From NCBI GenBank assembly GCA_963739455.1, contig CAVUAK010000003.1, forward strand, positions 224,001 through 288,000: a stretch of 64,000 nt of DNA, given 5' to 3'. The position numbers and the translations under genes were made by a program. The notes beneath the pieces are model-generated. The model was not told the origin of the DNA, did no database searches, and worked only from the letters and a program-made list of their open reading frames with translations. This DNA is from an uncultured Gemmatimonadales bacterium. GTDB taxonomy: Bacteria; Gemmatimonadota; Gemmatimonadetes; Gemmatimonadales; GWC2-71-9. Each line of letters begins with the position of its first letter. The first letter of the stretch is position 1. Positions 1 to 64,000 of this stretch are shown here, piece after piece.

Positions 1-399
1 CTTCACCAGCACATGATCGGTCTTCGTCAGGCCGAAGTTTGGCCACTGCACGAAGGGCACGGGCAGCAGCACCGTCCGGCCGCCGTTGATGAGCTGCACC
101 TCGTAGTAGCGCACCTGGGGTTCGGAGCGATCGATCCAGACCTCGACGATCCGGCCGGCGATCACGCCATCGCATGCCTTCACCGCGAGGCCGCGCGGAT
201 CGGGATCGCCCTCGGCGATGAAGAACCCCGGCGCAGCGCGCAGCGGGACGATCTTCACCAGGCCGTGGGCGGTGAGGTCGGGCACCTCGGCGCGATCGGC
301 ATATGACGCAGGGCCAACGGCGTCCACCAGCGGGTTGCCGGTCGGGATGTGGGGCGAGCCGACGTTGCGGTCAGCTCGCACGAGCTTGGGCGCGGTCAT
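1..399 (-). CDS. puhA: Photosynthetic reaction centre H subunit, cytoplasmic PRC-barrel part (Hc); runs off the window edge
   Basis: Manual translation from ATG 399: [54 protein letters not shown]...DPDPRG...[17 protein letters not shown], typical of the H-subunit soluble domain. It has its own RBS (AGGAG, 8 nt upstream) and an ATGA overlap with the upstream gene. Confidence 0.9.
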
Positions 400-599
400 G
401 AATGCGACTCCTGGCCAGTGTGATGCGCGGTATTGAACACCTTCGTCTCGGGAACCGCCGGGAAGCCCTGCACCGGTCCGCGCTCCGACTCGAGCGGGTA
501 GCCCTCACGCTTGTCTTCCCGGCGCAGGTAGTAGATCAGCCCGAAGAAGAAGAGCCAGAAGGCGTACAGGACGATTTGCGCACCGTCGAGATGTCGCAT
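396..599 (-). CDS. puhA: Photosynthetic reaction centre H subunit, N-terminal transmembrane part (Ht), 67 aa
   Basis: [32 protein letters not shown] is the conserved H-subunit TM helix plus REGYPL motif; GGAGG RBS upstream. Confidence 0.92.
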
Positions 600-621
600 G
601 AGTCAGGTTCCTCCGTGCAGG

Positions 622-2067
622 TTACGCCGGGATGTCGGCGAGGCCGAAGCCTTCACCGCCCGGCCGGGGCGTCACGCGGGCAGGCGCCACGAGGGGTCCG
701 AGGGCAACGAGCGTGGCGAAGAGCGCCGCGATCTCGAGGTGGTACACGACACTGTAGGGCACCGATGGCAGGTTGAAGCCGGCACCGAGCGCATCCTTCG
801 CCACGAGATGCGCCACGCCATCTTTGATGACGCCGCTTACCGCGAGCGCCAGGCCTTCGGCTGTCGCGAAGACGGCACCCCAGGCGCCAAGGGCCATCCC
901 GTGTTCCTGCCGATCCTTGAGCGCCATGATGGCCGAGAGGGTGCCGACACCGAAGAGTCCCTCGCCCATGCCGATCAGGAAGGTGCCGCCCCGGAAGAGC
1001 TGGGCCGACTCGAGCGGTGCGGCGAAGATGACGCAGGCAAAGGCCACGACACCGAGCAGTGCGCCATATGCGGCAAGGCGCACGGCGTCGCGGCCCGCCT
1101 CGAGTGCCTTCGCCGCCAGCCAGAAGGCGAGGATGGCACCCATCGCCATGATGCCGGTGAGCGAGGTGGTCTGCCCCACCGTCTGGTGCAGGATCTCGCC
1201 GCCGTACGGCTCGAGCAGCACGTCCTGCAGGTTGAAGGCGAAGAATCCAAGCCCTACCGCGGTGAGCAGCCGCACGGCGCGGCCGCCGCCGGTAAAGGTG
1301 CGCCAGGCGTCGCGGAAAAGCGGCCGACGCTCGTGCTTCTCGTACGGGGTGACACCGCGCTGCCGCGCCTCCTGCTTCCAGAGGCAGAGGGTGTTGAGCG
1401 CCATCGTCACCACCGCGGCACCCTGGATGACCTGGATCAGGCGGATGGGCGAGAAGTGCTCGAGCAGCCGGCCCAGCACAAATGCGCTCACCACCGTGCC
1501 AACGAGCAGCGTGAGGTACATCATGGCCACCACGCGTGGCCGGGCATGCTCCGGTGCGATGTCACTCGCCAGTGCCAGGCCGGCGGTCTGGGTGGTGTGT
1601 GCGCCGGCCCCGACAAGGAAAAAGGCGAGCGCCGTCCCGACATAGCCGCTCCATCGCATGGTCGTCGCGGCATCAGGTGCCAGCACGAGCAGGGCAAACG
1701 GCATGATGGCGAGCCCGCCAAACTGCATCAGGGACCCGAACCAGATGAACGGCACCCTGCGCCAGCCGAGCACGCAGCGGTAGGTGTCGGAGCGGAAGCC
1801 GATCAGGGCCCGGAACGGCGCGATGAGCAACGGAATGGCGAGGCCGATGGCCACGACCGTCGCCGGCACGCGCAGCTCGAGGATCATCACCCGGTTGAGG
1901 GTGCCGACGAACAGCGTCTGTACCATGCCCACCGTCACCTGGAACAGGCTCAGCCGCCAGAGGCGCGAGAGCGGCACCTCGGGTGTGGCCACGTCGGCGA
2001 AGGGCATGAACCGCGTGCCGAGCCGGGTCCAGGCCTTCGTGGCGAAGTTGTTCAGGGACGAGGCCAT
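622..2067 (-). CDS. lhaA: LhaA, PucC/BCD-family MFS light-harvesting complex 1 assembly protein
   Basis: MPFADVAT..LSRLWRLSLFQVTVGM..GTLNRVMI, GWRRVPFIW and QDVLLEPYGG motifs; about 12 TM segments; position upstream of puhA. Confidence 0.92.
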   Translation of the reverse strand: MASSLNNFATKAWTRLGTRFMPFADVATPEVPLSRLWRLSLFQVTVGMVQTLFVGTLNRVMILELRVPATVVAIGLAIPLLIAPFRALIGFRSDTYRCVLGWRRVPFIWFGSLMQFGGLAIMPFALLVLAPDAATTMRWSGYVGTALAFFLVGAGAHTTQTAGLALASDIAPEHARPRVVAMMYLTLLVGTVVSAFVLGRLLEHFSPIRLIQVIQGAAVVTMALNTLCLWKQEARQRGVTPYEKHERRPLFRDAWRTFTGGGRAVRLLTAVGLGFFAFNLQDVLLEPYGGEILHQTVGQTTSLTGIMAMGAILAFWLAAKALEAGRDAVRLAAYGALLGVVAFACVIFAAPLESAQLFRGGTFLIGMGEGLFGVGTLSAIMALKDRQEHGMALGAWGAVFATAEGLALAVSGVIKDGVAHLVAKDALGAGFNLPSVPYSVVYHLEIAALFATLVALGPLVAPARVTPRPGGEGFGLADIPA

Positions 2068-2074
2068 CGTCAGT

Positions 2075-3133
2075 TCACCAGACCGGGTCGAGGCGGACGT
2101 TGGCCGGCAACTCGTGGCGTCGCACCGGCAGCAGGAAGAGTCGCACGAACGTCCAGGCGTTGGCCGCCTGGAGACCCAGCGCCCGCAACTTCGAGCCGCC
2201 GTCGCGGCGGTTCTCCTCCAGGGCCACGGTGTGCTGGTACATCTGCTCCAGCAGCGTCCAGAACCGGGGGTTGTCGGTGTCGATGGTATGCGGGAACACC
2301 TGCTCGCAGATCGTGTTCGTCAGCTTGATGACGCGCTGGTCGAAGTCGTTGACGTCGAAGCCGAGCTCCCTGAAGAACCCGGTGCGCAGGTGGTCACGCA
2401 CGTACATGGTGGCGAACACCGCCAGCATGAAGAAGCGGATCCACAGCCGGTTGATCCCGGTGAGGAACTGCGGGTTCGAGCGCATCAGCACGGCGAACGC
2501 CTCCCCGTGGCGGAACTCGTCGTGGCACCAGTTCTCGAACCACTTGAAGATCGGGTGAAACCGATGCTCGGGGTGCTGCTGCAGCTGGCGGTAGATCGTG
2601 ATGTACCGGGCGTAGCCGATCTTCTCGGACAGGTAGGTGGCGTAGTAGATGAACTTGGGCTTGAAGAAGGTGTACTTCTTGGCCCGCGTCAGGAACGACA
2701 AGTCCACCTTCACGTCGAAGTCGGCCAGGGTGTGGTTGATGAATCCCGCGTGGCGCCCCTCGTCGCGGCTCATGTAGCCGAACAATTCGCGCACGTCGGG
2801 GTTCTGGACCCGCCGCTTGATCTCGGCGTACAGGATGCACCCGGAAAATTCCGCCGTCACCGAGCTCACCAGGAAGTCGATGAACGACGCCCGGAGCGAG
2901 GGCGACATCGACGAGAAGTCCGCCTCGAACTCCTCGTTCCGCTTGAAGTGGTTCGAGTTCGGGTCGCGGCGGAACTCCTCGATCAGTGTGTCCCACTCCT
3001 TGCGAAGCGCGCTGATGTCGAGCCGGTCCATCTCCGCGAAGTCGGTGGTGTAGAAGCGCGGACTCAGCGTCGCCTCCTGCTGGGCGGCGCGGGTCACCTC
3101 GTTCACCGGGGCGCTGGTCTGGGTCGGGTACAT
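2075..3133 (-). CDS. acsF: O2-dependent Mg-protoporphyrin IX monomethyl ester cyclase
   Basis: LSPRFYTTDF, TAEFSGC, DEGRHAGF, YLSEKIGYARYI and DEFRHGE diiron motifs; start set at MYPTQ (ATG 3133). Confidence 0.97.
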   Translation of the reverse strand: MYPTQTSAPVNEVTRAAQQEATLSPRFYTTDFAEMDRLDISALRKEWDTLIEEFRRDPNSNHFKRNEEFEADFSSMSPSLRASFIDFLVSSVTAEFSGCILYAEIKRRVQNPDVRELFGYMSRDEGRHAGFINHTLADFDVKVDLSFLTRAKKYTFFKPKFIYYATYLSEKIGYARYITIYRQLQQHPEHRFHPIFKWFENWCHDEFRHGEAFAVLMRSNPQFLTGINRLWIRFFMLAVFATMYVRDHLRTGFFRELGFDVNDFDQRVIKLTNTICEQVFPHTIDTDNPRFWTLLEQMYQHTVALEENRRDGGSKLRALGLQAANAWTFVRLFLLPVRRHELPANVRLDPVW

Positions 3134-3135
3134 GG

Positions 3136-3462
3136 TCAGCCCTCGAAGCCGACGTCGTAGAGTTCGGTGATGCCCGTGGTGCCGAGCACCCGCACGAGCA
3201 GGCGGCGTGGCAGGCTCACCTGGATCACCGTGGCTTCCGTCCGCACCAGGCGGCGCTCGCCGATGTCGATATGGTCGGGGGCGTCGTGCACCAGCACTTC
3301 GTCGCCCTCGTTCACCTGCACGCCCTCGAGCCGCGCGTGGGCGTGGAAGTGCTCCTGTGTCGCCTCCAGATCCAGCTCGCACGGCACCCGGGTGGTGCGC
3401 CGCCAGGCGAACCACACCGCGAGGACCACCGACGCAGCAGCGAAGATCATTGCGGCTAGCAC
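3136..3462 (-). CDS. bciE: BciE-like accessory subunit of the aerobic cyclase with an N-terminal hydrophobic helix
   Basis: Immediately upstream of acsF. VPCELDLE..HFHAHARL..VNEGDEVLVHDAP...TEATV..R..VR..G...ELY resembles, from memory, Rhodobacter BciE (VPCTVEV..LHAHV..PGDEVLVHGAP). AAAGGAG RBS before the GTG start. Confidence 0.7.
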   Translation of the reverse strand: MLAAMIFAAASVVLAVWFAWRRTTRVPCELDLEATQEHFHAHARLEGVQVNEGDEVLVHDAPDHIDIGERRLVRTEATVIQVSLPRRLLVRVLGTTGITELYDVGFEG

Positions 3463-3473
3463 ATCATGCTCCT

Positions 3474-4177
3474 TTAGCGTGTCAGTTCCATCGCCTGCGA
3501 TGTGTAGAAGCCGCTGTGGATCCGCTCGCTCCGCCCCGCGTGCCAGTGCTGCAGTGCGCGATGCTGCTCCATGGCCCGTCGCAGCCCCGGCTCCGCCACC
3601 GGGACAATGCGGGGAGCCCGGTTGCCGCGCGGCAGCAGCGTGCCAACCGCGTGCATGGTCGCCAGCAGGGGCGTGCGCGGTGCGAAGGTGAACAGCAGCG
3701 ACTCGCCTGCGCGGCGCGACAGCCGGTCGAGCGTGTCGACCAGGTCGCTGGCATCGTAGTGAATGAGCGAATCCATCGCCACCACATGGTCGAAGGCGCC
3801 GAGCGACTCGCTCAACATGTCGCCCGACTCGAAGGTGACCAGTCGCCGCAGTTCGACGGGCAGCCGTTCCGCCGCCACCCGCACCAGGTTGGGCGACAGG
3901 TCCACTCCCACTACATGCGCCCCGCGCCGCGCCAGGTCAACCGCGAGCGCGCCGGTGCCACAGCCCGCGTCGAGCACCCGCCGTCCGGTCAGGTCGGCCG
4001 GGAGCCATCCGGCGAGGGTGGCCCGCATCCGGTCGCGTCCCTCGCGCACCGTGGAGCGGATCCTGCCGACCGGCGCCTCGGAGGTGAGCCGCGCCCATGT
4101 CTCGGCCGCCGTGCGGTCGAAGTACTCCTCGATCCACTCACGGCGTGCCAGGTAGGAACTGGTGCGCGGTGCCGCCA

Positions 4178-4178
<1 letters not shown>
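3474..4178 (-). CDS. bchM: Mg-protoporphyrin IX methyltransferase
   Basis: YFDRTAAETWARLTS, SAM motif VLDAGCGTG, MDSLIHY, FYTSQAMEL; start overlaps the bchL stop. Confidence 0.97.
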
Positions 4179-8686
<4,508 letters not shown>

Positions 8687-8712
<26 letters not shown>

Positions 8713-10285
8713 CGTAGAGCGTCGCAAGCGAGATCTCAGCCAGTGAGTTCTCGATGGCATAGTTCTCGGTGTTCCGCTTCGCCTTTCCGCGCACGAAGAA
8801 GGGGATCTTCTTGAGTTCCTTCTCGGCTTCGAGCGACCAGGCAGGAGGAGTCGGCAGTCGGCTGTCGGCAGTCCGCAGTGAGTCGTCAGTCGACACATCC
8901 GGAGCAGCTGCCGACTCACTGACGACTGCCGACTCACTGCCGACTGCCGACTGACGACTGTCTGCTGCCAGGTGACTCGGTGCGGCTCCATCGTGGAATT
9001 CAAAATCATCCCGGAACATGTGCAGCAGGTGCTCTTCCAGCCCCATCATCAGCGGATGGACCCACGAGTCGAAGAGGACGTTGGCGCCCTCGAGGCCCAT
9101 CTGGGGCGAGTAGCGCGCCGGGAAGTCCTGCACGTGCACCGGGGCAGAAATGACGGCGCTCGGTACACTCAGCTTCTTGGCGACGTGTCGCTCCATCTGG
9201 GTGCCAAGCACGAGCTCCGGTGCCGCTTCGGCGATGGCCTTCTCGACCAGCAGGTAATCGTCGGTGATCAGCGCGGTGAGTCCCAGCTTCTCGGCCGCGG
9301 CCCGCACATCACGCGCGCGCTCACGGGTGTAGGTACCGAGCCCCACCACCGTGAAGCCGAGCTCCTCGGTGGCAATGCGCGCCGCGGCCAGGGCGTGCGT
9401 GGCGTCGCCGAAGATGAAGACTCTCTTCCCGGTGAGATACGTCGAGTCGACGGAGCGTGAGTACCACGACGCGCGGGCGTCGATGTCTCGCGACGCCCCG
9501 TCCGCATCGAGACCGGCGAGCTCGGCCACCTGGCGCACAAAGTCGCGGGTGGCACCGAGGCCAATGGGCACGACGGTGGTGTATGGCTGGCCGAAGCGCC
9601 GCTTGAGCCAGTCGGCGGTGGTCTGCGCGATCTCGGGATAGAGCACGACGTTGAAATCGGCATCTCCAAGGCGCGACAGGTCTGCCGCTGAGGCACCGAG
9701 TGGTGCCACGACCGCGACCTCGACGCCAAGCTTCTCCAGCAATCCCCGGATCTCGGTCACGTCATCGCGATGCCGGAAGCCGAGTGCGGTGGGGCCGAGA
9801 ATGTTGCAGCGGGGCCGACGTGGCTCGGCCGGCTTGGCCGCGGCGTCGCGTACCAGCGCGCGAACGAGGTGATACAGCGTCTCGCTGGCTCCCCAGTTTT
9901 CGCGCTTCTGGTAGGCTGGCAACTCGAGCGGTATCACGGGAATGGTGAGGCCGAGCGACTTGGCCAGTCCACCTGGGTCATCCTGGATCAGTTCAGCGGT
10001 GCACGAAGCTCCAACCAGCAGCGCCGCAGGCTCGAAGCGGGCCACCGCATCGTGTACGGCGGCCTTGAACAGGCCGGCGGTGTCCCCGCCAAGGTCGCGT
10101 GCCTGGAACGTCGTGTACGTCACGGGCGGCCGGCGATCCATCCGCTCGATCATGGTGAACAGCAGGTCGGCGTAGGTGTCGCCCTGCGGCGCGTGCAGCA
10201 CGTAGTGCACGTCGCGGAGTGCCGTGGCGATGCGCATCGCGCCGACGTGCGGCGGGCCTTCATAGGTCCAGAAGGAGAGCTGCAT
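8687..10285 (-). CDS. bchB: Dark-operative protochlorophyllide reductase B subunit (contains a repeat-derived linker insertion)
   Basis: [43 protein letters not shown]-terminal PCP-red domain ([15 protein letters not shown]). Confidence 0.98.
8848..8969. repeat. Head-to-head heptamer array (CAGTCGG/T units, then CTGCCGA/CTGACGA units) inside the bchB coding sequence
   Basis: GAGTCGG CAGTCGG CTGTCGG CAGTCCG CAGT GAGTCGT CAGTCGA, a 14-nt spacer, then CTGCCGA CTCA CTGACGA CTGCCGA CTCA CTGCCGA CTGCCGA CTGACGA. Confidence 0.85.
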
Positions 10286-10287
10286 CG

Positions 10288-12153
<1,866 letters not shown>

Positions 12154-12173
12154 CTACGGCGCGGATGCGGAGG

Positions 12174-12244
12174 CGTCAAGCACTCTTGACGTAAATAGTT
12201 TCTGACACCAAGTTGACGGTGTCGGATGTGGCTGCCGCTTGACA
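12174..12244. promoter_or_regulatory. Cluster of PpsR/CrtJ boxes in the divergent bchF / aerR promoter
   Basis: CGTCAAGCACTCTTGACG (12174-12191), CGTAAATAGTTTCTGACA (12190-12207) and perfect TGT-N12-ACA TGTGGCTGCCGCTTGACA (12227-12244). Confidence 0.8.
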
Positions 12245-12321
12245 GGCGCCCGTTTGACGTCCATTTCAGACGCTGCTCACGAAGGAGTTCGCCCCACACC
12301 GGTGTTTCAGGAGGGCGTCCC

Positions 12322-13149
12322 GTGCCGGATCTCTTTTTCGGCGACAATTCCTCAATGACGGCCATGGTGGCGGCCAGCATTTCCCGCACAGCCAGGTCGC
12401 TGGCCAGGCGGGCGCCCCCACCGCCGGCTGAACCGGCCCTACCGGTGGATGTCTCGGAGGTGATCCCCGAGGATGTCCGGCGGTGGGCGTCGATGGCGGA
12501 TCAGGAGGCGGAACAGTGTGTGTGGCGGTTGCTGCAGCGGGGAATGACCGCGGAGGAGGTTTGCCTCGACGTGCTGACCACGGCGGCGCGACGGCTTGGG
12601 ACGCTCTGGGTCGAGGACCGCTGCACCTTCGTCGATGTCACGCTAGCCGTTACCCGCTTCCAGAACATCACTCACCGCCTCGGGCCGCACTTCAACAGTG
12701 TTGCCGAGCCGGGCTGCCGGGGCAGGGCACTGGTGGGCTCGGTTCCCGGTGAGCAGCACACCTTCGGTCTCAGCATGGTGGCGGAGTTCCTGAAGCGGGA
12801 CGGATGGGATGTTGTGCTGGCCGATGCGTCGCGCGACACGGCGGCCTTTGTGGCGCCACTCGCGGACAGCTGGTTTGACGTCGTGGCGATCTCGGCGGCC
12901 AACGACCGCGCCGAGAAGGGGCTGACGCGACTGCTGTCGAGCATCCGGCGCCGTGGACGGAACCACCAGGTGCGCGCCATCATCGGCGGAAGACTGGTCC
13001 AGGATCGGGATGGGCTGGTGGGGAGGGTGGGGGCCGATGGCTGGGCGGAAGACGCGAAGGCGGCGGTTGAACTGGCCCGTTCGCTAGGGCAGGCAACGCC
13101 ACGCACGCGGGGCCGGCGGGAGAAGGTGCAGGTAGACCGCACTTCTTGA
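12322..13149 (+). CDS. aerR: AerR/PpaA cobalamin-binding antirepressor/photoreceptor
   Basis: ARRLGTLWVEDRCTFVDVTLA helical domain and PGEQHTFGLSMVAEF (E-x-H-xx-G B12 motif); directly upstream of ppsR; GGAGG RBS before GTG 12322 (start uncertain). Confidence 0.88.
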   Translation: MPDLFFGDNSSMTAMVAASISRTARSLARRAPPPPAEPALPVDVSEVIPEDVRRWASMADQEAEQCVWRLLQRGMTAEEVCLDVLTTAARRLGTLWVEDRCTFVDVTLAVTRFQNITHRLGPHFNSVAEPGCRGRALVGSVPGEQHTFGLSMVAEFLKRDGWDVVLADASRDTAAFVAPLADSWFDVVAISAANDRAEKGLTRLLSSIRRRGRNHQVRAIIGGRLVQDRDGLVGRVGADGWAEDAKAAVELARSLGQATPRTRGRREKVQVDRTS

Positions 13150-13169
13150 CGGCATGTAAACATACTAAT

Positions 13170-14648
13170 ATGAGTCGGTTAGCTAAGCCGTTCGGCGTTC
13201 GAGTTGACACCGTGAACGAGGTACCCAATCAGGCAATGACGTCGATCCTGACCGCAGCTTCGGATATCGCCCTTGTGCTTGATCGTGCCGGAGTCATCCG
13301 GGACATCACGCTGGGGCAGTCCGATCAGCCACTTGTTGAGTCGAAGGCGTGGCTAGGTCACGGCTGGATCGACACCGTTACCATCGAGTCCCGCGCGAAG
13401 ATCACCGACATGCTGGCCGAGGCAGCGTCGCAGGGTGTTTCGCGACGTCGCCAGGTCAATCACGTGTCGGCAAGCGGTGCCGACATTCCGATCGTCTACA
13501 CCGCCGTGCGCATGGACGAGGCGCCCGGCAAGGTGGTGGCGATCGGCCGCGACCTGCGGGCCGTCTCCGCCCTGCAGCAGAGCCTGGTGGAGGCGCAGCA
13601 GTCGCTCGAGCGCGACTACTGGCGGATGCGCCACATCGAGACGCGCTATCGCCTGCTGTTCCAGGTGTCGACCGAAGCGGTGCTCATGATCGACGCCGGT
13701 ACCCAGAAGGTGATCGAGGCGAATCCTGCGGCGGCACAGCTGTTCGACCAGCCCGTCAAGCGCCTCGTCGGGCGGACCTTTCCCTTCGATATCGAGACGG
13801 CCAACGAGCCGGCAGTCGCCGAGCAGCTCGCGACAGTGCGTTCGCATGGGCGGGCTGATGATCTTGTCGTGCGGCTGCCCAACTCCGGCCGCAGCGTCAC
13901 GTTGTCGCTGGCGCTCGTTCGGCAGGACACCTCTACGCTCTTCCTGGTGCGGTTGCTGCCGGTGGTCGATCAGTCGGGCCCGGATGCGGGTCCTGCCTCG
14001 GCCGGTGCCGCCTTCAAGCTGCTCGAGTCACTGCCCGATGGGTTCGTCATCAGCGACGCGGACGGCCGCGTGCTGATGGCCAACCGCGCGTTCCTCGACA
14101 TGGTCGAACTGCCCACGCTGGAGCAGGCGCGTGGCCGCCTGCTGGGTCAGTGGGTGGGGCGCCCCGGGGCGGACGTCGGTCGGCTGCTCGCGACACTGCG
14201 TGAGCACGGTGTGGTGCGCCTGTTCGGCACCGCCCTCCGCGGCGATCTGGGCTCCTCCAGTGAGGTCGAGATCTCGAGCGTCGCCCTGCTGGAAGCCGCC
14301 GACATGCAGGTGGGTTTCCTCATTCGCGATGTTGGCCGCCGGCTCCTGCCGAGCCCCCGCGGCGCGCGCGACCTGAGCCAGGCGGTGGAGCAACTGACTT
14401 CGCTCGTGGGTCGCGTATCGCTCAAGAACCTGGTGCGCGACACGACGGACCTGGTGGAGCGGCACTTTATCGAGGCGGCGCTCGAGACCACCGATGACAA
14501 CCGGACGTCGGCCGCCGAGGTGCTCGGTGTCAGCCGGCAGAGCCTGTACATGAAGCTGAAGCGATACGGCCTGGGCGCCGATGCTGCGGATGCATCGAAC
14601 CAGGACGGCACGAACAACAAGGGCCGGAAGAGCACGCCGAAGAACTGA
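13170..14648 (+). CDS. ppsR: PpsR/CrtJ photosynthesis transcription regulator (3 PAS + Fis-type HTH), cysteine-free
   Basis: ASDIALVLD..G.I, WIDTVTIESRAKI, Q-linker LVEAQQSLERDYWRMRHIETRYRLLF, LVGRVSLKNLVRDTTD, DNRTSAAEVLGVSRQSLYMKLKRYG. Confidence 0.95.
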   Translation: MSRLAKPFGVRVDTVNEVPNQAMTSILTAASDIALVLDRAGVIRDITLGQSDQPLVESKAWLGHGWIDTVTIESRAKITDMLAEAASQGVSRRRQVNHVSASGADIPIVYTAVRMDEAPGKVVAIGRDLRAVSALQQSLVEAQQSLERDYWRMRHIETRYRLLFQVSTEAVLMIDAGTQKVIEANPAAAQLFDQPVKRLVGRTFPFDIETANEPAVAEQLATVRSHGRADDLVVRLPNSGRSVTLSLALVRQDTSTLFLVRLLPVVDQSGPDAGPASAGAAFKLLESLPDGFVISDADGRVLMANRAFLDMVELPTLEQARGRLLGQWVGRPGADVGRLLATLREHGVVRLFGTALRGDLGSSSEVEISSVALLEAADMQVGFLIRDVGRRLLPSPRGARDLSQAVEQLTSLVGRVSLKNLVRDTTDLVERHFIEAALETTDDNRTSAAEVLGVSRQSLYMKLKRYGLGADAADASNQDGTNNKGRKSTPKN

Positions 14649-14673
14649 GCCCGCGGCCACTCGGTCGCGGGCT
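14648..14673 (+). terminator. GC-rich hairpin after ppsR
   Basis: AGCCCGCGGCC-ACTC-GGTCGCGGGCT followed by a weak U tract. Confidence 0.5.
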
Positions 14674-14689
14674 ATTGCTTATCCCATAG

Positions 14690-14707
14690 TGTAAAGCCTT
14701 CATGACA
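14690..14707. promoter_or_regulatory. PpsR box overlapping the bchG start codon
   Basis: TGTAAAGCCTTCATGACA = TGT-N12-ACA. Confidence 0.85.
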
Positions 14708-15622
14708 GTAGCTGACGTACTAACCGTCACACAGTCAGGGCAAAGCGTCAGGACTCCCGCGCCGCGTACGGTGCTGGAGCTCTTCAAGCCGGTCACCTGG
14801 TTCCCGCCGATGTGGGCATTTGCCTGCGGCGTGGTCTCGTCAGGCGTGCCGCTGGCCTCGCACTGGGGCCTCTTGGCGCTTGGGGTCGTGCTCACGGGGC
14901 CACTCGTCTGCGGCACCAGCCAGGCGGTGAACGACTGGTTCGACCGGCACGTGGATGCGATCAATGAGCCGGGCCGTCCGATTCCGTCGGGGCGGATGCC
15001 GGGCACATGGGGGCTGACACTCGCGCTCGCGGGCACGCTCATCTCGATGATTGTCGGCCTCCAGCTTGGCCGCGCCGCCGCTGGTGCCACCGCACTGGGG
15101 CTTCTCCTGGCGTGGATCTACAGTGCGCCGCCGCTTCGGCTCAAGAACAACGGCTGGTGGGGCAATGCCGCGGTCGGTTTCAGCTACGAGGGCCTCGCGT
15201 GGGTGACCGGTGCCGCGCTGATGCTGAACGGCGCCGTGCCGCGTCCCGCGATCCTTGCCGCAGCGGTGCTCTATAGCATCGGCGCGCACGGCATCATGAC
15301 ACTGAACGACTTCAAGTCGATCGAGGGCGACCTCCGCATGGGCATCGGCTCGTTGCCGGCGCGCCTCGGCCCCGATCGTGCCGCGAAGGTTGCCTGCCTG
15401 GTGATGCTGGTGCCGCAGGTCGTCGTCATTGCGATGCTTGCGCTGACCGCGCACCCCGTTGCCGCGTTCCTCGTGACGGCGGTCGCCGTGGCCCAGGTGC
15501 CGCTGATGCGCCGGCTCCTGCAACGGCCCCGCGAGCTGGCGCCGTGGTACAACCAGACCGGTATCTCCCTCTACGTGTCGGGCATGATGGTCACGGCCGT
15601 GGCGCTGGGTTCGGTCTCGTGA
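14702..15622 (+). CDS. bchG: Bacteriochlorophyll synthase
   Basis: LFKPVTWFPPMWAF, SQAVNDWFDRHVDAINEPGRPIPSGR, GAHGIMTLNDFKSIEGD. Confidence 0.97.
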   Translation: MTVADVLTVTQSGQSVRTPAPRTVLELFKPVTWFPPMWAFACGVVSSGVPLASHWGLLALGVVLTGPLVCGTSQAVNDWFDRHVDAINEPGRPIPSGRMPGTWGLTLALAGTLISMIVGLQLGRAAAGATALGLLLAWIYSAPPLRLKNNGWWGNAAVGFSYEGLAWVTGAALMLNGAVPRPAILAAAVLYSIGAHGIMTLNDFKSIEGDLRMGIGSLPARLGPDRAAKVACLVMLVPQVVVIAMLALTAHPVAAFLVTAVAVAQVPLMRRLLQRPRELAPWYNQTGISLYVSGMMVTAVALGSVS

Positions 15623-16929
15623 ACCAGCTCTCATGGACCGGGGTGGCGCGACTTGGCCTGGTGCAGGCCTCGATCGGTGCCGTCGTCGTGCTCATGACAT
15701 CAACGCTCAACCGGATCATGGTGGTCGAGCTCGGGCTCGCAGCCGCGATTCCCGGTGCCCTCGTGGCACTGCACTTCGCGGTGCAGATGTTCTTCCGGCC
15801 ACGCCTCGGTTTCTGGTCGGATGCTGGTGGCCGGCGGACGCCGGTGATCCGGATGGGCATGGCGCTGCTCGGCTTCGGTGGGGCGGATGCGGTGGCGGCA
15901 ATCGCGCTCGTGCCGACCCACCGCGCGCTGGGCCTCGCGGCGGCAGCACTGGCCTTCGTCGTCATCGGCCTGGGCGTGAGTGCCGCGGGGACGCCGTTGC
16001 TGGCCATGCTCGCCGACCGGGTCAGCGGCGAGCGGCGCGGGCGGGCGGCGGCGATCGTGTGGCTGATGATGATCGCCGGGTTCGTGGTCACGACGCTCGT
16101 GGTTGGCCGGCTCATCGATCCGTTCTCGTTCTCCCGCCTCATGCTGGTGGCCATCGGCGTATCGGTGATGGCGTTCGTGGTGGCCTGGGTGGCGCTCGCG
16201 GGCCTCGAGGGCGCCGGACGGGCACCGATGGTGATGCCGTCGTCCGATTCATCGTCCTTCCGGTTCGCCCTCTCGACGGCATGGCGCGATCCAGCCACGC
16301 GCCGCTTCGCGATCTTCGTGTTCGTGGCGATGCTGGCGTACAGTGCGCAGGACCTGGTGCTGGAGCCGTTCGCTGGCAGCGTGTTCCAGCTGACGCCCGG
16401 GGAATCGACCAGGATCACGAGCGTCCACCAGGGCGGGATGCTCGTCGGCATGGTCCTCACCGCGGTGCTCTCGGCACGCTGGGGCAGCCTGCCGCGCTGG
16501 GCCGCGTTCGGCTGCGCTGCGTCGGCGCTGGCATTCGTGGCGCTCGCCATCTCTCCGCTGGTTGGCACCGTCGGGGCGCTCCGCGGGAGTGTCCTGGCAC
16601 TGGGCCTCGCAAACGGGACGTTCGCCATTGGCGCCATCGGCAGCATGATGGTGCGCGCGCGCGGCGGCCAGGCGGGGCTCCGGATGGGCGTCTTCGGTGC
16701 GGCGCAGGCCATCGCGTACGCGATCGGGTCGTTCATCGGCGCGGCAGGCAGCGACATCGGCCGCGCGGTCTCCGGGTCCGATGCGCGGGGCTATATGTCG
16801 GTGTTCGCGGCGGAAGGGGTGCTGTTCCTCGTGGCTGCGGTGCTGGCGTGGGATTCCTCGAGTCGCAAGCGCGAGTCGCTGGTCGACTCACGGAACGGTG
16901 GTGATGCCCTCATGGCGTCGCTCGCATGA
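15619..16929 (+). CDS. pucC: PucC/Bch2-family MFS protein
   Basis: LSWTGVARLGLVQASIGAVVVL.STLNRIMVVE, SDAGGRRTP, AQDLVLEPFAG; GTGA overlap with bchG. Confidence 0.9.
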   Translation: MNQLSWTGVARLGLVQASIGAVVVLMTSTLNRIMVVELGLAAAIPGALVALHFAVQMFFRPRLGFWSDAGGRRTPVIRMGMALLGFGGADAVAAIALVPTHRALGLAAAALAFVVIGLGVSAAGTPLLAMLADRVSGERRGRAAAIVWLMMIAGFVVTTLVVGRLIDPFSFSRLMLVAIGVSVMAFVVAWVALAGLEGAGRAPMVMPSSDSSSFRFALSTAWRDPATRRFAIFVFVAMLAYSAQDLVLEPFAGSVFQLTPGESTRITSVHQGGMLVGMVLTAVLSARWGSLPRWAAFGCAASALAFVALAISPLVGTVGALRGSVLALGLANGTFAIGAIGSMMVRARGGQAGLRMGVFGAAQAIAYAIGSFIGAAGSDIGRAVSGSDARGYMSVFAAEGVLFLVAAVLAWDSSSRKRESLVDSRNGGDALMASLA

Positions 16930-18152
16930 CGGCACTCTTTCCAGTGCGCGGCCTCCCCACGCTCGATGCGGCGCCGCTGCCGCTTCCGCGTCATCGCGAT
17001 CTCTGCACCGACTGCGGCATCTCGCGCACGAGCGCGCCGGAGCGCTGTGGCCGTGCCTGCCAGTTCATCAACCCGCGCTACGCTGAGCTGGAACTGCAGG
17101 CCCATGGTCGCGCGCGCGATGCCGCGCGGGGCGATGAGGCGCTCTTCGGCACCTATCTCGAGATGCGCCGTGCGCGCCTGGCACGACGGTCGGCGGGCGC
17201 GCAGTGGAGCGGGATCACCACCCGCATCGGCGAGCAGTTGCTTGCGACCGGGGCGGTGCAGGCGGTGCTCGCGACGGCCGCCGACGCCTCCGATCGCTGG
17301 AAGCCACGCCCGGTGCTGGTGCGCGACGCCGCCGGGATGGCGGAGTGCCGTGGCATGAAGATGGGATTCTCGCCGGTGCTGGCACTGCTCGACGAGGTGG
17401 CGCGGCTGGGCCTCACGCGCATCGCGGTGATCGGTATCCCGTGCCAGGTGCATGCGTTGCGCGCGCTCGAGAAGGAACTCGGGCTCGAGAAGCTGTACAT
17501 CATCGGGACGCCATGCAGCGACAACACCACCACGGAGAATTTCCACTCGTTCCTGCGCCGGCTCACCCCGGAGCCGGAGCGTGTGACGTACTGCGAGTTC
17601 CAGCCCGACTACAACGTGGAGCTGCGGTTTGACGACGGTCGTGTCAGCCGGATCCCGTTCATCAAGCTGCCGATCGCCGACCTGCCGGCGGATTTCTTCC
17701 CGCTCACCTGTCGCGCCTGCTTTGACTACACCAACGCGCTGGCGGACGTGACGGTGGGCTACATGGCGGGGGCGGGCGACCAGTGGCTGATCGTGCGGAA
17801 CGCGCGCGGCCGCGAGCTCGTGGCGCTGCTGGAGGACGAGCTGGTGACCTCAGACCTCGGGTCAGGCGGCCATCGCCGCGCCGCCGTGCGTGGATTCCTC
17901 GGCAACCTGCAGCGCGGCGCCAACGGACTGCCGCTGCGCCGCGCCCCCCGGTGGGCCCGACCGCTGATCGCCTGGGCGATGCCGACCTTCGGCCCGCGCG
18001 GGCTGGAGTTCGCGCGGAGCCGCGTGGAGATGAAGCAACTGGAGGGGATTGTTGCGTTGCGGAAGCACCGGCCGCGGCGGCTGTTGCGGATGGTGCCTGA
18101 CTTCGCGTGGGCCACCGCGGTGCGATACGGACTGGCTGGGGGGAACGCATGA
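16926..18152 (+). CDS. bciB: Ferredoxin-dependent 8-vinyl (divinyl) reductase, FrhB-like
   Basis: CTDCGIS..CGRACQF, GAQWSGITT, GIPCQV, GTPCSDN and TCRACFDYTNALADVTVGYM Fe-S/FAD motifs of the BciB family. Confidence 0.88.
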   Translation: MTALFPVRGLPTLDAAPLPLPRHRDLCTDCGISRTSAPERCGRACQFINPRYAELELQAHGRARDAARGDEALFGTYLEMRRARLARRSAGAQWSGITTRIGEQLLATGAVQAVLATAADASDRWKPRPVLVRDAAGMAECRGMKMGFSPVLALLDEVARLGLTRIAVIGIPCQVHALRALEKELGLEKLYIIGTPCSDNTTTENFHSFLRRLTPEPERVTYCEFQPDYNVELRFDDGRVSRIPFIKLPIADLPADFFPLTCRACFDYTNALADVTVGYMAGAGDQWLIVRNARGRELVALLEDELVTSDLGSGGHRRAAVRGFLGNLQRGANGLPLRRAPRWARPLIAWAMPTFGPRGLEFARSRVEMKQLEGIVALRKHRPRRLLRMVPDFAWATAVRYGLAGGNA

Positions 18153-19339
18153 CAGAGCCGCAGGTTGACGTCCTGGTGGTCGGAGGTGGCCCTGCCGGGT
18201 CGACGGCGGCATGGGACCTGGCCCGCAAGGGACACTCCGTGCTCCTGCTCGACCGCGACGGGCGGGTGAAGCCGTGCGGCGGGGCGGTGCCACCGCAGTT
18301 GATGACCGAGTTCGACGTGCCGTCGTCGCTCCTGGTGAACCGGGTGGACTGTGCGCGCATGGTGTCGCCGGTGGGGCGAGCGGTGGATATCCCGATCGAG
18401 AACGGCTACGTCGGCATGGTCGATCGCGAAGTGTTCGACGAGTGGCTGCGGCAGCGGGCGGTGGCGGTGGGTGCCGAGCGGCGCACCGGCATCTTCACCG
18501 GGCTCACGACCAACGCCGATGGTTCCGCCACGGTGACGTATCGCGATGGTAATTCGCGCTCTGATCGTACCGTGGAGGTGCGCGCCCGCATGGTGGTGGG
18601 CGCCGACGGGGCACTGTCGGCGGTGGCCCGCACCGCGATTCCCTGTTCCAGGGATGCGCGGTTCGTGTTCGCGTACCACGAGATCGTGGAGTCACCCGCC
18701 TCCTGGAACACCGAGGAGGCAAGCCGCTGCGACGTGTACTACGACGGTGGCCTCTCGCCCGACTTCTACTCCTGGGTGTTTCCGCACGGCGCCACGACGA
18801 GCATCGGCACCGGCAGCATGATCAAGGGATTCGACATGCGCGGCGCAGTATCGCGCCTGCGCGAGCGCACCGGCCTGACGAGCGTCAGCACCATGCGCCG
18901 GGAGGGTGCTCCCATTCCGCTGGTGCCGCTCAAGCGGTGGGACAACGGGCGCAACGTGGTGCTTGCCGGCGACGCATCCGGCGTGGTGGCGCCGGCCTCG
19001 GGAGAGGGGATCTACTACGCCATGGCGGGTGGCCGTGCCGCCGCCGATGCCATCGACGCCGCGCTCGAGCAGCGGGATGCGCGCCAGCTGGCCAATGCCC
19101 GGCGCGCCTTCATGCGGCAGCATGGGCAGGTGTTCCGGGTACTCAGCATCATGCAACGCTACTGGTACAGCACGGACGGACGCCGGGAACGGTTCGTGGC
19201 CATCTGCCGCGACCGCGACGTGCAGCGCCTCACCTTCGAGGGTTACATGCACAAGCGCCTCGTGCGCGCGGAGCCACTGGTTCACCTCCGCATCTTCTTC
19301 AAGAATATCGGGCACCTGAGCGGCCTGGTGCCGGTCTGA
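18149..19339 (+). CDS. bchP: Geranylgeranyl-bacteriochlorophyll reductase
   Basis: DVLVVGGGPAGS, KPCGGAVPP, SPDFYSWVFPHG, GVVAPASGEGIYYA. Confidence 0.97.
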   Translation: MTEPQVDVLVVGGGPAGSTAAWDLARKGHSVLLLDRDGRVKPCGGAVPPQLMTEFDVPSSLLVNRVDCARMVSPVGRAVDIPIENGYVGMVDREVFDEWLRQRAVAVGAERRTGIFTGLTTNADGSATVTYRDGNSRSDRTVEVRARMVVGADGALSAVARTAIPCSRDARFVFAYHEIVESPASWNTEEASRCDVYYDGGLSPDFYSWVFPHGATTSIGTGSMIKGFDMRGAVSRLRERTGLTSVSTMRREGAPIPLVPLKRWDNGRNVVLAGDASGVVAPASGEGIYYAMAGGRAAADAIDAALEQRDARQLANARRAFMRQHGQVFRVLSIMQRYWYSTDGRRERFVAICRDRDVQRLTFEGYMHKRLVRAEPLVHLRIFFKNIGHLSGLVPV

Positions 19340-20232
19340 TGGGCGCCGCCACGCTACCGTCCCGGGCGATGGTGCAGGACGCCTCGCTCAAGGCGTTCGC
19401 CGCCGCGCACCTTCCGGCCGTCGAGCAGGGTCTCGCCGATGCCTGCGCCGGGCTTGCCGGGGCCTCGCCGCGCATGCAGCACGCGGTGCTCGATGCCGTC
19501 GATCCCAACGGCGGTGAGGCGCATCGCTGGCGCCCTCTGCTGGTGCTCGCGGCGGCCGATGCCTGTGGGACGGCGCCGCATCACGCACTCCACGCCGCGG
19601 TGGCGATCGAGCTGACCCACACGGCGTCGCTCGTGCTCGACGACCTCCCCTGCATGGATGACGCGCCGCTCCGCCGCGGTCGCCCGGCCACACACTGCCA
19701 GGTGGGCACGGCGCCCGCCATCCTCATCGCCGTGGGCCTGCTGGGTCGCGCGGTGGAGCTGCTGGGTCGCTCCCCCGGCAACGTGGCGCAGCTCTCGACC
19801 GAGTGGGGCGCGGCCGTGGGACTGCCGGGCATGGCCGGCGGCCAGGCCATGGACCTGCGCGACCGGGCCGGCGAGGCGCTGAGCGGCGATGCGCGGCGAC
19901 TCTATCGCCGGAAGACAACGGCACTGGCGGCGTTCGCCGCACGCGCCGGCGGGCTCGTGGCCGGCGCACCGACCAGCCTGCTGGATGCCCTGGGTCGCTT
20001 CGGCCATCACCTCGGCTGGGCCTATCAGCTTCGCGATGACGTCGCCGATATCGAGGAGGATGGTCGCCTCGTCGCGGTGGAACAGACGGCGGCACGACGC
20101 GCGCGCCTCGTGGTGCGTGCGGAGCGCGCGCTCCGTACCGGTGGATGGAGCCGGCCGGCCAGCGCCGAGGCGCTCGCGGCCGCGGCATGGCGCATTGCCG
20201 GCGTGACAGCGGTAGGGCAGCGTGCGCAGTGA
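19339..20232 (+). CDS. crtE: Geranylgeranyl diphosphate synthase (polyprenyl synthetase)
   Basis: First Asp-rich motif LVLDDLPCMDD..RRGRP, GMAGGQAMDL, second motif YQLRDDVAD; TGATG coupling to bchP. Confidence 0.85.
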   Translation: MGAATLPSRAMVQDASLKAFAAAHLPAVEQGLADACAGLAGASPRMQHAVLDAVDPNGGEAHRWRPLLVLAAADACGTAPHHALHAAVAIELTHTASLVLDDLPCMDDAPLRRGRPATHCQVGTAPAILIAVGLLGRAVELLGRSPGNVAQLSTEWGAAVGLPGMAGGQAMDLRDRAGEALSGDARRLYRRKTTALAAFAARAGGLVAGAPTSLLDALGRFGHHLGWAYQLRDDVADIEEDGRLVAVEQTAARRARLVVRAERALRTGGWSRPASAEALAAAAWRIAGVTAVGQRAQ

Positions 20233-20724
20233 TGCACGCGGACGCCTGGTGGTTCCCGGTGCTCCTGGCACTGGGGTGGGGCCTCGTGCTGGGTGCGGTG
20301 GGCGGTTGGCTGACCACGCTGGACGCGTGGTACCGTCAGCTGACGCTTCCCCGCGTGGAAGCCACCCGACTGGGCGTTCGGTCCGGTGTGGACGACGATC
20401 TTCCTCTGCGCCGGCACCGCATTCGTGCTGGCGTGGAAGGGCGCCGGCCAGTCGGGCATGTCGCGCAGTGCGCTCATGATCGTCTTCGTCGCGAACGGCG
20501 TGTGCAACATGCTCTGGAGCTGGCTCTTCTTCCGGCGGCACCGGCCGGATCATGCGTACGTGGAGTCGTACCTCCTCTGGATCTCCATCCTGGCCATGCT
20601 CATCGTCGCCGGGTCGATGTCGCCGTGGGGTTACCTGCTGATCGCGCCGTATCTCGTCTGGGTCACCATCGCCACGGCGCTGACGCGCGCCGTCGTGCGA
20701 CTGAATGGTCCCTTTACCGGGTGA
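20232..20724 (+). CDS. tspO: TspO tryptophan-rich sensory protein; one frameshift near 20350 (probable sequence error)
   Basis: Removing one C from CTTCCCCGCG restores WYRQLTLPAWKPPDWAFGPVWTTIF...NMLWSWLFF...LIAPYLVWVTIA. Confidence 0.88.
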
Positions 20725-20728
20725 CTGC

Positions 20729-22015
20729 GTGCTGATCTCCGTCGCACTCGACTTCCGGCAGGCCCCGATCACGGTTCGGGAGCGCTACTTCCTCTCCGAC
20801 GCGAGGGTGGCGGCGCTCTATGATGCGCCGCCGTCACCACTGGTGCGGGAGCTGGCGCTGCTGTCCACGTGCAACCGGCTCGAGCTGTACGCCTGGTCGG
20901 AGGCCCAGTCGCCGGGCGCGCTGGAACAGGCGTGGTGCGAGCTGGTGGATCGCTGGGCGGGTCAGGACGGGGATGAGCGCGACGGCCTCGCGGCGCTGGT
21001 GGTGCGCCGGCACGGCGACGAGGTCGCATCGCACCTGCTGCGTGTGGCATCGGGCCTCGAGTCACAGGTACTGGGCGACTCGCAGATCCTCGGGCAGGTG
21101 CGGCAGGCATACCGGGACGCGTCCCGCGCGGGCATGGTGGGCACGGCGTTGCATCGGCTCTTCGGTGCGGCCCTGCACGCGGCGAAGCGGGTGAAGCACG
21201 AAACGGGTTTGGTGGGAGGGCGCCACTCGGTGGGTGCTGAGGCGGCGTCGCTCGCCGCGCGGCGGCATGGGCCGCTCGCCAAGCGCCGCTGCATCGTGGT
21301 CGGTTGCGGCAAGACCGGTGAGCGGGCGGCGCGCCAGCTGGTCAAGTTCGGCGTCGCCGATCTCGTGCTCATCAACCGCAGCCTGCCGCGTGCGGAAGTG
21401 CTCGCGCGCGACCTGTGGGGCAGGGCCGCAACGTTCGACCGGCTGCATCGTGAACTGGCCCGGGCGGACATCGCCATCATCGCCACGAGCGCGGAGCAGC
21501 CTCCGGTGCGGGCCGCGTCCCTCCGCTTCTGCCGGGATGATGCTGGCACGACGGGGCATCCACTCATGCTGATCGACCTCTCCCTGCCACGGAACGTGGA
21601 GCCCGAGGTCGGGGGGCTGCCGGGAATTACCTTGCTCGACCTCGACGCACTGCACCTGCCGATGGCGCAGGCGGAGGCGCTGCGGCAGGCGGCGGTACCG
21701 CTCGCCGAGGCGATCGTGCAGGAGGAGCTCGCGACGTACAGTGCATGGGTCCGGGCCGAGGTGGCGCGCGAGGCGCTGCGTCCCCTGCACCAGGCACTGA
21801 CGGCGGTGTGCCGCCGTGAGCTGGGCTATGTAGGGGCGAAGAGCGGGGCAGACCTCGACCGGGCGGCGGAACGGATCGTGGCGAAGCTGATGGCCCGACC
21901 GATGACGGTGCTGCGGGGTGCCACCGAGCGGGGCGAGTCGCTGGAGGCCGCGGCCCTCACGTTGCGTCACCTCTTCGGGGCGCACGGCCTGGCGATTCCC
22001 GCCGAAGCGGAATGA
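20729..22015 (+). CDS. hemA: Glutamyl-tRNA reductase (C5 ALA pathway)
   Basis: LLSTCNRLELY (catalytic Cys), HLLRVASGLESQVLGDSQILGQVRQAY, Rossmann VVGCGKTG, IDLSLPRNVE. Confidence 0.92.
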   Translation: MLISVALDFRQAPITVRERYFLSDARVAALYDAPPSPLVRELALLSTCNRLELYAWSEAQSPGALEQAWCELVDRWAGQDGDERDGLAALVVRRHGDEVASHLLRVASGLESQVLGDSQILGQVRQAYRDASRAGMVGTALHRLFGAALHAAKRVKHETGLVGGRHSVGAEAASLAARRHGPLAKRRCIVVGCGKTGERAARQLVKFGVADLVLINRSLPRAEVLARDLWGRAATFDRLHRELARADIAIIATSAEQPPVRAASLRFCRDDAGTTGHPLMLIDLSLPRNVEPEVGGLPGITLLDLDALHLPMAQAEALRQAAVPLAEAIVQEELATYSAWVRAEVAREALRPLHQALTAVCRRELGYVGAKSGADLDRAAERIVAKLMARPMTVLRGATERGESLEAAALTLRHLFGAHGLAIPAEAE

Positions 22016-22968
22016 GCGTGCTGCGCATTGGCACGCGAGCGAGCGCCCTGGCGCTCTGGCAGACCAACCGGGTGTGCGAAGCCCTTGCACGCCGGGGCCG
22101 TGCCACGGAGATCATCGAGATCAGCACCACCGGCGATATCCACGCCGAGGCGTCCATCGGGCAGCTGGCCGATCCCGCGCTGTTCACCCGCCAGCTCGAT
22201 GAGGCCATGCTGGCCTCGCGCATCGACCTCGCAGTGCATTCCCTCAAGGACCTGCCGACGCAACTGCCAGAGGGCATCCTGGTCGCCGCGGTGAGCGCGC
22301 GCGAGGACGCGCGCGATGCCCTGGTGACCCGCGGTGGGAAGTTCGCCGACATCCCGGCGGGCGGAACGATCGCCACCAGCAGCCTGCGGCGGCGCGCGCA
22401 ACTGCTCCGGGCCCGGCCCGACCTGGTGATTACCGAGATTCGCGGCAACGTGGGCACCCGGCTGTCCAAGCTCGAACAGAATGCAGGTTGGAGCGCGACG
22501 GTGCTGGCAGCGGCGGGATTGATACGGCTGGGCATGGAGGAGCGCATCTCGGAGCGGCTCTCGTTCGAGCTCATGCTCCCGGCGCCGGGACAGGCGGCGA
22601 TGGCAGTAACGGCACGCTTCGATGACATCAGCTCCATCGACGCGGTCCGCCGCGCGGTGCACGACGAGCGGAGTGCGCTCTGTGTGCAGGTCGAGCGGGC
22701 GATGCTGCATGACCTCGAGGGAGGCTGCGAGGTGCCCGTGGCGGCGCTGGCGGTCTTCGAGGATGCCAAGGGATGGTCGATGCGCTGCCGGGCGCGAGTG
22801 GCATCCCTCGATGGGCGGCAGGTGGCGGAAGCGGACGTGATCCGCTCCGTGCGCGGCAGCGATGATGCCGACACCTTCGGTCGCGAACTCGCGGCGGAGC
22901 TCCGCGACAAGGGTGCGGGACGCATCCTCGACGAGCTCGGGCTGGCGGCCGGCCGGGGGCGACCGTGA
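22012..22968 (+). CDS. hemC: Hydroxymethylbilane synthase (porphobilinogen deaminase)
   Basis: RIGTRASALALWQ, DLAVHSLKDLPT, TSSLRRRAQL, IRGNVGTRL, PAPGQA, LEGGCEVPV. Confidence 0.96.
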   Translation: MSVLRIGTRASALALWQTNRVCEALARRGRATEIIEISTTGDIHAEASIGQLADPALFTRQLDEAMLASRIDLAVHSLKDLPTQLPEGILVAAVSAREDARDALVTRGGKFADIPAGGTIATSSLRRRAQLLRARPDLVITEIRGNVGTRLSKLEQNAGWSATVLAAAGLIRLGMEERISERLSFELMLPAPGQAAMAVTARFDDISSIDAVRRAVHDERSALCVQVERAMLHDLEGGCEVPVAALAVFEDAKGWSMRCRARVASLDGRQVAEADVIRSVRGSDDADTFGRELAAELRDKGAGRILDELGLAAGRGRP

Positions 22969-23708
22969 GCAGCCGCACGCGCGTGATCTTCACCGGTGCC
23001 GCGGGAGCGCTGGCAGGACTCGGCGCCGCAGTGGAAGCGGACGGTGCACAGTTCACTGCGTGGCCGCTGATCTCGTTCACCGGGGCCATCGACCCGACGC
23101 TGCTCGAGGAAGCGCTTGGTCGGCTCGACCAATACGCGGCGGTGTGCATCACGTCGCCCCGTGCCGCCGGGGCGGTGGCGCGCGTAGTGGCTCAGCATGA
23201 CCTCGAACTGACTTTGGCACCGGTGGTGTGGACCAGCCCTGCATGCGAAGCAGTGCTGCGGCCGCTGTTTCCCCGGATCGAGGTGCTGCCGCGCGACCGG
23301 AGCACCGACGGTCTTGGCGCCGCGCTCGCCGAGACGATGCTGCGGCACGGGGTGCAGTCACCGGTGCTGTTTCCCTGCGGTGACCTGCATCGCGATGAGC
23401 TGGTGACTCGGCTCCGCGATGCCGGTCGCGTCGTGGACGTCGTGGAGGCGTATCGTACCGTCGTGGCCGAGCCGAGCCGCGCGCAGGCGGTGATGGCCGC
23501 TGCCGACGTCGTGGTGGTAACGAGCCCCAGCGTGGCGCGACTGATCGCGTCGCTCGAGCACTGCGAGCGACCCGCCCTCGTGGTGATCGGGCCCACCACG
23601 GCCGATGAGGCGACCCGCCACGGCTGGCCGCCGGACGCCGTGGCGGCATCACCCGCGGTCCCGGCCGTTGCGGCGGCCATTCACTCCTTGCTGCCGAGTT
23701 ATTCATGA
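22965..23708 (+). CDS. hemD: Uroporphyrinogen-III synthase
   Basis: CITSPRA, VEAYRTV, VTSPSV and IGPTTA motifs; located between hemC and hemE. Confidence 0.88.
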   Translation: MSSRTRVIFTGAAGALAGLGAAVEADGAQFTAWPLISFTGAIDPTLLEEALGRLDQYAAVCITSPRAAGAVARVVAQHDLELTLAPVVWTSPACEAVLRPLFPRIEVLPRDRSTDGLGAALAETMLRHGVQSPVLFPCGDLHRDELVTRLRDAGRVVDVVEAYRTVVAEPSRAQAVMAAADVVVVTSPSVARLIASLEHCERPALVVIGPTTADEATRHGWPPDAVAASPAVPAVAAAIHSLLPSYS

Positions 23709-24748
23709 TCGCGGTCGAGAAGAACGAACTGCTGCTGCGCGCATGCGCCGGCGAGCCAGTGGAGCGACCCCCGGTGTGGATGATGCGCCAGGCGGGACGA
23801 TATCTCCCGGAGTACCGCGCTGTGCGGGCGCGCAGCGATTTTCTCACCATGGTGCGGACGCCGGAGCTGGCAGTGGAGGTGACGCTCCAGCCGGTCGACC
23901 TCGTGGGCGTCGACGCAGCGATCATCTTCAGCGACATCCTGGTCATCCCGGAAGCGATGGGCATGCCGCTCACGGTCGATGAGGGCGTGGGCCCGCGCTT
24001 CGGCAGCACCATCCGCTCGGCCGCCGAGCTGGCGCAGCTGCGCGACCCGATGGCCGACGGCGCGCTCGCGTACGTCACCGACGCCATCCGGCTGGCCCGT
24101 CGCGAGCTGGACGGCCGGGTTCCCCTGATCGGGTTTGCCGGCGCGCCGTGGACGCTGGCCTCATACATGATCGAGGGCCAGGGCACCAAGAGCTTCAGCG
24201 TGGCGAAGCGAGTGCTGGTGCAGGCACCGGCGCTGGCGCACCAGTTGCTCGGCCGTCTTGCCGAAGCGGTGGGCCGGTTCCTCTGTGCCCAGGTCGAGGC
24301 CGGCGCCCAGGTGGTGCAGCTCTTCGATTCGTGGGCTGGCGCACTGGGTCCCGACGACTATCGCACCTTCGCGCTGCCGTACCTGGCGAAGGCGGTGGCA
24401 ATTGCACGGACCGCGGGCGCGCCGGTGATCGTGTTCTCCCCCGGCGCGGGCTGGGCGCTATCCGAAATCCTGGAAGCCACCCAGGCCGACGTCGTCGGGG
24501 TGGATTGGCATGTGGCACCCGCGACCGCGCGCCGGCAGCTTGGGCCGCAGCAGGCGCTCCAGGGCAACTTCGACCCATGCTGGCTCTATGGTACGCCGGC
24601 GGAGATCCGCCAGCGCGCGCATGCGATGCTCGATGCCTTCGGGACGGGGCCGCTCATCGCCAACCTCGGCCACGGCATCCTTCCCGATACGCCAGTGGCC
24701 AATGCTCGGGCGTTCATCGATGCGGTGAAGGAATGGCGCAGCCGATGA
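23705..24748 (+). CDS. hemE: Uroporphyrinogen decarboxylase
   Basis: PVWMMRQAGRYLPEYR, DAAIIFSDIL, IGFAGAPWTLASY, NLGHGI. Confidence 0.98.
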   Translation: MIAVEKNELLLRACAGEPVERPPVWMMRQAGRYLPEYRAVRARSDFLTMVRTPELAVEVTLQPVDLVGVDAAIIFSDILVIPEAMGMPLTVDEGVGPRFGSTIRSAAELAQLRDPMADGALAYVTDAIRLARRELDGRVPLIGFAGAPWTLASYMIEGQGTKSFSVAKRVLVQAPALAHQLLGRLAEAVGRFLCAQVEAGAQVVQLFDSWAGALGPDDYRTFALPYLAKAVAIARTAGAPVIVFSPGAGWALSEILEATQADVVGVDWHVAPATARRQLGPQQALQGNFDPCWLYGTPAEIRQRAHAMLDAFGTGPLIANLGHGILPDTPVANARAFIDAVKEWRSR

Positions 24749-25695
24749 ACGAGGTGCTGGCCGAGACCACGATGCGGCAACAGGCCACGGCCTGGGCGGC
24801 ATCGGTGCACGATGCTGCCACGGCGTTCTTTGCCAGCGCCGACGAGGGCGGGATGTTCGTCGAGGAGGTGTGGGAGCGTCCTGGCGGCGGTGGCGGCGTG
24901 TCCCGGCGCCTCGACGAGGGGAGCACCTTCGAGCGGGCAGGGGTCAACCGATCGGCGGTCGAGGGAGCGCTCGACCGGGAGCTCGCCGTGCGACTGGCGC
25001 TGCCACCTGAGGCCGCCGAGGGCTGCCGGTTCTTCGGAACTGGCGTGAGCCTGGTGGTGCATCCCCGGAGTCCGCGTATCCCCACGGTGCACCTCAATGT
25101 CCGCTATTTCGAGCTCACCAACCCCGCTGGCGACGTAATCGATGCCTGGTTCGGGGGCGGGACCGACCTGACGCCGACGTACCCGACGCCAGACGACGCC
25201 CGGCACTTTCATCGGGTGCTGGCGGAGACGTGTGCCCGCCACGATGCGGGGTATTACCCCAGGTTCAAGGGGTGGTGCGACCGGTATTTCCGGAACACCC
25301 ATCGGGACAACGAGGCGCGTGGTGTGGGGGGAATCTTCTTTGACCACCTGCGAGTGGCCGAACACGGATTTGAGCCGCTGATGGCGTTCGCGGGTGCGGT
25401 GGGTCGGGTGCTGCCCGAGGCCTATGGTCCGATCGTGGACCGCTGGCGCGGAGCCCCCTACGGCGAGTCCGAGCGCCGGCTCCAGCTGTTCCGGCGCGGT
25501 CGCTATGTTGAATTCAACCTTTTGCACGACCGGGGCACTACTTTCGGTCTCCAGAGTGGAGCCCGGACTGAGAGCGTCCTCATGAGCCTCCCCCCACTGG
25601 CACGGTGGGACACCGATGCCGCGATGGAGTCCGATGCCCTGGCCCAGGCGCTCCGCGCCATGCTCGTCCCTCAAGATTGGCTTGCCCCGACCTGA
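24745..25695 (+). CDS. hemF: Oxygen-dependent coproporphyrinogen III oxidase
   Basis: WERPGGGGG, GVSLVVHP..PTVHLNVRYF, WFGGGTDLTP, RGVGGIFFD, RRGRYVEFNL.DRGT.FGL, ESVLMSLPP. Confidence 0.97.
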   Translation: MNEVLAETTMRQQATAWAASVHDAATAFFASADEGGMFVEEVWERPGGGGGVSRRLDEGSTFERAGVNRSAVEGALDRELAVRLALPPEAAEGCRFFGTGVSLVVHPRSPRIPTVHLNVRYFELTNPAGDVIDAWFGGGTDLTPTYPTPDDARHFHRVLAETCARHDAGYYPRFKGWCDRYFRNTHRDNEARGVGGIFFDHLRVAEHGFEPLMAFAGAVGRVLPEAYGPIVDRWRGAPYGESERRLQLFRRGRYVEFNLLHDRGTTFGLQSGARTESVLMSLPPLARWDTDAAMESDALAQALRAMLVPQDWLAPT

Positions 25696-25700
25696 ATCTG

Positions 25701-25741
25701 CGTCATGTGTCTTGACATGACGGTGTCAACGCGGCATTACA
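25701..25741. promoter_or_regulatory. bphP upstream region: palindrome plus PpsR box
   Basis: CGTCATGT-N6-ACATGACG (25701-25722, contains TTGACA) followed by TGTCAACGCGGCATTACA (25724-25741, TGT-N12-ACA), ending 9 nt before the ATG. Confidence 0.8.
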
Positions 25742-25750
25742 TACGAGCCT

Positions 25751-28009
25751 ATGTCCGGTAACCATCCAAGCCCTGCCTTTGGCACGGCTGACCTTACCAA
25801 CTGCGATCGGGAACTCATTCAGCTCCCCGGCTCCGTTCAGCCGCACGGGGTCCTGCTGATCCTGCATCCTGAGCACCTGCGCGTCCTGCAGGCCTCCTCG
25901 AATGCCGAGGCGATCCTGGGTTCGTGGGGGGCATCGCCGCTGGGCAAGACCATCGATTCCCTGGACCCTGAGCTCGGTCTGCTGATCCGCCGCCTTCGGC
26001 ACAGCGACGAGCTGGCGGGGATCGTGCCTGCCGTGGCCCGTGCCGAGGATGAGAATGGGGTCCGGACGCTGGAGGCGATGATCCACCGGCTTCCCCGCGA
26101 GGGCATCGCCGTTGAGCTCGAGCCGGTGGCGCCCGACCCGGCAGGACGCTCGGCCGCTGAGGTGGCGCGGCAGGTATCCCAGATGCTCACCGATGGGATC
26201 GCTGCCATCAGCGTGGCGCCATCCCATGCGGCCCTGTATGGCGAGGTTGTGCGCGTCATGCGCGCCCTCTGCGGGTACGATCGCGTGATGGTGTACAAGT
26301 TTGATCCTGAGGGACACGGCGAAATCGTCGGCGAGGCGCGCCTCAACGACCTCGAGCCCTTCCTCGGCCTGCACTATCCCTCGAGCGACATTCCGCATCA
26401 GGCACGCGAGCTCTACCTGCGCAACCGGGTCCGCGTGCTGGTCGATGTCTCGTACCAGCCGGCGCAGCTCTTCCCGCGGCTCTCACCGATCACCGGAGCG
26501 GAAGTGGACATGTCGATGTCCTCGCTCCGCAGCATGTCGCCGCTGCACTTGCAATACCTCTCGAACATGGGTGTTCGCGCCACGCTGGTGACCTCGCTCG
26601 CCATCGGCGACCGGCTCTGGGGCCTGATTGCCTGTCACCACTATGCGCCCCGCTGGCTGCCGTACGAGGTGCGCGCCGCCGCCGGTATCCTGTCCGAGAT
26701 GGTGGCAGCGCGTCTTGCGGCTCTCGACAGCGTCGCGGCGACCGAGACGGAACACATCGTCCGCACCCTGGAGGACCAGGTGGTGGACTCGCTGGCTACC
26801 ACCGGCGACTGGCGCAATGCGCTGTTCGCCACGCCGCACCTGCTCCTGCAGACCGTGCGCGCGACCGGTGCTGCGCTGGTGCACGACGGGGCCCTCATCA
26901 CCACCGGCGAAGTGCCGTCGTCGGACGACATCCGGGCCGTGGTGCGCTGGCTGGAGGAGCAGCATCCCGGCGAGCCGGTGGTGCGAAGTGACGCGATGAG
27001 TCGCTCGGAGCCAACCCTCCGGCACATCGCAGGAGCGGCTGCCGGCGTGATGGCCATCGCGCTGTCGGCCAGGTCGCGAGACTACCTGCTCTGGTTCCGT
27101 CCGGAACAGCACCAGACGATCCGGTGGGCCGGTGACCCGCGCAAGCCGGTCGACCCCAATGACCCGAAGCAGCTGTCGCCGCGACGCTCCTTCGCGGTGT
27201 GGACCGAGGTGACGCGCGGCTCCTGCCGGCCGTGGACCGAGTCCGAAGAGGGCACGGCGCGCGCGATCCGCTCGTCGCTGGTGGACATGGTGCAGCAGGT
27301 GCAGGCGGTGCGGGTGCTGATCGCGCAGGAGCAGTTCTCGCGCATGATGCAGGTGGTGCAGCTCGCGTCCGAACCCACGCTCATCATGAGCCGCGCGGGC
27401 CAGGTCGTGCTGGTGAACGACGCCTTCCGGGCACTGCTGGGGCCGATGCCCACCGACCTGACGTCGGCCGAGGACCTGTCGCGGCTGCTGGGAGATGACG
27501 GCGCGGTGAACGCCATGCTCACGGCGGTGCGGGCGGAGCAGCGTCCGTGGGCCGGGGAGCTGCTCCTCACGACGCCGGACGGTGAGCGGGTGCCGCTCGC
27601 GGTGCGGGCTGATCCGGTGCCGGGCGATGACGGGATGGAACTGGGCTGCATCATCTTCGCGTCCGACGAGCGTCCGCGCCGGAAGGCGGAGGCGGCGCAG
27701 CAGCGCGTGCAGGACAGCCTGCTCGAGGCGCATCGTCGCTCGACCCGCTCCACACCCGTCGACGCGGACACGGCGCGCGGTTTCGGCGCGATGATGGATG
27801 CGATCCTGAGCACGGCGCGCCGTTCGTTCACGGACATCAGCGGCGAACCAGGAACGCACCCGCTGCCCTCGGCGCTGGCGAGCGTCGAGGACATGACGCG
27901 CCGCGCCGCCGCGATGGCGCTGCACCTCGAGGGGTATACGGCGGCGCGCCGCAAGCGGCAGTCCGTGGTCGTGAAGGATCCCGCTGGCGGGTCAGGGCAG
28001 CGCGGCTGA
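25751..28009 (+). CDS. bphP: Bacteriophytochrome, BphP1-type (PAS-GAF-PHY-PAS plus helical output, no histidine kinase)
   Basis: DLTNCDRELIQLPGSVQPHG (biliverdin Cys), YDRVMVYKF, YPSSDIPHQAR, LRSMSPLHLQYL, WAGDP..LSPRRSF; C-terminal PAS and about 100 aa helical tail without H-box or HATPase motifs. Confidence 0.93.
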   Translation: MSGNHPSPAFGTADLTNCDRELIQLPGSVQPHGVLLILHPEHLRVLQASSNAEAILGSWGASPLGKTIDSLDPELGLLIRRLRHSDELAGIVPAVARAEDENGVRTLEAMIHRLPREGIAVELEPVAPDPAGRSAAEVARQVSQMLTDGIAAISVAPSHAALYGEVVRVMRALCGYDRVMVYKFDPEGHGEIVGEARLNDLEPFLGLHYPSSDIPHQARELYLRNRVRVLVDVSYQPAQLFPRLSPITGAEVDMSMSSLRSMSPLHLQYLSNMGVRATLVTSLAIGDRLWGLIACHHYAPRWLPYEVRAAAGILSEMVAARLAALDSVAATETEHIVRTLEDQVVDSLATTGDWRNALFATPHLLLQTVRATGAALVHDGALITTGEVPSSDDIRAVVRWLEEQHPGEPVVRSDAMSRSEPTLRHIAGAAAGVMAIALSARSRDYLLWFRPEQHQTIRWAGDPRKPVDPNDPKQLSPRRSFAVWTEVTRGSCRPWTESEEGTARAIRSSLVDMVQQVQAVRVLIAQEQFSRMMQVVQLASEPTLIMSRAGQVVLVNDAFRALLGPMPTDLTSAEDLSRLLGDDGAVNAMLTAVRAEQRPWAGELLLTTPDGERVPLAVRADPVPGDDGMELGCIIFASDERPRRKAEAAQQRVQDSLLEAHRRSTRSTPVDADTARGFGAMMDAILSTARRSFTDISGEPGTHPLPSALASVEDMTRRAAAMALHLEGYTAARRKRQSVVVKDPAGGSGQRG

Positions 28010-28060
28010 CGCCAGCGTAACCGACCCGACGCGTTAGGAAGGGCGTGGTGCAACGTATCC

Positions 28061-28086
28061 GGACGGGGTCCCTCGGGACCCCGTCC
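28061..28086. terminator. Perfect 12-bp inverted repeat after bphP
   Basis: GGACGGGGTCCC-TC-GGGACCCCGTCC. Confidence 0.55.
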
Positions 28087-28157
28087 TTGCTATATTGCGG
28101 GCTCTTGCGGCGCCCCCGTGGTGCTGCCCGGTGACTATTCCATTGTGAGGCTACTGT

Positions 28158-28592
28158 ATGCGATTGACTCGAAGGGGAGCCACTGTGGGCGCGGCGCTCT
28201 TTGCGCTGACAGCGATGGTGACGCTCGCCGCCTGCAGCGATGACAACAACGGGCCGACGCGCGTCTATCTGACGGGCGACTACACGGTGACTGGCCTGTG
28301 GCAGGGTGCTCCGGGCGACACGCCGAATCCGCAGCCCGTGGGTCCGGGCGCGACCGCGGTCCTCACCACCACGAACTACAACATCAACATCCCGGCCATC
28401 GAGACCGTAACTACCGGCACCTACGCGGCCTTCAGTGACGGCACCTTTACGCAGGATGGCACCGTCACCATCGCTGGCGGCGCACCGCAGGACATCCAGT
28501 GCACCGGGACGTTCACCGATGTTTCAAATGTCGTGACGGTCAACACCATCTGTCTCGGCCAGCGCACCGTGACGGTGCTCCAGCGGGACTGA
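28158..28592 (+). CDS. Small secreted lipoprotein, beta-rich, unknown function
   Basis: Signal peptide with lipobox LAAC; Thr/Gly-rich beta pattern and a Cys pair near the C-terminus. Confidence 0.75.
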   Translation: MRLTRRGATVGAALFALTAMVTLAACSDDNNGPTRVYLTGDYTVTGLWQGAPGDTPNPQPVGPGATAVLTTTNYNINIPAIETVTTGTYAAFSDGTFTQDGTVTIAGGAPQDIQCTGTFTDVSNVVTVNTICLGQRTVTVLQRD

Positions 28593-28613
28593 CGATTGCG
28601 CAGTGGGTGCGAG

Positions 28614-30800
28614 ATGAACACGCCGCACTTCGTGGGTAACGGGCGAGGGACTTCCCTCGCCCGTGTCGCTCTGGCGCTGGGTGTCCTGCTCCTGGCTGCC
28701 TCGGGCGCCAGCGCGCAGACCGCCTCAATCAACGGCGTCGTCCGCGATGCGGAGACCGGCGTCGCCGTCGAGGGAGCGTCGGTGCAGGTCCGCGGTACGC
28801 TCCTCAGTACCGTCACCAATGGAGAGGGACAGTTTTCGCTCTCCGGTGTCCCGGTCACACCACACACCGTTCGAGTCATCGCCATCGGCTATGCGGCCGA
28901 CAGCATTCCCGGGTTGACGCTCACCGCAGGCGAGAACCGGACGCTCGCGATCTCGATGCATCGCACGCCGCTCGACCTGCAGGAGATCGTCGTCACGGCG
29001 AGCCGCCTCTCGGAGCGCCGCGCCGAGACGCCGGCGAGCGTGTCGGTGCTGCCCTTCAGCGAGATCCTCAGCCGCAATGTCACCTTCCTCAACCGGGCTC
29101 TCGAGTTCGTGCCAGGGGTGACGTTCAACGGTCCCGACCAGATGGACATCCGCGGTTCCACCGGCTTTGCGCGCGGTGTCGGGAGTCGGGTCCTCATGCT
29201 GGTGGATGGGCACCCGGCACTCACCGCCGATGGCGGCGAGATCAATTTCCGGGCGTTGCCCGTCATCGACCTCGCACGGACCGAAGTGGTGAAGGGGGCC
29301 TACTCGGCGCTGTACGGCAGCAATGCACTGGGTGGCGTGGTCAACCTGATCACCACGCCGGTGAACAGCCAGCCCACCACTTCGGCCAGGGCCAATTTCG
29401 CTGCCTATGACGTGCCGTCGGGATATCGCTGGAACGATGGACTGCTGAACTCGCAGGGGCTGGAACTGCAGCATGGACGACAGCTCGGTCCGGTGGGCGC
29501 CCGCGCGTACGTCGGGTACCAGGGCACCGACGGATACACCCAGAACGGCCAGAACCACATCTGGATGACGCGCCTCAAGTTCCAGTCGAAGCCGACGGCC
29601 GCGCACCAGTGGGATGCCTTCGCCCTCTACACCAACGAGAAGTCGCAGGAATTCCTCACTTGGCGCGCCGACAGCCTGCCATACGAGGTGTCCCCCCAGT
29701 TCCTGGGAGACTACGCCCGCGACCAGGTGTTCCTCTCGGGGGCGACGGTAGCGGCGGTGGCCACGGCGAGGACGCTGCTGAAGTTCAGCCCGTTCCTCAC
29801 CTGGAACTCGTCGCAGAACCACTTTACCGAGAACCAGGATCACCACGCCGCGATCAAGCCGGGGATGGTGGTGGCGCTCACGCAGGCCCTCAGCCCGAAG
29901 AACAGCCTCACACTGGGTGCCGACGGGGCCTTTACGTCCGTCAGCTCGAACTTCATCGGGTCGCCGCACATCGTGGACGCGGCGATGTTCGTCCAGGACG
30001 AGATGCGGTTCAGCGGCAACCTGCGGGGTGAGGCGGGCATGCGTGCCGACTATCACAACGCCAACACCGCGCTCTCGGAGTTCGTGGTGAGCCCCAAGAT
30101 CGGCGCCTCACTCCGGCTGTCGCACGCCGTCACCCTCCGCAGTTCGATCGGGGCAGGGTACCGGGCGCCCAGTGCCATCGAGCAGTTCGTGAACACCTTC
30201 CAGTTCGGCTTCCAGGTACTCCCGAACCCGACGCTGCAGGGTGAGCGTTCCTGGTCGGCGGAGGTGGGAACGAACGCGGTGCTGTGGAACAAGGTGCAGG
30301 TCGACGCCGCGGTGTTCGGGAGCCGGTACTACAACCTGATCGGCCCCTCTGCCATTCCCGGCCAGATCCCGCTCGTGTTCCAGTTCCAGAACATCTCCAA
30401 TGCGCGAGTGCTCGGCATCGACGTTGGCGCCAATGCCACGATCAATCCGCGCTGGCTCAACGTCGCGGCGACGTTCCTGTACCTGAACAGCGAGGACCTG
30501 GATACCGGTCGGCCGCTGCCATATCGGTCGAAATTCAACGTGACGGGCACCGTGACGACGCTGCAGGGTCGTGCCGGCGTCGACGTTCACTACCGGACAG
30601 TGGCGGAAGAGGTACTCGCGTTCCCGCTCGACCCACGGCAGAACATCCTCGTGTTCGATGTGCGGCTTGAGCAGAGGCTGGTGGGGGTGTTGTGGCAGTT
30701 GAAGGTGTCGAACTTGTTCAATACCTTCTACACCGATGTGCTGGAACGAAATCCGAGCGCGCCGAGGATGGTCGGGTTGACGGCAGTCTACGGTCTTTGA
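28614..30800 (+). CDS. TonB-dependent receptor with N-terminal carboxypeptidase-regulatory-like domain
   Basis: Signal peptide, INGVVRDAETG..GASV, LQEIVVTASR, plug (IRG, RVLMLVDG, EVVKGAYSALYGSNALGGVVNLIT), barrel motifs (YRAPS, NP.LQGE, VSNLFN). Confidence 0.9.
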   Translation: MNTPHFVGNGRGTSLARVALALGVLLLAASGASAQTASINGVVRDAETGVAVEGASVQVRGTLLSTVTNGEGQFSLSGVPVTPHTVRVIAIGYAADSIPGLTLTAGENRTLAISMHRTPLDLQEIVVTASRLSERRAETPASVSVLPFSEILSRNVTFLNRALEFVPGVTFNGPDQMDIRGSTGFARGVGSRVLMLVDGHPALTADGGEINFRALPVIDLARTEVVKGAYSALYGSNALGGVVNLITTPVNSQPTTSARANFAAYDVPSGYRWNDGLLNSQGLELQHGRQLGPVGARAYVGYQGTDGYTQNGQNHIWMTRLKFQSKPTAAHQWDAFALYTNEKSQEFLTWRADSLPYEVSPQFLGDYARDQVFLSGATVAAVATARTLLKFSPFLTWNSSQNHFTENQDHHAAIKPGMVVALTQALSPKNSLTLGADGAFTSVSSNFIGSPHIVDAAMFVQDEMRFSGNLRGEAGMRADYHNANTALSEFVVSPKIGASLRLSHAVTLRSSIGAGYRAPSAIEQFVNTFQFGFQVLPNPTLQGERSWSAEVGTNAVLWNKVQVDAAVFGSRYYNLIGPSAIPGQIPLVFQFQNISNARVLGIDVGANATINPRWLNVAATFLYLNSEDLDTGRPLPYRSKFNVTGTVTTLQGRAGVDVHYRTVAEEVLAFPLDPRQNILVFDVRLEQRLVGVLWQLKVSNLFNTFYTDVLERNPSAPRMVGLTAVYGL

Positions 30801-30826
30801 AGGGTCTTCTTCCCGCTTCCCGCCGT

Positions 30827-31735
30827 TTATAGAATCCGCAGGCCGAACGCGCTCGTAACAAGTCCCACACACAAGTCCGCAGTGCGGTTCATCGAGTCGA
30901 GTACCGGGTTGATCTCCACGATATCCATCGATACCAGCTTGCCCGCATCGGCTACCATCTCCATGGCGAGGTGTGCCTCCCGATAGGTGGCACCGCCACG
31001 GACCGGCGTGCCGACGCCGGGGGCCTGAGCCGGGTCGACCCAGTCGGCATCGCAGGACAGGTGGAATCCCGCCGTTCCGTTCGAGGCGATGTCGATGGCC
31101 TCGCGCATCACGTCCTTGAGTCCGCGCTCGTCGACATCGCGCATGGTGAAGACCTTGACCCCGAACTGACGGATATTCGCCCGCTCGGCGGGGTCGAGGT
31201 CGCGCACGCCGACGAGCACGGTGTGCTTCGCCAGGATGGCCGGGGCGGGATGGGCCAGGTTCACCATGGCGGGGTCACCGTGCCCCACGAGGTGGGCGAC
31301 AGGCATGCCGTGGACGTTGCCGGTCTCGGATGACGTGGGGGTATTGAGGTCGCCGTGGGCGTCGAGCCAGATGAGCCCGATGCGCTCCTTCCGCTCGGCG
31401 AACGCCGTGGCGACGCCAGCCACGGAACCGGCGCCCAGCGAGTGATCACCGCCGAGCACAAGGGGTGCGAACCCGTCGCGAACCGCCGCCGCGGTGCGCT
31501 CGCTCAGGACCCGGCACACTTCGGTGATGGCGGGGAGCAGGTCGAGGGCGGTGTTGATGTTGGGCAGCGCCTCGCGCTCCGGTACGCGGATGTTCCCGGT
31601 GTCCTCCACCTCGTGTCCCAGGGCCTCGAGCCGCGCCTCGAGCTGGGCGATGCGCAGGGCCGACGGCCCCATGTCGACGCCGCGGCGGCTGGCACCGAGG
31701 TCGAGCGGGACACCAATGATGCGAATGCGACCCAT
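30827..31735 (-). CDS. rocF: Arginase
   Basis: GVPLDLGASRRGVDMGP, GGDHS, WLDAHGDLNTP, GNVHGMP, PGVGTPVRGG, DIVEINP. Confidence 0.95.
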   Translation of the reverse strand: MGRIRIIGVPLDLGASRRGVDMGPSALRIAQLEARLEALGHEVEDTGNIRVPEREALPNINTALDLLPAITEVCRVLSERTAAAVRDGFAPLVLGGDHSLGAGSVAGVATAFAERKERIGLIWLDAHGDLNTPTSSETGNVHGMPVAHLVGHGDPAMVNLAHPAPAILAKHTVLVGVRDLDPAERANIRQFGVKVFTMRDVDERGLKDVMREAIDIASNGTAGFHLSCDADWVDPAQAPGVGTPVRGGATYREAHLAMEMVADAGKLVSMDIVEINPVLDSMNRTADLCVGLVTSAFGLRIL

Positions 31736-31798
31736 GCATGGCTCCGGGTTGGCGGGCACGTCGATTCGGGGAGGATAATAGCGTATTCTTCCCGGCGG

Positions 31799-33266
31799 AT
31801 GACCCTCGACGACCTGCTCGGATCCATCGGTCCCCTCTGGCCCACACTGCTCGCCGCGCTCGGCATCCTTGTCGCGCTGGGCACGTCGGCGCACATCGTC
31901 CTCTTCAAGAGCGACGTGCGCGCGGCGATCGGCTGGGCGGGACTGGTGTGGCTGGCCCCATTTGTCGGCGCGATCCTGTACTGGCTGCTCGGCATCAACC
32001 GGATTCGGCGGCGTGCGGGGCGCATGCGCCGCGGCAATGCGCTGGCCCAGGACTTCACCCAGGAGATCGCACTCAAGCAGGAAGAGGCGACCTTCCTTCC
32101 CGCGACGATGCCGACCCGGTTCGGGGCGCTCGCCACGGCGGTGGGCACCACGTCGGGCCAGTCGCTGATGCCCGGCAACACCGTCGAGCCACTCATCGAT
32201 GGTGACCAGGCGTATCCCGCCATGCTGGCTGCGATCGATGCCGCCACGACGACCATCGGCATGACGAGCTACATCTTCGACCACGACCGTGCCGGCCTGC
32301 AGTTCGCCGACGCCCTGGCGCGCGCGGCGGCACGCGGTGTCGAGGTGCGGGTGCTGATCGACGGGGTGGGGGCGCGCTACAGCAAGCCGCCCATCACGGG
32401 CGTCCTGACCGCGCGCGGCGTCCGGAATGCGCGCTTCCTGCCGCACATCTTTCCCCTCGCCAATCCGTACTTCAACCTGCGCAGCCACCGGAAGATCATG
32501 GTGGTCGATGGCCGCATCGGGTTCGTCGGCGGGATGAACGTGCGCGAGGGGTGCGTGCTGGCGGTGCCGTCGAAGGAACCGACACAGGACATTCATGCGC
32601 GGATCACCGGGCCCGGTGGTGCGCCAGTTCGTGGAGACCTTCGCCTTCGACTGGCACTTCACCACGAAGGAAGTGCTGGAGGGTCCGGCCTGGTACCCGC
32701 CGCTCGAGGCGACGGGGCATGTGGTGGCCCGGGGCATTCCCGACGGGCCAGACGAGGACTTCGAGACGCTGCACGACACGATCCTGAGTGCGCTGTCCAT
32801 TGCGCACCACACGGTGCAGATCGTCACGCCGTACTTCCTGCCGGATGAACCGCTGATCGACGCGCTCCGGGTCGCCGCGATGCGCGGGGTGCGGGTGGAC
32901 CTCGTGCTGCCGGAGAAGAACAACCTGACCATCGTGACCTGGGCCGCCATCGCGCAGCTGTGGCATGTGCTGCGGTGGGGCGTGCGGGTCTACTTCTCGA
33001 AGCCCCCGTTCGACCACTCCAAGATCATGGTGGTCGACGGGACGTGGTCGATGATCGGCTCGGCCAACTGGGACCCGCGGAGCCTGCGACTCAACTTCGA
33101 GTACAATGTGGAGTGCTACGACGCGGCGCTGGCGCAGGAGCTGAGTGCGGTGGTGCAGCGCAAGATCGCGACGGGGAAGCCGTACACGCCGGCGGACTGG
33201 CAGCGGCAGAGACTCTTCCAGAAGCTGCGGGGCGGCGTGGTGAGGCTGGGGCAGCCGTATCTGTGA
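31799..33266 (+). CDS. cls: Cardiolipin synthase (PLD family); one frameshift near 32613
   Basis: Two N-terminal TM helices and two HKD motifs (HRKIMVVDG, HSKIMVVDG) split over ORFs 31799- and -33266. Confidence 0.88.
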
Positions 33267-33316
33267 CATGAAGACGTGAAGACGTGAGGTAACCAATTGC
33301 CTGGGAGTGAGGAAAC

Positions 33317-33592
33317 ATGACTGACGAGACGACACCACCGCCGGAATGGCGTGCGCGGATCGAGAAGATCTTCCAGGACCTGCAGCCCGAGATCGATGAG
33401 CTGAAGGTGAAGCTGCACCTGGCCAAGGCCGACGCGAAGGACGAGTGGGCGAAGTGGGAAGAGAAGCTCGCCGACTACAAGGTGAAGGCGGATCGCACGG
33501 GCGGCGAGGCCGGGGACATCCTGGAGGAGAAGGCGAAGGTGATCGCGGCGGAACTGCGGGACGGGATCGAGAAGCTCCGGAAGCTGGTCTAG
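33317..33592 (+). CDS. Small coiled-coil hypothetical protein
   Basis: 91 aa charged helical ORF (EIDELKVKLHLAKADAKDEW) with GAGG RBS and host-like codon usage. Confidence 0.75.
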   Translation: MTDETTPPPEWRARIEKIFQDLQPEIDELKVKLHLAKADAKDEWAKWEEKLADYKVKADRTGGEAGDILEEKAKVIAAELRDGIEKLRKLV

Positions 33593-33744
33593 GGCTTCTT
33601 CTCCCGTCCCCGCTGCCGCACCGCCTCGCGGAGCAGGAACTCGATCTGCCCGTTCAGGCTCCGCAGTTCGTCGTCGGCCAGGCGCTGGACCGCGTCCAGG
33701 AGGTCGCGGTCCACGCGCAGCAGGAAGGGTTTACGCTCCGCCAC
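33589..33744 (-). CDS. Arc/ribbon-helix-helix DNA-binding protein (51 aa; not in the ORF track)
   Basis: Manual translation: MAERKPFLLRVDRDLLDAVQRLADDELRSLNGQIEFLLREAVRQRGREKKP; starts 2 nt after the SPFH stop. Confidence 0.8.
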   Translation of the reverse strand: MAERKPFLLRVDRDLLDAVQRLADDELRSLNGQIEFLLREAVRQRGREKKP

Positions 33745-33746
33745 GA

Positions 33747-34620
33747 CTAGGCGTACAGCGTGCCGGTGTTGAGCACCGGCTGGGCGGAGCGCTCGCCGCA
33801 GAGCACGACCAGCAGGTTGCTGACCATCGCGGCCTTCCGTTCCTCATCCAGCTGCACGACGCCCTTCTGCGACAGCAGTTCCAGCGCGTTCTCCACCATG
33901 CCGACCGCACCCTCGACGATCTTGTAGCGCGCGGCCACAATGGCGCTCGCCTGCTGGCGCTGGAGCATCGCCGAGGCGATCTCCGGTGCGTAGGCCAGGT
34001 GACTGATGCGTGACTCGGTGACCTCGACGCCCGCCTTGGCCAGGCGCTCGTGCAGCGCCTCGAGCAGGCCCTTCGATACCTCGGACGTGTGCGTGCTGAG
34101 CGCCACGGCGCTCAGCCTCGTGCGCATCGTAGGGATAGCTCGAGGCCAGGGCACGCAGCGCCGACTCACTCTGCATCCGGACGTATTCCTCGTAGTTGTC
34201 CACCTCGAACATCGCCTCGGCGGTCTCGACCACCTTCCACACCACGATCGCGGCGATCTCGATCGGGTTGGAATGCGCGTCGTTCACCTTGAGCTTGGCG
34301 GTCTCGAAGTTCCGGACTCGCAGCGAGATGTGGCGTCTTCACCGCGAAGGGGTTGGCGAACCAGAAGCCGGCCTCCTTCACGGTGCCGATGTACTTACCG
34401 AAGAGAGTCAGCACCCGGGCGTCGTTCGGGTTGACCACGAACAGGCCCGGCAGGCAGACGAAGGCCAGCGCCAGGAGCACGATCCAGGCTATTGCCCGCC
34501 GCGGAGCGCGCGTCCTGCACCGCTCCCAGCAGCCTCAAGCCGGCGAGGGCGGCCACGCACCAGAATGACCAGGAGGGCGACGAAGCCATTGGCGGCGCGG
34601 AGGGGGCGTTCACGGACCAT
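33747..34620 (-). CDS. SPFH/Band 7 domain membrane protein; several frameshifts
   Basis: Fragments [78 protein letters not shown]. Confidence 0.85.
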
Positions 34621-34637
34621 CGTAGACTCCAGCTAGG

Positions 34638-34676
34638 GTGATACCTATATGATATCACTCTGCTAGCTTAAGTCAA
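34638..34676 (-). promoter_or_regulatory. Sigma70-type promoter and palindromic operator of the SPFH-RHH operon
   Basis: Minus strand TTGACT-N16-TATCAT with extended TG, overlapped by GTGATA-N9-TATCAC. Confidence 0.65.
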
Positions 34677-34687
34677 GGAGGGCTCAG

Positions 34688-34781
34688 GAGCGGAGAAAAA
34701 GCGAAGAGCGGAGAAACAGAGCGGCAGCCCCGCCGCTGGTTCCTCCGCTCCTGTTTCCATCCGCTTCTGGTTCCGCTTCTG
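34688..34781. repeat. Head-to-head GAGCGGAG / CTCCGCTC short-repeat array
   Basis: Three to four GAGCGG(AG) units followed by three to four (C/T)TCCGCT units downstream of the PilW-like gene. Confidence 0.55.
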
Positions 34782-34797
34782 GTTGTTCCGCGGTTGC

Positions 34798-35778
34798 CTA
34801 CTGGTTCCGCTCGTACGCCAGGTTGCGGGGCGAGTAGCGCCACTCGAAGGTCCGCTGTGCCGCCGTGCCTGTGTTGCGGTCGCGACGTACGTTCTTGAGC
34901 GTCGCAGTGATCTTGACGCTCGCGAGGTCGCCGTAGTCGTTGGTCAGGTCGCCGTCGGTCGGGTCCGCCATCTTGGCGGAGTCACCGTCGGAAAAGAACA
35001 GCCAGACATCCCACGCCATGACGCTGTCGGCGAGGGCCTCGGCGATCGGCGCACCACCTGCGGTCAGGCCGGTGCTGCGCATGATCTGCTTCTGTGCGTT
35101 CCGGTAGTACATCACCGGGGTGATCTTCTGGAACGAGGTCTCGGCCGGCCGCAGCTGGAGGTTCAGCGCACTGGCGGGATCGCGCGCCCAGTCGGCCGGG
35201 TGCAGGAACAGCGTATCGCCCGCGGAGAAGGTGATCTGGTAGCGACCGCCGCCCATGTTCCGCTTGGCCGTGACGTTGAGCAACCGGCGCTCGCTGTCCA
35301 CGTTCATCTGGATCATGTTGCCGACGCCGAACTGCAGCGTATCTGTCGGCATCGCCGCAGCCACCTGGACGTCAACGCAATAGGTGCCGCAGCTCCCGAG
35401 GCCGGGCGTGGCCGGCGTGGCGGTGCCCGTGGGCATGCTGTACACCGGCGCCAGGCCCAGCCCGGCCGGGAACGGTGGCGACTGCAGCGAATCGTAGGGG
35501 ACGCTGATGATCACGAGCGTATCGCCCTTGGCCAGCAGGGTGCCGAATCGCGGCTGGCTGTGGATCGCCACGCCCGCCTGCGCCACGTCGCGCTCGAGCG
35601 ACGCACCGAGGAACCGACCGGTGCGAAAGACATCCTCGCGCAGGTTGGTGCCCTCGACACCGCGGAAGGTCGTGATGGTGAACGACATTGCCGCGCCCAT
35701 GACGATCACGCCCACCACCATCGCGATCATGATCTCGATCAGGGTCATGCCCCGACGACCAAGCGTGGAGAGTGTCAT
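34798..35778 (-). CDS. PilW-like type IV minor pilin
   Basis: Class III signal RRG|MTLIEIMIAMVVG. Confidence 0.8.
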   Translation of the reverse strand: MTLSTLGRRGMTLIEIMIAMVVGVIVMGAAMSFTITTFRGVEGTNLREDVFRTGRFLGASLERDVAQAGVAIHSQPRFGTLLAKGDTLVIISVPYDSLQSPPFPAGLGLAPVYSMPTGTATPATPGLGSCGTYCVDVQVAAAMPTDTLQFGVGNMIQMNVDSERRLLNVTAKRNMGGGRYQITFSAGDTLFLHPADWARDPASALNLQLRPAETSFQKITPVMYYRNAQKQIMRSTGLTAGGAPIAEALADSVMAWDVWLFFSDGDSAKMADPTDGDLTNDYGDLASVKITATLKNVRRDRNTGTAAQRTFEWRYSPRNLAYERNQ

Positions 35779-35780
35779 GA

Positions 35781-36167
35781 TCAGGTCACCGCGCCGGTGT
35801 ACACGTAGGTGATGAGCTCGACCGGGGAAGTCCCGTCGGGATACGCGACACGCACCGTCACGCTCACCAGGTTCGCCCGCACGTCAGTGACGAGGACGGT
35901 GCGGCGGTACTTCCCGCCATTGACGACCGTGCCCGTTTCATTCACGTCCGTGCCGCTCGCCTCGGCGAAATCGGCCATGTCCTGCGGCCGCTGGCCGCGG
36001 AGGAACTCCATCCGCTGCCGCGCGATGTCGAGCGCGACGGTCCGCAGCCCCGCGCGCGTGTTTGCCTGCATGGCACCGGTCAAGGTCTTCGACAGTGCCA
36101 GGACGCCGACCGCCATGATCACGACTGCGATCATTACCGAGATCAGCGTGAAGCCGCGCTTGTTCAT
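35781..36167 (-). CDS. PilV-like type IV minor pilin
   Basis: KRG|FTLISVMIAVVIMAVGVLAL...VALDIARQRME; ATGA overlap with the upstream gene. Confidence 0.8.
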   Translation of the reverse strand: MNKRGFTLISVMIAVVIMAVGVLALSKTLTGAMQANTRAGLRTVALDIARQRMEFLRGQRPQDMADFAEASGTDVNETGTVVNGGKYRRTVLVTDVRANLVSVTVRVAYPDGTSPVELITYVYTGAVT

Positions 36168-36737
36168 TGCCATGTGCCCCCCCTGTAGATCCACACCCGC
36201 ACCGAACCGGCGCCGGTGACCGTGACGGCGGCAACCACCGACGGATCGTCGCGGTGCCTGAGGTAGATGATGCCCTGCGTGCCAAAGGGCAGCGTCATGC
36301 CGTTGCCCTTGAAGTTGAGGCGGCTGCCGGTGAACGAGGTCGGGTCGCCAGCCGGCCAGCCGGCCAGGGCGGTGGCCGACCCACGTCCGAGCAGCACCTG
36401 CGGGTCCAGCGTACGCTGGCCGAAGCCGCGCATCGAATCCGCCTCGGCGGTGAGCTCACTGATTACGCGCGTCGCCCTCGACGTCGCGATAGCCGATCCA
36501 CGCCGACGTGCCGACGAGCTTGAGCCGCGTCGCGCGCTTGCTGACCAGGGCGCGCGAACGCACCAGGTCGATGTCACGTGCCAGCTGCCTCGCCGACTCC
36601 TGCACCATCCGTCGCGGAGATGCCCGGAGGCGTGGAACCACCATTGCCGCCATGATGCCGATCATCACGATGACGATGAGCAACTCCATCATCGTCATGC
36701 CGCGCCGGTTTACCCGGCCCCACAGCGCGGCGATCAC
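36164..36737 (-). CDS. FimT/FimU-like minor pilin; frameshift near 36465
   Basis: RRG|MTMMELLIVIVMIGIMAAMVVP; C-terminal LNFKGNG...AVTVTGAGSVRVW lies in a second frame. Confidence 0.78.
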
Positions 36738-38602
36738 TCGTACACCGGGCGATACGCCGTCTGCACCACGCTGCCGACCACCGGGGTGCCCGGGGGAAGG
36801 TTGGCGGGGTCCTGGAACCGGGTGTCGAAGGCCCAGTTTCGGGTGGGCGCCGCGTAGTACGCGCCGGACCAGCCGCAGAAGTTTGTTGCCTTCTGGGCGT
36901 ACGCGATCGACACCAGCGAGCCGCGGTAGAACGCGGTGACGCCGCCCCAGTCCTCGAGGAACCGGGGGAAGTTCTCGAGCCCGCCGCCGTAGAAGTAGGC
37001 CTGCGAGCCGGTGCCGGTGAAGTTGCAGCCGGCCGGCACCGCTCCAGGAGCGACCCAGTCGAATGGCGTCGCGCCGTGGCCCGCCAGGATTGCGGCGTAG
37101 ATCGTGGTGTTCGCCGTTGCCGCTGACGCCGCGTACGTCCAGCGCGTCACGCCGCCGGTCACCGTACCGGCGCCGGCCGGGCGGTTGAGCCGCGTGGCAT
37201 CATCCCAGCCTGGCGAGAGCCAGGTGAAGGCATCTCCGATGAGCGCGGAGGGCTGCCAGTTGGCGGTCGAGTTGTAGTTGCCCTTCACGTAGAGCGGCAG
37301 GTTGCTGGCCAGCGTGAAGGGACGCCCCAGGACGCTGGCGTTCTTGATGCGGATCATGGGAAACGCCCGGAACTGGCAGGCGGTCGGGCAGCGCGTCCCG
37401 TTCGGGTAGGTCTCCAGCGTCGTTGGAACGTTGCTCACGGTGATGTACATGATGGACGACTGGTTCGACGTGGCAAGCGCCATCCACGCGAACAGCTGCG
37501 CATAGTCGATCTCGATCTGGTCGACGAACGTCTGCTCCCGGCTCTCCCACCACTTGTTGCTGTCCGCGGTGAAGATCAGCTGGCACTGTGCTGCGGTCGG
37601 CACCGTGCGCCCGCCCGTGCGGATATACGTGATCGGATAGGCGCCCGTGCACAGGTTGGTGGTGTTGGTGATCGCCCGGTAGTCGATGTTGACGTACAAG
37701 TCGGCCTTCCACGCGAACTTGGCGTCACGCTCGTCGGGCGTGTCCGCCCCGTCGCGGTCGGCGATCAGTTCTTCGGGCGGCACCGCTTCCGGCAAGGGCA
37801 GCCGAAGCGAGTCCACGTTATACGCCCCGGTCTTGAGCCGTCCGCTGAAGCGGGTCTCGCTCCAGTTCTTGAAGGCCGACGAGGAGGGCAGGCCGTCGGA
37901 GTCGTTGTTGACCTGGCGGGCCGTGCCGCCGGCATCGTCGATGAACACCTGGTCGGTGCTCGCTGGATTCGCTCCATCCTTGCGGCGGAAACGGAACTTG
38001 TTCGGCGTCGTGACGATGTTGTGCAGGTAGAGCCCACCACCCGATCGGGCGTACAGGTTGCCGTTGGTGTGCACCCAGCCCTGCATGTCGAGCCGCGCGC
38101 CGTTCGTGATCTCGAGGTCCTTCTCGTAGAACACGCCGAACTGGAAGATCGGGATCGCCGCCGCCTTCACCGTCACGACGGCGCGGCTCGCGTTGCCCAT
38201 GCTGTCGGAAGCGCGGGTGGTGATGTCGTAGTTGCGTACCAGCGCGTACAGCCCGGAATACGAACCGCCGTTCACCGTCTCCTGCGTGGCCCCGCCGTTG
38301 GGAAGCACTGTCATGGTCGGGATGGAGAATCCCGGCACTGTCGGCCGCACCAGCGAGTCGAGCTCGGCCTGCGAGATGAACCCGTCGGCCACCTTGCCCG
38401 AGAGCTGCTGCATGATGTCGTCGGACGCGGCCTCGGCCGCGTACGCCGTGCGAGTATTTCGATAGTCGTAGTTGGCCGTTCGGGTCGTCGTGGTCACGCC
38501 GCTGACGGCGAACACACAGAGGACCGCGAGCAGCAGCAGGACGAACAGCGTCGCTTCGAGCGCGAAGCCCTGCCGATTGAAAAGCATCTTGGGTCGAGAC
38601 AT
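36734..38602 (-). CDS. Large PilX-like pilin with extended C-terminal domain (622 aa)
   Basis: RQG|FALEATLFVLLLLAVL..., AYAAEAA, GWVHTNGNLY, GGLENFPRFLEDW, YYAAPTRNWAFD, NLPPGTP; GAGGAGG RBS. Confidence 0.75.
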   Translation of the reverse strand: MSRPKMLFNRQGFALEATLFVLLLLAVLCVFAVSGVTTTTRTANYDYRNTRTAYAAEAASDDIMQQLSGKVADGFISQAELDSLVRPTVPGFSIPTMTVLPNGGATQETVNGGSYSGLYALVRNYDITTRASDSMGNASRAVVTVKAAAIPIFQFGVFYEKDLEITNGARLDMQGWVHTNGNLYARSGGGLYLHNIVTTPNKFRFRRKDGANPASTDQVFIDDAGGTARQVNNDSDGLPSSSAFKNWSETRFSGRLKTGAYNVDSLRLPLPEAVPPEELIADRDGADTPDERDAKFAWKADLYVNIDYRAITNTTNLCTGAYPITYIRTGGRTVPTAAQCQLIFTADSNKWWESREQTFVDQIEIDYAQLFAWMALATSNQSSIMYITVSNVPTTLETYPNGTRCPTACQFRAFPMIRIKNASVLGRPFTLASNLPLYVKGNYNSTANWQPSALIGDAFTWLSPGWDDATRLNRPAGAGTVTGGVTRWTYAASAATANTTIYAAILAGHGATPFDWVAPGAVPAGCNFTGTGSQAYFYGGGLENFPRFLEDWGGVTAFYRGSLVSIAYAQKATNFCGWSGAYYAAPTRNWAFDTRFQDPANLPPGTPVVGSVVQTAYRPVYE

Positions 38603-38654
38603 CCGTTCCTCCTCGGGATAGCACGCCGAGCGCGTGCCTTCAGGCTCCTTACTG

Positions 38655-38782
38655 GCAAGAGGGGCGCCAGCCATGTTGGGTGTGGGTTTGGCTATGAATG
38701 ACAACGACTTAGCTATTTCAGCTCACGTCCGAAAGTGGCAAATCGTGCAACATTGCGCGTGCAGTGTATGCAATCTGTTGCG
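38655..38782 (-). promoter_or_regulatory. Putative sigma54 (-24/-12) promoter with IHF-like site and upstream enhancer repeats for the pilin operon
   Basis: Minus strand TGGCGC-CCCTC-TTGC (38669-38655); TGACAACGACTTA (38699-38711) matches the CAA-N4-TTR part of the IHF consensus; GCAA..TTGC dyads at 38745-38758 and 38768-38782. Confidence 0.6.
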
Positions 38783-39037
38783 TCAGGCGGTTATCCGACG
38801 CCTGGTTTCCCTGTCCAGCTTGCCTCGCAACTTCCACCACATCATTGCGATAGGCATACCACGCGCCATAGCTCTTCTTAGCAGGTGGAGCCCGTCAGTT
38901 TTCGTGACGACGTACGCTAGTGGCGTGTCTGACACGACTTGGGCCATGAGTGCCTGATTTCGGTGCCTTGCTGGCCTGTCGATTGCCTTTTCGGCCCCCC
39001 TCAGACCGCGCCAGTGGCGCTGAACCGGGGAGGTCGG

Positions 39038-39682
39038 ATGCGTTGGTCTACCAGTGGTTTTGCCCTGTTCGCCGCGCTGGCGATTCCGGCATCGATGACG
39101 GCGCAGGCAGCCGCAAAGGCGCCGGCCGAGGCGCCGCCGATCACCGCGAAGGCGCCCAAGCTCTTTGCCGGGGTCGGCATCGGGCAGGGTTCGTTCCGGT
39201 TCTCCTGCCCGGCGATCTGCACCGGCGATCGCTACTGGGGATGGAGTGGCAACGCCCGGGTGGGTGTCTCCTTTGGCAAGCTGTGGTTGATGGGACTCGA
39301 GGGAACGGGCTGGACCGATTCGCGGGATCCGGAGAACCAGCAGCCGATCAAGCAGACAATGTGGCTGGTGGGTCCGGTTGCCTACTTCTATCCCACGCCG
39401 AAGCAGCGGTTGTACCTCAAGCTCAGCCTCGGTGTGATGCACTACCAGCAGCACAATCCCGATGACGCCGACAACGAGAACGACCAGTTCTCATCTACCA
39501 CGTTCGGCGCCTCAGCCGGCGTGGGCTATGACTTCAAGGTTTCCCGGCACGTGTTCATCTCGCCGTTCTTCGCCTTCGTCGGCTCCGCCGGCGGCGACGT
39601 GACCCAGGGCAACGGCAACACCGTCACCACCGATCCCAATTTCAGCCTGCTTCAGTTCGGGGTGAGCCTGCTGTACCGGTAG
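39038..39682 (+). CDS. Small outer-membrane beta-barrel protein
   Basis: Signal peptide, alternating hydrophobic strands (GASAGVGYDFKV, FISPFF, LLQFGVSLLYR), CxxxC loop. Confidence 0.78.
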   Translation: MRWSTSGFALFAALAIPASMTAQAAAKAPAEAPPITAKAPKLFAGVGIGQGSFRFSCPAICTGDRYWGWSGNARVGVSFGKLWLMGLEGTGWTDSRDPENQQPIKQTMWLVGPVAYFYPTPKQRLYLKLSLGVMHYQQHNPDDADNENDQFSSTTFGASAGVGYDFKVSRHVFISPFFAFVGSAGGDVTQGNGNTVTTDPNFSLLQFGVSLLYR

Positions 39683-39749
39683 TCAAGCGTTCTGCCAGCA
39701 CCTGCCGTTCCTGCAATGCAGCGTGCTGCATGGAGTTGCCCCGGCGCGA

Positions 39750-39765
39750 TGTGACCTGCGTCGCA
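39750..39765. promoter_or_regulatory. CRP/FNR-family box upstream of the His-rich lipoprotein
   Basis: TGTGA-CCTGCG-TCGCA, one mismatch to TGTGA-N6-TCACA. Confidence 0.4.
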
Positions 39766-39908
39766 CAGGGCGTCCGCGGGGTTGGCAGGGCGGCACTTAG
39801 GGCAGGTGCAAGAGGTGTGATTCCGCGCGTGCCTTCGCGGCCCCGGTCTCGCACCTCGACTCCAATCGAACTTTCCTGACATCACGGTTTTTCTGCAGGA
39901 GTAGACCG

Positions 39909-41171
39909 ATGCGCATGCACCTTTCTGCGCTCACGGCGGCGCGTTCCATTGCGGTAGCCTGGGCCACCAGCTCGACAATCGTGCTCGCTGCCTGCGGCAG
40001 CGGCGAAACCAGCGGCATCGACCCCGCGAACGCACCGCGCAGCATTGCGATGAATGCGTGGACCCCGGGACCGAATGACACCTGCACGAAGGAGATTCAC
40101 GACCAGTACTCGGTCGTGGGTCCCGACGGGAAGCTGTATCCCACCTGGCACCCGGCGGTGGACCCGGCGACCGGCTGTTCCTTCGGTCACGACCACGGCC
40201 GGGATCCCCGTGGATCGGACCTGTACGACGAGAGCGGGCCGATTCCGTTCGGGTACGCCAACGAGCAGCTGGCCGCCTTCGACCCCGCCAACCCGCGCAA
40301 CGAGGATCATGTCGGGCACAAGGTCGAATGGGCAAACGACATCGTGATGAGTGCCGGTGGCGGGCAGTTCCAGATCACCTGTGATGTGCTCACCAAGCTG
40401 CACCAGGGCACGCACTCGAAGGATGCGTTCACCAACAACCTGCATGAGCTGGTGTACCACCTGAGCTGCGGTGATGGCACCAAGTTCCATGTGGTGCTGA
40501 TGACGGCCATCGGCAAGCCGGGTGAGTTCCGTCGCTCCTGCGACCATGGCACGGCGATCCAGGCGGGAACGGCCACGCCGGCCAACTCGCCCGAGGGCGG
40601 TGGCTTCCGCGCCATTCCGGACCGCTTCTGTGTCGAGCAGCAGGTGCTCGTTCCCAACGGCCAGAACTCGAACTTCGGCGCGCTGAACGAGACCTGGGAA
40701 ACGTCCAACAGCATCCGTCGCGCGGATGGCCATACGCTGGCGTTCTTCAACCCGTACTACCAGGTGCGCCAGGCGAGCCGCTACTACAATCCGGCGATCG
40801 CGCCCACGGTTGGGCGGCAGATCGACATCTGCTACGAGACGGAGGCGAACGGCGATCGCGCATCAGGCGACTACTGCCAGGCCTCCACGCAGAATGGCCA
40901 GACCACGGGCGTGACATGGGATGACCCGCGCTCCACGTTCGACGGCGCCAAGCGCATTGTCGACGTCAATAACAACCGGATCGACAACGCCGACGGCCCG
41001 GAGGTCTGGTACACCGACCCGTTCGGGCGAAACGGCCGGCCGGAGCCGTTCACCGGCTCAGTGAAGCAGTGGGTCGCGAAGGCGACGAACGAGGTGGGCG
41101 TCGACGTGAACGGCCCGGTCATCGGCAACGGCAGCTATTACGGCGGCAGCGGGGTCCACGCCCCGAACTGA
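39909..41171 (+). CDS. Secreted His/Cys-rich lipoprotein of unknown function
   Basis: AGGAG RBS, lipobox LAAC, motifs YPTWHP, CSFGHDHG, EDHVGHK, KLHQGTHS, NNLHEL; strong GC3 bias. Confidence 0.85.
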   Translation: MRMHLSALTAARSIAVAWATSSTIVLAACGSGETSGIDPANAPRSIAMNAWTPGPNDTCTKEIHDQYSVVGPDGKLYPTWHPAVDPATGCSFGHDHGRDPRGSDLYDESGPIPFGYANEQLAAFDPANPRNEDHVGHKVEWANDIVMSAGGGQFQITCDVLTKLHQGTHSKDAFTNNLHELVYHLSCGDGTKFHVVLMTAIGKPGEFRRSCDHGTAIQAGTATPANSPEGGGFRAIPDRFCVEQQVLVPNGQNSNFGALNETWETSNSIRRADGHTLAFFNPYYQVRQASRYYNPAIAPTVGRQIDICYETEANGDRASGDYCQASTQNGQTTGVTWDDPRSTFDGAKRIVDVNNNRIDNADGPEVWYTDPFGRNGRPEPFTGSVKQWVAKATNEVGVDVNGPVIGNGSYYGGSGVHAPN

Positions 41172-41182
41172 CCACGAAGTGG

Positions 41183-41261
41183 GTCATCCCGAGCGCAGCG
41201 AGGGATCCAGGCGCAGGCGGGCGGAGGGGGGCGGACAGCCTCCCTCCGCCCGTCTGCGTCT
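41183..41261. repeat. REP-like element followed by a 24-bp imperfect hairpin
   Basis: GTCATCCCGAGCGCAGCGAGGGATC (41183-41207), then AGGCGCAGGCGGGCGGAGGGGGGC-GGACA-GCCTCCCTCCGCCCGTCTGCGTCT. Confidence 0.6.
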
Positions 41262-41299
41262 CTGGAACTGGTCTTGCTCCGGGGTATCTTCCAAGCTCC

Positions 41300-43423
41300 A
41301 TGAGCATCTCGCCCGCGTCCCCGGACGGACAGGTCCTTTCCCGCGAACTGTCCGAATTCCTCCTGGATTTCCTGGGGGCGCAGCAGCGGTTTGCCATGTA
41401 CCCCATCGGGCACCCCCTGCTGGATCCCGCTGTCGACTCCCTGATCCGCCGGCTGAACACCCTGTTCCTGGAGCGAGCGAGCATTTCGCTCGCCGTCACC
41501 CCAATGCAGCTGGTGGTCGCCGGCGTACCGACTGATCCCGAGCACACGGTGCTCCGCGAACTCGCCGGCAAGCTGCACCGGCGCAATGTCGGCGGGATCA
41601 AGATCTTCCGCGGGGTGGGCCGCACCGAGCTTGCGAGCTTCCTGGGAGTCATCGGTACCGACGCGAACGATGCGCAGCAGCTCGTCACGCATGACGAGCC
41701 ATCGGCGCAGTGGCCACATATCCGGCTCTTCGGGCTGGCGTACGACAAGCTGGCGCTGCTGGATGAGGAGGACGAGGAGACCGCACTCTTCGATCCCCTC
41801 GGTGGAAGCTGGGCCGGCCGCCTGTGGCTGGGACTGGCGCGCGCCTCCATGGGCGAACACCTGTCCGACGAGGTCGCCGCCAAGGTCGATCCCGAGCAGA
41901 TCGCCAAGGCGATCAACGAGCACCAGCGCGAGGCACAGCGTGACGAGCGGGTCATCACCGCGCTCACCGACCTCGCCGAGGCGTGCCAGGGGCGCGGCCG
42001 CGCCGAGACGGTGGCGCTGCAGCGCCAGCTGTCGCGGCTCATCGGCTCACTGACCCCGGAGACGCTCGAGCGCCTGATGCACATGGGCGGCGACCACGAT
42101 CGCCGCCGGAAGTGGCTGTTCCAGGCCTCGAAGATCATGACCGCAGACGTGATCGTGTCGCTGGTCGAGGCGGCGGCCCATGCGCAGCAGCGCAGCGTCT
42201 CGCCCGCGATGCTCCAGCTCCTCAGCAAGCTCTCGAATCACGTGGACCAGGGACCGCCGAAAACGCGACTGCGCGCGGAGCAGGCGCTGCGGAAGCGCAT
42301 CCGCGCGATGATCAGCCGGTGGAGCCTCTCCGACCTTCCGTACGGCTCGCCGGGCTACGACAAGATGCTGGAGTCGCTGCCAGGTGGAGCCGCGGACTTC
42401 GAACCGGTGCTGGTGTACGGCCCGGAACCGCAGCGCGTCATCATGACCTGCCTCGAACTCGGCGTCGTGCAGGCCGGCACCAGGCGCGCGGTCGACCGCA
42501 TGGTCGAGAACCGGGAGACGGGACTATTGCTGGACATGCTCGAGCGGGTGCCCGCCGACCGGCCCGCCGTCTCCGAGTTGCGCAGCTGGGTGTTGAGCAA
42601 GAGCACCGTGAGCCGGGTGCTCGCCATCGAGCCGGTCGACACCGACACCCTGGCGCGACTGGTGAAGGGAGTCGGCATCGAATCGCTCGGCACGCTGCTC
42701 GACGCGCTTTCAACCGCGAAGGAGCGGAAGGTGCGCGCGCGCCTGATCGACATCGTCACGCACCTCGGTCCTTCGATCGGGCCGGAGGTGGTGGCGCGCA
42801 TTTCGGGCGCGCCCTGGTTCGTGCAGCGGAACCTGCTCCGGCTCCTTGGCATGCTGCCCGAGCTGCCGGATGGCTTCAACCTCGCGTCCCACGTGAAGCA
42901 CAACGATCCGCGGGTGCGGCACGAGGCACTGCGAATCATGCTGCGCGACCGGGTGCGCCGGCCGGAAGCACTCAAGCGCGCGCTGGAAGCGCCGGATCCA
43001 CCGACGGTGCGACTGGGAATCATGGCGGCCGCCGAGGGATGCCCATCCAACATTGCGCCGATGCTGCTGCAGCGGATCCACTCGGGCGGCCTCGACCCGC
43101 AGTTGAGGGCCGTTGCCATTCGTGCGGTCTCCTCGGTCGACAACCCCAACGTGATCGCCTGCCTGCTCGGGCTCACGCAGGTGAAGGGCACGCTCGGCTT
43201 GGGCCGGAAGCTGGCGCCCAAGAGCCCCGAGCTCCTCTCGGCACTGCAGGGGCTGGCGGCCCACTGGCCGTACCAGGTCGAGGCGGCCAAGGTCCTCGAC
43301 CTCGCGCAGAAGAGCAGGGATCACGGAAATCCGGAAGGCGGGGACGCCGCCATCGCGCCGGGCCGATCCGGACGCTCCGCCGCCGCCCACGGCACCGCGG
43401 GTCATCATATGAGCGACGCATGA
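41300..43423 (+). CDS. HEAT-repeat protein (C-terminus probably frameshifted near 43325)
   Basis: N-terminal MYPIGHP motif and helical repeats APWFVQRNLLRLLG, HNDPRVRHEALR, PDPPTVRLG. Confidence 0.8.
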   Translation: MSISPASPDGQVLSRELSEFLLDFLGAQQRFAMYPIGHPLLDPAVDSLIRRLNTLFLERASISLAVTPMQLVVAGVPTDPEHTVLRELAGKLHRRNVGGIKIFRGVGRTELASFLGVIGTDANDAQQLVTHDEPSAQWPHIRLFGLAYDKLALLDEEDEETALFDPLGGSWAGRLWLGLARASMGEHLSDEVAAKVDPEQIAKAINEHQREAQRDERVITALTDLAEACQGRGRAETVALQRQLSRLIGSLTPETLERLMHMGGDHDRRRKWLFQASKIMTADVIVSLVEAAAHAQQRSVSPAMLQLLSKLSNHVDQGPPKTRLRAEQALRKRIRAMISRWSLSDLPYGSPGYDKMLESLPGGAADFEPVLVYGPEPQRVIMTCLELGVVQAGTRRAVDRMVENRETGLLLDMLERVPADRPAVSELRSWVLSKSTVSRVLAIEPVDTDTLARLVKGVGIESLGTLLDALSTAKERKVRARLIDIVTHLGPSIGPEVVARISGAPWFVQRNLLRLLGMLPELPDGFNLASHVKHNDPRVRHEALRIMLRDRVRRPEALKRALEAPDPPTVRLGIMAAAEGCPSNIAPMLLQRIHSGGLDPQLRAVAIRAVSSVDNPNVIACLLGLTQVKGTLGLGRKLAPKSPELLSALQGLAAHWPYQVEAAKVLDLAQKSRDHGNPEGGDAAIAPGRSGRSAAAHGTAGHHMSDA

Positions 43424-44605
43424 GCACCACGACCACCACTCCCGCGCAGTTTCTGCAGTCGCTGGCGCAGGCACTCTCGACGATGACGCTCTACACGTCG
43501 CGCCATCCGGCGTGCGTCTCGGTCGCCGACGCCTCGTTTGCGCGACTCAAGGAACTGGTGAAGGCCGGTGAGTTCAGCGCTTCTCGTTCCTGGGCGAGGC
43601 GGTGGTGGCCAACGACAAGGCCCTCCACGAGCTGCACAGCTGGCCCTGGTCGGCGCGCTTCGTCGACATCGGCGTGCAGCGCCTCGAGTTCGACGGGATG
43701 GTGACGCGCGGCGCGTTCGGCGAGTTCCTCGACGACCTCGTGAATCGGTTGCTGTCGGGCCGGCCAGGGAACGCCGAGGTACCAAGTGAACGGCGCGGCA
43801 TCCGGTGGGGCCTGCTGGGCGTCGAGGTGCCAGGGCGACGACCTGGAAGAGGATGCCGAGCGGGAGCGGATTGGCCGCGAGTTCGTGGCATACCGGCTCA
43901 ACGAGGAGTCGGACATCGTCCGGCAGATCTACCAGCGAGCCGGCGCGCAGGGGGGCGTGGCGCTGGACGAGGTGGAGACCGTGGTGGCATCGCTGTCGGT
44001 GGCGATGCACGCCGAGGGACAGCTGCTGCTGCCGATGCTGGAGTTTCCCGGCCAGGATGCGGCGAATGCGCTGCACGCGATCAACGTGTCGCTGCTGGCG
44101 ATGACGCTGGGCGAGTCGCTCGGCATGGCGTCGCACGACGTGCACGCGGTGGGGAGCGCGGCGCTGCTGCATGATGTGGGCATCTCGGGCCTGCCGCAGG
44201 AACTGCTGGGGAAGCCGGCGCTGTCTCCCGAGGAGCGGCTCGTCATCGAGGCGCACCCGGAGATCGGCGCGCGGATGCTCTTCGCGCGAAGCGCGGTGTT
44301 CGACCTGGCGGCGATCGTGTGCTATGAGCATCACATGCGGCCGGACGGGACAGGATTTCCGCGGACACGTTTTCCGCGGGAGATGCACTACTGCAGCAAG
44401 ATCGTCGCGGTATGTGACGTGTACGACGCGCTGCGCACGCCGCGGGCATACCGTCCCGGCGTGGACGCCGCAGCGCGCGCTCGAGTTCGTCGAGGAGGGA
44501 ACCGGCACGATGTTCGATGCCGGCATTGCGCGCGCCTTTGCGGCGATGATGCGGCGGCTGGAGGGACAGTTGCTGCTGCCCGCGGTATCGAGTATCGCGG
44601 GGTAG
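43420..44605 (+). CDS. HD-GYP domain protein (putative cyclic di-nucleotide phosphodiesterase); several frameshifts
   Basis: LHAINV, ALLHDVG, HPEIGA, EHHMRPDGTGFP, DVYDALRTPRAYR and GTMFD spread over several reading frames. Confidence 0.82.
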
Positions 44606-44676
44606 GGGCCCTTACCTCACGCGGCGCGCCAGCGCGTCGAGCGAATCGGCGGGCAGCGCCCCCTGGAGCGATAGCC

Positions 44677-45654
44677 TCACCCCATCCGCCTCCCATATCC
44701 GCCGCTGGACTGCTGCAGGAGCCGCGGCTGGAGCCGCTGCTCTTCCCGCCGCGAATCCCTGTGCCTGTGCCTGTGCCACCTTCTCCTTCTCCGGAAGACC
44801 CTGCTCCGCGACCGCCTGTTTCGTGGTGACTTCGTCCCTGGCCAGCTTGTGACCAGTTTCGAGGCTACGCCGCGCTGCACCAGGATCACTGGCACGCCTC
44901 CGACGAGGTAAGTCTGCCGCACCTCAGTCAGGGTGTCCGTCCCTGTCCGGACGACTTCCACCGATTGTGGCGTGAGGCTGTCAATGAAGAGCAGGCGCCC
45001 CCCGACACGGGCCTCGGCTTCTGCGAGCGTCAGTGCCTGGCTCGCTGTGGCCTTCGCCGCGACCGCGTCAGTGGAGCGAAGCGCCGCATTGGCGATGTCA
45101 TGCTCAGGAACCGCGGCAGCCTCGTCCTTCCTCGCTTCCGGTTTGGCTACCACGCCACTCGCCTCGGCGCTCGGGTTACCAGGCAGCTTGAAATCCTCGC
45201 CGGCCTCCTGCCCCGCTGGGCGGGGCGGCGCCATGTCAGCGGGTGCGGCTGCGGGGGCGGGCGTCGTGACGTCAACTTCCACACGTTCCTGCGCCGGGAA
45301 TGGCAGGGCGATGCCCGACACGGTGTCCGCCACTTCCCGGTGCTGGGATGCATTCGGCGAGCGAAACAGCACCCACGAGGTACCGGCGACGAGCAGGGCA
45401 CTCGCCGCGAGCCCCAGCAGGCGCAGGTCCCGGCGCGGGGCGCGCGCGGACCGCACTTGACGCACGGGGAGTGGTGGATCGAGGTCGAGGCGGGACACGA
45501 TGGTGTCAGCCTCCGCCTGGATGCCCTTCAATTCTGCGAGCGCGGTGGTGCAGGGGGCACACCCGGCGATGTGCGCGCGAACGACCGCCTCATCAGCGGG
45601 AGCGAGCTCGCCGTCGAGCAGTTCCTGCAGCACGCCATCGTCAGGATGCGACAT
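44677..45654 (-). CDS. Zinc-finger (HxxxCxxC) transmembrane anti-sigma factor; 3' end uncertain
   Basis: HPDDGVLQELLDGEL...HIAGCAPC, one TM helix; overlaps the ECF sigma stop. Confidence 0.8.
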   Translation of the reverse strand: MSHPDDGVLQELLDGELAPADEAVVRAHIAGCAPCTTALAELKGIQAEADTIVSRLDLDPPLPVRQVRSARAPRRDLRLLGLAASALLVAGTSWVLFRSPNASQHREVADTVSGIALPFPAQERVEVDVTTPAPAAAPADMAPPRPAGQEAGEDFKLPGNPSAEASGVVAKPEARKDEAAAVPEHDIANAALRSTDAVAAKATASQALTLAEAEARVGGRLLFIDSLTPQSVEVVRTGTDTLTEVRQTYLVGGVPVILVQRGVASKLVTSWPGTKSPRNRRSRSRVFRRRRRWHRHRHRDSRREEQRLQPRLLQQSSGGYGRRMG

Positions 45655-46135
45655 GACGCTTCTCCTCCTCGCGGTAGGCGTCCACCAGCTTCCGGCGGGC
45701 GCGGACCAGCGTTGTTCCAATGGCACCGCGCGCCATCCCCAGCGTCGCGGCGATCTCGTCGTAGTTGAACCCCTCGGCCTTGAGCAGCAGCGCTTCGCGG
45801 TCGCGATCACTCAGCTCAGCGAGGGCGCGCTGCACGCGGCTGCGATCCTCCTCGCGGATGTACTCCTCGTCGGGGGCAGGCGTGCCGCTCGGTGATTCGC
45901 CGCGAATGAGCTCGAGATGGCGTCCCCTGCGCACCGATCGGCGTCCTTCCTCCCGCACCAGGTTCAGGGCCACGGCGAAGAGCCAGGGGCGGGGATTGTA
46001 GGGTGGCGCTTCCACGGCCCGGGCAAAGGTCTCCTGGGCCAGGTCTTCGGCACGATCACGGTCCCCCGTCCGCCGATACAGCATGCGGACGAGTGGCTCA
46101 TAGTACTGCTCGAAGAGGGCGCCGACGTCGGTCAT
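45641..46135 (-). CDS. ECF-family RNA polymerase sigma factor
   Basis: AEDLAQETF, PWLFAVALNL, ALAELSDRDREALLL..GFNYDEIAATLG...TTLVRARRKL. Confidence 0.92.
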   Translation of the reverse strand: MTDVGALFEQYYEPLVRMLYRRTGDRDRAEDLAQETFARAVEAPPYNPRPWLFAVALNLVREEGRRSVRRGRHLELIRGESPSGTPAPDEEYIREEDRSRVQRALAELSDRDREALLLKAEGFNYDEIAATLGMARGAIGTTLVRARRKLVDAYREEEKRHVAS

Positions 46136-46244
46136 GAAAACAGGGGATGCCTCCGTGCCGGAAACGTACACAGGTCCCCCTCGAGTCCTCACGCCCCCAC
46201 GCCCTCACGCCTATATTTCCGGGAGCCCGAAGAGGAGCCAATCC

Positions 46245-48576
<2,332 letters not shown>

Positions 48577-48853
48577 GGGCCAGACGTGGCACGACCCCTC
48601 GGGCCGACGTACATGAACCGGTACCGGCAGGGGCCGGGTTGCGGAACGGTGGATACGTGGACGGGGGTCGCCGGGGTAGGACCATGCAGCGGGCGTGCCG
48701 TGACAGCGGGCGCCCGTATCGCTTTTCCGGCGCTGGATTCAGGGGTGGCTGGGGAACGCGTGAGGAGGAACTGCGACAGCGTGAGGAGCAACCGCAACTG
48801 CGTCGGGCGGGGCGGAGGAACCAGGCGCGGAAGCACCAACGGCGGAGAGGTAC

Positions 48854-49370
48854 ATGGATCAACCGGTGATTCGAACGTACCTGGAGATGAAGGCCAGGCC
48901 GGAGGCGGGTCCCGCCGCGGCGCCGGATGGGGTGCACGTGGAGCGACTGGCGTCGTGCCCGCCCGAGCTCTACCGACAGCTCTACGCTGAGGTGGGCCGG
49001 CAATGGAGCTGGTTCGAGCGGCTGTGGTGGACTGATGACGAGCTTGCGGCGCACCTCGCGCGGCCGGAGGTGTCTGATCCGGGTGCTGCACCTGAACGGC
49101 AATCCGTCCGGCTACTACGAACTCGTCAGGCACGCCAACGGGTCAGTGGAGATCGGGTATTTCGGGCTGATGTCACACGCGATCGGGGCAGGGCTTGGGC
49201 GCTGGCTGCTGGGAGAGGCGGTGGGTGAAGCGTGGAGCATGGGAGCATCCCGCGTCTGGCTGCACACCTGCACCCTGGACCATCCCCGGGCCCTGCCGAA
49301 CTACCTGAAGGCAGGATTCACGATCACCGGTACGGAGCAGGTGGGAGCGCCCACGGCGCCAGGGAGCTAG
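48854..49370 (+). CDS. GNAT-family acetyltransferase; frameshift near 49075
   Basis: RTYLEM, YRQLYAEVGRQWSW, EIGYFGL..IGAGLG, RVWLHTCTLDHPRALPNY.KAGF. Confidence 0.85.
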
Positions 49371-49399
49371 CCGAGGACATCGGAGTGCGCGGAACGGCT

Positions 49400-49428
49400 G
49401 CCCCGGGACAAATTCCGGGGCCTTTTTT
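49400..49428 (+). terminator. Rho-independent terminator
   Basis: GCCCCGG-GACAAATT-CCGGGGC followed by CTTTTTT. Confidence 0.75.
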
Positions 49429-49445
49429 ATGCACAATGCACACAA

Positions 49446-49535
49446 AATATGTGCACATAATGCGCACTTATGATGAGTATCACCTAATAGATATTACCTA
49501 TCATGTAACGAATGTGCGCATTTTGTGCACATATT
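49446..49535. repeat. AT-rich island with a 22-bp inverted repeat (1 mismatch, 46-bp spacer)
   Basis: AATATGTGCACATAATGCGCAC (49446-49467) and GTGCGCATTTTGTGCACATATT (49514-49535). Confidence 0.85.
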
Positions 49536-49582
49536 GCACATAATTTGTTGACTACCAAGCAAGGAGTGACTAACGTGGTTGA

Positions 49583-50271
49583 GTGGCCGGTGGCTCCCTC
49601 TGTGAATCGCACAGCCGGGTGACCGTCGGTGCAGGCGCAGGCAAGGAGGCTCTCTCATGTGGTCGGTCGGCGGGATGGTTCGCGGCGTTGGCCTTGGTGG
49701 TCTGTGGCTCGGTGTGGCGGGGTGGTGTCAGCCCGGCAGCAGCCCAGGTCCTGAACAACGTGGTGCGGCCGGCCTCCAATGCGAATGCGAGCGTATTCAC
49801 GCCACCGGCCGGCTTGGCTTCGGGATATATCGATCGCGATCCAGAGCGACTGGAACCGTCCGGACGTGATGCAGATCTGCGCTGTCGACGGCGGTGAATC
49901 GGTGACCGGCCGACTCACCTGGACCGGTGCAGCGTACGTCGGCGTGCTCCGGCGCGAATCGAAGTACACGCGAGTGTGGTGTCCATGGCACCGGGCAGTG
50001 CGTGGTCTCGGTGGCGGGATCAGGCGACGTGCAGGTCTCCGGCGAGGTGAAGGACGATGAAGGCGCCCCGGCCCTTTACTTGCGATGGTCACCGGCGCGG
50101 GACACGGAGGTCGAGGTGGAGGGAAGCTGCCCCGCGTCATACCGGAAGGCACTGGCCCGGATGTACAGCACCGCTACCCACGCAGTGCTGATGCCGCTGC
50201 CCAAGGCGGGCGAAGGAGAGGTCGCGCTGGCGCTCGATGATCAACCGTGGAAGGTGCGGGTCTCGCCGTAG
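49583..50271 (+). CDS. Putative secreted hypothetical protein, fragmented by frameshifts
   Basis: Signal-peptide-like segment ending AAAQ in 49583-49897 and a codon-biased continuation in 49927-50271. Confidence 0.45.
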
Positions 50272-50302
50272 AGGCGGGTGGCTGGGGTGAACTGCTGACT
50301 GC

Positions 50303-50373
50303 GTGAGGGGTGAGGAGTGAAGGGTGAGGGGGTCGTGGCCGCGACCCTCCCCCTCACCCCTTACCCCTCACTC
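50303..50373. repeat. Head-to-head heptamer array GTGAGGG x4 / CCCTCAC x3 between convergent genes
   Basis: GTGAGGG GTGAGGA GTGAAGG GTGAGGG, central dyad GGTCGTGGCCGCGACC, then CCCTCAC CCCTTAC CCCTCAC. Confidence 0.85.
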
Positions 50374-50374
50374 G

Positions 50375-51750
50375 TTAGTTGGGCGCGAGCTTCGCTGTAA
50401 AGTGTCGCAGGAAAGGCGCCTGTTCCGTGATGCGATAGCCGCCCACCTTCGCGCGGTTCTGCCAGATCTCCAGGATCGCTTCGACGACGTAGTCGATGTG
50501 GCTCTGGGTGTAGACGCGGCGCGGCACGGCGAGGCGCACCAGCTCCATGGGCGCCGCATGCTCCTGGCCGGTCTCCGGATCGCGACGGCCGAACATCAGG
50601 GTGCCGATCTCGACCGCGCGGATGCCCGCCTCGCGATACAACTCCACCACCAGGGCCTGTCCCGGGAGGTCGAGCGGCTTCAGGTGCGGCAGGAAGGCCG
50701 CGGCGTCGATGTAGATGGCGTGCCCGCCGGGCGGCTGCACGATCGGCACGCCGGCGTCGGAGATGTGCTCGCCGAGGTAGCGTGGTGGAGGTGATGCGGT
50801 ACAGCAGGTAGTCCGGGTCGAGCGCCTCATATAGGCCGGTCGCGATGGCATCGAGGTCGCGGCCTGCCAGGCCGCCGTAGGTCGGGAAACCCTCGGTGAG
50901 GATGAGCAGGTTCTGCTGGTCCATCGCGAGGCGGGCATCGTTGGTGGCGAGGAAGCCGCCGATGTTGGCCATGCCGTCCTTCTTCGCCGACATGGTGCAC
51001 CCGTCGGCCAGTGAGAACAGTTCCCGCGCAATGTCGATGGGGCGCGCGGTGCGACTGCCCCTCCTCGCGCAACTTGATGAACCAGGCATTCTCGGCGAAG
51101 CGGCAGGCATCGATGTAGAGCGGGATGCCGTGCTTCCGGCAGACCGCCGACACCGCGCGCACGTTGGCCAGCGATACCGGCTGCCCGCCGCCGGAGTTGT
51201 TGGTGATGGTGAGCATGCAGACCGGGATCTTCTCGCGCCCCACCTCGGCGATGAGCCGCTCCAGCGCGGCGACGTCCATGTTGCCCTTGAAGGGATGCCG
51301 CGTCTGCGGCTGGCGCCCCTCGGGGATGACCAGGTCCACCGCCTTGGCGCCGGTGAACTCGACGTTGGCGCGGGTGGTGTCGAAGTGGGTGTTGTTGGGC
51401 ACCACGTCGCCAGGCTTGCAGAGGGTGGCGAAGAGGATCTTCTCGGCGGCGCGGCCCTGGTGCGTCGGGAGCACCTGGCTGAAGCCGAAGATGTCCTGCA
51501 CGGCGGCGAGGAAGCGGAACCAGGAGCGGCTGCCGGCGTAGGCCTCGTCGCCACGCATGATCGACGCCCACTGCTCGGCGCTCATCGCCGCGGTGCCGCT
51601 GTCGGTGAGGAGGTCGATGAGCACGTCTTCCGCCTTGAGCAGGAAGACGTTGTAGGCCGCCTCGCGCAACCGCTCCTCGCGCTCGGCGGGGGTCGTGAGA
51701 TGGATCGGCTCGACGGACTTGATCTTGAACGGCTCGATGATGGTCTTCAT
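50375..51750 (-). CDS. tnaA: Tryptophanase (beta-eliminating lyase); frameshifts near 51045 and 50780
   Basis: [37 protein letters not shown]-lysine motif MSAKKD (tyrosine phenol-lyase usually MSGKKD), [22 protein letters not shown]. Confidence 0.85.
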
Positions 51751-51843
51751 GGGCGGGAAGATACTGCCTGAGACCTGAACGTCGAGATCTGCGTCACCCG
51801 GCAAGGCGTCGCGGCGTCGCCCGTCGCCTAATAGCTTGCGGGC

Positions 51844-54051
51844 ATGTCATCTACCGAAACCCTGCCGGGCATGGTGCCGTTCCTGCCCCTCATCTACGTC
51901 GCCTGGGCCGACGGCGAGCTCACCGCCGACGAGTTGGGCGCCTTCCGGGCCGCCATCCACCGGCAGCCCGGCATCGATGCACTATCCCTTGCTGCGCTCG
52001 ACCGGTGGCTCGACCCCGAATTGCCCCTGACAGCGACGGAGCTCGAGGACCTGCTGGACCGGATCCACCAGCACCGTGACAGCTACTTGCGCGCCGACAG
52101 CGGTACCGGGGTCCGCGAAGTGGCGGGTGCGCTCGGCATGCCGTACGAGGAGGTAGTGCGGGAACTCCTGGGCGCGGTCGCGCCGGAGGCGCCATCGGCC
52201 GCCGCCTTGCGACTCGATACGGCGGCGATGCAGCAATTCCTCGATGGCAGCGAGCGCGAGGCAAGGCAGAAGATGCGGGCCTTGCTCTCAAGGCCGGCGT
52301 TCGCGTATCGCCAGGGCATGTCCACCGAGGCATATCGCCAGCAGGTGTTCGACTGGCTGCAGGTGATCGCGCGCGCGGGCTTCGGGGCGCGTGGGCTTCC
52401 GGTGGCACTGGGCGGCGGCGGCGACCTTGCGGGATTTCTCGCGGCGTTCGAGACAATCGGCACGCATGACCAGAGCTTGACGGTCAAGTTCGGCGTGCAG
52501 TTCGGGCTGTTCGCCGGGAGCATCTACATGCTCGGCACCGAGCGGCATCACCGCTGGCTGCGTGACGCGGCGAGCGGCTCGCTGCCGGGCTGCTTCGCCA
52601 TGAGCGAGCTGGCGCACGGGTCGAACGTGCGCGACCTGCGGACAACGGCGCGCTTCGATCCCGCGACCGACGAATTCGTCGTGCACACGCCGGACGAGGC
52701 GGCGCGGAAGGAATGGATCGGAAATGCGGCAGTTCACGGCCAGATGGCGACGGTCTTCGCCCAGCTTTACACCGGCGACACCTGTCACGGGGTGCATGCG
52801 CTGCTGGTGCCGCTGAGAGACGCCGAAGGCACGGCGTTTCGGGGCGTACGCCTCGCGGATGGCGGCGAGAAGATGGGACTCAACGGTGTGGACAATGGGA
52901 GCATCTGGTTCGACCAGGTCCGGGTGCCGCGGACCAACCTGCTCAATCGCCATGGCGATGTCGCGGCCGACGGTACCTACAGCAGCCCGATCGCGAGTCC
53001 GGATGCGCGGTTCTTCACCATGCTCGGCACGCTGGTGAGCGGACGGATCACGGTCGCGCGCTTCGCACTGAGTGCAGCGAAGAGCGGGCAGGCGATCGCG
53101 GTGCGGTACGCAGGACGCCGGCGCCAGTTTGGTCCCGCGGGTGGGGCGGAGCGCTTGCTGCTCGACTATCAGTCGCACCAGCGCCGCCTCATGCCGGCGC
53201 TGGCCACGACGTATGCGTGTGACTTCGCGCTCAAGGCGCTGACAAGGCGCTATCTCGCATTCGACGCCGAGGCGCAGCGCGAGGTGGAAGTGCAGGCGGC
53301 GGGGCTCAAGGCATACGTGACATGGCACGTGACGTCGGCGCTTCAGGCTGCGCGGGAGTGCTGCGGTGGGCAGGGATTCCTGGCGGTGAACCGGATCGGC
53401 ACGCTCAAGAGTGATTCCGATGTCTACACGACCTTCGAGGGCGACAACACGGTCCTGATGCAGCTGGTGGCCAAGGGCCTGCTGACAGATTACCGGCAGC
53501 AGTTCGGCAGCATGCGCCTGGGGGGTGTCATTCGCTTCCTGGCGGCACGCGCACAGCGCCGGCTGGTCGCATCGAATCCCATGGCGGCGCGAAACACCGA
53601 CGAGGGGCACCTGCGTGACCCGGAGGCGCAGGCGTTCCTGCTGCGCTACCGCGAGGAGCGACTGCTCGGCTCGGTGGCGAGCCGGCTCAAGCAGCTGCTC
53701 GACGATGGCACGGACCCATTCGATGCCTTCACGCAGTGCCAGGATCACCTGCTGCAGGTGGCGCATGCATATGTGGAGCGACTGGTCGCGACAGAATTCC
53801 GTGCCGCGATCGCGACGGCGCCGGCCTCGGTGCGTTCGGTGCTGAAGGACCTTGCCGACCTGCATGTGCTGAGTGGCCTCGAGCGCGATGCGGCGTGGTT
53901 CCTGGCGGCCGGCGTGATGGAAGGCAACAAGGCGAAGGCGATCCGGAACCTGACGCTCACGCTGTCGGCGTCCCTCGCGCCGGTGGCTGAGGGACTGGTG
54001 GATGCGTTCGGGATCCCGGATTCGGTACTGGGGGCGCCGATCGCCGTCTAG
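51844..54051 (+). CDS. Acyl-CoA oxidase/dehydrogenase family protein
   Basis: KFGVQFGLF, GCFAMSELAHGSNV, KEWIGNAA, KMGLNGVDNG, ARECCGGQG, TTFEGDNTVLMQ. Confidence 0.92.
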   Translation: MSSTETLPGMVPFLPLIYVAWADGELTADELGAFRAAIHRQPGIDALSLAALDRWLDPELPLTATELEDLLDRIHQHRDSYLRADSGTGVREVAGALGMPYEEVVRELLGAVAPEAPSAAALRLDTAAMQQFLDGSEREARQKMRALLSRPAFAYRQGMSTEAYRQQVFDWLQVIARAGFGARGLPVALGGGGDLAGFLAAFETIGTHDQSLTVKFGVQFGLFAGSIYMLGTERHHRWLRDAASGSLPGCFAMSELAHGSNVRDLRTTARFDPATDEFVVHTPDEAARKEWIGNAAVHGQMATVFAQLYTGDTCHGVHALLVPLRDAEGTAFRGVRLADGGEKMGLNGVDNGSIWFDQVRVPRTNLLNRHGDVAADGTYSSPIASPDARFFTMLGTLVSGRITVARFALSAAKSGQAIAVRYAGRRRQFGPAGGAERLLLDYQSHQRRLMPALATTYACDFALKALTRRYLAFDAEAQREVEVQAAGLKAYVTWHVTSALQAARECCGGQGFLAVNRIGTLKSDSDVYTTFEGDNTVLMQLVAKGLLTDYRQQFGSMRLGGVIRFLAARAQRRLVASNPMAARNTDEGHLRDPEAQAFLLRYREERLLGSVASRLKQLLDDGTDPFDAFTQCQDHLLQVAHAYVERLVATEFRAAIATAPASVRSVLKDLADLHVLSGLERDAAWFLAAGVMEGNKAKAIRNLTLTLSASLAPVAEGLVDAFGIPDSVLGAPIAV

Positions 54052-54075
54052 CGCGATCGCCTTGCGCGATCGCGG

Positions 54076-54591
54076 ATGCGGTCATTACTTGGCTGCATGC
54101 GCAGGATCCTCGCTGGACCCGCAGTCATGCTATTCCTCGCGGCGTGCGCGAAGCCGGAAGCACCGCCTCCCACCGAGCCCGACCTCGCATCGGCGGCGGT
54201 CTTCGTCGATTCCTTCATCGCATCACTGGCTCATCCGGACGCGCCAAGCCTCATGCGGCTGGACACCGCCGATTTCGTGTGGGCCCGGAGCGGCGCGCTG
54301 CTCAGCGCCGATTCGCTGGGTGCGCTGCTGGCTGCGCAGCGGACCGCGAAGAAGGAAATCGTGCTGGGCACGAGTGATGTGCAGCTGACGCCGCTGGGCC
54401 CGCGGGCAGCCGTGTGGTCGGGCATCGTGTCGGGCGTGGTACAGGATTCCCTGGGGAAGCAGCAGCAGGTACGGGGCGCGCTGACGCTGGTGCTGCGCCA
54501 GGACGGCACCAACTGGGTCATAGCCGCAGGGCATGAATCGGTGCGGCCGTTCGATGATGCGCACGAAGCGGCCGCCGCGGGGTCGCACTGA
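54076..54591 (+). CDS. NTF2/SnoaL-like (DUF4440-type) lipoprotein
   Basis: Lipobox LAAC; C-terminal LTLVLRQDGTNWVIAAGHES. Confidence 0.72.
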   Translation: MRSLLGCMRRILAGPAVMLFLAACAKPEAPPPTEPDLASAAVFVDSFIASLAHPDAPSLMRLDTADFVWARSGALLSADSLGALLAAQRTAKKEIVLGTSDVQLTPLGPRAAVWSGIVSGVVQDSLGKQQQVRGALTLVLRQDGTNWVIAAGHESVRPFDDAHEAAAAGSH

Positions 54592-54593
54592 CT

Positions 54594-54998
54594 GTGCGCG
54601 CGGCGTGGTGCAGTGCCATCGCGATGACGGCCGCGTCGGCGCTCGCCGCGCAGGCGATCGCAACGCCGCCGCGTCCCCCGCGCCCGGCGCCACGTCCCCC
54701 ATGTTGCTCCACGTACTACGTCGACGGGCTCGTCACCTCGGGCTACACCACTGGCGTGGTGCAGGTGAGCGGCGCGCTCGCGCCGACCGCTCCGCCGGAA
54801 CCCAGGGCGGAGTCACCGGGCGCACTGCCAGGCGGTGGGATGGCATGGGTCGCCGGCTACTGGGTGTGGAATGGTTCGGCGTTCGTGTGGGATGCCGGTC
54901 GCTGGATGCCAATTCCCGTCGGCTCCACGAGCTGGGTACCGGGTCGATGGGAGAGCCGCACTGACGGCTTCGCGTGGGTGGCGGGCCGATGGACGTAG
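54594..54998 (+). CDS. WXXGXW-repeat secreted protein
   Basis: WVAGYW, WDAGRW, WVPGRW, WVAGRW repeats. Confidence 0.75.
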   Translation: MRAAWCSAIAMTAASALAAQAIATPPRPPRPAPRPPCCSTYYVDGLVTSGYTTGVVQVSGALAPTAPPEPRAESPGALPGGGMAWVAGYWVWNGSAFVWDAGRWMPIPVGSTSWVPGRWESRTDGFAWVAGRWT

Positions 54999-55022
54999 GA
55001 CAACCAATCATGGAGGTCTGAG

Positions 55023-55574
55023 ATGCCGACAGCTTCAGTAGCCCGGGCGCTCGCTGGGAACTGGTCCTCGCTCGCGTTGCGCGGGGTGTGCGCGCTGCTG
55101 TTCGGCATCGCGTCGTTCATGTGGCCGGGGCTGACCGTTGCGACGCTGGTGCTGATCTGGGGAGCGTATGCCCTGATCGACGGCGTCCTCGCGCTGCTGT
55201 CGGGCTTCCGCTCGAAGATCTGGTCGCTGGCATTCATCGGGGTCGTTGGCATCCTCGCCGGCGTGGGCACGTTCCTCTATCCCCAGATCACCGCACTGGT
55301 GCTGCTGTACTTCATCGCGTTCTGGGCCATCGTGACGGGCATGACCGCCGTCTACCTGGCGATTCGCCTGCGCAAGGAACTCACGGGTGAGTGGGTGCTG
55401 GCGCTGGCGGGGCTGCTCTCGGCGGCGTTTGGTGTCATGCTCATCACCCGGCCCGGTCAGGGCGCCCTGACGGTCGTGTTCCTGATCGCGTGCTACGCCG
55501 TGACGTATGGCGTGCTGTTGATCTGGCTGGCCTTCAAGCTGCGCGCCCTTCCGAACAAGCTCGCGACTGCGTAA
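55023..55574 (+). CDS. HdeD/DUF308 family membrane protein
   Basis: WSSLALRGVCALLFGI...WPG.T...GAYALIDG; six TM segments; GGAGG RBS. Confidence 0.85.
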   Translation: MPTASVARALAGNWSSLALRGVCALLFGIASFMWPGLTVATLVLIWGAYALIDGVLALLSGFRSKIWSLAFIGVVGILAGVGTFLYPQITALVLLYFIAFWAIVTGMTAVYLAIRLRKELTGEWVLALAGLLSAAFGVMLITRPGQGALTVVFLIACYAVTYGVLLIWLAFKLRALPNKLATA

Positions 55575-56207
55575 TGCTGCTGGAGCACGTCAGTATCGCA
55601 TCGCGGGTGCTCGCGGGGCTGGAGCACCACGGCTACCCGCTGCTGGCGGGCAGCCTGCTGATCAACAACATCGGCGTTCCGGTGCCGGCGGAGTCGGTGC
55701 TGCTCACCGCGGCGGGGCTGGCGAAGGAAGGGCACTTCCGGTTGCCGCTGGTGTACCTCACCGGGGTGCTGGCGGCGGTGGGTGGGGACAACGCGGGGTT
55801 CATGCTTGGACGGCAGCTCGGCCGCGAGGTGCTGTCGCACCGATTCAGCCTGCTGCTCACGCCCAAGCGGATTGCCTGGCTCGACCGATTGCTCGATCGC
55901 TGGGGCGCCGGTGCCATCTTCATCGTCCGGTTCGTTCCCGGCGTCTCGACGGTCTCGGCGGTGCTGGCGGGGTCCTCCAACCTGCCCTGGCGCGACTACC
56001 TGCTGGGCAACGTCACCGGTGGGCTGGCGTGGGTCGCCTGGATCTGTACCCTGGGCTACTACGGCAGCGAGTGGGGTGAGCGGCTGAAGCCGATCTGGTC
56101 GGGCGTGCATCGCGCCACGTGGATGCGCGCTGGTCGCGGCAATCGTCATCGCGATCGCCGGCAAGATGTACATGCGCCGCCGGTCGGCGGCGTCCAGCCA
56201 GGAGTGA
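55574..56207 (+). CDS. DedA-family membrane protein; frameshift near 56127
   Basis: GVPVPAESVLL, GDNAGFMLGR, AIFIVRFVPG, LLGNVTGGLAW. Confidence 0.85.
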
Positions 56208-56235
56208 GCGCCGGGCGACTATCTTCTCGGCCTCG

Positions 56236-57096
56236 ATGACTTCACAGAACCAGGCGCGCCTCCAGCTGGTGTTCGCCGCACTGCTCTTCTCCACGGGCGG
56301 TGCGGCGATCAAGGCGTCCACGCTCTCGGGCTGGCAGGTCGCCAGCTTCCGCTCGGGTGTGGCCGCGTTGACGCTGCTGCTGCTCGTCCCGGCGACGCGG
56401 CGCGGCTGGGGATGGAAACCGGCGCTGGTGGGCACCACCTATGCGGCGACACTGATCCTTTTCGTCATCGCGAACAAGCTCACCACGTCGGCGAACGCCA
56501 TCTTCCTGCAGGCCACGTCGCCGCTGTACCTGCTGCTGCTTGGTCCGCTGTTCCTGAAGGAGCCGGTGCGCCGTCGCGACCTGCTGGTGGTGGCGGCAGT
56601 GCTGGCGGGGCTGGTGCTCTTCTTCGTCGGGAATGAGGCTCCGGTCGTGACGGCGCCCAACCCGGCGAAGGGAAATATCCTGGCGCTGATGAGCGGGGTC
56701 TCGTTCGCGGTGACGATCGCCGGGCTCCGGTGGCTGTCGCGCGAGTCGGCGGACGCGGGGCTGGCGACGGTGGCGCTCGGGAACCTGATCGCGTTCGTGT
56801 GGGGGCTGCCGTTCGCGCTGCCGGTGGTGTCGGCGACGGGGCTCGACTGGGTGGTGATCCTGTACCTCGGGGCGATCCAGATCGGGCTGGCATACGCGTG
56901 CCTGACACGCGGGCTGCGCAGCGTGCCGGCGCTGCAGGCGTCGCTGCTGCTCATGGTGGAACCGGTGCTGAACCCGGTGTGGGCATGGCTGGTGCACGGC
57001 GAGCGGCCGAGTCACTGGGCGCTGCTGGGAGGCGCACTGATCATCGGGGCGACAGCGACACAGGCGGTGGTGCAGGCGAGGGAGGAACCGGCGTGA
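56236..57096 (+). CDS. EamA/DMT family transporter
   Basis: Ten TM segments, KLTTSANAIFLQ, LFLKEP, EPVLNPVWAWLVHGERP. Confidence 0.9.
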   Translation: MTSQNQARLQLVFAALLFSTGGAAIKASTLSGWQVASFRSGVAALTLLLLVPATRRGWGWKPALVGTTYAATLILFVIANKLTTSANAIFLQATSPLYLLLLGPLFLKEPVRRRDLLVVAAVLAGLVLFFVGNEAPVVTAPNPAKGNILALMSGVSFAVTIAGLRWLSRESADAGLATVALGNLIAFVWGLPFALPVVSATGLDWVVILYLGAIQIGLAYACLTRGLRSVPALQASLLLMVEPVLNPVWAWLVHGERPSHWALLGGALIIGATATQAVVQAREEPA

Positions 57097-57738
57097 GCTT
57101 CATCCCGACGTTGATCGAGACGATCCGCATCAGGAATGGCGTGGCACCGCTCTGGTATCTGCACCTGCGCCGATTGAGCGAGAGCTGTCGCACGCTGGGA
57201 GTGCCGTTTCCGCTGAAGATGGACGTGCCGTCGGGCGGGCCTGACCGGGTCGTGAAGCTCGAGGTGGGTCCCCAGGGGATGACGGTGACGGAACGGCCGC
57301 TGGAGTTGTCGGCCAGTGTCCGGCTGGCCACGGTGCCGCACGGTGCACCCGCCGTATCCGCACAAGACGACGGCGCGGGAGGCGTTCCTCAAGGCCCGGC
57401 AGCGAGGCGGCCGATGCGGGGGCGGATGATGCGCTGCTGCTGACGGCGAGCGGGATGGTGGCCGAGTGCGGGATCTGGAGCCTGTTCTGGTGGGAGGGCG
57501 AGCCGGGTGGCAGGTCCCCCGCTGGGACTGGGGGTGCTGCGGGGCATCGCCAGGATGCGGATCGAGGAACTCAAGGGTAAGGTTGTGGAGCAAACGCTGT
57601 CCCGGGCGCAGCTTGAGGGCCGGGCGCTGTTCGTGGCAAATGCGGTTCGGGGGGTGGTCCCGGTGGTGGACCTGGATGGCTCAAAGGTGCCGGAGTCGCG
57701 GTATCTCAAGGACTTGGCTGCGCGCGTTCTGGCCTTGA
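57093..57738 (+). CDS. Class IV PLP aminotransferase / aminodeoxychorismate lyase-like; several frameshifts
   Basis: LIETIR, HLRRL, YPHKTT, DDALLL, LGVLRGIAR, FVANAVRGVVPV. Confidence 0.75.
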
Positions 57739-57762
57739 CCAAGCCAAAGCTGCGCTTACTTT
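57735..57762 (+). promoter_or_regulatory. Putative sigma70 promoter of the tRNA cluster
   Basis: TTGACC-N16-TACTTT upstream of tRNA-His. Confidence 0.5.
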
Positions 57763-57797
57763 TGGCTGCTCGACAGGGGACCGGCAGCCCCCTGCAT

Positions 57798-57872
57798 GGT
57801 GGCTGTAGCTCAATTGGTTAGAGCGCCGCACTGTGGCTGCGGAGGTTGCGGGTTCAATTCCCGTCAGTCACC
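57798..57872 (+). tRNA. tRNA-His (GTG), with G-1
   Basis: Acceptor GTGGCTG/CAGTCAC, anticodon arm CCGCA-CTGTGGC-TGCGG, T loop TTCAATT. Confidence 0.95.
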
Positions 57873-57914
57873 CTCTGAGTAGGGCTCGGCGCGATGAGCG
57901 CCGCCGGAATTCAG

Positions 57915-57987
57915 AGGTCCGTAGCTCAATTGGTAGAGCACCGGTCTCCAAAACCGGGGGTTGCAGGTTCGATTCCTGCCGGGCCTG
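57915..57987 (+). tRNA. tRNA-Trp (CCA)
   Basis: Acceptor AGGTCCG/CGGGCCT, anticodon arm CCGGT-CTCCAAA-ACCGG. Confidence 0.96.
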
Positions 57988-57995
57988 TGGTGGAT

Positions 57996-58078
57996 GAGTC
58001 GGCAGTGGGCAGCAAGCAGTCGTCAGTGAGTTAGTAGCTGCTCAGTACGGACGACTGATGACTCACGACTGACGACTC
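57996..58078. repeat. Head-to-head heptamer array (CAGTCGT / ACGACTG family) in the tRNA-Trp/tRNA-Glu spacer
   Basis: GAGTCGG CAGTGGG CAGCAAG CAGTCGT CAGTGAG ... ACGACTG ATGACTC ACGACTG ACGACTC. Confidence 0.8.
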
Positions 58079-58087
58079 AGTTTTGCT

Positions 58088-58160
<73 letters not shown>

Positions 58161-58192
58161 CTGCTGGAAAAATTGTTGGCGCGGGAAATCTG

Positions 58193-58264
58193 GGCCCCAT
58201 CGTCTATCGGTTAGGACGCGACCCTTTCAAGGTTGAAAGACGGGTTCGATTCCCGTTGGGGCTA
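58193..58264 (+). tRNA. tRNA-Glu (TTC)
   Basis: Acceptor GGCCCCA/TGGGGCT, anticodon arm CGACC-CTTTCAA-GGTTG. Confidence 0.95.
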
Positions 58265-58275
58265 TGGGAGTTCGC

Positions 58276-58348
58276 GCGGCGCTAGCTCAATTGGCAGAGC
58301 AAGTGACTCTTAATCACTAGGTTGTAGGTTCGATTCCTACGCGCCGCA
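58276..58348 (+). tRNA. tRNA-Lys (CTT)
   Basis: Acceptor GCGGCGC/GCGCCGC, anticodon arm AGTGA-CTCTTAA-TCACT. Confidence 0.95.
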
Positions 58349-58368
58349 TACATGAGTACTGAAGATTC

Positions 58369-58395
58369 AGGCTCCCTGACGGGGGCCTTTTTCTT
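58369..58395 (+). terminator. Rho-independent terminator of the tRNA cluster
   Basis: AGGCTCCC-TGAC-GGGGGCCT followed by TTTTCTT. Confidence 0.85.
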
Positions 58396-58423
58396 TGGGG
58401 ACGTCGAAGCGAAGTTCAACTTC

Positions 58424-59133
58424 ATGACGTGATCGACGCTATAGCGACGACGAGGTGGCGGCCATCTTCCAGAAGGCCGCCGAGAATCCGGCGACGCAGC
58501 CATCGGGAGTTTCGCGAAGCGAGGGACTTACGCTCGCGGATCTCCAGGAGATTGGGCGCGAGGTCGGCATTCCCGCCGAGGCCGTGGTGCTCGCCGCGCG
58601 ATCCCTCGATGTCGAGACGAATACACCGCCAGCGACGATGCTCGGGCTGCCGATGTCGGTCGAGCGTACCGTGGAGTTGAATCGGTGGCTGAGTGACGCG
58701 GAGTGGGAACGCCTGGTGGTGCAGCTGCGCGAAGTGTTCCGGGCCAAGGGCAGGATGAGCGCGTCGGGAACGTTTCGCCAATGGACGAACGGAAACCTGC
58801 AGGCACTGCTCGAGCCGACGGCGACGGGTCATCGGCTTCGCCTGCGCACGCTCAAGGGCTCGGCACGCGGCAGCATCGGCCTCGGTCTTCTCCTCATTGG
58901 TTCTTCTGTGGTGGTGGCGATCGCCGGCGCCGTGGCGGGACATCTCGGAAGCTCGATGCCGGGCGTCGCGCTTCTCTCGCTCATGGGCGTAGGCGCCGCG
59001 GCCTATGGTGCGCTGCCTCTCCCTCGCTGGGCGCGGTTGCGCGGCCAGCAGATGGATGCCATCGCCGCCGGTCTCCTCGCCCTGCCTACAGGTCCCCGGC
59101 CACCACCAGTCCCTGCCCCTCCCGAGCGACTGA
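58424..59133 (+). CDS. Hypothetical membrane protein (two C-terminal TM helices); ends uncertain because of frameshifts
   Basis: MT(D)RRYSDDEVAAIFQKAAE..GLTLADLQEIGREVGI, WERLVVQLREVF, two hydrophobic segments. Confidence 0.65.
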
Positions 59134-59150
59134 GCCCAGCGCGCGCTGCG

Positions 59151-59576
59151 TCAGGCTGGAAGCAAGCGGAATCCTTCGCGCCGAGCGGCATCGGCGAGAC
59201 GCGAATCAATGGTGACGAATTCGAGAGTGGCGGGACGATGCCCACTGGCCACGAGTGCGGCAGCGAGCTGGTGCGCGTCGGCGGAGCGCAGCGCGTGGAC
59301 GCGCAGGAGCCGCTCGGCCTGGTCGCGCACCTGCGGACTGGGCGCGATCTCGACCCATTGATCGGCGAGAACGTCGAGCCGAGCGCGCGCCTGAGCCATG
59401 CTGGGCCCGGTGATGCGGCGCTCGCGTTCGAGCCGGGCAAGGGCCGCGGCGCATTCGAGGCGGCTGCCCCACCAGGCGGCGACGGAGTGATCGGCCCGCA
59501 GGAGCGCCCCCAGCGCGCGCGTCTCCGGCTCCGGCACGATGAGCGGGATGAGTGCAGAGGAGTCCCAGAACTTCAT
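59151..59576 (-). CDS. vapC: VapC/PIN-domain toxin
   Basis: MKFWDSSALIPL, LECAAAL, LRSADAHQLAAAL, FVTIDSRLADAARREG. Confidence 0.9.
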   Translation of the reverse strand: MKFWDSSALIPLIVPEPETRALGALLRADHSVAAWWGSRLECAAALARLERERRITGPSMAQARARLDVLADQWVEIAPSPQVRDQAERLLRVHALRSADAHQLAAALVASGHRPATLEFVTIDSRLADAARREGFRLLPA

Positions 59577-59867
59577 CGGCCGCCCTCCCGTTCCTCGAGG
59601 AGGTAGTCCACGGCGCTCGGCCCGGCCACGACGGAGGGCATCGGGAAGCTCGAGGACGGAGGCGTCTGCAGGCTTCCGGGGCAGGGAAACCAGGCCATCA
59701 TCGACCAAGGCGAGGAGCCGGGCGTCCGACTGGTCGATTTCGCCTACCGGCTCAAGCCGGGCAACTGGGCGCCCTCGATCGGTAATAACAATGGTCTCAC
59801 CCTGCTGAACCTCGCGGATAAGGGCAGATAAACTATTCTTGGCTATGGAGATAGGTTCGTAGCGCAT
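59573..59867 (-). CDS. Phd/YefM-family antitoxin (one extra base near 59645 makes an apparent fusion with vapC)
   Basis: ISIAKNSLSALIREVQQGETIVITDRGRPVARLEP; the corrected C-terminus SAVDYLLEEREGGR* overlaps the vapC ATG as ATGA. Confidence 0.88.
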
Positions 59868-59945
59868 AAATAGCTATAATAGGCTAGAGAAAATGACTTA
59901 TAAGGCTAGAGTTAAGAGCTAGAAAATATAGGCTAATATAGCTTG
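59868..59945. promoter_or_regulatory. AT-rich promoter/operator of the TA pair with repeated GCTA motifs
   Basis: TAGCTAT, AGGCTAGA (x2), GAGCTAGA, AGGCTAAT and TAGCTT in about 75 bp. Confidence 0.55.
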
Positions 59946-60073
59946 TTTGCAATTCTGGTGCGATAGCCGACCTGCACAGCGCCCACCCTTGTCGGCGGGG
60001 CCGGACGGCGCAGTATTGAGTCGGTCAACGGGGCTGTCTTCCCACCTTTCCTTCCTCTTCACCTCCCGGGCGC

Positions 60074-62447
60074 ATGGAAGACTTCGAGAAGCTGGGTGCG
60101 TTCTACCTGGGCCGAGTCCAGGACCTTGCCGCGGGCAAGCGTACGGACGAGCTGGTCCTGTATGACTCCAAGGACCTGACCACGCATGCGGTGATCATCG
60201 GCATGACGGGGAGCGGCAAGACCGGGCTCGGCATCGGCCTCATCGAAGAGGCGGCTATCGACCGGATCCCGGTGATCGCGATCGATCCCAAGGGCGATCT
60301 CGGCAACCTGCTGCTCACCTTTCCCGAGCTGCGGCCCGCCGACTTCGAGCCGTGGGTCAGCATGCAGGAGGCCGAGGCGAAGGGGCTCACGCGAGAGAAG
60401 TTCGCGGAGGAGCAGGCATCGACGTGGGAGAAGGGGCTGGCGGACTGGGGCGAAGTCGGCCGACCGGATCAAGCGGCTCAGCGACGCAGCCGACTTCGCC
60501 ATCTACACGCCGGGCAGCACCGCCGGAACGCCAATCTCGGTGCTGCGCGGATTCACTGCGCCGCCGGAGGCGATCCGCAACGACGCCGATCTCTTCCGCG
60601 AGCGGCTGCAGACCACGGCGAGCAGCGTGCTGGCGCTGCTCGGCATCGATGCCGACCCGATCACGAGTCGCGAACACATCCTGGTGTCGAACATCCTCCA
60701 GCGCGCATGGACCGCCGGGAAGGACCTCGACCTGCCGGGACTGATCGGGCAGATCCAGAACCCGCCGTTCGAGAAGATCGGCGTGATGGAGGTGGACCAG
60801 GTCTTTCCCGCCAAGGATCGCACGGCGCTGGCGATGCAGGTCAACAACCTGCTCGCTGCGCCGGGCTTCGAGGCGTGGATGTCCGGGGTCCCGCTCGACG
60901 CCGCAGCACTGCTCTACACGCCGTCGGGGAAGCCGCGAGTGTCGGTGCTGTCGATCGCGCACCTGGGCGATGCGGAGCGGATGTTCTTCGTCTCCATGCT
61001 GCTCAACGAGTTGATCGGCTGGATGCGGCAGCAGCCGGGCACCGGATCGCTCCGCGCAATCCTCTACATGGACGAGATCTTCGGGTATCTCCCGCCCGTC
61101 GCCAGCCCGCCCACGAAGGCGCTGTTCCTGACGCTGCTCAAGCAGGCGCGCGCCTATGGCCTCGGGGTCGTGCTCGCCACCCAGAACCCGGTGGACCTCG
61201 ACTACAAGGCGCTGTCGAACGCCGGCACCTGGTGTATCGGGCGGTTGCAGACGGAGCGGGACAAGGCGCGCGTCATGGAGGGGCTCGAGGGTGCATCGGC
61301 GGGAGGGAACTTCGATCGCGGCGCGATGGAGCAGCTCATCGCCGGGCTGGGCAAGCGGGTGTTCCTCCTGCACAGCGTGCACGAGTCAAAGCCGACGATC
61401 TTCCAGACTCGCTGGACGATGTCATACCTTGCCGGCCCGCTGACGCGGGACCAGATCAAGAAGCTGACGCCGGCCGCCGAGGTGACAGGAGGCGCGGTGC
61501 CCGCGACGGCGGGGAAGTCACGCGCGGCACCTCCGGTAACCGATGGCGGTGCATCGGGCCCGCCCTCGGTGCCGGCGGGCATTCCGCAGTTTCACCTTCC
61601 CGCGGAGGGTGATGCGGCCTACAAGCCGAGACTGTTGGGTGTCGCGGATGTCACCATTGCGAGTGCCAAGTACGGGATCAACCGCACGGATCGCGTGTTG
61701 CACACCGTCGGGTTCGGTGATGGTCCGGTGCCGGTGGACTGGAGCACAGCCGATGTGCTTGAGGCGGACCTGGCATCGATCGGGAAGGGTGCGCCGGAGC
61801 AGGGGAGCTTTGCGCCGGTGCCCTCTGCCGCGCTCAAGGAGAAGAGCTACGCGGCATGGACCAAGTCGTACACGCAGTGGCTCAAGGCGAACGAAGTGAT
61901 CACGCTCTATCGGAGCGCGGCGTTGAAGATGACGTCAGAAGCGGGAGAGTCGGAGAAGGATTTCCGCATCCGTCTCCAGAACAACTCGCGGGAGCAGCGT
62001 GATGCCAAGGTCGAGGCGATCCGGCAGAAGTTTGCGGCAAAGCGGGCATCGCTGACGGACAGGCTGCAGCGCGCAGAGCAGCGAGTCCAGAAGGAGCAGT
62101 CGGAGCGGGGCGCCCAGATGGTAGGCACGATCGCGTCCATCGGCACGGCGGCTCTCGGGGCGTTCTTCGGGAAGAAGACGTTCAGTGCGGCGTCCGCGTC
62201 GCGCATGGGCACGGCGGTGCGCGGGGTGGGACGGATGCAGAAGGAATCAGGCGACGTGGCGCGGGCGAACGAGAGCGTCGAGACGGTGCGGCAGGCTCTT
62301 GCGGACCTGGATCAGGAAATCCAGGGCCAGGCCGGGGCGTTGCAGGGTGGCTTCGACGCGCAGGCGGAGGCGCTGGAAACGATCACCATCAAGCCGAAGG
62401 CGTCGGACGTGCAGGTGCACGAGGTGGGGCTGGTGTGGATGGCATGA
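60074..62447 (+). CDS. HerA/FtsK-superfamily (DUF87/DUF853-like) ATPase with C-terminal coiled coil; frameshift near 60455
   Basis: Walker [15 protein letters not shown], Walker [27 protein letters not shown]. Confidence 0.85.
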
Positions 62448-64000
62448 CCAGCGTCTGCGTCGGGAAGGCGAAGCTGCTCCCGTTGCGCTCGACGATGTCC
62501 AGTACCTGCAGCAGGAATTCCTGGTTGAGGTCACGGAACTCCATCGTGTCCTTGGCCAGGAACCACGCGATCATGCGGATGTTGAGCGCGTAGGCGCCGA
62601 GATTGTCGAGCCGCACGATGATCGTGTCCTGCCACACCTTCGGGTTCCCCTTCAGCGCTGCCTCGATCTCCTCGATGATCTGCCGCATCTGTGTCGCGGT
62701 GGTCCCGTAGACCAGCCCGATGACGGTGTTGAGGCGGAAGCGATCGCGCGCCGAGAACGACTCCAGCCGCATGTCAGCCAGGCGACCATTCGGGTAGCTG
62801 ATGATGGTGCGGTCGAAGGTGCGGATCCGGGTGGACCGGATGCCGACCTGCTCCACGGTGCCCTCCACATCCTCCACCTTGATCCAGTCTCCCACCTCGA
62901 ACGGCTTGTCGGCAACGATCGCGATGGAGCCGATGACGTTTTCCAGCGTCTTCTGTGCGCCGAGCGCGATCGCGATACCGCCAATGCCAAGGCCGGCGAG
63001 CAGCGTCCCGACCGGGATGTTGAACTGGGACAGCACCGCCGCGAACCCGAGAAAGCCGACAAGCACCTTGGCGAGACGGCCACCCAGCGGCGCGAGCGAC
63101 AGCACGTCGGCGCGCTGCGTGGCCCACGCGGAGGCGATGACGCGGGCCTCGATGACGCCGAGTGCGCGGATGAGGGCCCAGAAGAGCGAGGCGGTGACGG
63201 TTGCCTTGACCAGGCTGCCGATGAAGCTCTCGACGACCGCGTTGAGCTCGAGCCACGAGGTGATGGGCGTGACAAAGAGCGCAACGCAGAACAGCAGCAG
63301 CGGCGCGCGGAGCTGGGGGAGGAGGTCATCGTCCCAGGTGCCCGGTGTACGGCGAACAATCGCCTGCAGCGCCAGTGTCAGGATGCGCTGGACGGCAGTG
63401 CCCGCGAGGACGATGAGGGGAACCATGACGAGCAGTGCCAGCCACTGGTACCACTGCACCCGCAGGGGCCCGGTGCGCCGCAGCGGCTCGGGGAAGAGCT
63501 CGCGGATCCAGTTGTCCCCGAGGTCGGAATACCAGGTGTCGACCTGGCGCACGACGGACGGCGCGAATGCCCACCACGAGTTACCGTCACGCGTGACCTT
63601 GGTGAGGCGCACCGGTTCGTAGATGCCATTGGGACGAGGCACCACACCGACCTGGTCGAGCGCGCCCCTGAGACCGTCGGTGGTATCGCCCTCGGCGAGG
63701 GGGGAGAGCTGATCGAGGTCGATCCAGAGGTAGCGATCGAGCACCACCTTGAGGTGCTCGGCGAGCTCAGCGCCGCGCGCCGAGTCGGTCGGGCCGATGC
63801 TGAGGTAGTGCGCCGCGTCGTTCCACCGCCCGTCCCGAGCCAGCTGGAAAAACTTCTCCATCGACTGTCGAGGCGAACCGTTTTCCACCGCGGCAGGCGC
63901 AACTGTGCGCAGGGCGGAATCGGCATGCGGCACCGATTCGTGCTGGGTGCCGGTGCCGCCGAGGATCTTCGGCAGGCGGATCTGTGCCGCCGCAGGGGCG
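62389..64000 (-). CDS. MscS-family mechanosensitive channel with periplasmic N-terminal domain; start lies beyond the window
   Basis: LAGLGIGGIAIALGAQKTLEN, DKPFEVGDWI, GTVEQVGIRSTRIRT, PNG, FAFPTQTL; frame stays open to base 64000. Confidence 0.92.
   Translation of the reverse strand, partial: APAAAQIRLPKILGGTGTQHESVPHADSALRTVAPAAVENGSPRQSMEKFFQLARDGRWNDAAHYLSIGPTDSARGAELAEHLKVVLDRYLWIDLDQLSPLAEGDTTDGLRGALDQVGVVPRPNGIYEPVRLTKVTRDGNSWWAFAPSVVRQVDTWYSDLGDNWIRELFPEPLRRTGPLRVQWYQWLALLVMVPLIVLAGTAVQRILTLALQAIVRRTPGTWDDDLLPQLRAPLLLFCVALFVTPITSWLELNAVVESFIGSLVKATVTASLFWALIRALGVIEARVIASAWATQRADVLSLAPLGGRLAKVLVGFLGFAAVLSQFNIPVGTLLAGLGIGGIAIALGAQKTLENVIGSIAIVADKPFEVGDWIKVEDVEGTVEQVGIRSTRIRTFDRTIISYPNGRLADMRLESFSARDRFRLNTVIGLVYGTTATQMRQIIEEIEAALKGNPKVWQDTIIVRLDNLGAYALNIRMIAWFLAKDTMEFRDLNQEFLLQVLDIVERNGSSFAFPTQTLVMPSTPAPPRAPARPTPSA

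Follow-up and report, generated by a model that had tools for sequence, protein, structure and literature searches.

A PpsR2-lineage repressor and a BphP1-type phytochrome as a candidate regulatory pair in the photosynthesis gene cluster of a Gemmatimonadales bacterium

Gene layout of the photosynthesis cluster

The DNA analyzed here, a stretch of 64,000 nucleotides referred to as the window, comes from an uncultured Gemmatimonadales phototroph, in whose assembly (completeness 83.7%) one ppsR gene and one phytochrome gene were found. The gene for a B12-binding antirepressor, aerR/ppaA (12226..13149, + strand; Pfam B12-binding, 2.9e-16), is intact and directly adjoins ppsR (13170..14648, + strand), which encodes a 492-aa protein of the PpsR2 lineage and thus stands directly after aerR/ppaA, as is the case for PpsR1/CrtJ repressors. 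The true start of aerR is probably downstream of 12226, and its product retains the EQH cobalamin-ligand motif. A co-directional run of bacteriochlorophyll and tetrapyrrole genes, bchG-pucC-frhB-like-bchP-crtE-hemA-hemC-hemD-hemE-hemF, follows ppsR (14702..25695, + strand); the genes abut or overlap at the junctions inspected, and transcription of the run may read through into bphP (25751..28009, + strand), which encodes a 752-aa BphP1-type bacteriophytochrome at the end of the cluster.

Outside the window, a heme oxygenase gene is located at position 922075 of contig C1; in four related loci (L010, L020, L022, and L023), such a gene is convergent with bphP. Searches found no ferrochelatase, which leaves the heme supply for biliverdin unexplained, and no bchE, which fits an aerobic phototroph. 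For other antirepressors, no BLUF protein was found, and there was no match to a LOV motif.

Several known systems come close to this one. AerR and CrtJ of Rhodobacter capsulatus, in the passages of PMC5362033 that describe them, have the same aerR-ppsR gene order, TGT-N12-ACA boxes, and a box pair at bchC. The clusters of Gemmatimonas phototrophica and G. groenlandica, members of the same order, as far as they are described in sections of PMC11406998 and PMC7844134, likewise contain ppsR with ppaA/aerR and have adjacent hem genes; unlike the window, G. phototrophica lacks a BphP, whereas those of G. groenlandica are listed as sensor histidine kinases. Those sections do not mention a PpsR cysteine or a BphP1-type protein (the word "cysteine" occurs zero times in that of PMC11406998). 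In Rhodopseudomonas and Bradyrhizobium, according to the relevant portion of PMC6899989, ppsR2 is directly before bphP and a Cys-bearing PpsR1 beside aerR performs redox control. In the present genome, by contrast, no PpsR other than that of the PpsR2 lineage was found, its gene is beside aerR, 11.1 kb from bphP with bch and hem genes between, and bphP has its own promoter-like element and box.

The repressor and its lineage

PpsR scores 469.6 bits against TIGR02040 (cut-off 275.4) and comprises an N-terminal PAS domain, a Q-linker containing W151, PAS1, PAS2, and an intact Fis-type HTH with a canonical recognition helix (GVSRQSLY at residue 453). Read from the ATG at 13170, its 492 residues include no cysteine, as a sequence-only reading of this DNA had proposed. 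An alternative upstream start, TTG 13146, would give an 8-aa extension with one Cys, but close orthologues begin at the equivalent of the ATG rather than that of the TTG. The same reading had placed ERHFIEAAL at the site of the redox cysteine before the HTH, and the alignment agrees: the segment begins at residue 430, and F433 occupies the column in which aerR-linked proteobacterial PpsR1/CrtJ proteins have Cys. Unlike CrtJ of R. capsulatus, PpsR thus has F433 for C420, no redox cysteine of the C420/C424 kind, and a phytochrome as a possible added input; in a protein lacking any thiol, a C420-type redox switch is impossible.

The proposal that thiol sensing was lost here did not survive comparison, since all 32 full-length PpsRs compared from Gemmatimonadota have Phe there (truncated L005, L062, and L122 and frameshifted L043 are excluded from these counts and from the trees). 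Among the 120 closest homologues, 114 have Phe at this column, which rules out a loss special to this genome, and 33 have no Cys anywhere. As judged from these sequences, the absence of cysteine is inherited in the PpsR lineage and is not a local loss.

In two trees, a branch with SH 99 sets the 32 Gemmatimonadota rows and all bphP-adjacent PpsR2 rows apart from the rest (the mixture-model tree is a quick version). With the Cys-motif columns removed, a 221-row tree contains a clade of 74 rows (support 96), none of which has Cys at the column, whereas Cys is present in 135 of the 147 rows outside it. An AU test rejects a clade made up of Gemmatimonadota and beta/gamma PpsR1 (p 0.0002); a second, of "family f1 + all PpsR1" (p 0.52), is uninformative because its only effect is to make f1 basal within the Cys-less clade. 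The proteobacterial PpsR2 proteins nest among the Gemmatimonadota PpsRs, and either group as a single clade is rejected (AU, p about 0.013-0.015). When the HTH region is removed, the window lineage stays with the beta PpsR2 proteins (99), and the alphaproteobacterial PpsR2 branch leaves the clade, at low support. These trees support placement of the window PpsR in the lineage of BphP1 partners (PpsR2), with a weaker link to alpha PpsR2 once the HTH is omitted. The Q-linker residue W151 is present in 13 of 13 bphP-adjacent PpsR2 proteins and 31 of 32 Gemmatimonadota rows. The PpsR1 proteins of G946, G952, and G1129, genomes in which no BphP1-type gene was found, have this Trp as well, which rules it out as an exclusive mark of BphP1 partners.

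The phytochrome and its promoter

The domain search of BphP returned PAS_2, GAF, PHY, and PAS_9 (residues 543-639) and no kinase family, in line with the earlier description of a PAS domain and helical tail without kinase motifs. The PAS-GAF-PHY core carries the chromophore cysteine Cys18, D213 in an SSDIP motif, and PRRSF at 477-481, and a PAS9 domain at ~540-640 after PHY without a histidine kinase is the type 3 arrangement. The suggested domain search of the tail identified an HOS domain, with predicted helices at 641-666, 672-697, and 706-741 that match the published hJ'/hJ/hK layout. An HMM built from only 22 proteobacterial BphP1 tails matches the BphP tail with an E-value of 5.6e-7 (0.72 for the next best of 33,899 ORFs of the same genome), and none of 2,000 shuffles reached the score obtained with the single tail of Bradyrhizobium ORS 375. 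The tails used to assess HOS homology were that of Bradyrhizobium ORS 375 and those of the beta proteins, the HOS of RpBphP1 being absent from the solved structure. That structure, PDB 4GW9, is the best PDB match (residues 6-646, including PAS9; E 8e-160) and is ranked first by Foldseek.

In the tree (alignment A2, which excludes L016), BphP falls in the PAS9-HOS clade, apart from kinase phytochromes (SH 100), a grouping that is partly expected because the shared C-terminus was included in the alignment. The BphP1 of this family branches earliest (SH 84), and the PpsR and BphP trees are only partially congruent. By sequence, BphP is a BphP1 orthologue with the architecture PAS-GAF-PHY-PAS9-HOS. 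As portrayed in parts of PMC6899989, with PDB 4GW9, the partners RpBphP1-RpPpsR2 of R. palustris and BrBphP1-PpsR2 of Bradyrhizobium have the same kinase-less phytochrome, and likewise a PpsR without the HTH Cys, a genomic heme oxygenase, and a link to the photosynthesis cluster; for Rhodopseudomonas, a Cys-less PpsR2 partnering BphP1 is already known as the normal state. The portions of PMC4263372, PMC8547001, and PMC12817894 consulted contain no passage on a phytochrome.

BphP does not have the sequence traits associated with bathy phytochromes: there is no +5 tongue, no Gly at PRxSF-8, and no Gln/Asn at PASDIP-3. Unlike RpBphP1, which has Asn at PASDIP-3, it has Leu207, its tongue is one residue shorter, and the PRxSF-8 Gly is missing. 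The proposed near-infrared optogenetic pair is weakened accordingly; it is unproven, and the light polarity could be inverted. These traits are neither exclusive nor diagnostic (PMC12362586). XccBphP (PDB 5AKP), a PAS9-only type 3 phytochrome, likewise has Leu at PASDIP-3 and PAS9 output and, in the excerpt of PMC8612531 that treats it, is bathy-like, so that the resting state cannot be read from Leu207 alone; unlike BphP, XccBphP has no HOS and no link to PpsR. A Pr-resting or mixed photocycle, with genes on in the dark and off in red light, is given slightly better than an even chance, and a bathy photocycle with far-red-on logic as in Rhodopseudomonas a chance just short of even.

A perfect TGT-N12-ACA, seen already in the first reading, lies at 25724..25741, 9 nt before the bphP ATG at 25751. 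Its ACA half shares bases with the conserved -10-like element of the promoter-like TTGACA-N17-CATTAC (25712..25740, + strand), and equivalent -35/-10 spacing is present before bphP in five related loci (L010, L011, L020, L022, and L023); a consensus promoter scan called no promoter at bphP. Counts of the bare TGT-N12-ACA in the window do not exceed what chance allows (10 seen versus 6.3 +/- 2.0 expected; at least 10 in 7 of 100 shuffles). With a matrix of 25 hand-picked intergenic boxes from other Gemmatimonadota genomes, none from G000 or G092 and none before bphP, the bphP box scores 15.4 bits and ranks 11 in the 3.6-Mb genome. High-scoring boxes occur at five island promoter regions: hemB, bchC, bchF/aerR, bchG, and bphP. 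The candidate box heading the bchG run (14690..14707) scores 19.4 bits (rank 4), and the bchF/aerR divergent promoter (12174..12207) has two imperfect candidates, at 12174 (8.1 bits) and 12190 (12.0 bits), the latter also in G092 (11.8 bits) and G202 having a pair there (15.3 and 18.2 bits).

It is possible, although doubtful, that BphP antagonizes PpsR while its box is a chance by-product of the -10 element, with no dedicated feedback and with co-regulation by read-through from the bchG promoter. The box was not found in L010, L020, L022, and L023 (best score <1 bit), which have the same hemF-bphP order; roughly eight non-island sites have scores as high or higher; the site is a single palindrome, hemB and bchC having pairs; and no terminator-like site was found between hemF and bphP. 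However, among 2,624 ORFs outside the island, only 3 are preceded within 150 nt by a site that scores this well, and G092 keeps the box with two spacer changes and the TGT half unchanged. The position over the -10 also matches the binding mode of CrtJ at bchC, as set out in a part of PMC5362033. In L162, the box has a CGT variant that is found at hemB and bchG of G092 too. Thus, of the claim that the photoreceptor lies within the regulon, the box itself looks real, but it is confined to the genus. The gene bphP itself is probably repressed by PpsR through it.

A candidate light-responsive circuit

The reading that is somewhat favored is that BphP is the light-dependent antirepressor of PpsR, the sole and Cys-free repressor, and that bphP is itself repressed through its own box. 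PpsR would repress the five promoters with boxes. By analogy with RpBphP1, biliverdin from the contig C1 heme oxygenase would be bound at Cys18, and BphP in its Pr form would open its HOS helices to bind PpsR, lifting repression. The contact is probably in the Q-linker/PAS1 part, with W151 as a candidate. Derepression would also raise bphP, a positive feedback expected to sharpen the switch and delay its reversal. AerR-B12 would act as a parallel, more widely kept input, with BphP1 as an optional add-on in the phylum.

The first suggestion, that this PpsR lost redox sensing and came under BphP control, is not supported. A BphP1-type gene is present in 6 of 30 ppsR-positive Gemmatimonadota, so a Cys-free PpsR need not mean BphP control; none was found in 15 of the 20 that also have pufLM, and these 15 include three single-contig assemblies (G273, G295, and G387). 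In seven genomes that lack pufLM, ppsR persists as an orphan, next to hem genes or to a TonB receptor. This type of PpsR thus works without BphP1. Nor does the Cys state predict partnership, since in five betaproteobacterial genomes the sole PpsR accompanying BphP1 is a Cys-bearing PpsR1.

The absence of BphP1 from 24 of the 30 Gemmatimonadota with this PpsR, the orphan ppsR genes, and the intact aerR next to ppsR speak for a rival explanation. In it, only AerR-B12 controls PpsR, or PpsR represses tetrapyrrole genes weakly and constitutively, and BphP is either a relic or a passenger under shared regulation whose signal goes to a different protein. G. phototrophica, without BphP in the text drawn on from PMC7844134, nevertheless has a cluster transiently repressed in light in that from PMC11406998. 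Against this explanation, 46-54 of 87-89 HOS tail positions are identical in G201, G202, and G204/L124; the function reported for HOS in the pertinent part of PMC6899989 is PpsR2 binding; and both BphP1-type genes among 22 proteobacterial genomes adjoin a ppsR2. About one chance in four is left to it.

The search of the 83.7%-complete assembly found no second ppsR, consistent with the single PpsR assumed earlier, and leaves no other candidate partner for BphP; nor was a second, Cys-bearing PpsR1 found in G092 (97% complete, same island), G201, G202, or G204, each with one ppsR over the cut-off. A true partner encoded by an unassembled second ppsR, as in Bradyrhizobium, is very improbable: the assembly is incomplete and G018, of the same genus, has two ppsR, but both of those are in the Cys-less clade or close relatives, no BphP was found in G018, and the resident PpsR is already of the PpsR2 lineage.

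Within the favored antirepressor reading, an inverted, oxygen-blind one-repressor switch is a long shot: Pr-resting BphP1 would keep PpsR off DNA in the dark and release it in red light, with the bphP box as a latch. If true, it would bring the "pigment made at night" behavior of aerobic phototrophs about via a phytochrome and offer a red-off/far-red-on counterpart to BphP1-QPAS1. The candidate pair is only about 40% identical to that of Bradyrhizobium, with a possibly different resting state, and would help in locating the binding interface, which is still unsolved, and in building orthogonal optogenetic tools.

What looks new is a PpsR2-lineage repressor alone in the aerR-linked PpsR1 slot, apparently phylum-wide among the genomes sampled. 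As part of the same long-shot reading, because proteobacterial PpsR2 proteins nest in Gemmatimonadota PpsRs and the BphP1 of this family branches earliest, the single-PpsR arrangement may be ancestral to the ppsR2-bphP1-bphO add-on cassettes of purple bacteria. The locus would take BphP1-type control beyond Proteobacteria, free of the two-PpsR complication. Phe in all full-length Gemmatimonadota PpsRs examined is a one-residue candidate explanation for the published oxygen-insensitivity of the photosynthesis genes of G. phototrophica, if its PpsR has Phe, and a Cys-free single-repressor circuit, simpler than its counterpart in purple bacteria, may explain why the photosynthesis genes of the phylum ignore oxygen.

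Lineage and cysteine state of the repressor

Three observations of the sequence-only reading hold: PpsR (window 13170–14648, plus strand, 492 aa) contains no cysteine, the phytochrome BphP (window 25751–28009, plus strand, 752 aa) has no kinase, and the TGT-N12-ACA box (window 25724–25741) ends 9 nt before the bphP ATG. F433 of PpsR occupies the column of the redox-active cysteine, C420 in CrtJ (PMC5362033). ppsR was found in 31 of the 401 Gemmatimonadota genomes scanned. Phe fills the redox-Cys column in all 32 full-length Gemmatimonadota rows (those from the ppsR genomes of the scan plus three genomes reached through bphP), nine of which lack any Cys, and in 114 of the best 120 database homologues; two of the 120 have Cys there.

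In a 68-row tree, one side of a branch (SH 99) unites Gemmatimonadota PpsR with every bphP-adjacent PpsR2 (from alpha, beta and gamma), and the aerR-linked PpsR1/CrtJ lie on the other; the trees contain long branches, and their root is taken to be among PpsR1. This branch is retained under a mixture model with the Cys-motif columns left out (SH 99; 40 rows, quick search) and in a 221-row tree (support 96), where Cys stands at the redox column in 0 of 74 rows on the PpsR2 side and in 135 of 147 outside it. An AU test rejects a tree in which six beta/gamma PpsR1 join the Gemmatimonadota proteins (p 0.0002). Against this placement, when the region from residue 410 is removed, the branch of alpha PpsR2 and family f7 moves among PpsR1 with low support, and the window's lineage still groups with family f2 and beta PpsR2 (99). 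On the trees, the AU test and the Phe column, PpsR, linked to aerR and the only copy found, most likely belongs to the PpsR2 lineage and inherited its Cys-lessness, which argues against the earlier proposal that this PpsR itself lost thiol redox sensing. Searches of the assembly (83.7% complete) found one ppsR and one phytochrome gene. A genome of the same genus, G018, has two ppsR (L008/L080 and L005/L079) of different depth (57%, with a differently ordered cluster, and 77%, an orphan), which may reflect a second cluster acquisition or a binning mix.

Wild-type RpPpsR2 is described as lacking the Cys and controlled by light only (PMC6899989), so the pairing of a Cys-less PpsR2 with BphP1 is already known. 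In mostly non-subscription literature, main texts, no paper was found on a BphP1-type protein or on PpsR cysteine state in Gemmatimonadota. G. groenlandica is reported to have kinase BphPs and BphO, and G. phototrophica none (PMC7844134). In G. phototrophica, cluster expression is reported to be oxygen-insensitive despite ppsR and ppaA in PMC11406998, the available part of which does not contain the words cysteine and phytochrome; because all 15 family-f2 PpsR rows have Phe at the redox-Cys column, Phe is predicted in that species as well.

Phytochrome type and candidate contact surface

The best solved relative of BphP is RpBphP1 (4GW9), aligned over residues 6–646 including PAS9, in agreement with Foldseek. 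The tail is colinear with those of the ppsR2-adjacent BphP of Bradyrhizobium sp. ORS 375 (L086) and beta-proteobacterial orthologues, and an HMM of 22 proteobacterial tails matches it with an E value of 5.6e-7 (next best of 33,899 ORFs, 0.72). In the AlphaFold model (pLDDT 81, pTM 0.74), the predicted tail helices 641–666, 672–697 and 706–741 have the hJ′-hJ-hK layout described for the C-terminal HOS helices of BphP1 (PMC6899989). Profile and model thus bear out a relation to HOS, the check that the sequence-only reading had proposed.

The chromophore residues are intact. At PASDIP-3, BphP has Leu207, whereas RpBphP1 and L086 have Asn; its tongue is +4, and the Gly at PRxSF-8 is absent. By the criteria of PMC12362586, the tongue is +5 in all known bathy phytochromes, although the bathy-associated traits are there called not diagnostic, and XccBphP, which is Leu-bearing like BphP, is bathy-like (PMC8612531). 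On traits of this kind the resting state may be Pr or Pfr, and the near-infrared pair suggested earlier cannot be assumed.

The Q-PAS1 fragment is reported to be the minimal BphP1 binder. In PMC6899989, a HOS–HTH contact is modelled instead. The Q-linker Trp, W151, is found in 99% of rows inside the PpsR2-side clade and 16% outside. All 13 bphP-adjacent PpsR2 have it, and so do PpsR here and the PpsR1 of the five beta genomes that carry BphP1 with PpsR1 only; PpsR1 of four two-PpsR genomes (G205, G669, G1052 and G208) lacks it. Both PpsR copies have it at five beta loci, as do three genomes in which no BphP1 was found. W151 is a better candidate marker than Cys-lessness, as a lead and not as proof.

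Among relatives, the HTH recognition helix is degenerate (no SRQSLY) in ten of ten bphP-adjacent beta-type PpsR2 (L012:8579–9985, which has no Pfam HTH_8, L013, L014, L016, L017, L019, L024, L041, L042 and L044), unlike in three alpha/gamma-type rows; the beta-type proteins may be DNA-binding-dead adaptors relaying BphP1 to PpsR1. Two BphP1-like proteins (L129:1519–3618 in G264; L130:581–2446 in G402) keep PAS9-HOS but no longer have the chromophore Cys, DIP and PRxSF motifs, which makes them candidates for constitutive antirepressors blind to light; the related L127 (G419) is intact.

Distribution of BphP1-type genes

Judging by gene content, Cys-lessness does not imply BphP control: a BphP1-type gene is present in six of the 30 other ppsR-positive genomes (G092, G311, G419, G431, G264 and G402), four have kinase-type phytochromes only, and in 20 none was found. 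Of the 30, 20 carry pufLM, and 15 of these 20, including three single-contig genomes, are without BphP1-type genes. Seven genomes without pufLM (G186, G486, G086, G136, G420, G458 and G328) carry an orphan ppsR. In two of them, G186 and G486, and on one contig of G018, the hemB promoter leads directly into ppsR, then lipoprotein/TonB genes. At L073 (G186), L224 (G486), L079 (G018), L075/L076 (G086) and L081 (G136), ppsR stands alone behind a box-bearing promoter, adjoining lipoprotein/TonB-receptor, hem or heme oxygenase genes, and the cluster is absent at that place, which suggests a tetrapyrrole-related role after photosynthesis loss. Five beta-proteobacterial genomes have BphP1 with only Cys-bearing PpsR1; the beta-proteobacterial loci L217–L222 (G1204–G1208) combine a BphP1-type gene and bphO with only an aerR-linked, Cys-bearing PpsR1 in which the Q-linker Trp is present, and may thus be single-repressor systems that answer to both redox and light.

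Probable operator, gene cluster and proposed circuit

The photosynthesis gene cluster fills the left part of the window (contig C3, 224001–288000), with lhaA, acsF-like, bchM, bchL, bchH, bchB, bchN and bchF on the minus strand and aerR, ppsR, bchG, pucC, frhB-like, bchP, crtE, hemA, hemC, hemD, hemE, hemF and bphP on the plus strand. Among named loci sharing this gene order, Gemmatimonadales MAGs are the closest, so the host probably belongs to that group. An ORF between crtE and hemA (window 20145–20735) has no Pfam match, and its real start is probably an ATG that overlaps the stop codon of crtE. Behind bphP come a lipoprotein-like ORF and a TonB receptor (window 28596–30800), the latter a putative candidate for tetrapyrrole uptake. 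A strong G+C-rich hairpin (window 28061–28086), close to where the island ends on the right, lies ~50 nt 3′ of the stop of bphP and was not called by the terminator scan. Upstream on the contig are puf, bchCXY and hemB, named from translations; bchE was not found in the 83.7% complete assembly. A heme oxygenase gene lies on contig C1, and ferrochelatase (PF00762) was not found in the whole assembly despite it.

The bare TGT-N12-ACA pattern is common in the window. An independent matrix, trained on other Gemmatimonadota genomes, places island sites at hemB (pair), bchC (pair), bchF/aerR (imperfect pair), bchG and bphP, and the same five promoters have sites in G092. The bphP site (15.4 bits) ranks 11 in the genome; an equally good upstream site precedes three of 2,624 non-island ORFs, ORF starts being approximate. 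PpsR-like sites outside the island lie at C3:134226 (19.7 bits), C1:2406646 (18.3) and C1:1815498 (17.7). At bphP, the site overlaps CATTAC, which follows TTGACA at a distance of 17 nt; four more distant loci keep this spacing ahead of bphP and lack the box. G092 and three metagenome contigs nearly identical to one another share the perfect box, and L162 has it with a single mismatch. The site is thus probably a genuine operator that was gained in this genus. In relatives, bphP may still join the regulon through read-through, since a 23-bit box precedes bchG in G202 and the scan of the window found no terminator-like site between hemF and bphP. Such feedback is not unique, because a site of at least 20 bits is present near the operon start in 6 of the 12 ppsR2-bphP operons from proteobacteria; at least three of these share it with a bchG transcribed divergently. 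As for the boxes that precede bphP in beta genomes, most are found where a divergent crtI-like gene or bchC begins.

A circuit may be drawn from what is observed: the parts and their homology, a PpsR free of thiols, and the operator-like sites. BphP would bind biliverdin, and in the Pr state the released HOS would bind PpsR, derepressing the five promoters, with positive feedback via bphP. AerR-B12 would be a parallel input. Oxygen could enter only indirectly, given that heme oxygenase and AcsF need O2. The feature is real, a variant of the BphP1–PpsR2 system that by analogy would work like it, although two organisational features of that system are absent here. With a bathy BphP, far-red-rich shade would switch on the making of pigment; with a Pr-resting one, darkness would do so and red light would shut it off. 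The most valuable result is at the level of the phylum, a PpsR2-lineage repressor, as most likely placed, in the PpsR1 slot, rather than the circuit of a single genome.

Follow-up and report, generated by a model that had tools for sequence, protein, structure and literature searches.

Predicted route to protoporphyrin IX at both ends of a Gemmatimonadales photosynthesis cluster, possibly a mobile module for pigment supply in a host that scavenges heme

The window analysed here is a stretch of 64,000 nucleotides from an uncultured Gemmatimonadales bacterium (contig CAVUAK010000003.1, positions 224,001 to 288,000). The source genome, here G000, is 83.7% complete and carries indel errors. Eleven genes from bchG to hemF run on one strand (Table 1), and the ten junctions between them measure -4, -4, -4, -1, -4, +4, -4, -4, -4 and -4 nt, with the hemA start taken as the GTG at 20729. 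The tight run reported in a preliminary description was thus confirmed, and junctions of -4 to +4 nt throughout also point to the fusion of the hem block to the bchG operon that it had proposed. Most of its gene names were upheld by profile scans: bchG, bchP, hemA, hemC, hemE and hemF passed NCBIfam cut-offs, and pucC, TspO and HemD (HEM4) passed those of Pfam. Two names stood less firmly, as crtE remained under the CrtE equivalog cut-off and the FrhB-family gene is probably bciB.

The tspO gene contains one surplus base near 20343 that neither the closest genome nor any of five related metagenome contigs has. Because hemL and hemY of G000 carry comparable private +1 bases, the extra base is likely an assembly error.

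Table 1. Predicted features in and around the bchG-hemF gene run (positions in the window).
Feature	Position	Strand	Basis or remark
Photosynthesis cluster part (bchF-N-B-H-L, lhaA)	1..12389	-	Translations read, matches among relatives
aerR/ppaA, B12-binding antirepressor	12226..13149	+	PF02310; real start probably later, ~12358
ppsR repressor	13146..14648	+	TIGR02040, 469.5 bits vs cut-off 275.4
Terminator-like 11-pair hairpin 3' of ppsR	14648..14673	+	Pattern scan; weak, 7 seen vs 4.5 in shuffles
Tandem PpsR site (predicted)	14690..14733		Perfect box 14690-14707, 8-bp spacer, one-mismatch box 14716-14733
bchG, bacteriochlorophyll synthase	14702..15622	+	NCBIfam cut-off passed
pucC-family MFS protein	15619..16929	+	PF03209, Pfam cut-off passed
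FrhB-family protein, probably BciB 8-vinyl reductase	16926..18152	+	PF04422, PF04432
bchP, geranylgeranyl reductase	18149..19339	+	TIGR02023
crtE-like polyprenyl (GGPP) synthase	19339..20232	+	PF00348
tspO, frameshifted in assembly	20229..20724	+	Pfam cut-off passed; intact in close relatives
hemA, glutamyl-tRNA reductase	20729..22015	+	TIGR01035
hemC, hydroxymethylbilane synthase	22012..22968	+	TIGR00212
hemD, uroporphyrinogen-III synthase	22965..23708	+	PF02602 (HEM4)
hemE, uroporphyrinogen decarboxylase	23705..24748	+	TIGR01464
hemF, oxygen-dependent coproporphyrinogen oxidase	24745..25695	+	NF003727
Single PpsR box (predicted) ahead of bphP	25724..25741		Perfect; perfect at 2/12 loci
bphP, bacteriophytochrome (PAS-GAF-PHY-PAS)	25751..28009	+	55 nt 3' of hemF

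The earlier assignment of hemA to the C5-type enzyme, glutamyl-tRNA reductase (GluTR), agrees with the profile scan, in which HemA scored 283.9 bits against the TIGR01035 cut-off of 209.55. HemA homologs carry PF05201, PF01488 and PF00745 (the GlutR_N, NAD(P)-binding and dimer domains), the TCNR and GCGKTG motifs are intact, and T47-C48-N49-R50, G192 and G197 are invariant across 14 aligned rows. At the GE-x-Q motif, of which the Glu presumably has a role in substrate binding, the whole cluster clade has Asp117 (GD-x-Q) while both solved GluTR sequences have Glu; Asp is also present in one Hymenobacter HemA. For ALA synthase (C4 route), the best score in the genome was 289.8, under the TIGR01821 cut-off of 338.55, at a locus far from the cluster. 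Alphaproteobacteria use the ALA synthase route, and they make heme.

Upstream of the window the photosynthesis cluster continues as far as G000:C3:203.1 kb. There, two PpsR boxes in tandem (C3:203110 and 203135) stand ahead of the operon hemB-hemL-hemY-crtB-methyltransferase-bchI-bchD-puhE. The preliminary description saw the bchG-hemF end and overlooked this one. In the far-end operon, hemB, hemL, crtB and the hemY-like oxidase were profile-scanned, and bch, puf and puh names outside the bchG-hemF run come from translations and relatives' matches, with no HMM scan. Gemmatimonadota-type clusters are described in the text of two reports by convergent bchFNBHLM and bchCXYZ-puf and a reversed bchO between bchZ and puf (PMC7844134, PMC8547001), and the same layout was found here.

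Going by the assigned genes, the two opposite cluster ends jointly encode the path from glutamate to protoporphyrin IX: HemA and HemL lead from Glu-tRNA to ALA, HemB to PBG, HemC and HemD to uroporphyrinogen III, HemE to coproporphyrinogen III, HemF to protoporphyrinogen IX, and the HemY-type oxidase, encoded beside the Mg-chelatase genes bchID, to protoporphyrin IX. The full far-end layout occurs in nine loci including G000; eight of them carry a perfect box, and the remaining one has a pair of boxes with one mismatch each. However, hemY is absent from the far-end operon of G008 and G101, which speaks against a self-contained route there. A genome search found the cluster hem genes as the only copies in G000, so that the duplicated C5 line suggested earlier was not borne out.

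A perfect TGT-N12-ACA box (14690-14707) overlaps the bchG ATG, as had been noted before, and the second, one-mismatch box makes the site a tandem; both are unchanged in contig L171. Of 24 loci, G000 included, 20 have a perfect box between -200 and +40 nt relative to bchG, though in three of the 20 it sits 130-175 nt ahead of the estimated start. At hemA the count was 0 of 28 loci, and the genome-wide background was 260 of 15013 tiles of 240 nt. The box frequency at bchG exceeds chance. The whole genome has eight tandem PpsR sites, of which three are in the photosynthesis cluster, among them both fully perfect pairs. Because the tandem site at bchG is conserved and no PpsR box was found ahead of hemA-hemF, PpsR control of the hem block is plausible.

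Of 12 genomes of the genus, the same five carry bchP, cluster-type hemA and hemB. In 14 of 15 further phototrophic genomes sampled, hemA comes after bchP, and this link reaches the distant soda-lake MAGs L019 and L020. Cluster-type HemA, HemC and HemE fall into separate clades of their own (SH-aLRT 100 each), which are old and cluster-specific; the deepest-branching HemA members include L177, one contig of 2.2 kb. HemA and BchP distances correlate (rho 0.78). HemB and HemL were not separated from host copies in small trees, and hemC-hemD within the block and hemB-hemL at the far end were found mainly in genomes like those of f1, the family of the source genome; HemB, HemL and hemC-hemD may be later additions to the cluster. 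In trees that left out betaproteobacterial phototrophs, the cluster HemA clade sided neither with host-type copies nor with two gammaproteobacterial rows. Identities in a plasmid/chromid search were only ~30-35% for HemA, 42-50% for HemE and 41-52% for HemF, and among 20 proteins looked up (18 of the cluster clade), three clusters had an organism name, all Gemmatimonadota. By one host marker, G008 is close to G000 (86% DNA identity, vs ~75% for G002/G005); its cluster HemA groups with G002/G005, and an AU test picked after tree inspection rejects a genus clade (p=0.0003).

We found no hemH in G000, G006 (97% complete) or G008 (99% complete), and it is present in 2 of 12 genomes of the genus. 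Nine phototroph genomes with completeness ratings of 95-100% yielded none. Six diverse ferrochelatase queries against G000 gave no match better than E 0.015. CbiX, AhbA/B and CbiK were each found in none of G000, G006, G008, G001 and G003, ChdC in 0 of 5 phototrophs, and no BchH paralog (CobN-like) is present. For the siroheme route in G000, SirB, CbiX and CbiK were not found and one CysG-N query had no match. A kinase-regulator pair precedes hemH in G002 and G005 and an entire host hem operon in G021; the same pair in G000 abuts an unrelated gene in mid-contig, leaving an empty host heme locus. At a second empty locus, also mid-contig, ccsA-cysG-hemA is gone ahead of galE-tolQ.

Among hemA carriers of family f1, hemH was found in 70 of 72 non-phototrophs versus 0 of 4 phototrophs, the latter being related and not four independent events; 46 of 125 f1 genomes have neither hemA nor hemH. 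A second family used as control, f2, gave a weak contrast, with hemH in 26 of its 45 non-phototrophs versus 6 of its 11 phototrophs. The lack of hemH is not universal, as hemH is present in G002, G005 and 12 of 29 other phototroph genome handles (two perhaps one assembly).

G000 contains three COX1 matches, a heme oxygenase and a CcmF-type motif; its PufC has four CxxCH, and its multiheme proteins have 16-18. All three non-phototrophs of the genus that were tested (90-95% complete) are without hemC and hemE and have 3-4 COX1 matches each; since they have heme-copper oxidases without the ring genes searched, the genus would already have to get heme from outside. No heme importer was identified and no TonB receptor reached the heme-receptor cut-off, which counts against auxotrophy; two genus-shared TonB receptors scored far under it. 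An HmuV-like ABC system (G000:C1:330-335 kb) was rejected as a heme importer, because it lies behind a cobalamin riboswitch and is probably a B12 importer.

Because the cluster holds the sole ring-building genes and no known iron-inserting enzyme was found, it probably makes the porphyrin ring for bacteriochlorophyll, with heme taken from the surroundings. We suggest, with a probability of about 0.6, that the cluster, one end of which lies here, is a mobile module, self-contained in pigment supply, whose host scavenges heme. Heme synthesis would have been lost in the host lineage and heme imported, and the cluster-borne route would supply Mg-chelatase only. Both operons would be closed together with the bch genes by PpsR, acting with AerR and perhaps BphP. 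Repression of the sole hem genes would be affordable because heme arrives from outside, and useful because surplus protoporphyrin would be phototoxic without an iron sink. The block would have moved as a unit among Gemmatimonadales lineages.

The cluster route might instead feed heme too, if a ferrochelatase went unrecognised or another chelatase has this side activity. The large heme demand and the failure to find an importer fit this, as do the 19 of 45 f2 non-phototrophs that have hemA without hemH; however, the genus non-phototrophs keep oxidases without the ring genes searched, the CobN-like BchH paralog is absent, and in the seven hemA-only non-phototrophs whose hemA locus was examined (six of these 19 and one of f1), hemA stands without hem neighbours, as if the pathway were eroding. 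We regard heme supply by the cluster as unlikely. It is still less probable that hemH was merely lost from incomplete metagenome assemblies. G000 is indeed incomplete, its relatives are mostly MAGs, and hemH is often in a small separate cassette, but the gene was not found in the nine phototrophs of 95-100% completeness either, both host heme loci are closed in mid-contig, and the identical search recovers hemH in the 70 of 72 comparable non-phototrophs.

Compatible with either view of heme, the hem genes could be mere cluster neighbours with their own constitutive promoter and no PpsR control. A single transcript would span 11 kb, and a sigma70 scan of 12000-28500 had zero matches anywhere and therefore cannot exclude internal promoters; the text on Gemmatimonas phototrophica also treats hemEFG as an operon and describes the regulation as weak and transient (PMC11406998). 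Against a separate promoter, which we consider improbable, stand the overlapping junctions throughout bchG-hemF, the conserved tandem boxes at bchG and hemB, and the linked hem genes of G. phototrophica, which track bchP while unlinked ones do not (PMC11406998). The version first proposed, in which the cluster recently captured or duplicated a host C5 operon and its layout is foreign to known Gemmatimonas, seems very unlikely. The mainly f1-like spread of hemC-hemD and hemB-hemL, and HemB and HemL that are inseparable from host copies, would suit it; second copies are absent, the clades of HemA, HemC and HemE are old, the link extends to the soda-lake MAGs, HemA and BchP distances correlate, and bchP-hemA-hemE-F-G is already in G. 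phototrophica (PMC11406998). For hemA, hemE and hemF, recent capture is largely refuted.

If the module reading is true, a phototroph with the Mg branch alone would be an exception among chlorophototrophs, which to our knowledge are normally taken to make both tetrapyrrole branches; the branch point of heme and bacteriochlorophyll is a classic control step. The chances seem about even that many of the phototrophic Gemmatimonadota make bacteriochlorophyll as heme auxotrophs, in which cluster-made protoporphyrin IX would go to Mg-chelatase only and heme for the reaction-centre cytochrome and oxidases would be scavenged, the cluster being a plug-in that moves between genera and can make a porphyrin-less host phototrophic. 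This would explain cluster function in Gemmatimonadota hosts without heme synthesis or with the coproporphyrin route, and it hints at heme supplements for cultivation. The Gemmatimonadota cluster boundary would widen to hem genes omitted from the text of the descriptions consulted.

The bchP-hemA link is not new. In the text of the literature searched, we found neither the five-gene hemACDEF block nor the hemB-L-Y operon described, nor a phototroph without ferrochelatase; figures may show the arrangement. Gemmatimonadota clusters with bchP-frhB-bchG have the FrhB-family gene in the operon and the superoperon orientation as here, and their text, figures aside, leaves hemA, hemE and porphyrin genes unmentioned (PMC8547001, PMC9426454). 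The aquatic heme auxotrophs Planktophila, Rhodoluna, Fimbriicoccus and Verrucolacustris have heme enzymes and an incomplete synthesis route, and the passages on them describe none as making protoporphyrin for bacteriochlorophyll without ferrochelatase (PMC12381374). PpsR of Rhodobacter sphaeroides and Rubrivivax gelatinosus is described with paired TGT-N12-ACA boxes 8-9 bp apart and, in R. sphaeroides, with binding upstream of hemE (PMC4344238, PMC4452267); the boxes here are likewise paired, 7 bp apart at hemB, but unlike in those species the hem genes sit within the cluster.

The closest likeness described is G. phototrophica AP64, where, by the text and Table S3 of PMC11406998, bchP (GEMMAAP_RS06465) is followed after 25 nt by a GluTR-type hemA (RS06460) and then hemE, hemF and hemG; the suggestion that described Gemmatimonas lack such an arrangement is thereby largely contradicted. 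Both have ppaA-ppsR-bchG-pucC-bchP, then GluTR, hemE and hemF, and convergent bchFNBHLM and bchCXYZ-puf. After 2 h of strong light its hemA and hemE-F-G fall with bchP (log2 -1.4 to -2.2), a transient dip, and hemB, hemC and hemL, which are unlinked, show a flat response; its cluster is given one PpsR site, PpsR control is doubted and hemEFG is taken as an adjacent separate operon. In G. phototrophica hemB, hemC, hemD and hemL lie elsewhere, hemG follows hemF and hemH is present, whereas here hemH was not found, hemC-hemD belong to the operon, hemB-L-Y stand at the head of the bchID operon, and bciB, crtE, tspO and bphP are added.

The preliminary description had placed bchG-pucC-bciB-bchP-crtE-tspO-hemA-hemC-hemD-hemE-hemF in this order on one strand with near-adjacent or overlapping genes, and we recovered all eleven on the plus strand, the gaps between neighbours ranging from -4 to +4 nt. 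The perfect PpsR box (TGT-N12-ACA) that it saw on the bchG start was also found, and is one half of an 8-bp tandem. HemA scored above the glutamyl-tRNA reductase cut-off, in agreement with its earlier assignment, and the whole-genome search revealed no ALA synthase above its own cut-off. One extra base was present in tspO and lacking in six relatives; hemL and hemY showed similar private insertions, and the extra bases in all three genes were therefore taken for errors of assembly. Among named relatives, the closest are Gemmatimonadales MAGs.

Features of the window, of other contig regions of the same genome (C1, C3) and of compared loci (L numbers)
Feature	Coordinates	Remark
Eleven-gene run with its PpsR box	14690..25695	
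Tandem PpsR site	14690..14733	at the bchG ATG
HemA motif	21068-21085	residues about 114-119
Bacteriophytochrome (bphP)	25751-28009	no kinase domain among Pfam matches
TonB-dependent receptor	28596-30800	close behind bphP; shared with the closest relative
Type IV pilin-like N-termini	34798-38704	minus-strand genes; judged by eye
Five tRNA genes	57799-58348	His, Trp, Glu-CTC, Glu-TTC, Lys
PpsR boxes of the hemB operon	C3:203110	
Unnamed SAM methyltransferase	C3:207812-208798; L136:7813-8796	between crtB and bchI; conserved in clusters like those of family f1
Heme oxygenase homolog	C1:922.0-922.7 kb	contig different from that of bphP; adjoins bphP in L013 and L041
Multiheme cytochromes c	C1:1872-1882 kb	16 and 18 CxxCH; adjoining CcmF-type motif
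hemB with its PpsR box	L151:10123-13051	adjoins bchB, opposite direction
PpsR box, genus g62	L029:478	

The HemA motif is GD-x-Q/H in the cluster clade versus GE-x-Q in most glutamyl-tRNA reductases, and appears usable as a marker for phototrophic Gemmatimonadota; the Asp is not exclusive, as HemA of a Hymenobacter and some further sequences have it too. Both tRNA-Glu genes, which supply the substrate of this enzyme, are 32 kb away from the operon, a proximity that is probably due to chance.

The conversion of Glu-tRNA into protoporphyrin IX is established biochemistry, and PpsR is a repressor responsive to oxygen and light. Upstream of the window, at a distance of about 21 kb, a tandem of perfect PpsR boxes heads the genes hemB-hemL-hemY-crtB-methyltransferase-bchI-bchD-puhE, and this complete layout was found again in eight other loci; the order in genus g15 is hemA-E-F-Y, bphP, hemC-D-B-L. 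Perfect boxes were detected close to bchG (20 of 24 loci) and upstream of hemB (10 of the 21 hemB loci examined, this genome included; 10/10 cluster-linked). None was found near the downstream hem genes (hemA 0/28, hemC 0/18, hemE 0/25 and hemF 0/26 loci). Each of the two hem operons would form a single transcript repressed by PpsR. The L151 cluster appears to be rearranged or misassembled.

Duplication of the hem genes, one of the alternatives previously proposed, was not supported by the search for second copies: every cluster hem gene is single-copy in this genome. Among the compared genomes, cluster-type HemA, HemC and HemE formed clades separate from host-type copies, and HemB and HemL showed no such separation in small trees. 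Hem distances correlated with BchP distances (rho 0.62-0.83, pairs not independent). One host marker was discordant with the HemA tree, in a test picked after the tree was seen, and this discordance suggests that the whole block may pass between lineages.

Ferrochelatase was found in only two of the twelve genomes of the genus, and not in this genome, G006 (97% complete) or G008 (99% complete); sensitive tblastn revealed no remnant. CbiX, AhbA/B, CbiK and ChdC were each found in 0/5 of the genomes searched for them, the CysG-N query gave no match, and the sole HemN-like match was 25% identical. Two host heme loci were closed over, both mid-contig. A kinase-regulator pair, followed by hemH in G002 and G005 and by a whole host operon in G021, stood without hemH in 10/12 genus genomes, and the ccsA-cysG-hemA segment (G033; ccsA-hemA in G280) was replaced by about 200 bp. 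Since hemH occurred in 12 of 29 other phototrophs as well as in G002 and G005, its absence is patchy. Where present in g62 (L095, L096, L051, L094) and in G005, hemH adjoins a divergent second hemA-like gene, which has TCHR in g62, the two forming a small separate cassette.

The seven non-phototrophs of the genus, four of them only 60-83% complete, showed no hemA or hemB; the three tested for hemC and hemE showed neither, with 3-4 COX1 matches. In family f1, hemH was carried by 70 of 72 non-phototrophs with hemA versus 0/4 phototrophs; family f2 was a weak control (26/45 non-phototrophs, 6/11 phototrophs). These tallies include unpublished genomes (G082 and G202 in f1, G177 in f2, G120 in the overall hemA count), and their results require the depositors' permission before publication. 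Several non-phototrophs (L072, L240-L245, L247) have an orphan hemA with no other hem gene adjoining, mostly within a ccsA-(cysG-N)-hemA-galE-tolQ locus.

The unexpected part, with good comparative support, is a genome with no known ferrochelatase whose photosynthesis cluster carries a seemingly complete porphyrin route. The genes present, their order and copy number, the conservation of the boxes and the empty sites were established here. The protoporphyrin product would go to Mg-chelatase alone and host heme would come by import. No heme importer was recognised, and the TonB-dependent receptor scored below the heme-receptor threshold. The tight hem/bch coupling might be explained because free protoporphyrin would have no iron sink. 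Such a reading would remove the paradox in the preliminary description, namely sole hemA-F genes behind a repressor.

The suggestion that the arrangement was new to Gemmatimonas clusters did not hold, as bchP and hemA are linked as a rule. An even sample of 301 Gemmatimonadota genomes, which may contain published strains and is therefore not independent of the literature, included 16 with bchP, this one among them; hemA followed within a few genes in 14 of the other 15, and the contig of the fifteenth stops before. Of 17 loci retrieved with HemA, 13 had bchP upstream, the upstream DNA being too short in four, and 11 had complete hemA-C-D-E-F. Within the HemA clade, each of the 15 metagenome loci with upstream DNA adjoins crtE, tspO or bch genes. 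The published G. phototrophica table lists bchP, hemA (25-nt gap), hemE, hemF and hemG consecutively, with log2 changes of -1.45, -1.38, -1.73, -2.21 and -2.13 after 2 h of strong light, and the unlinked hemB, hemC and hemL within 0.2 (PMC11406998). The authors of that paper name an adjacent hemEFG operon and are sceptical of PpsR control. The fusion is a fuller variant of this arrangement, already in the published annotation of the type species. Genomes of genus g62 (L029, L037, L040) have a perfect PpsR box at bchC as well as on the start of bchG, more sites than G. phototrophica, for which one is reported.
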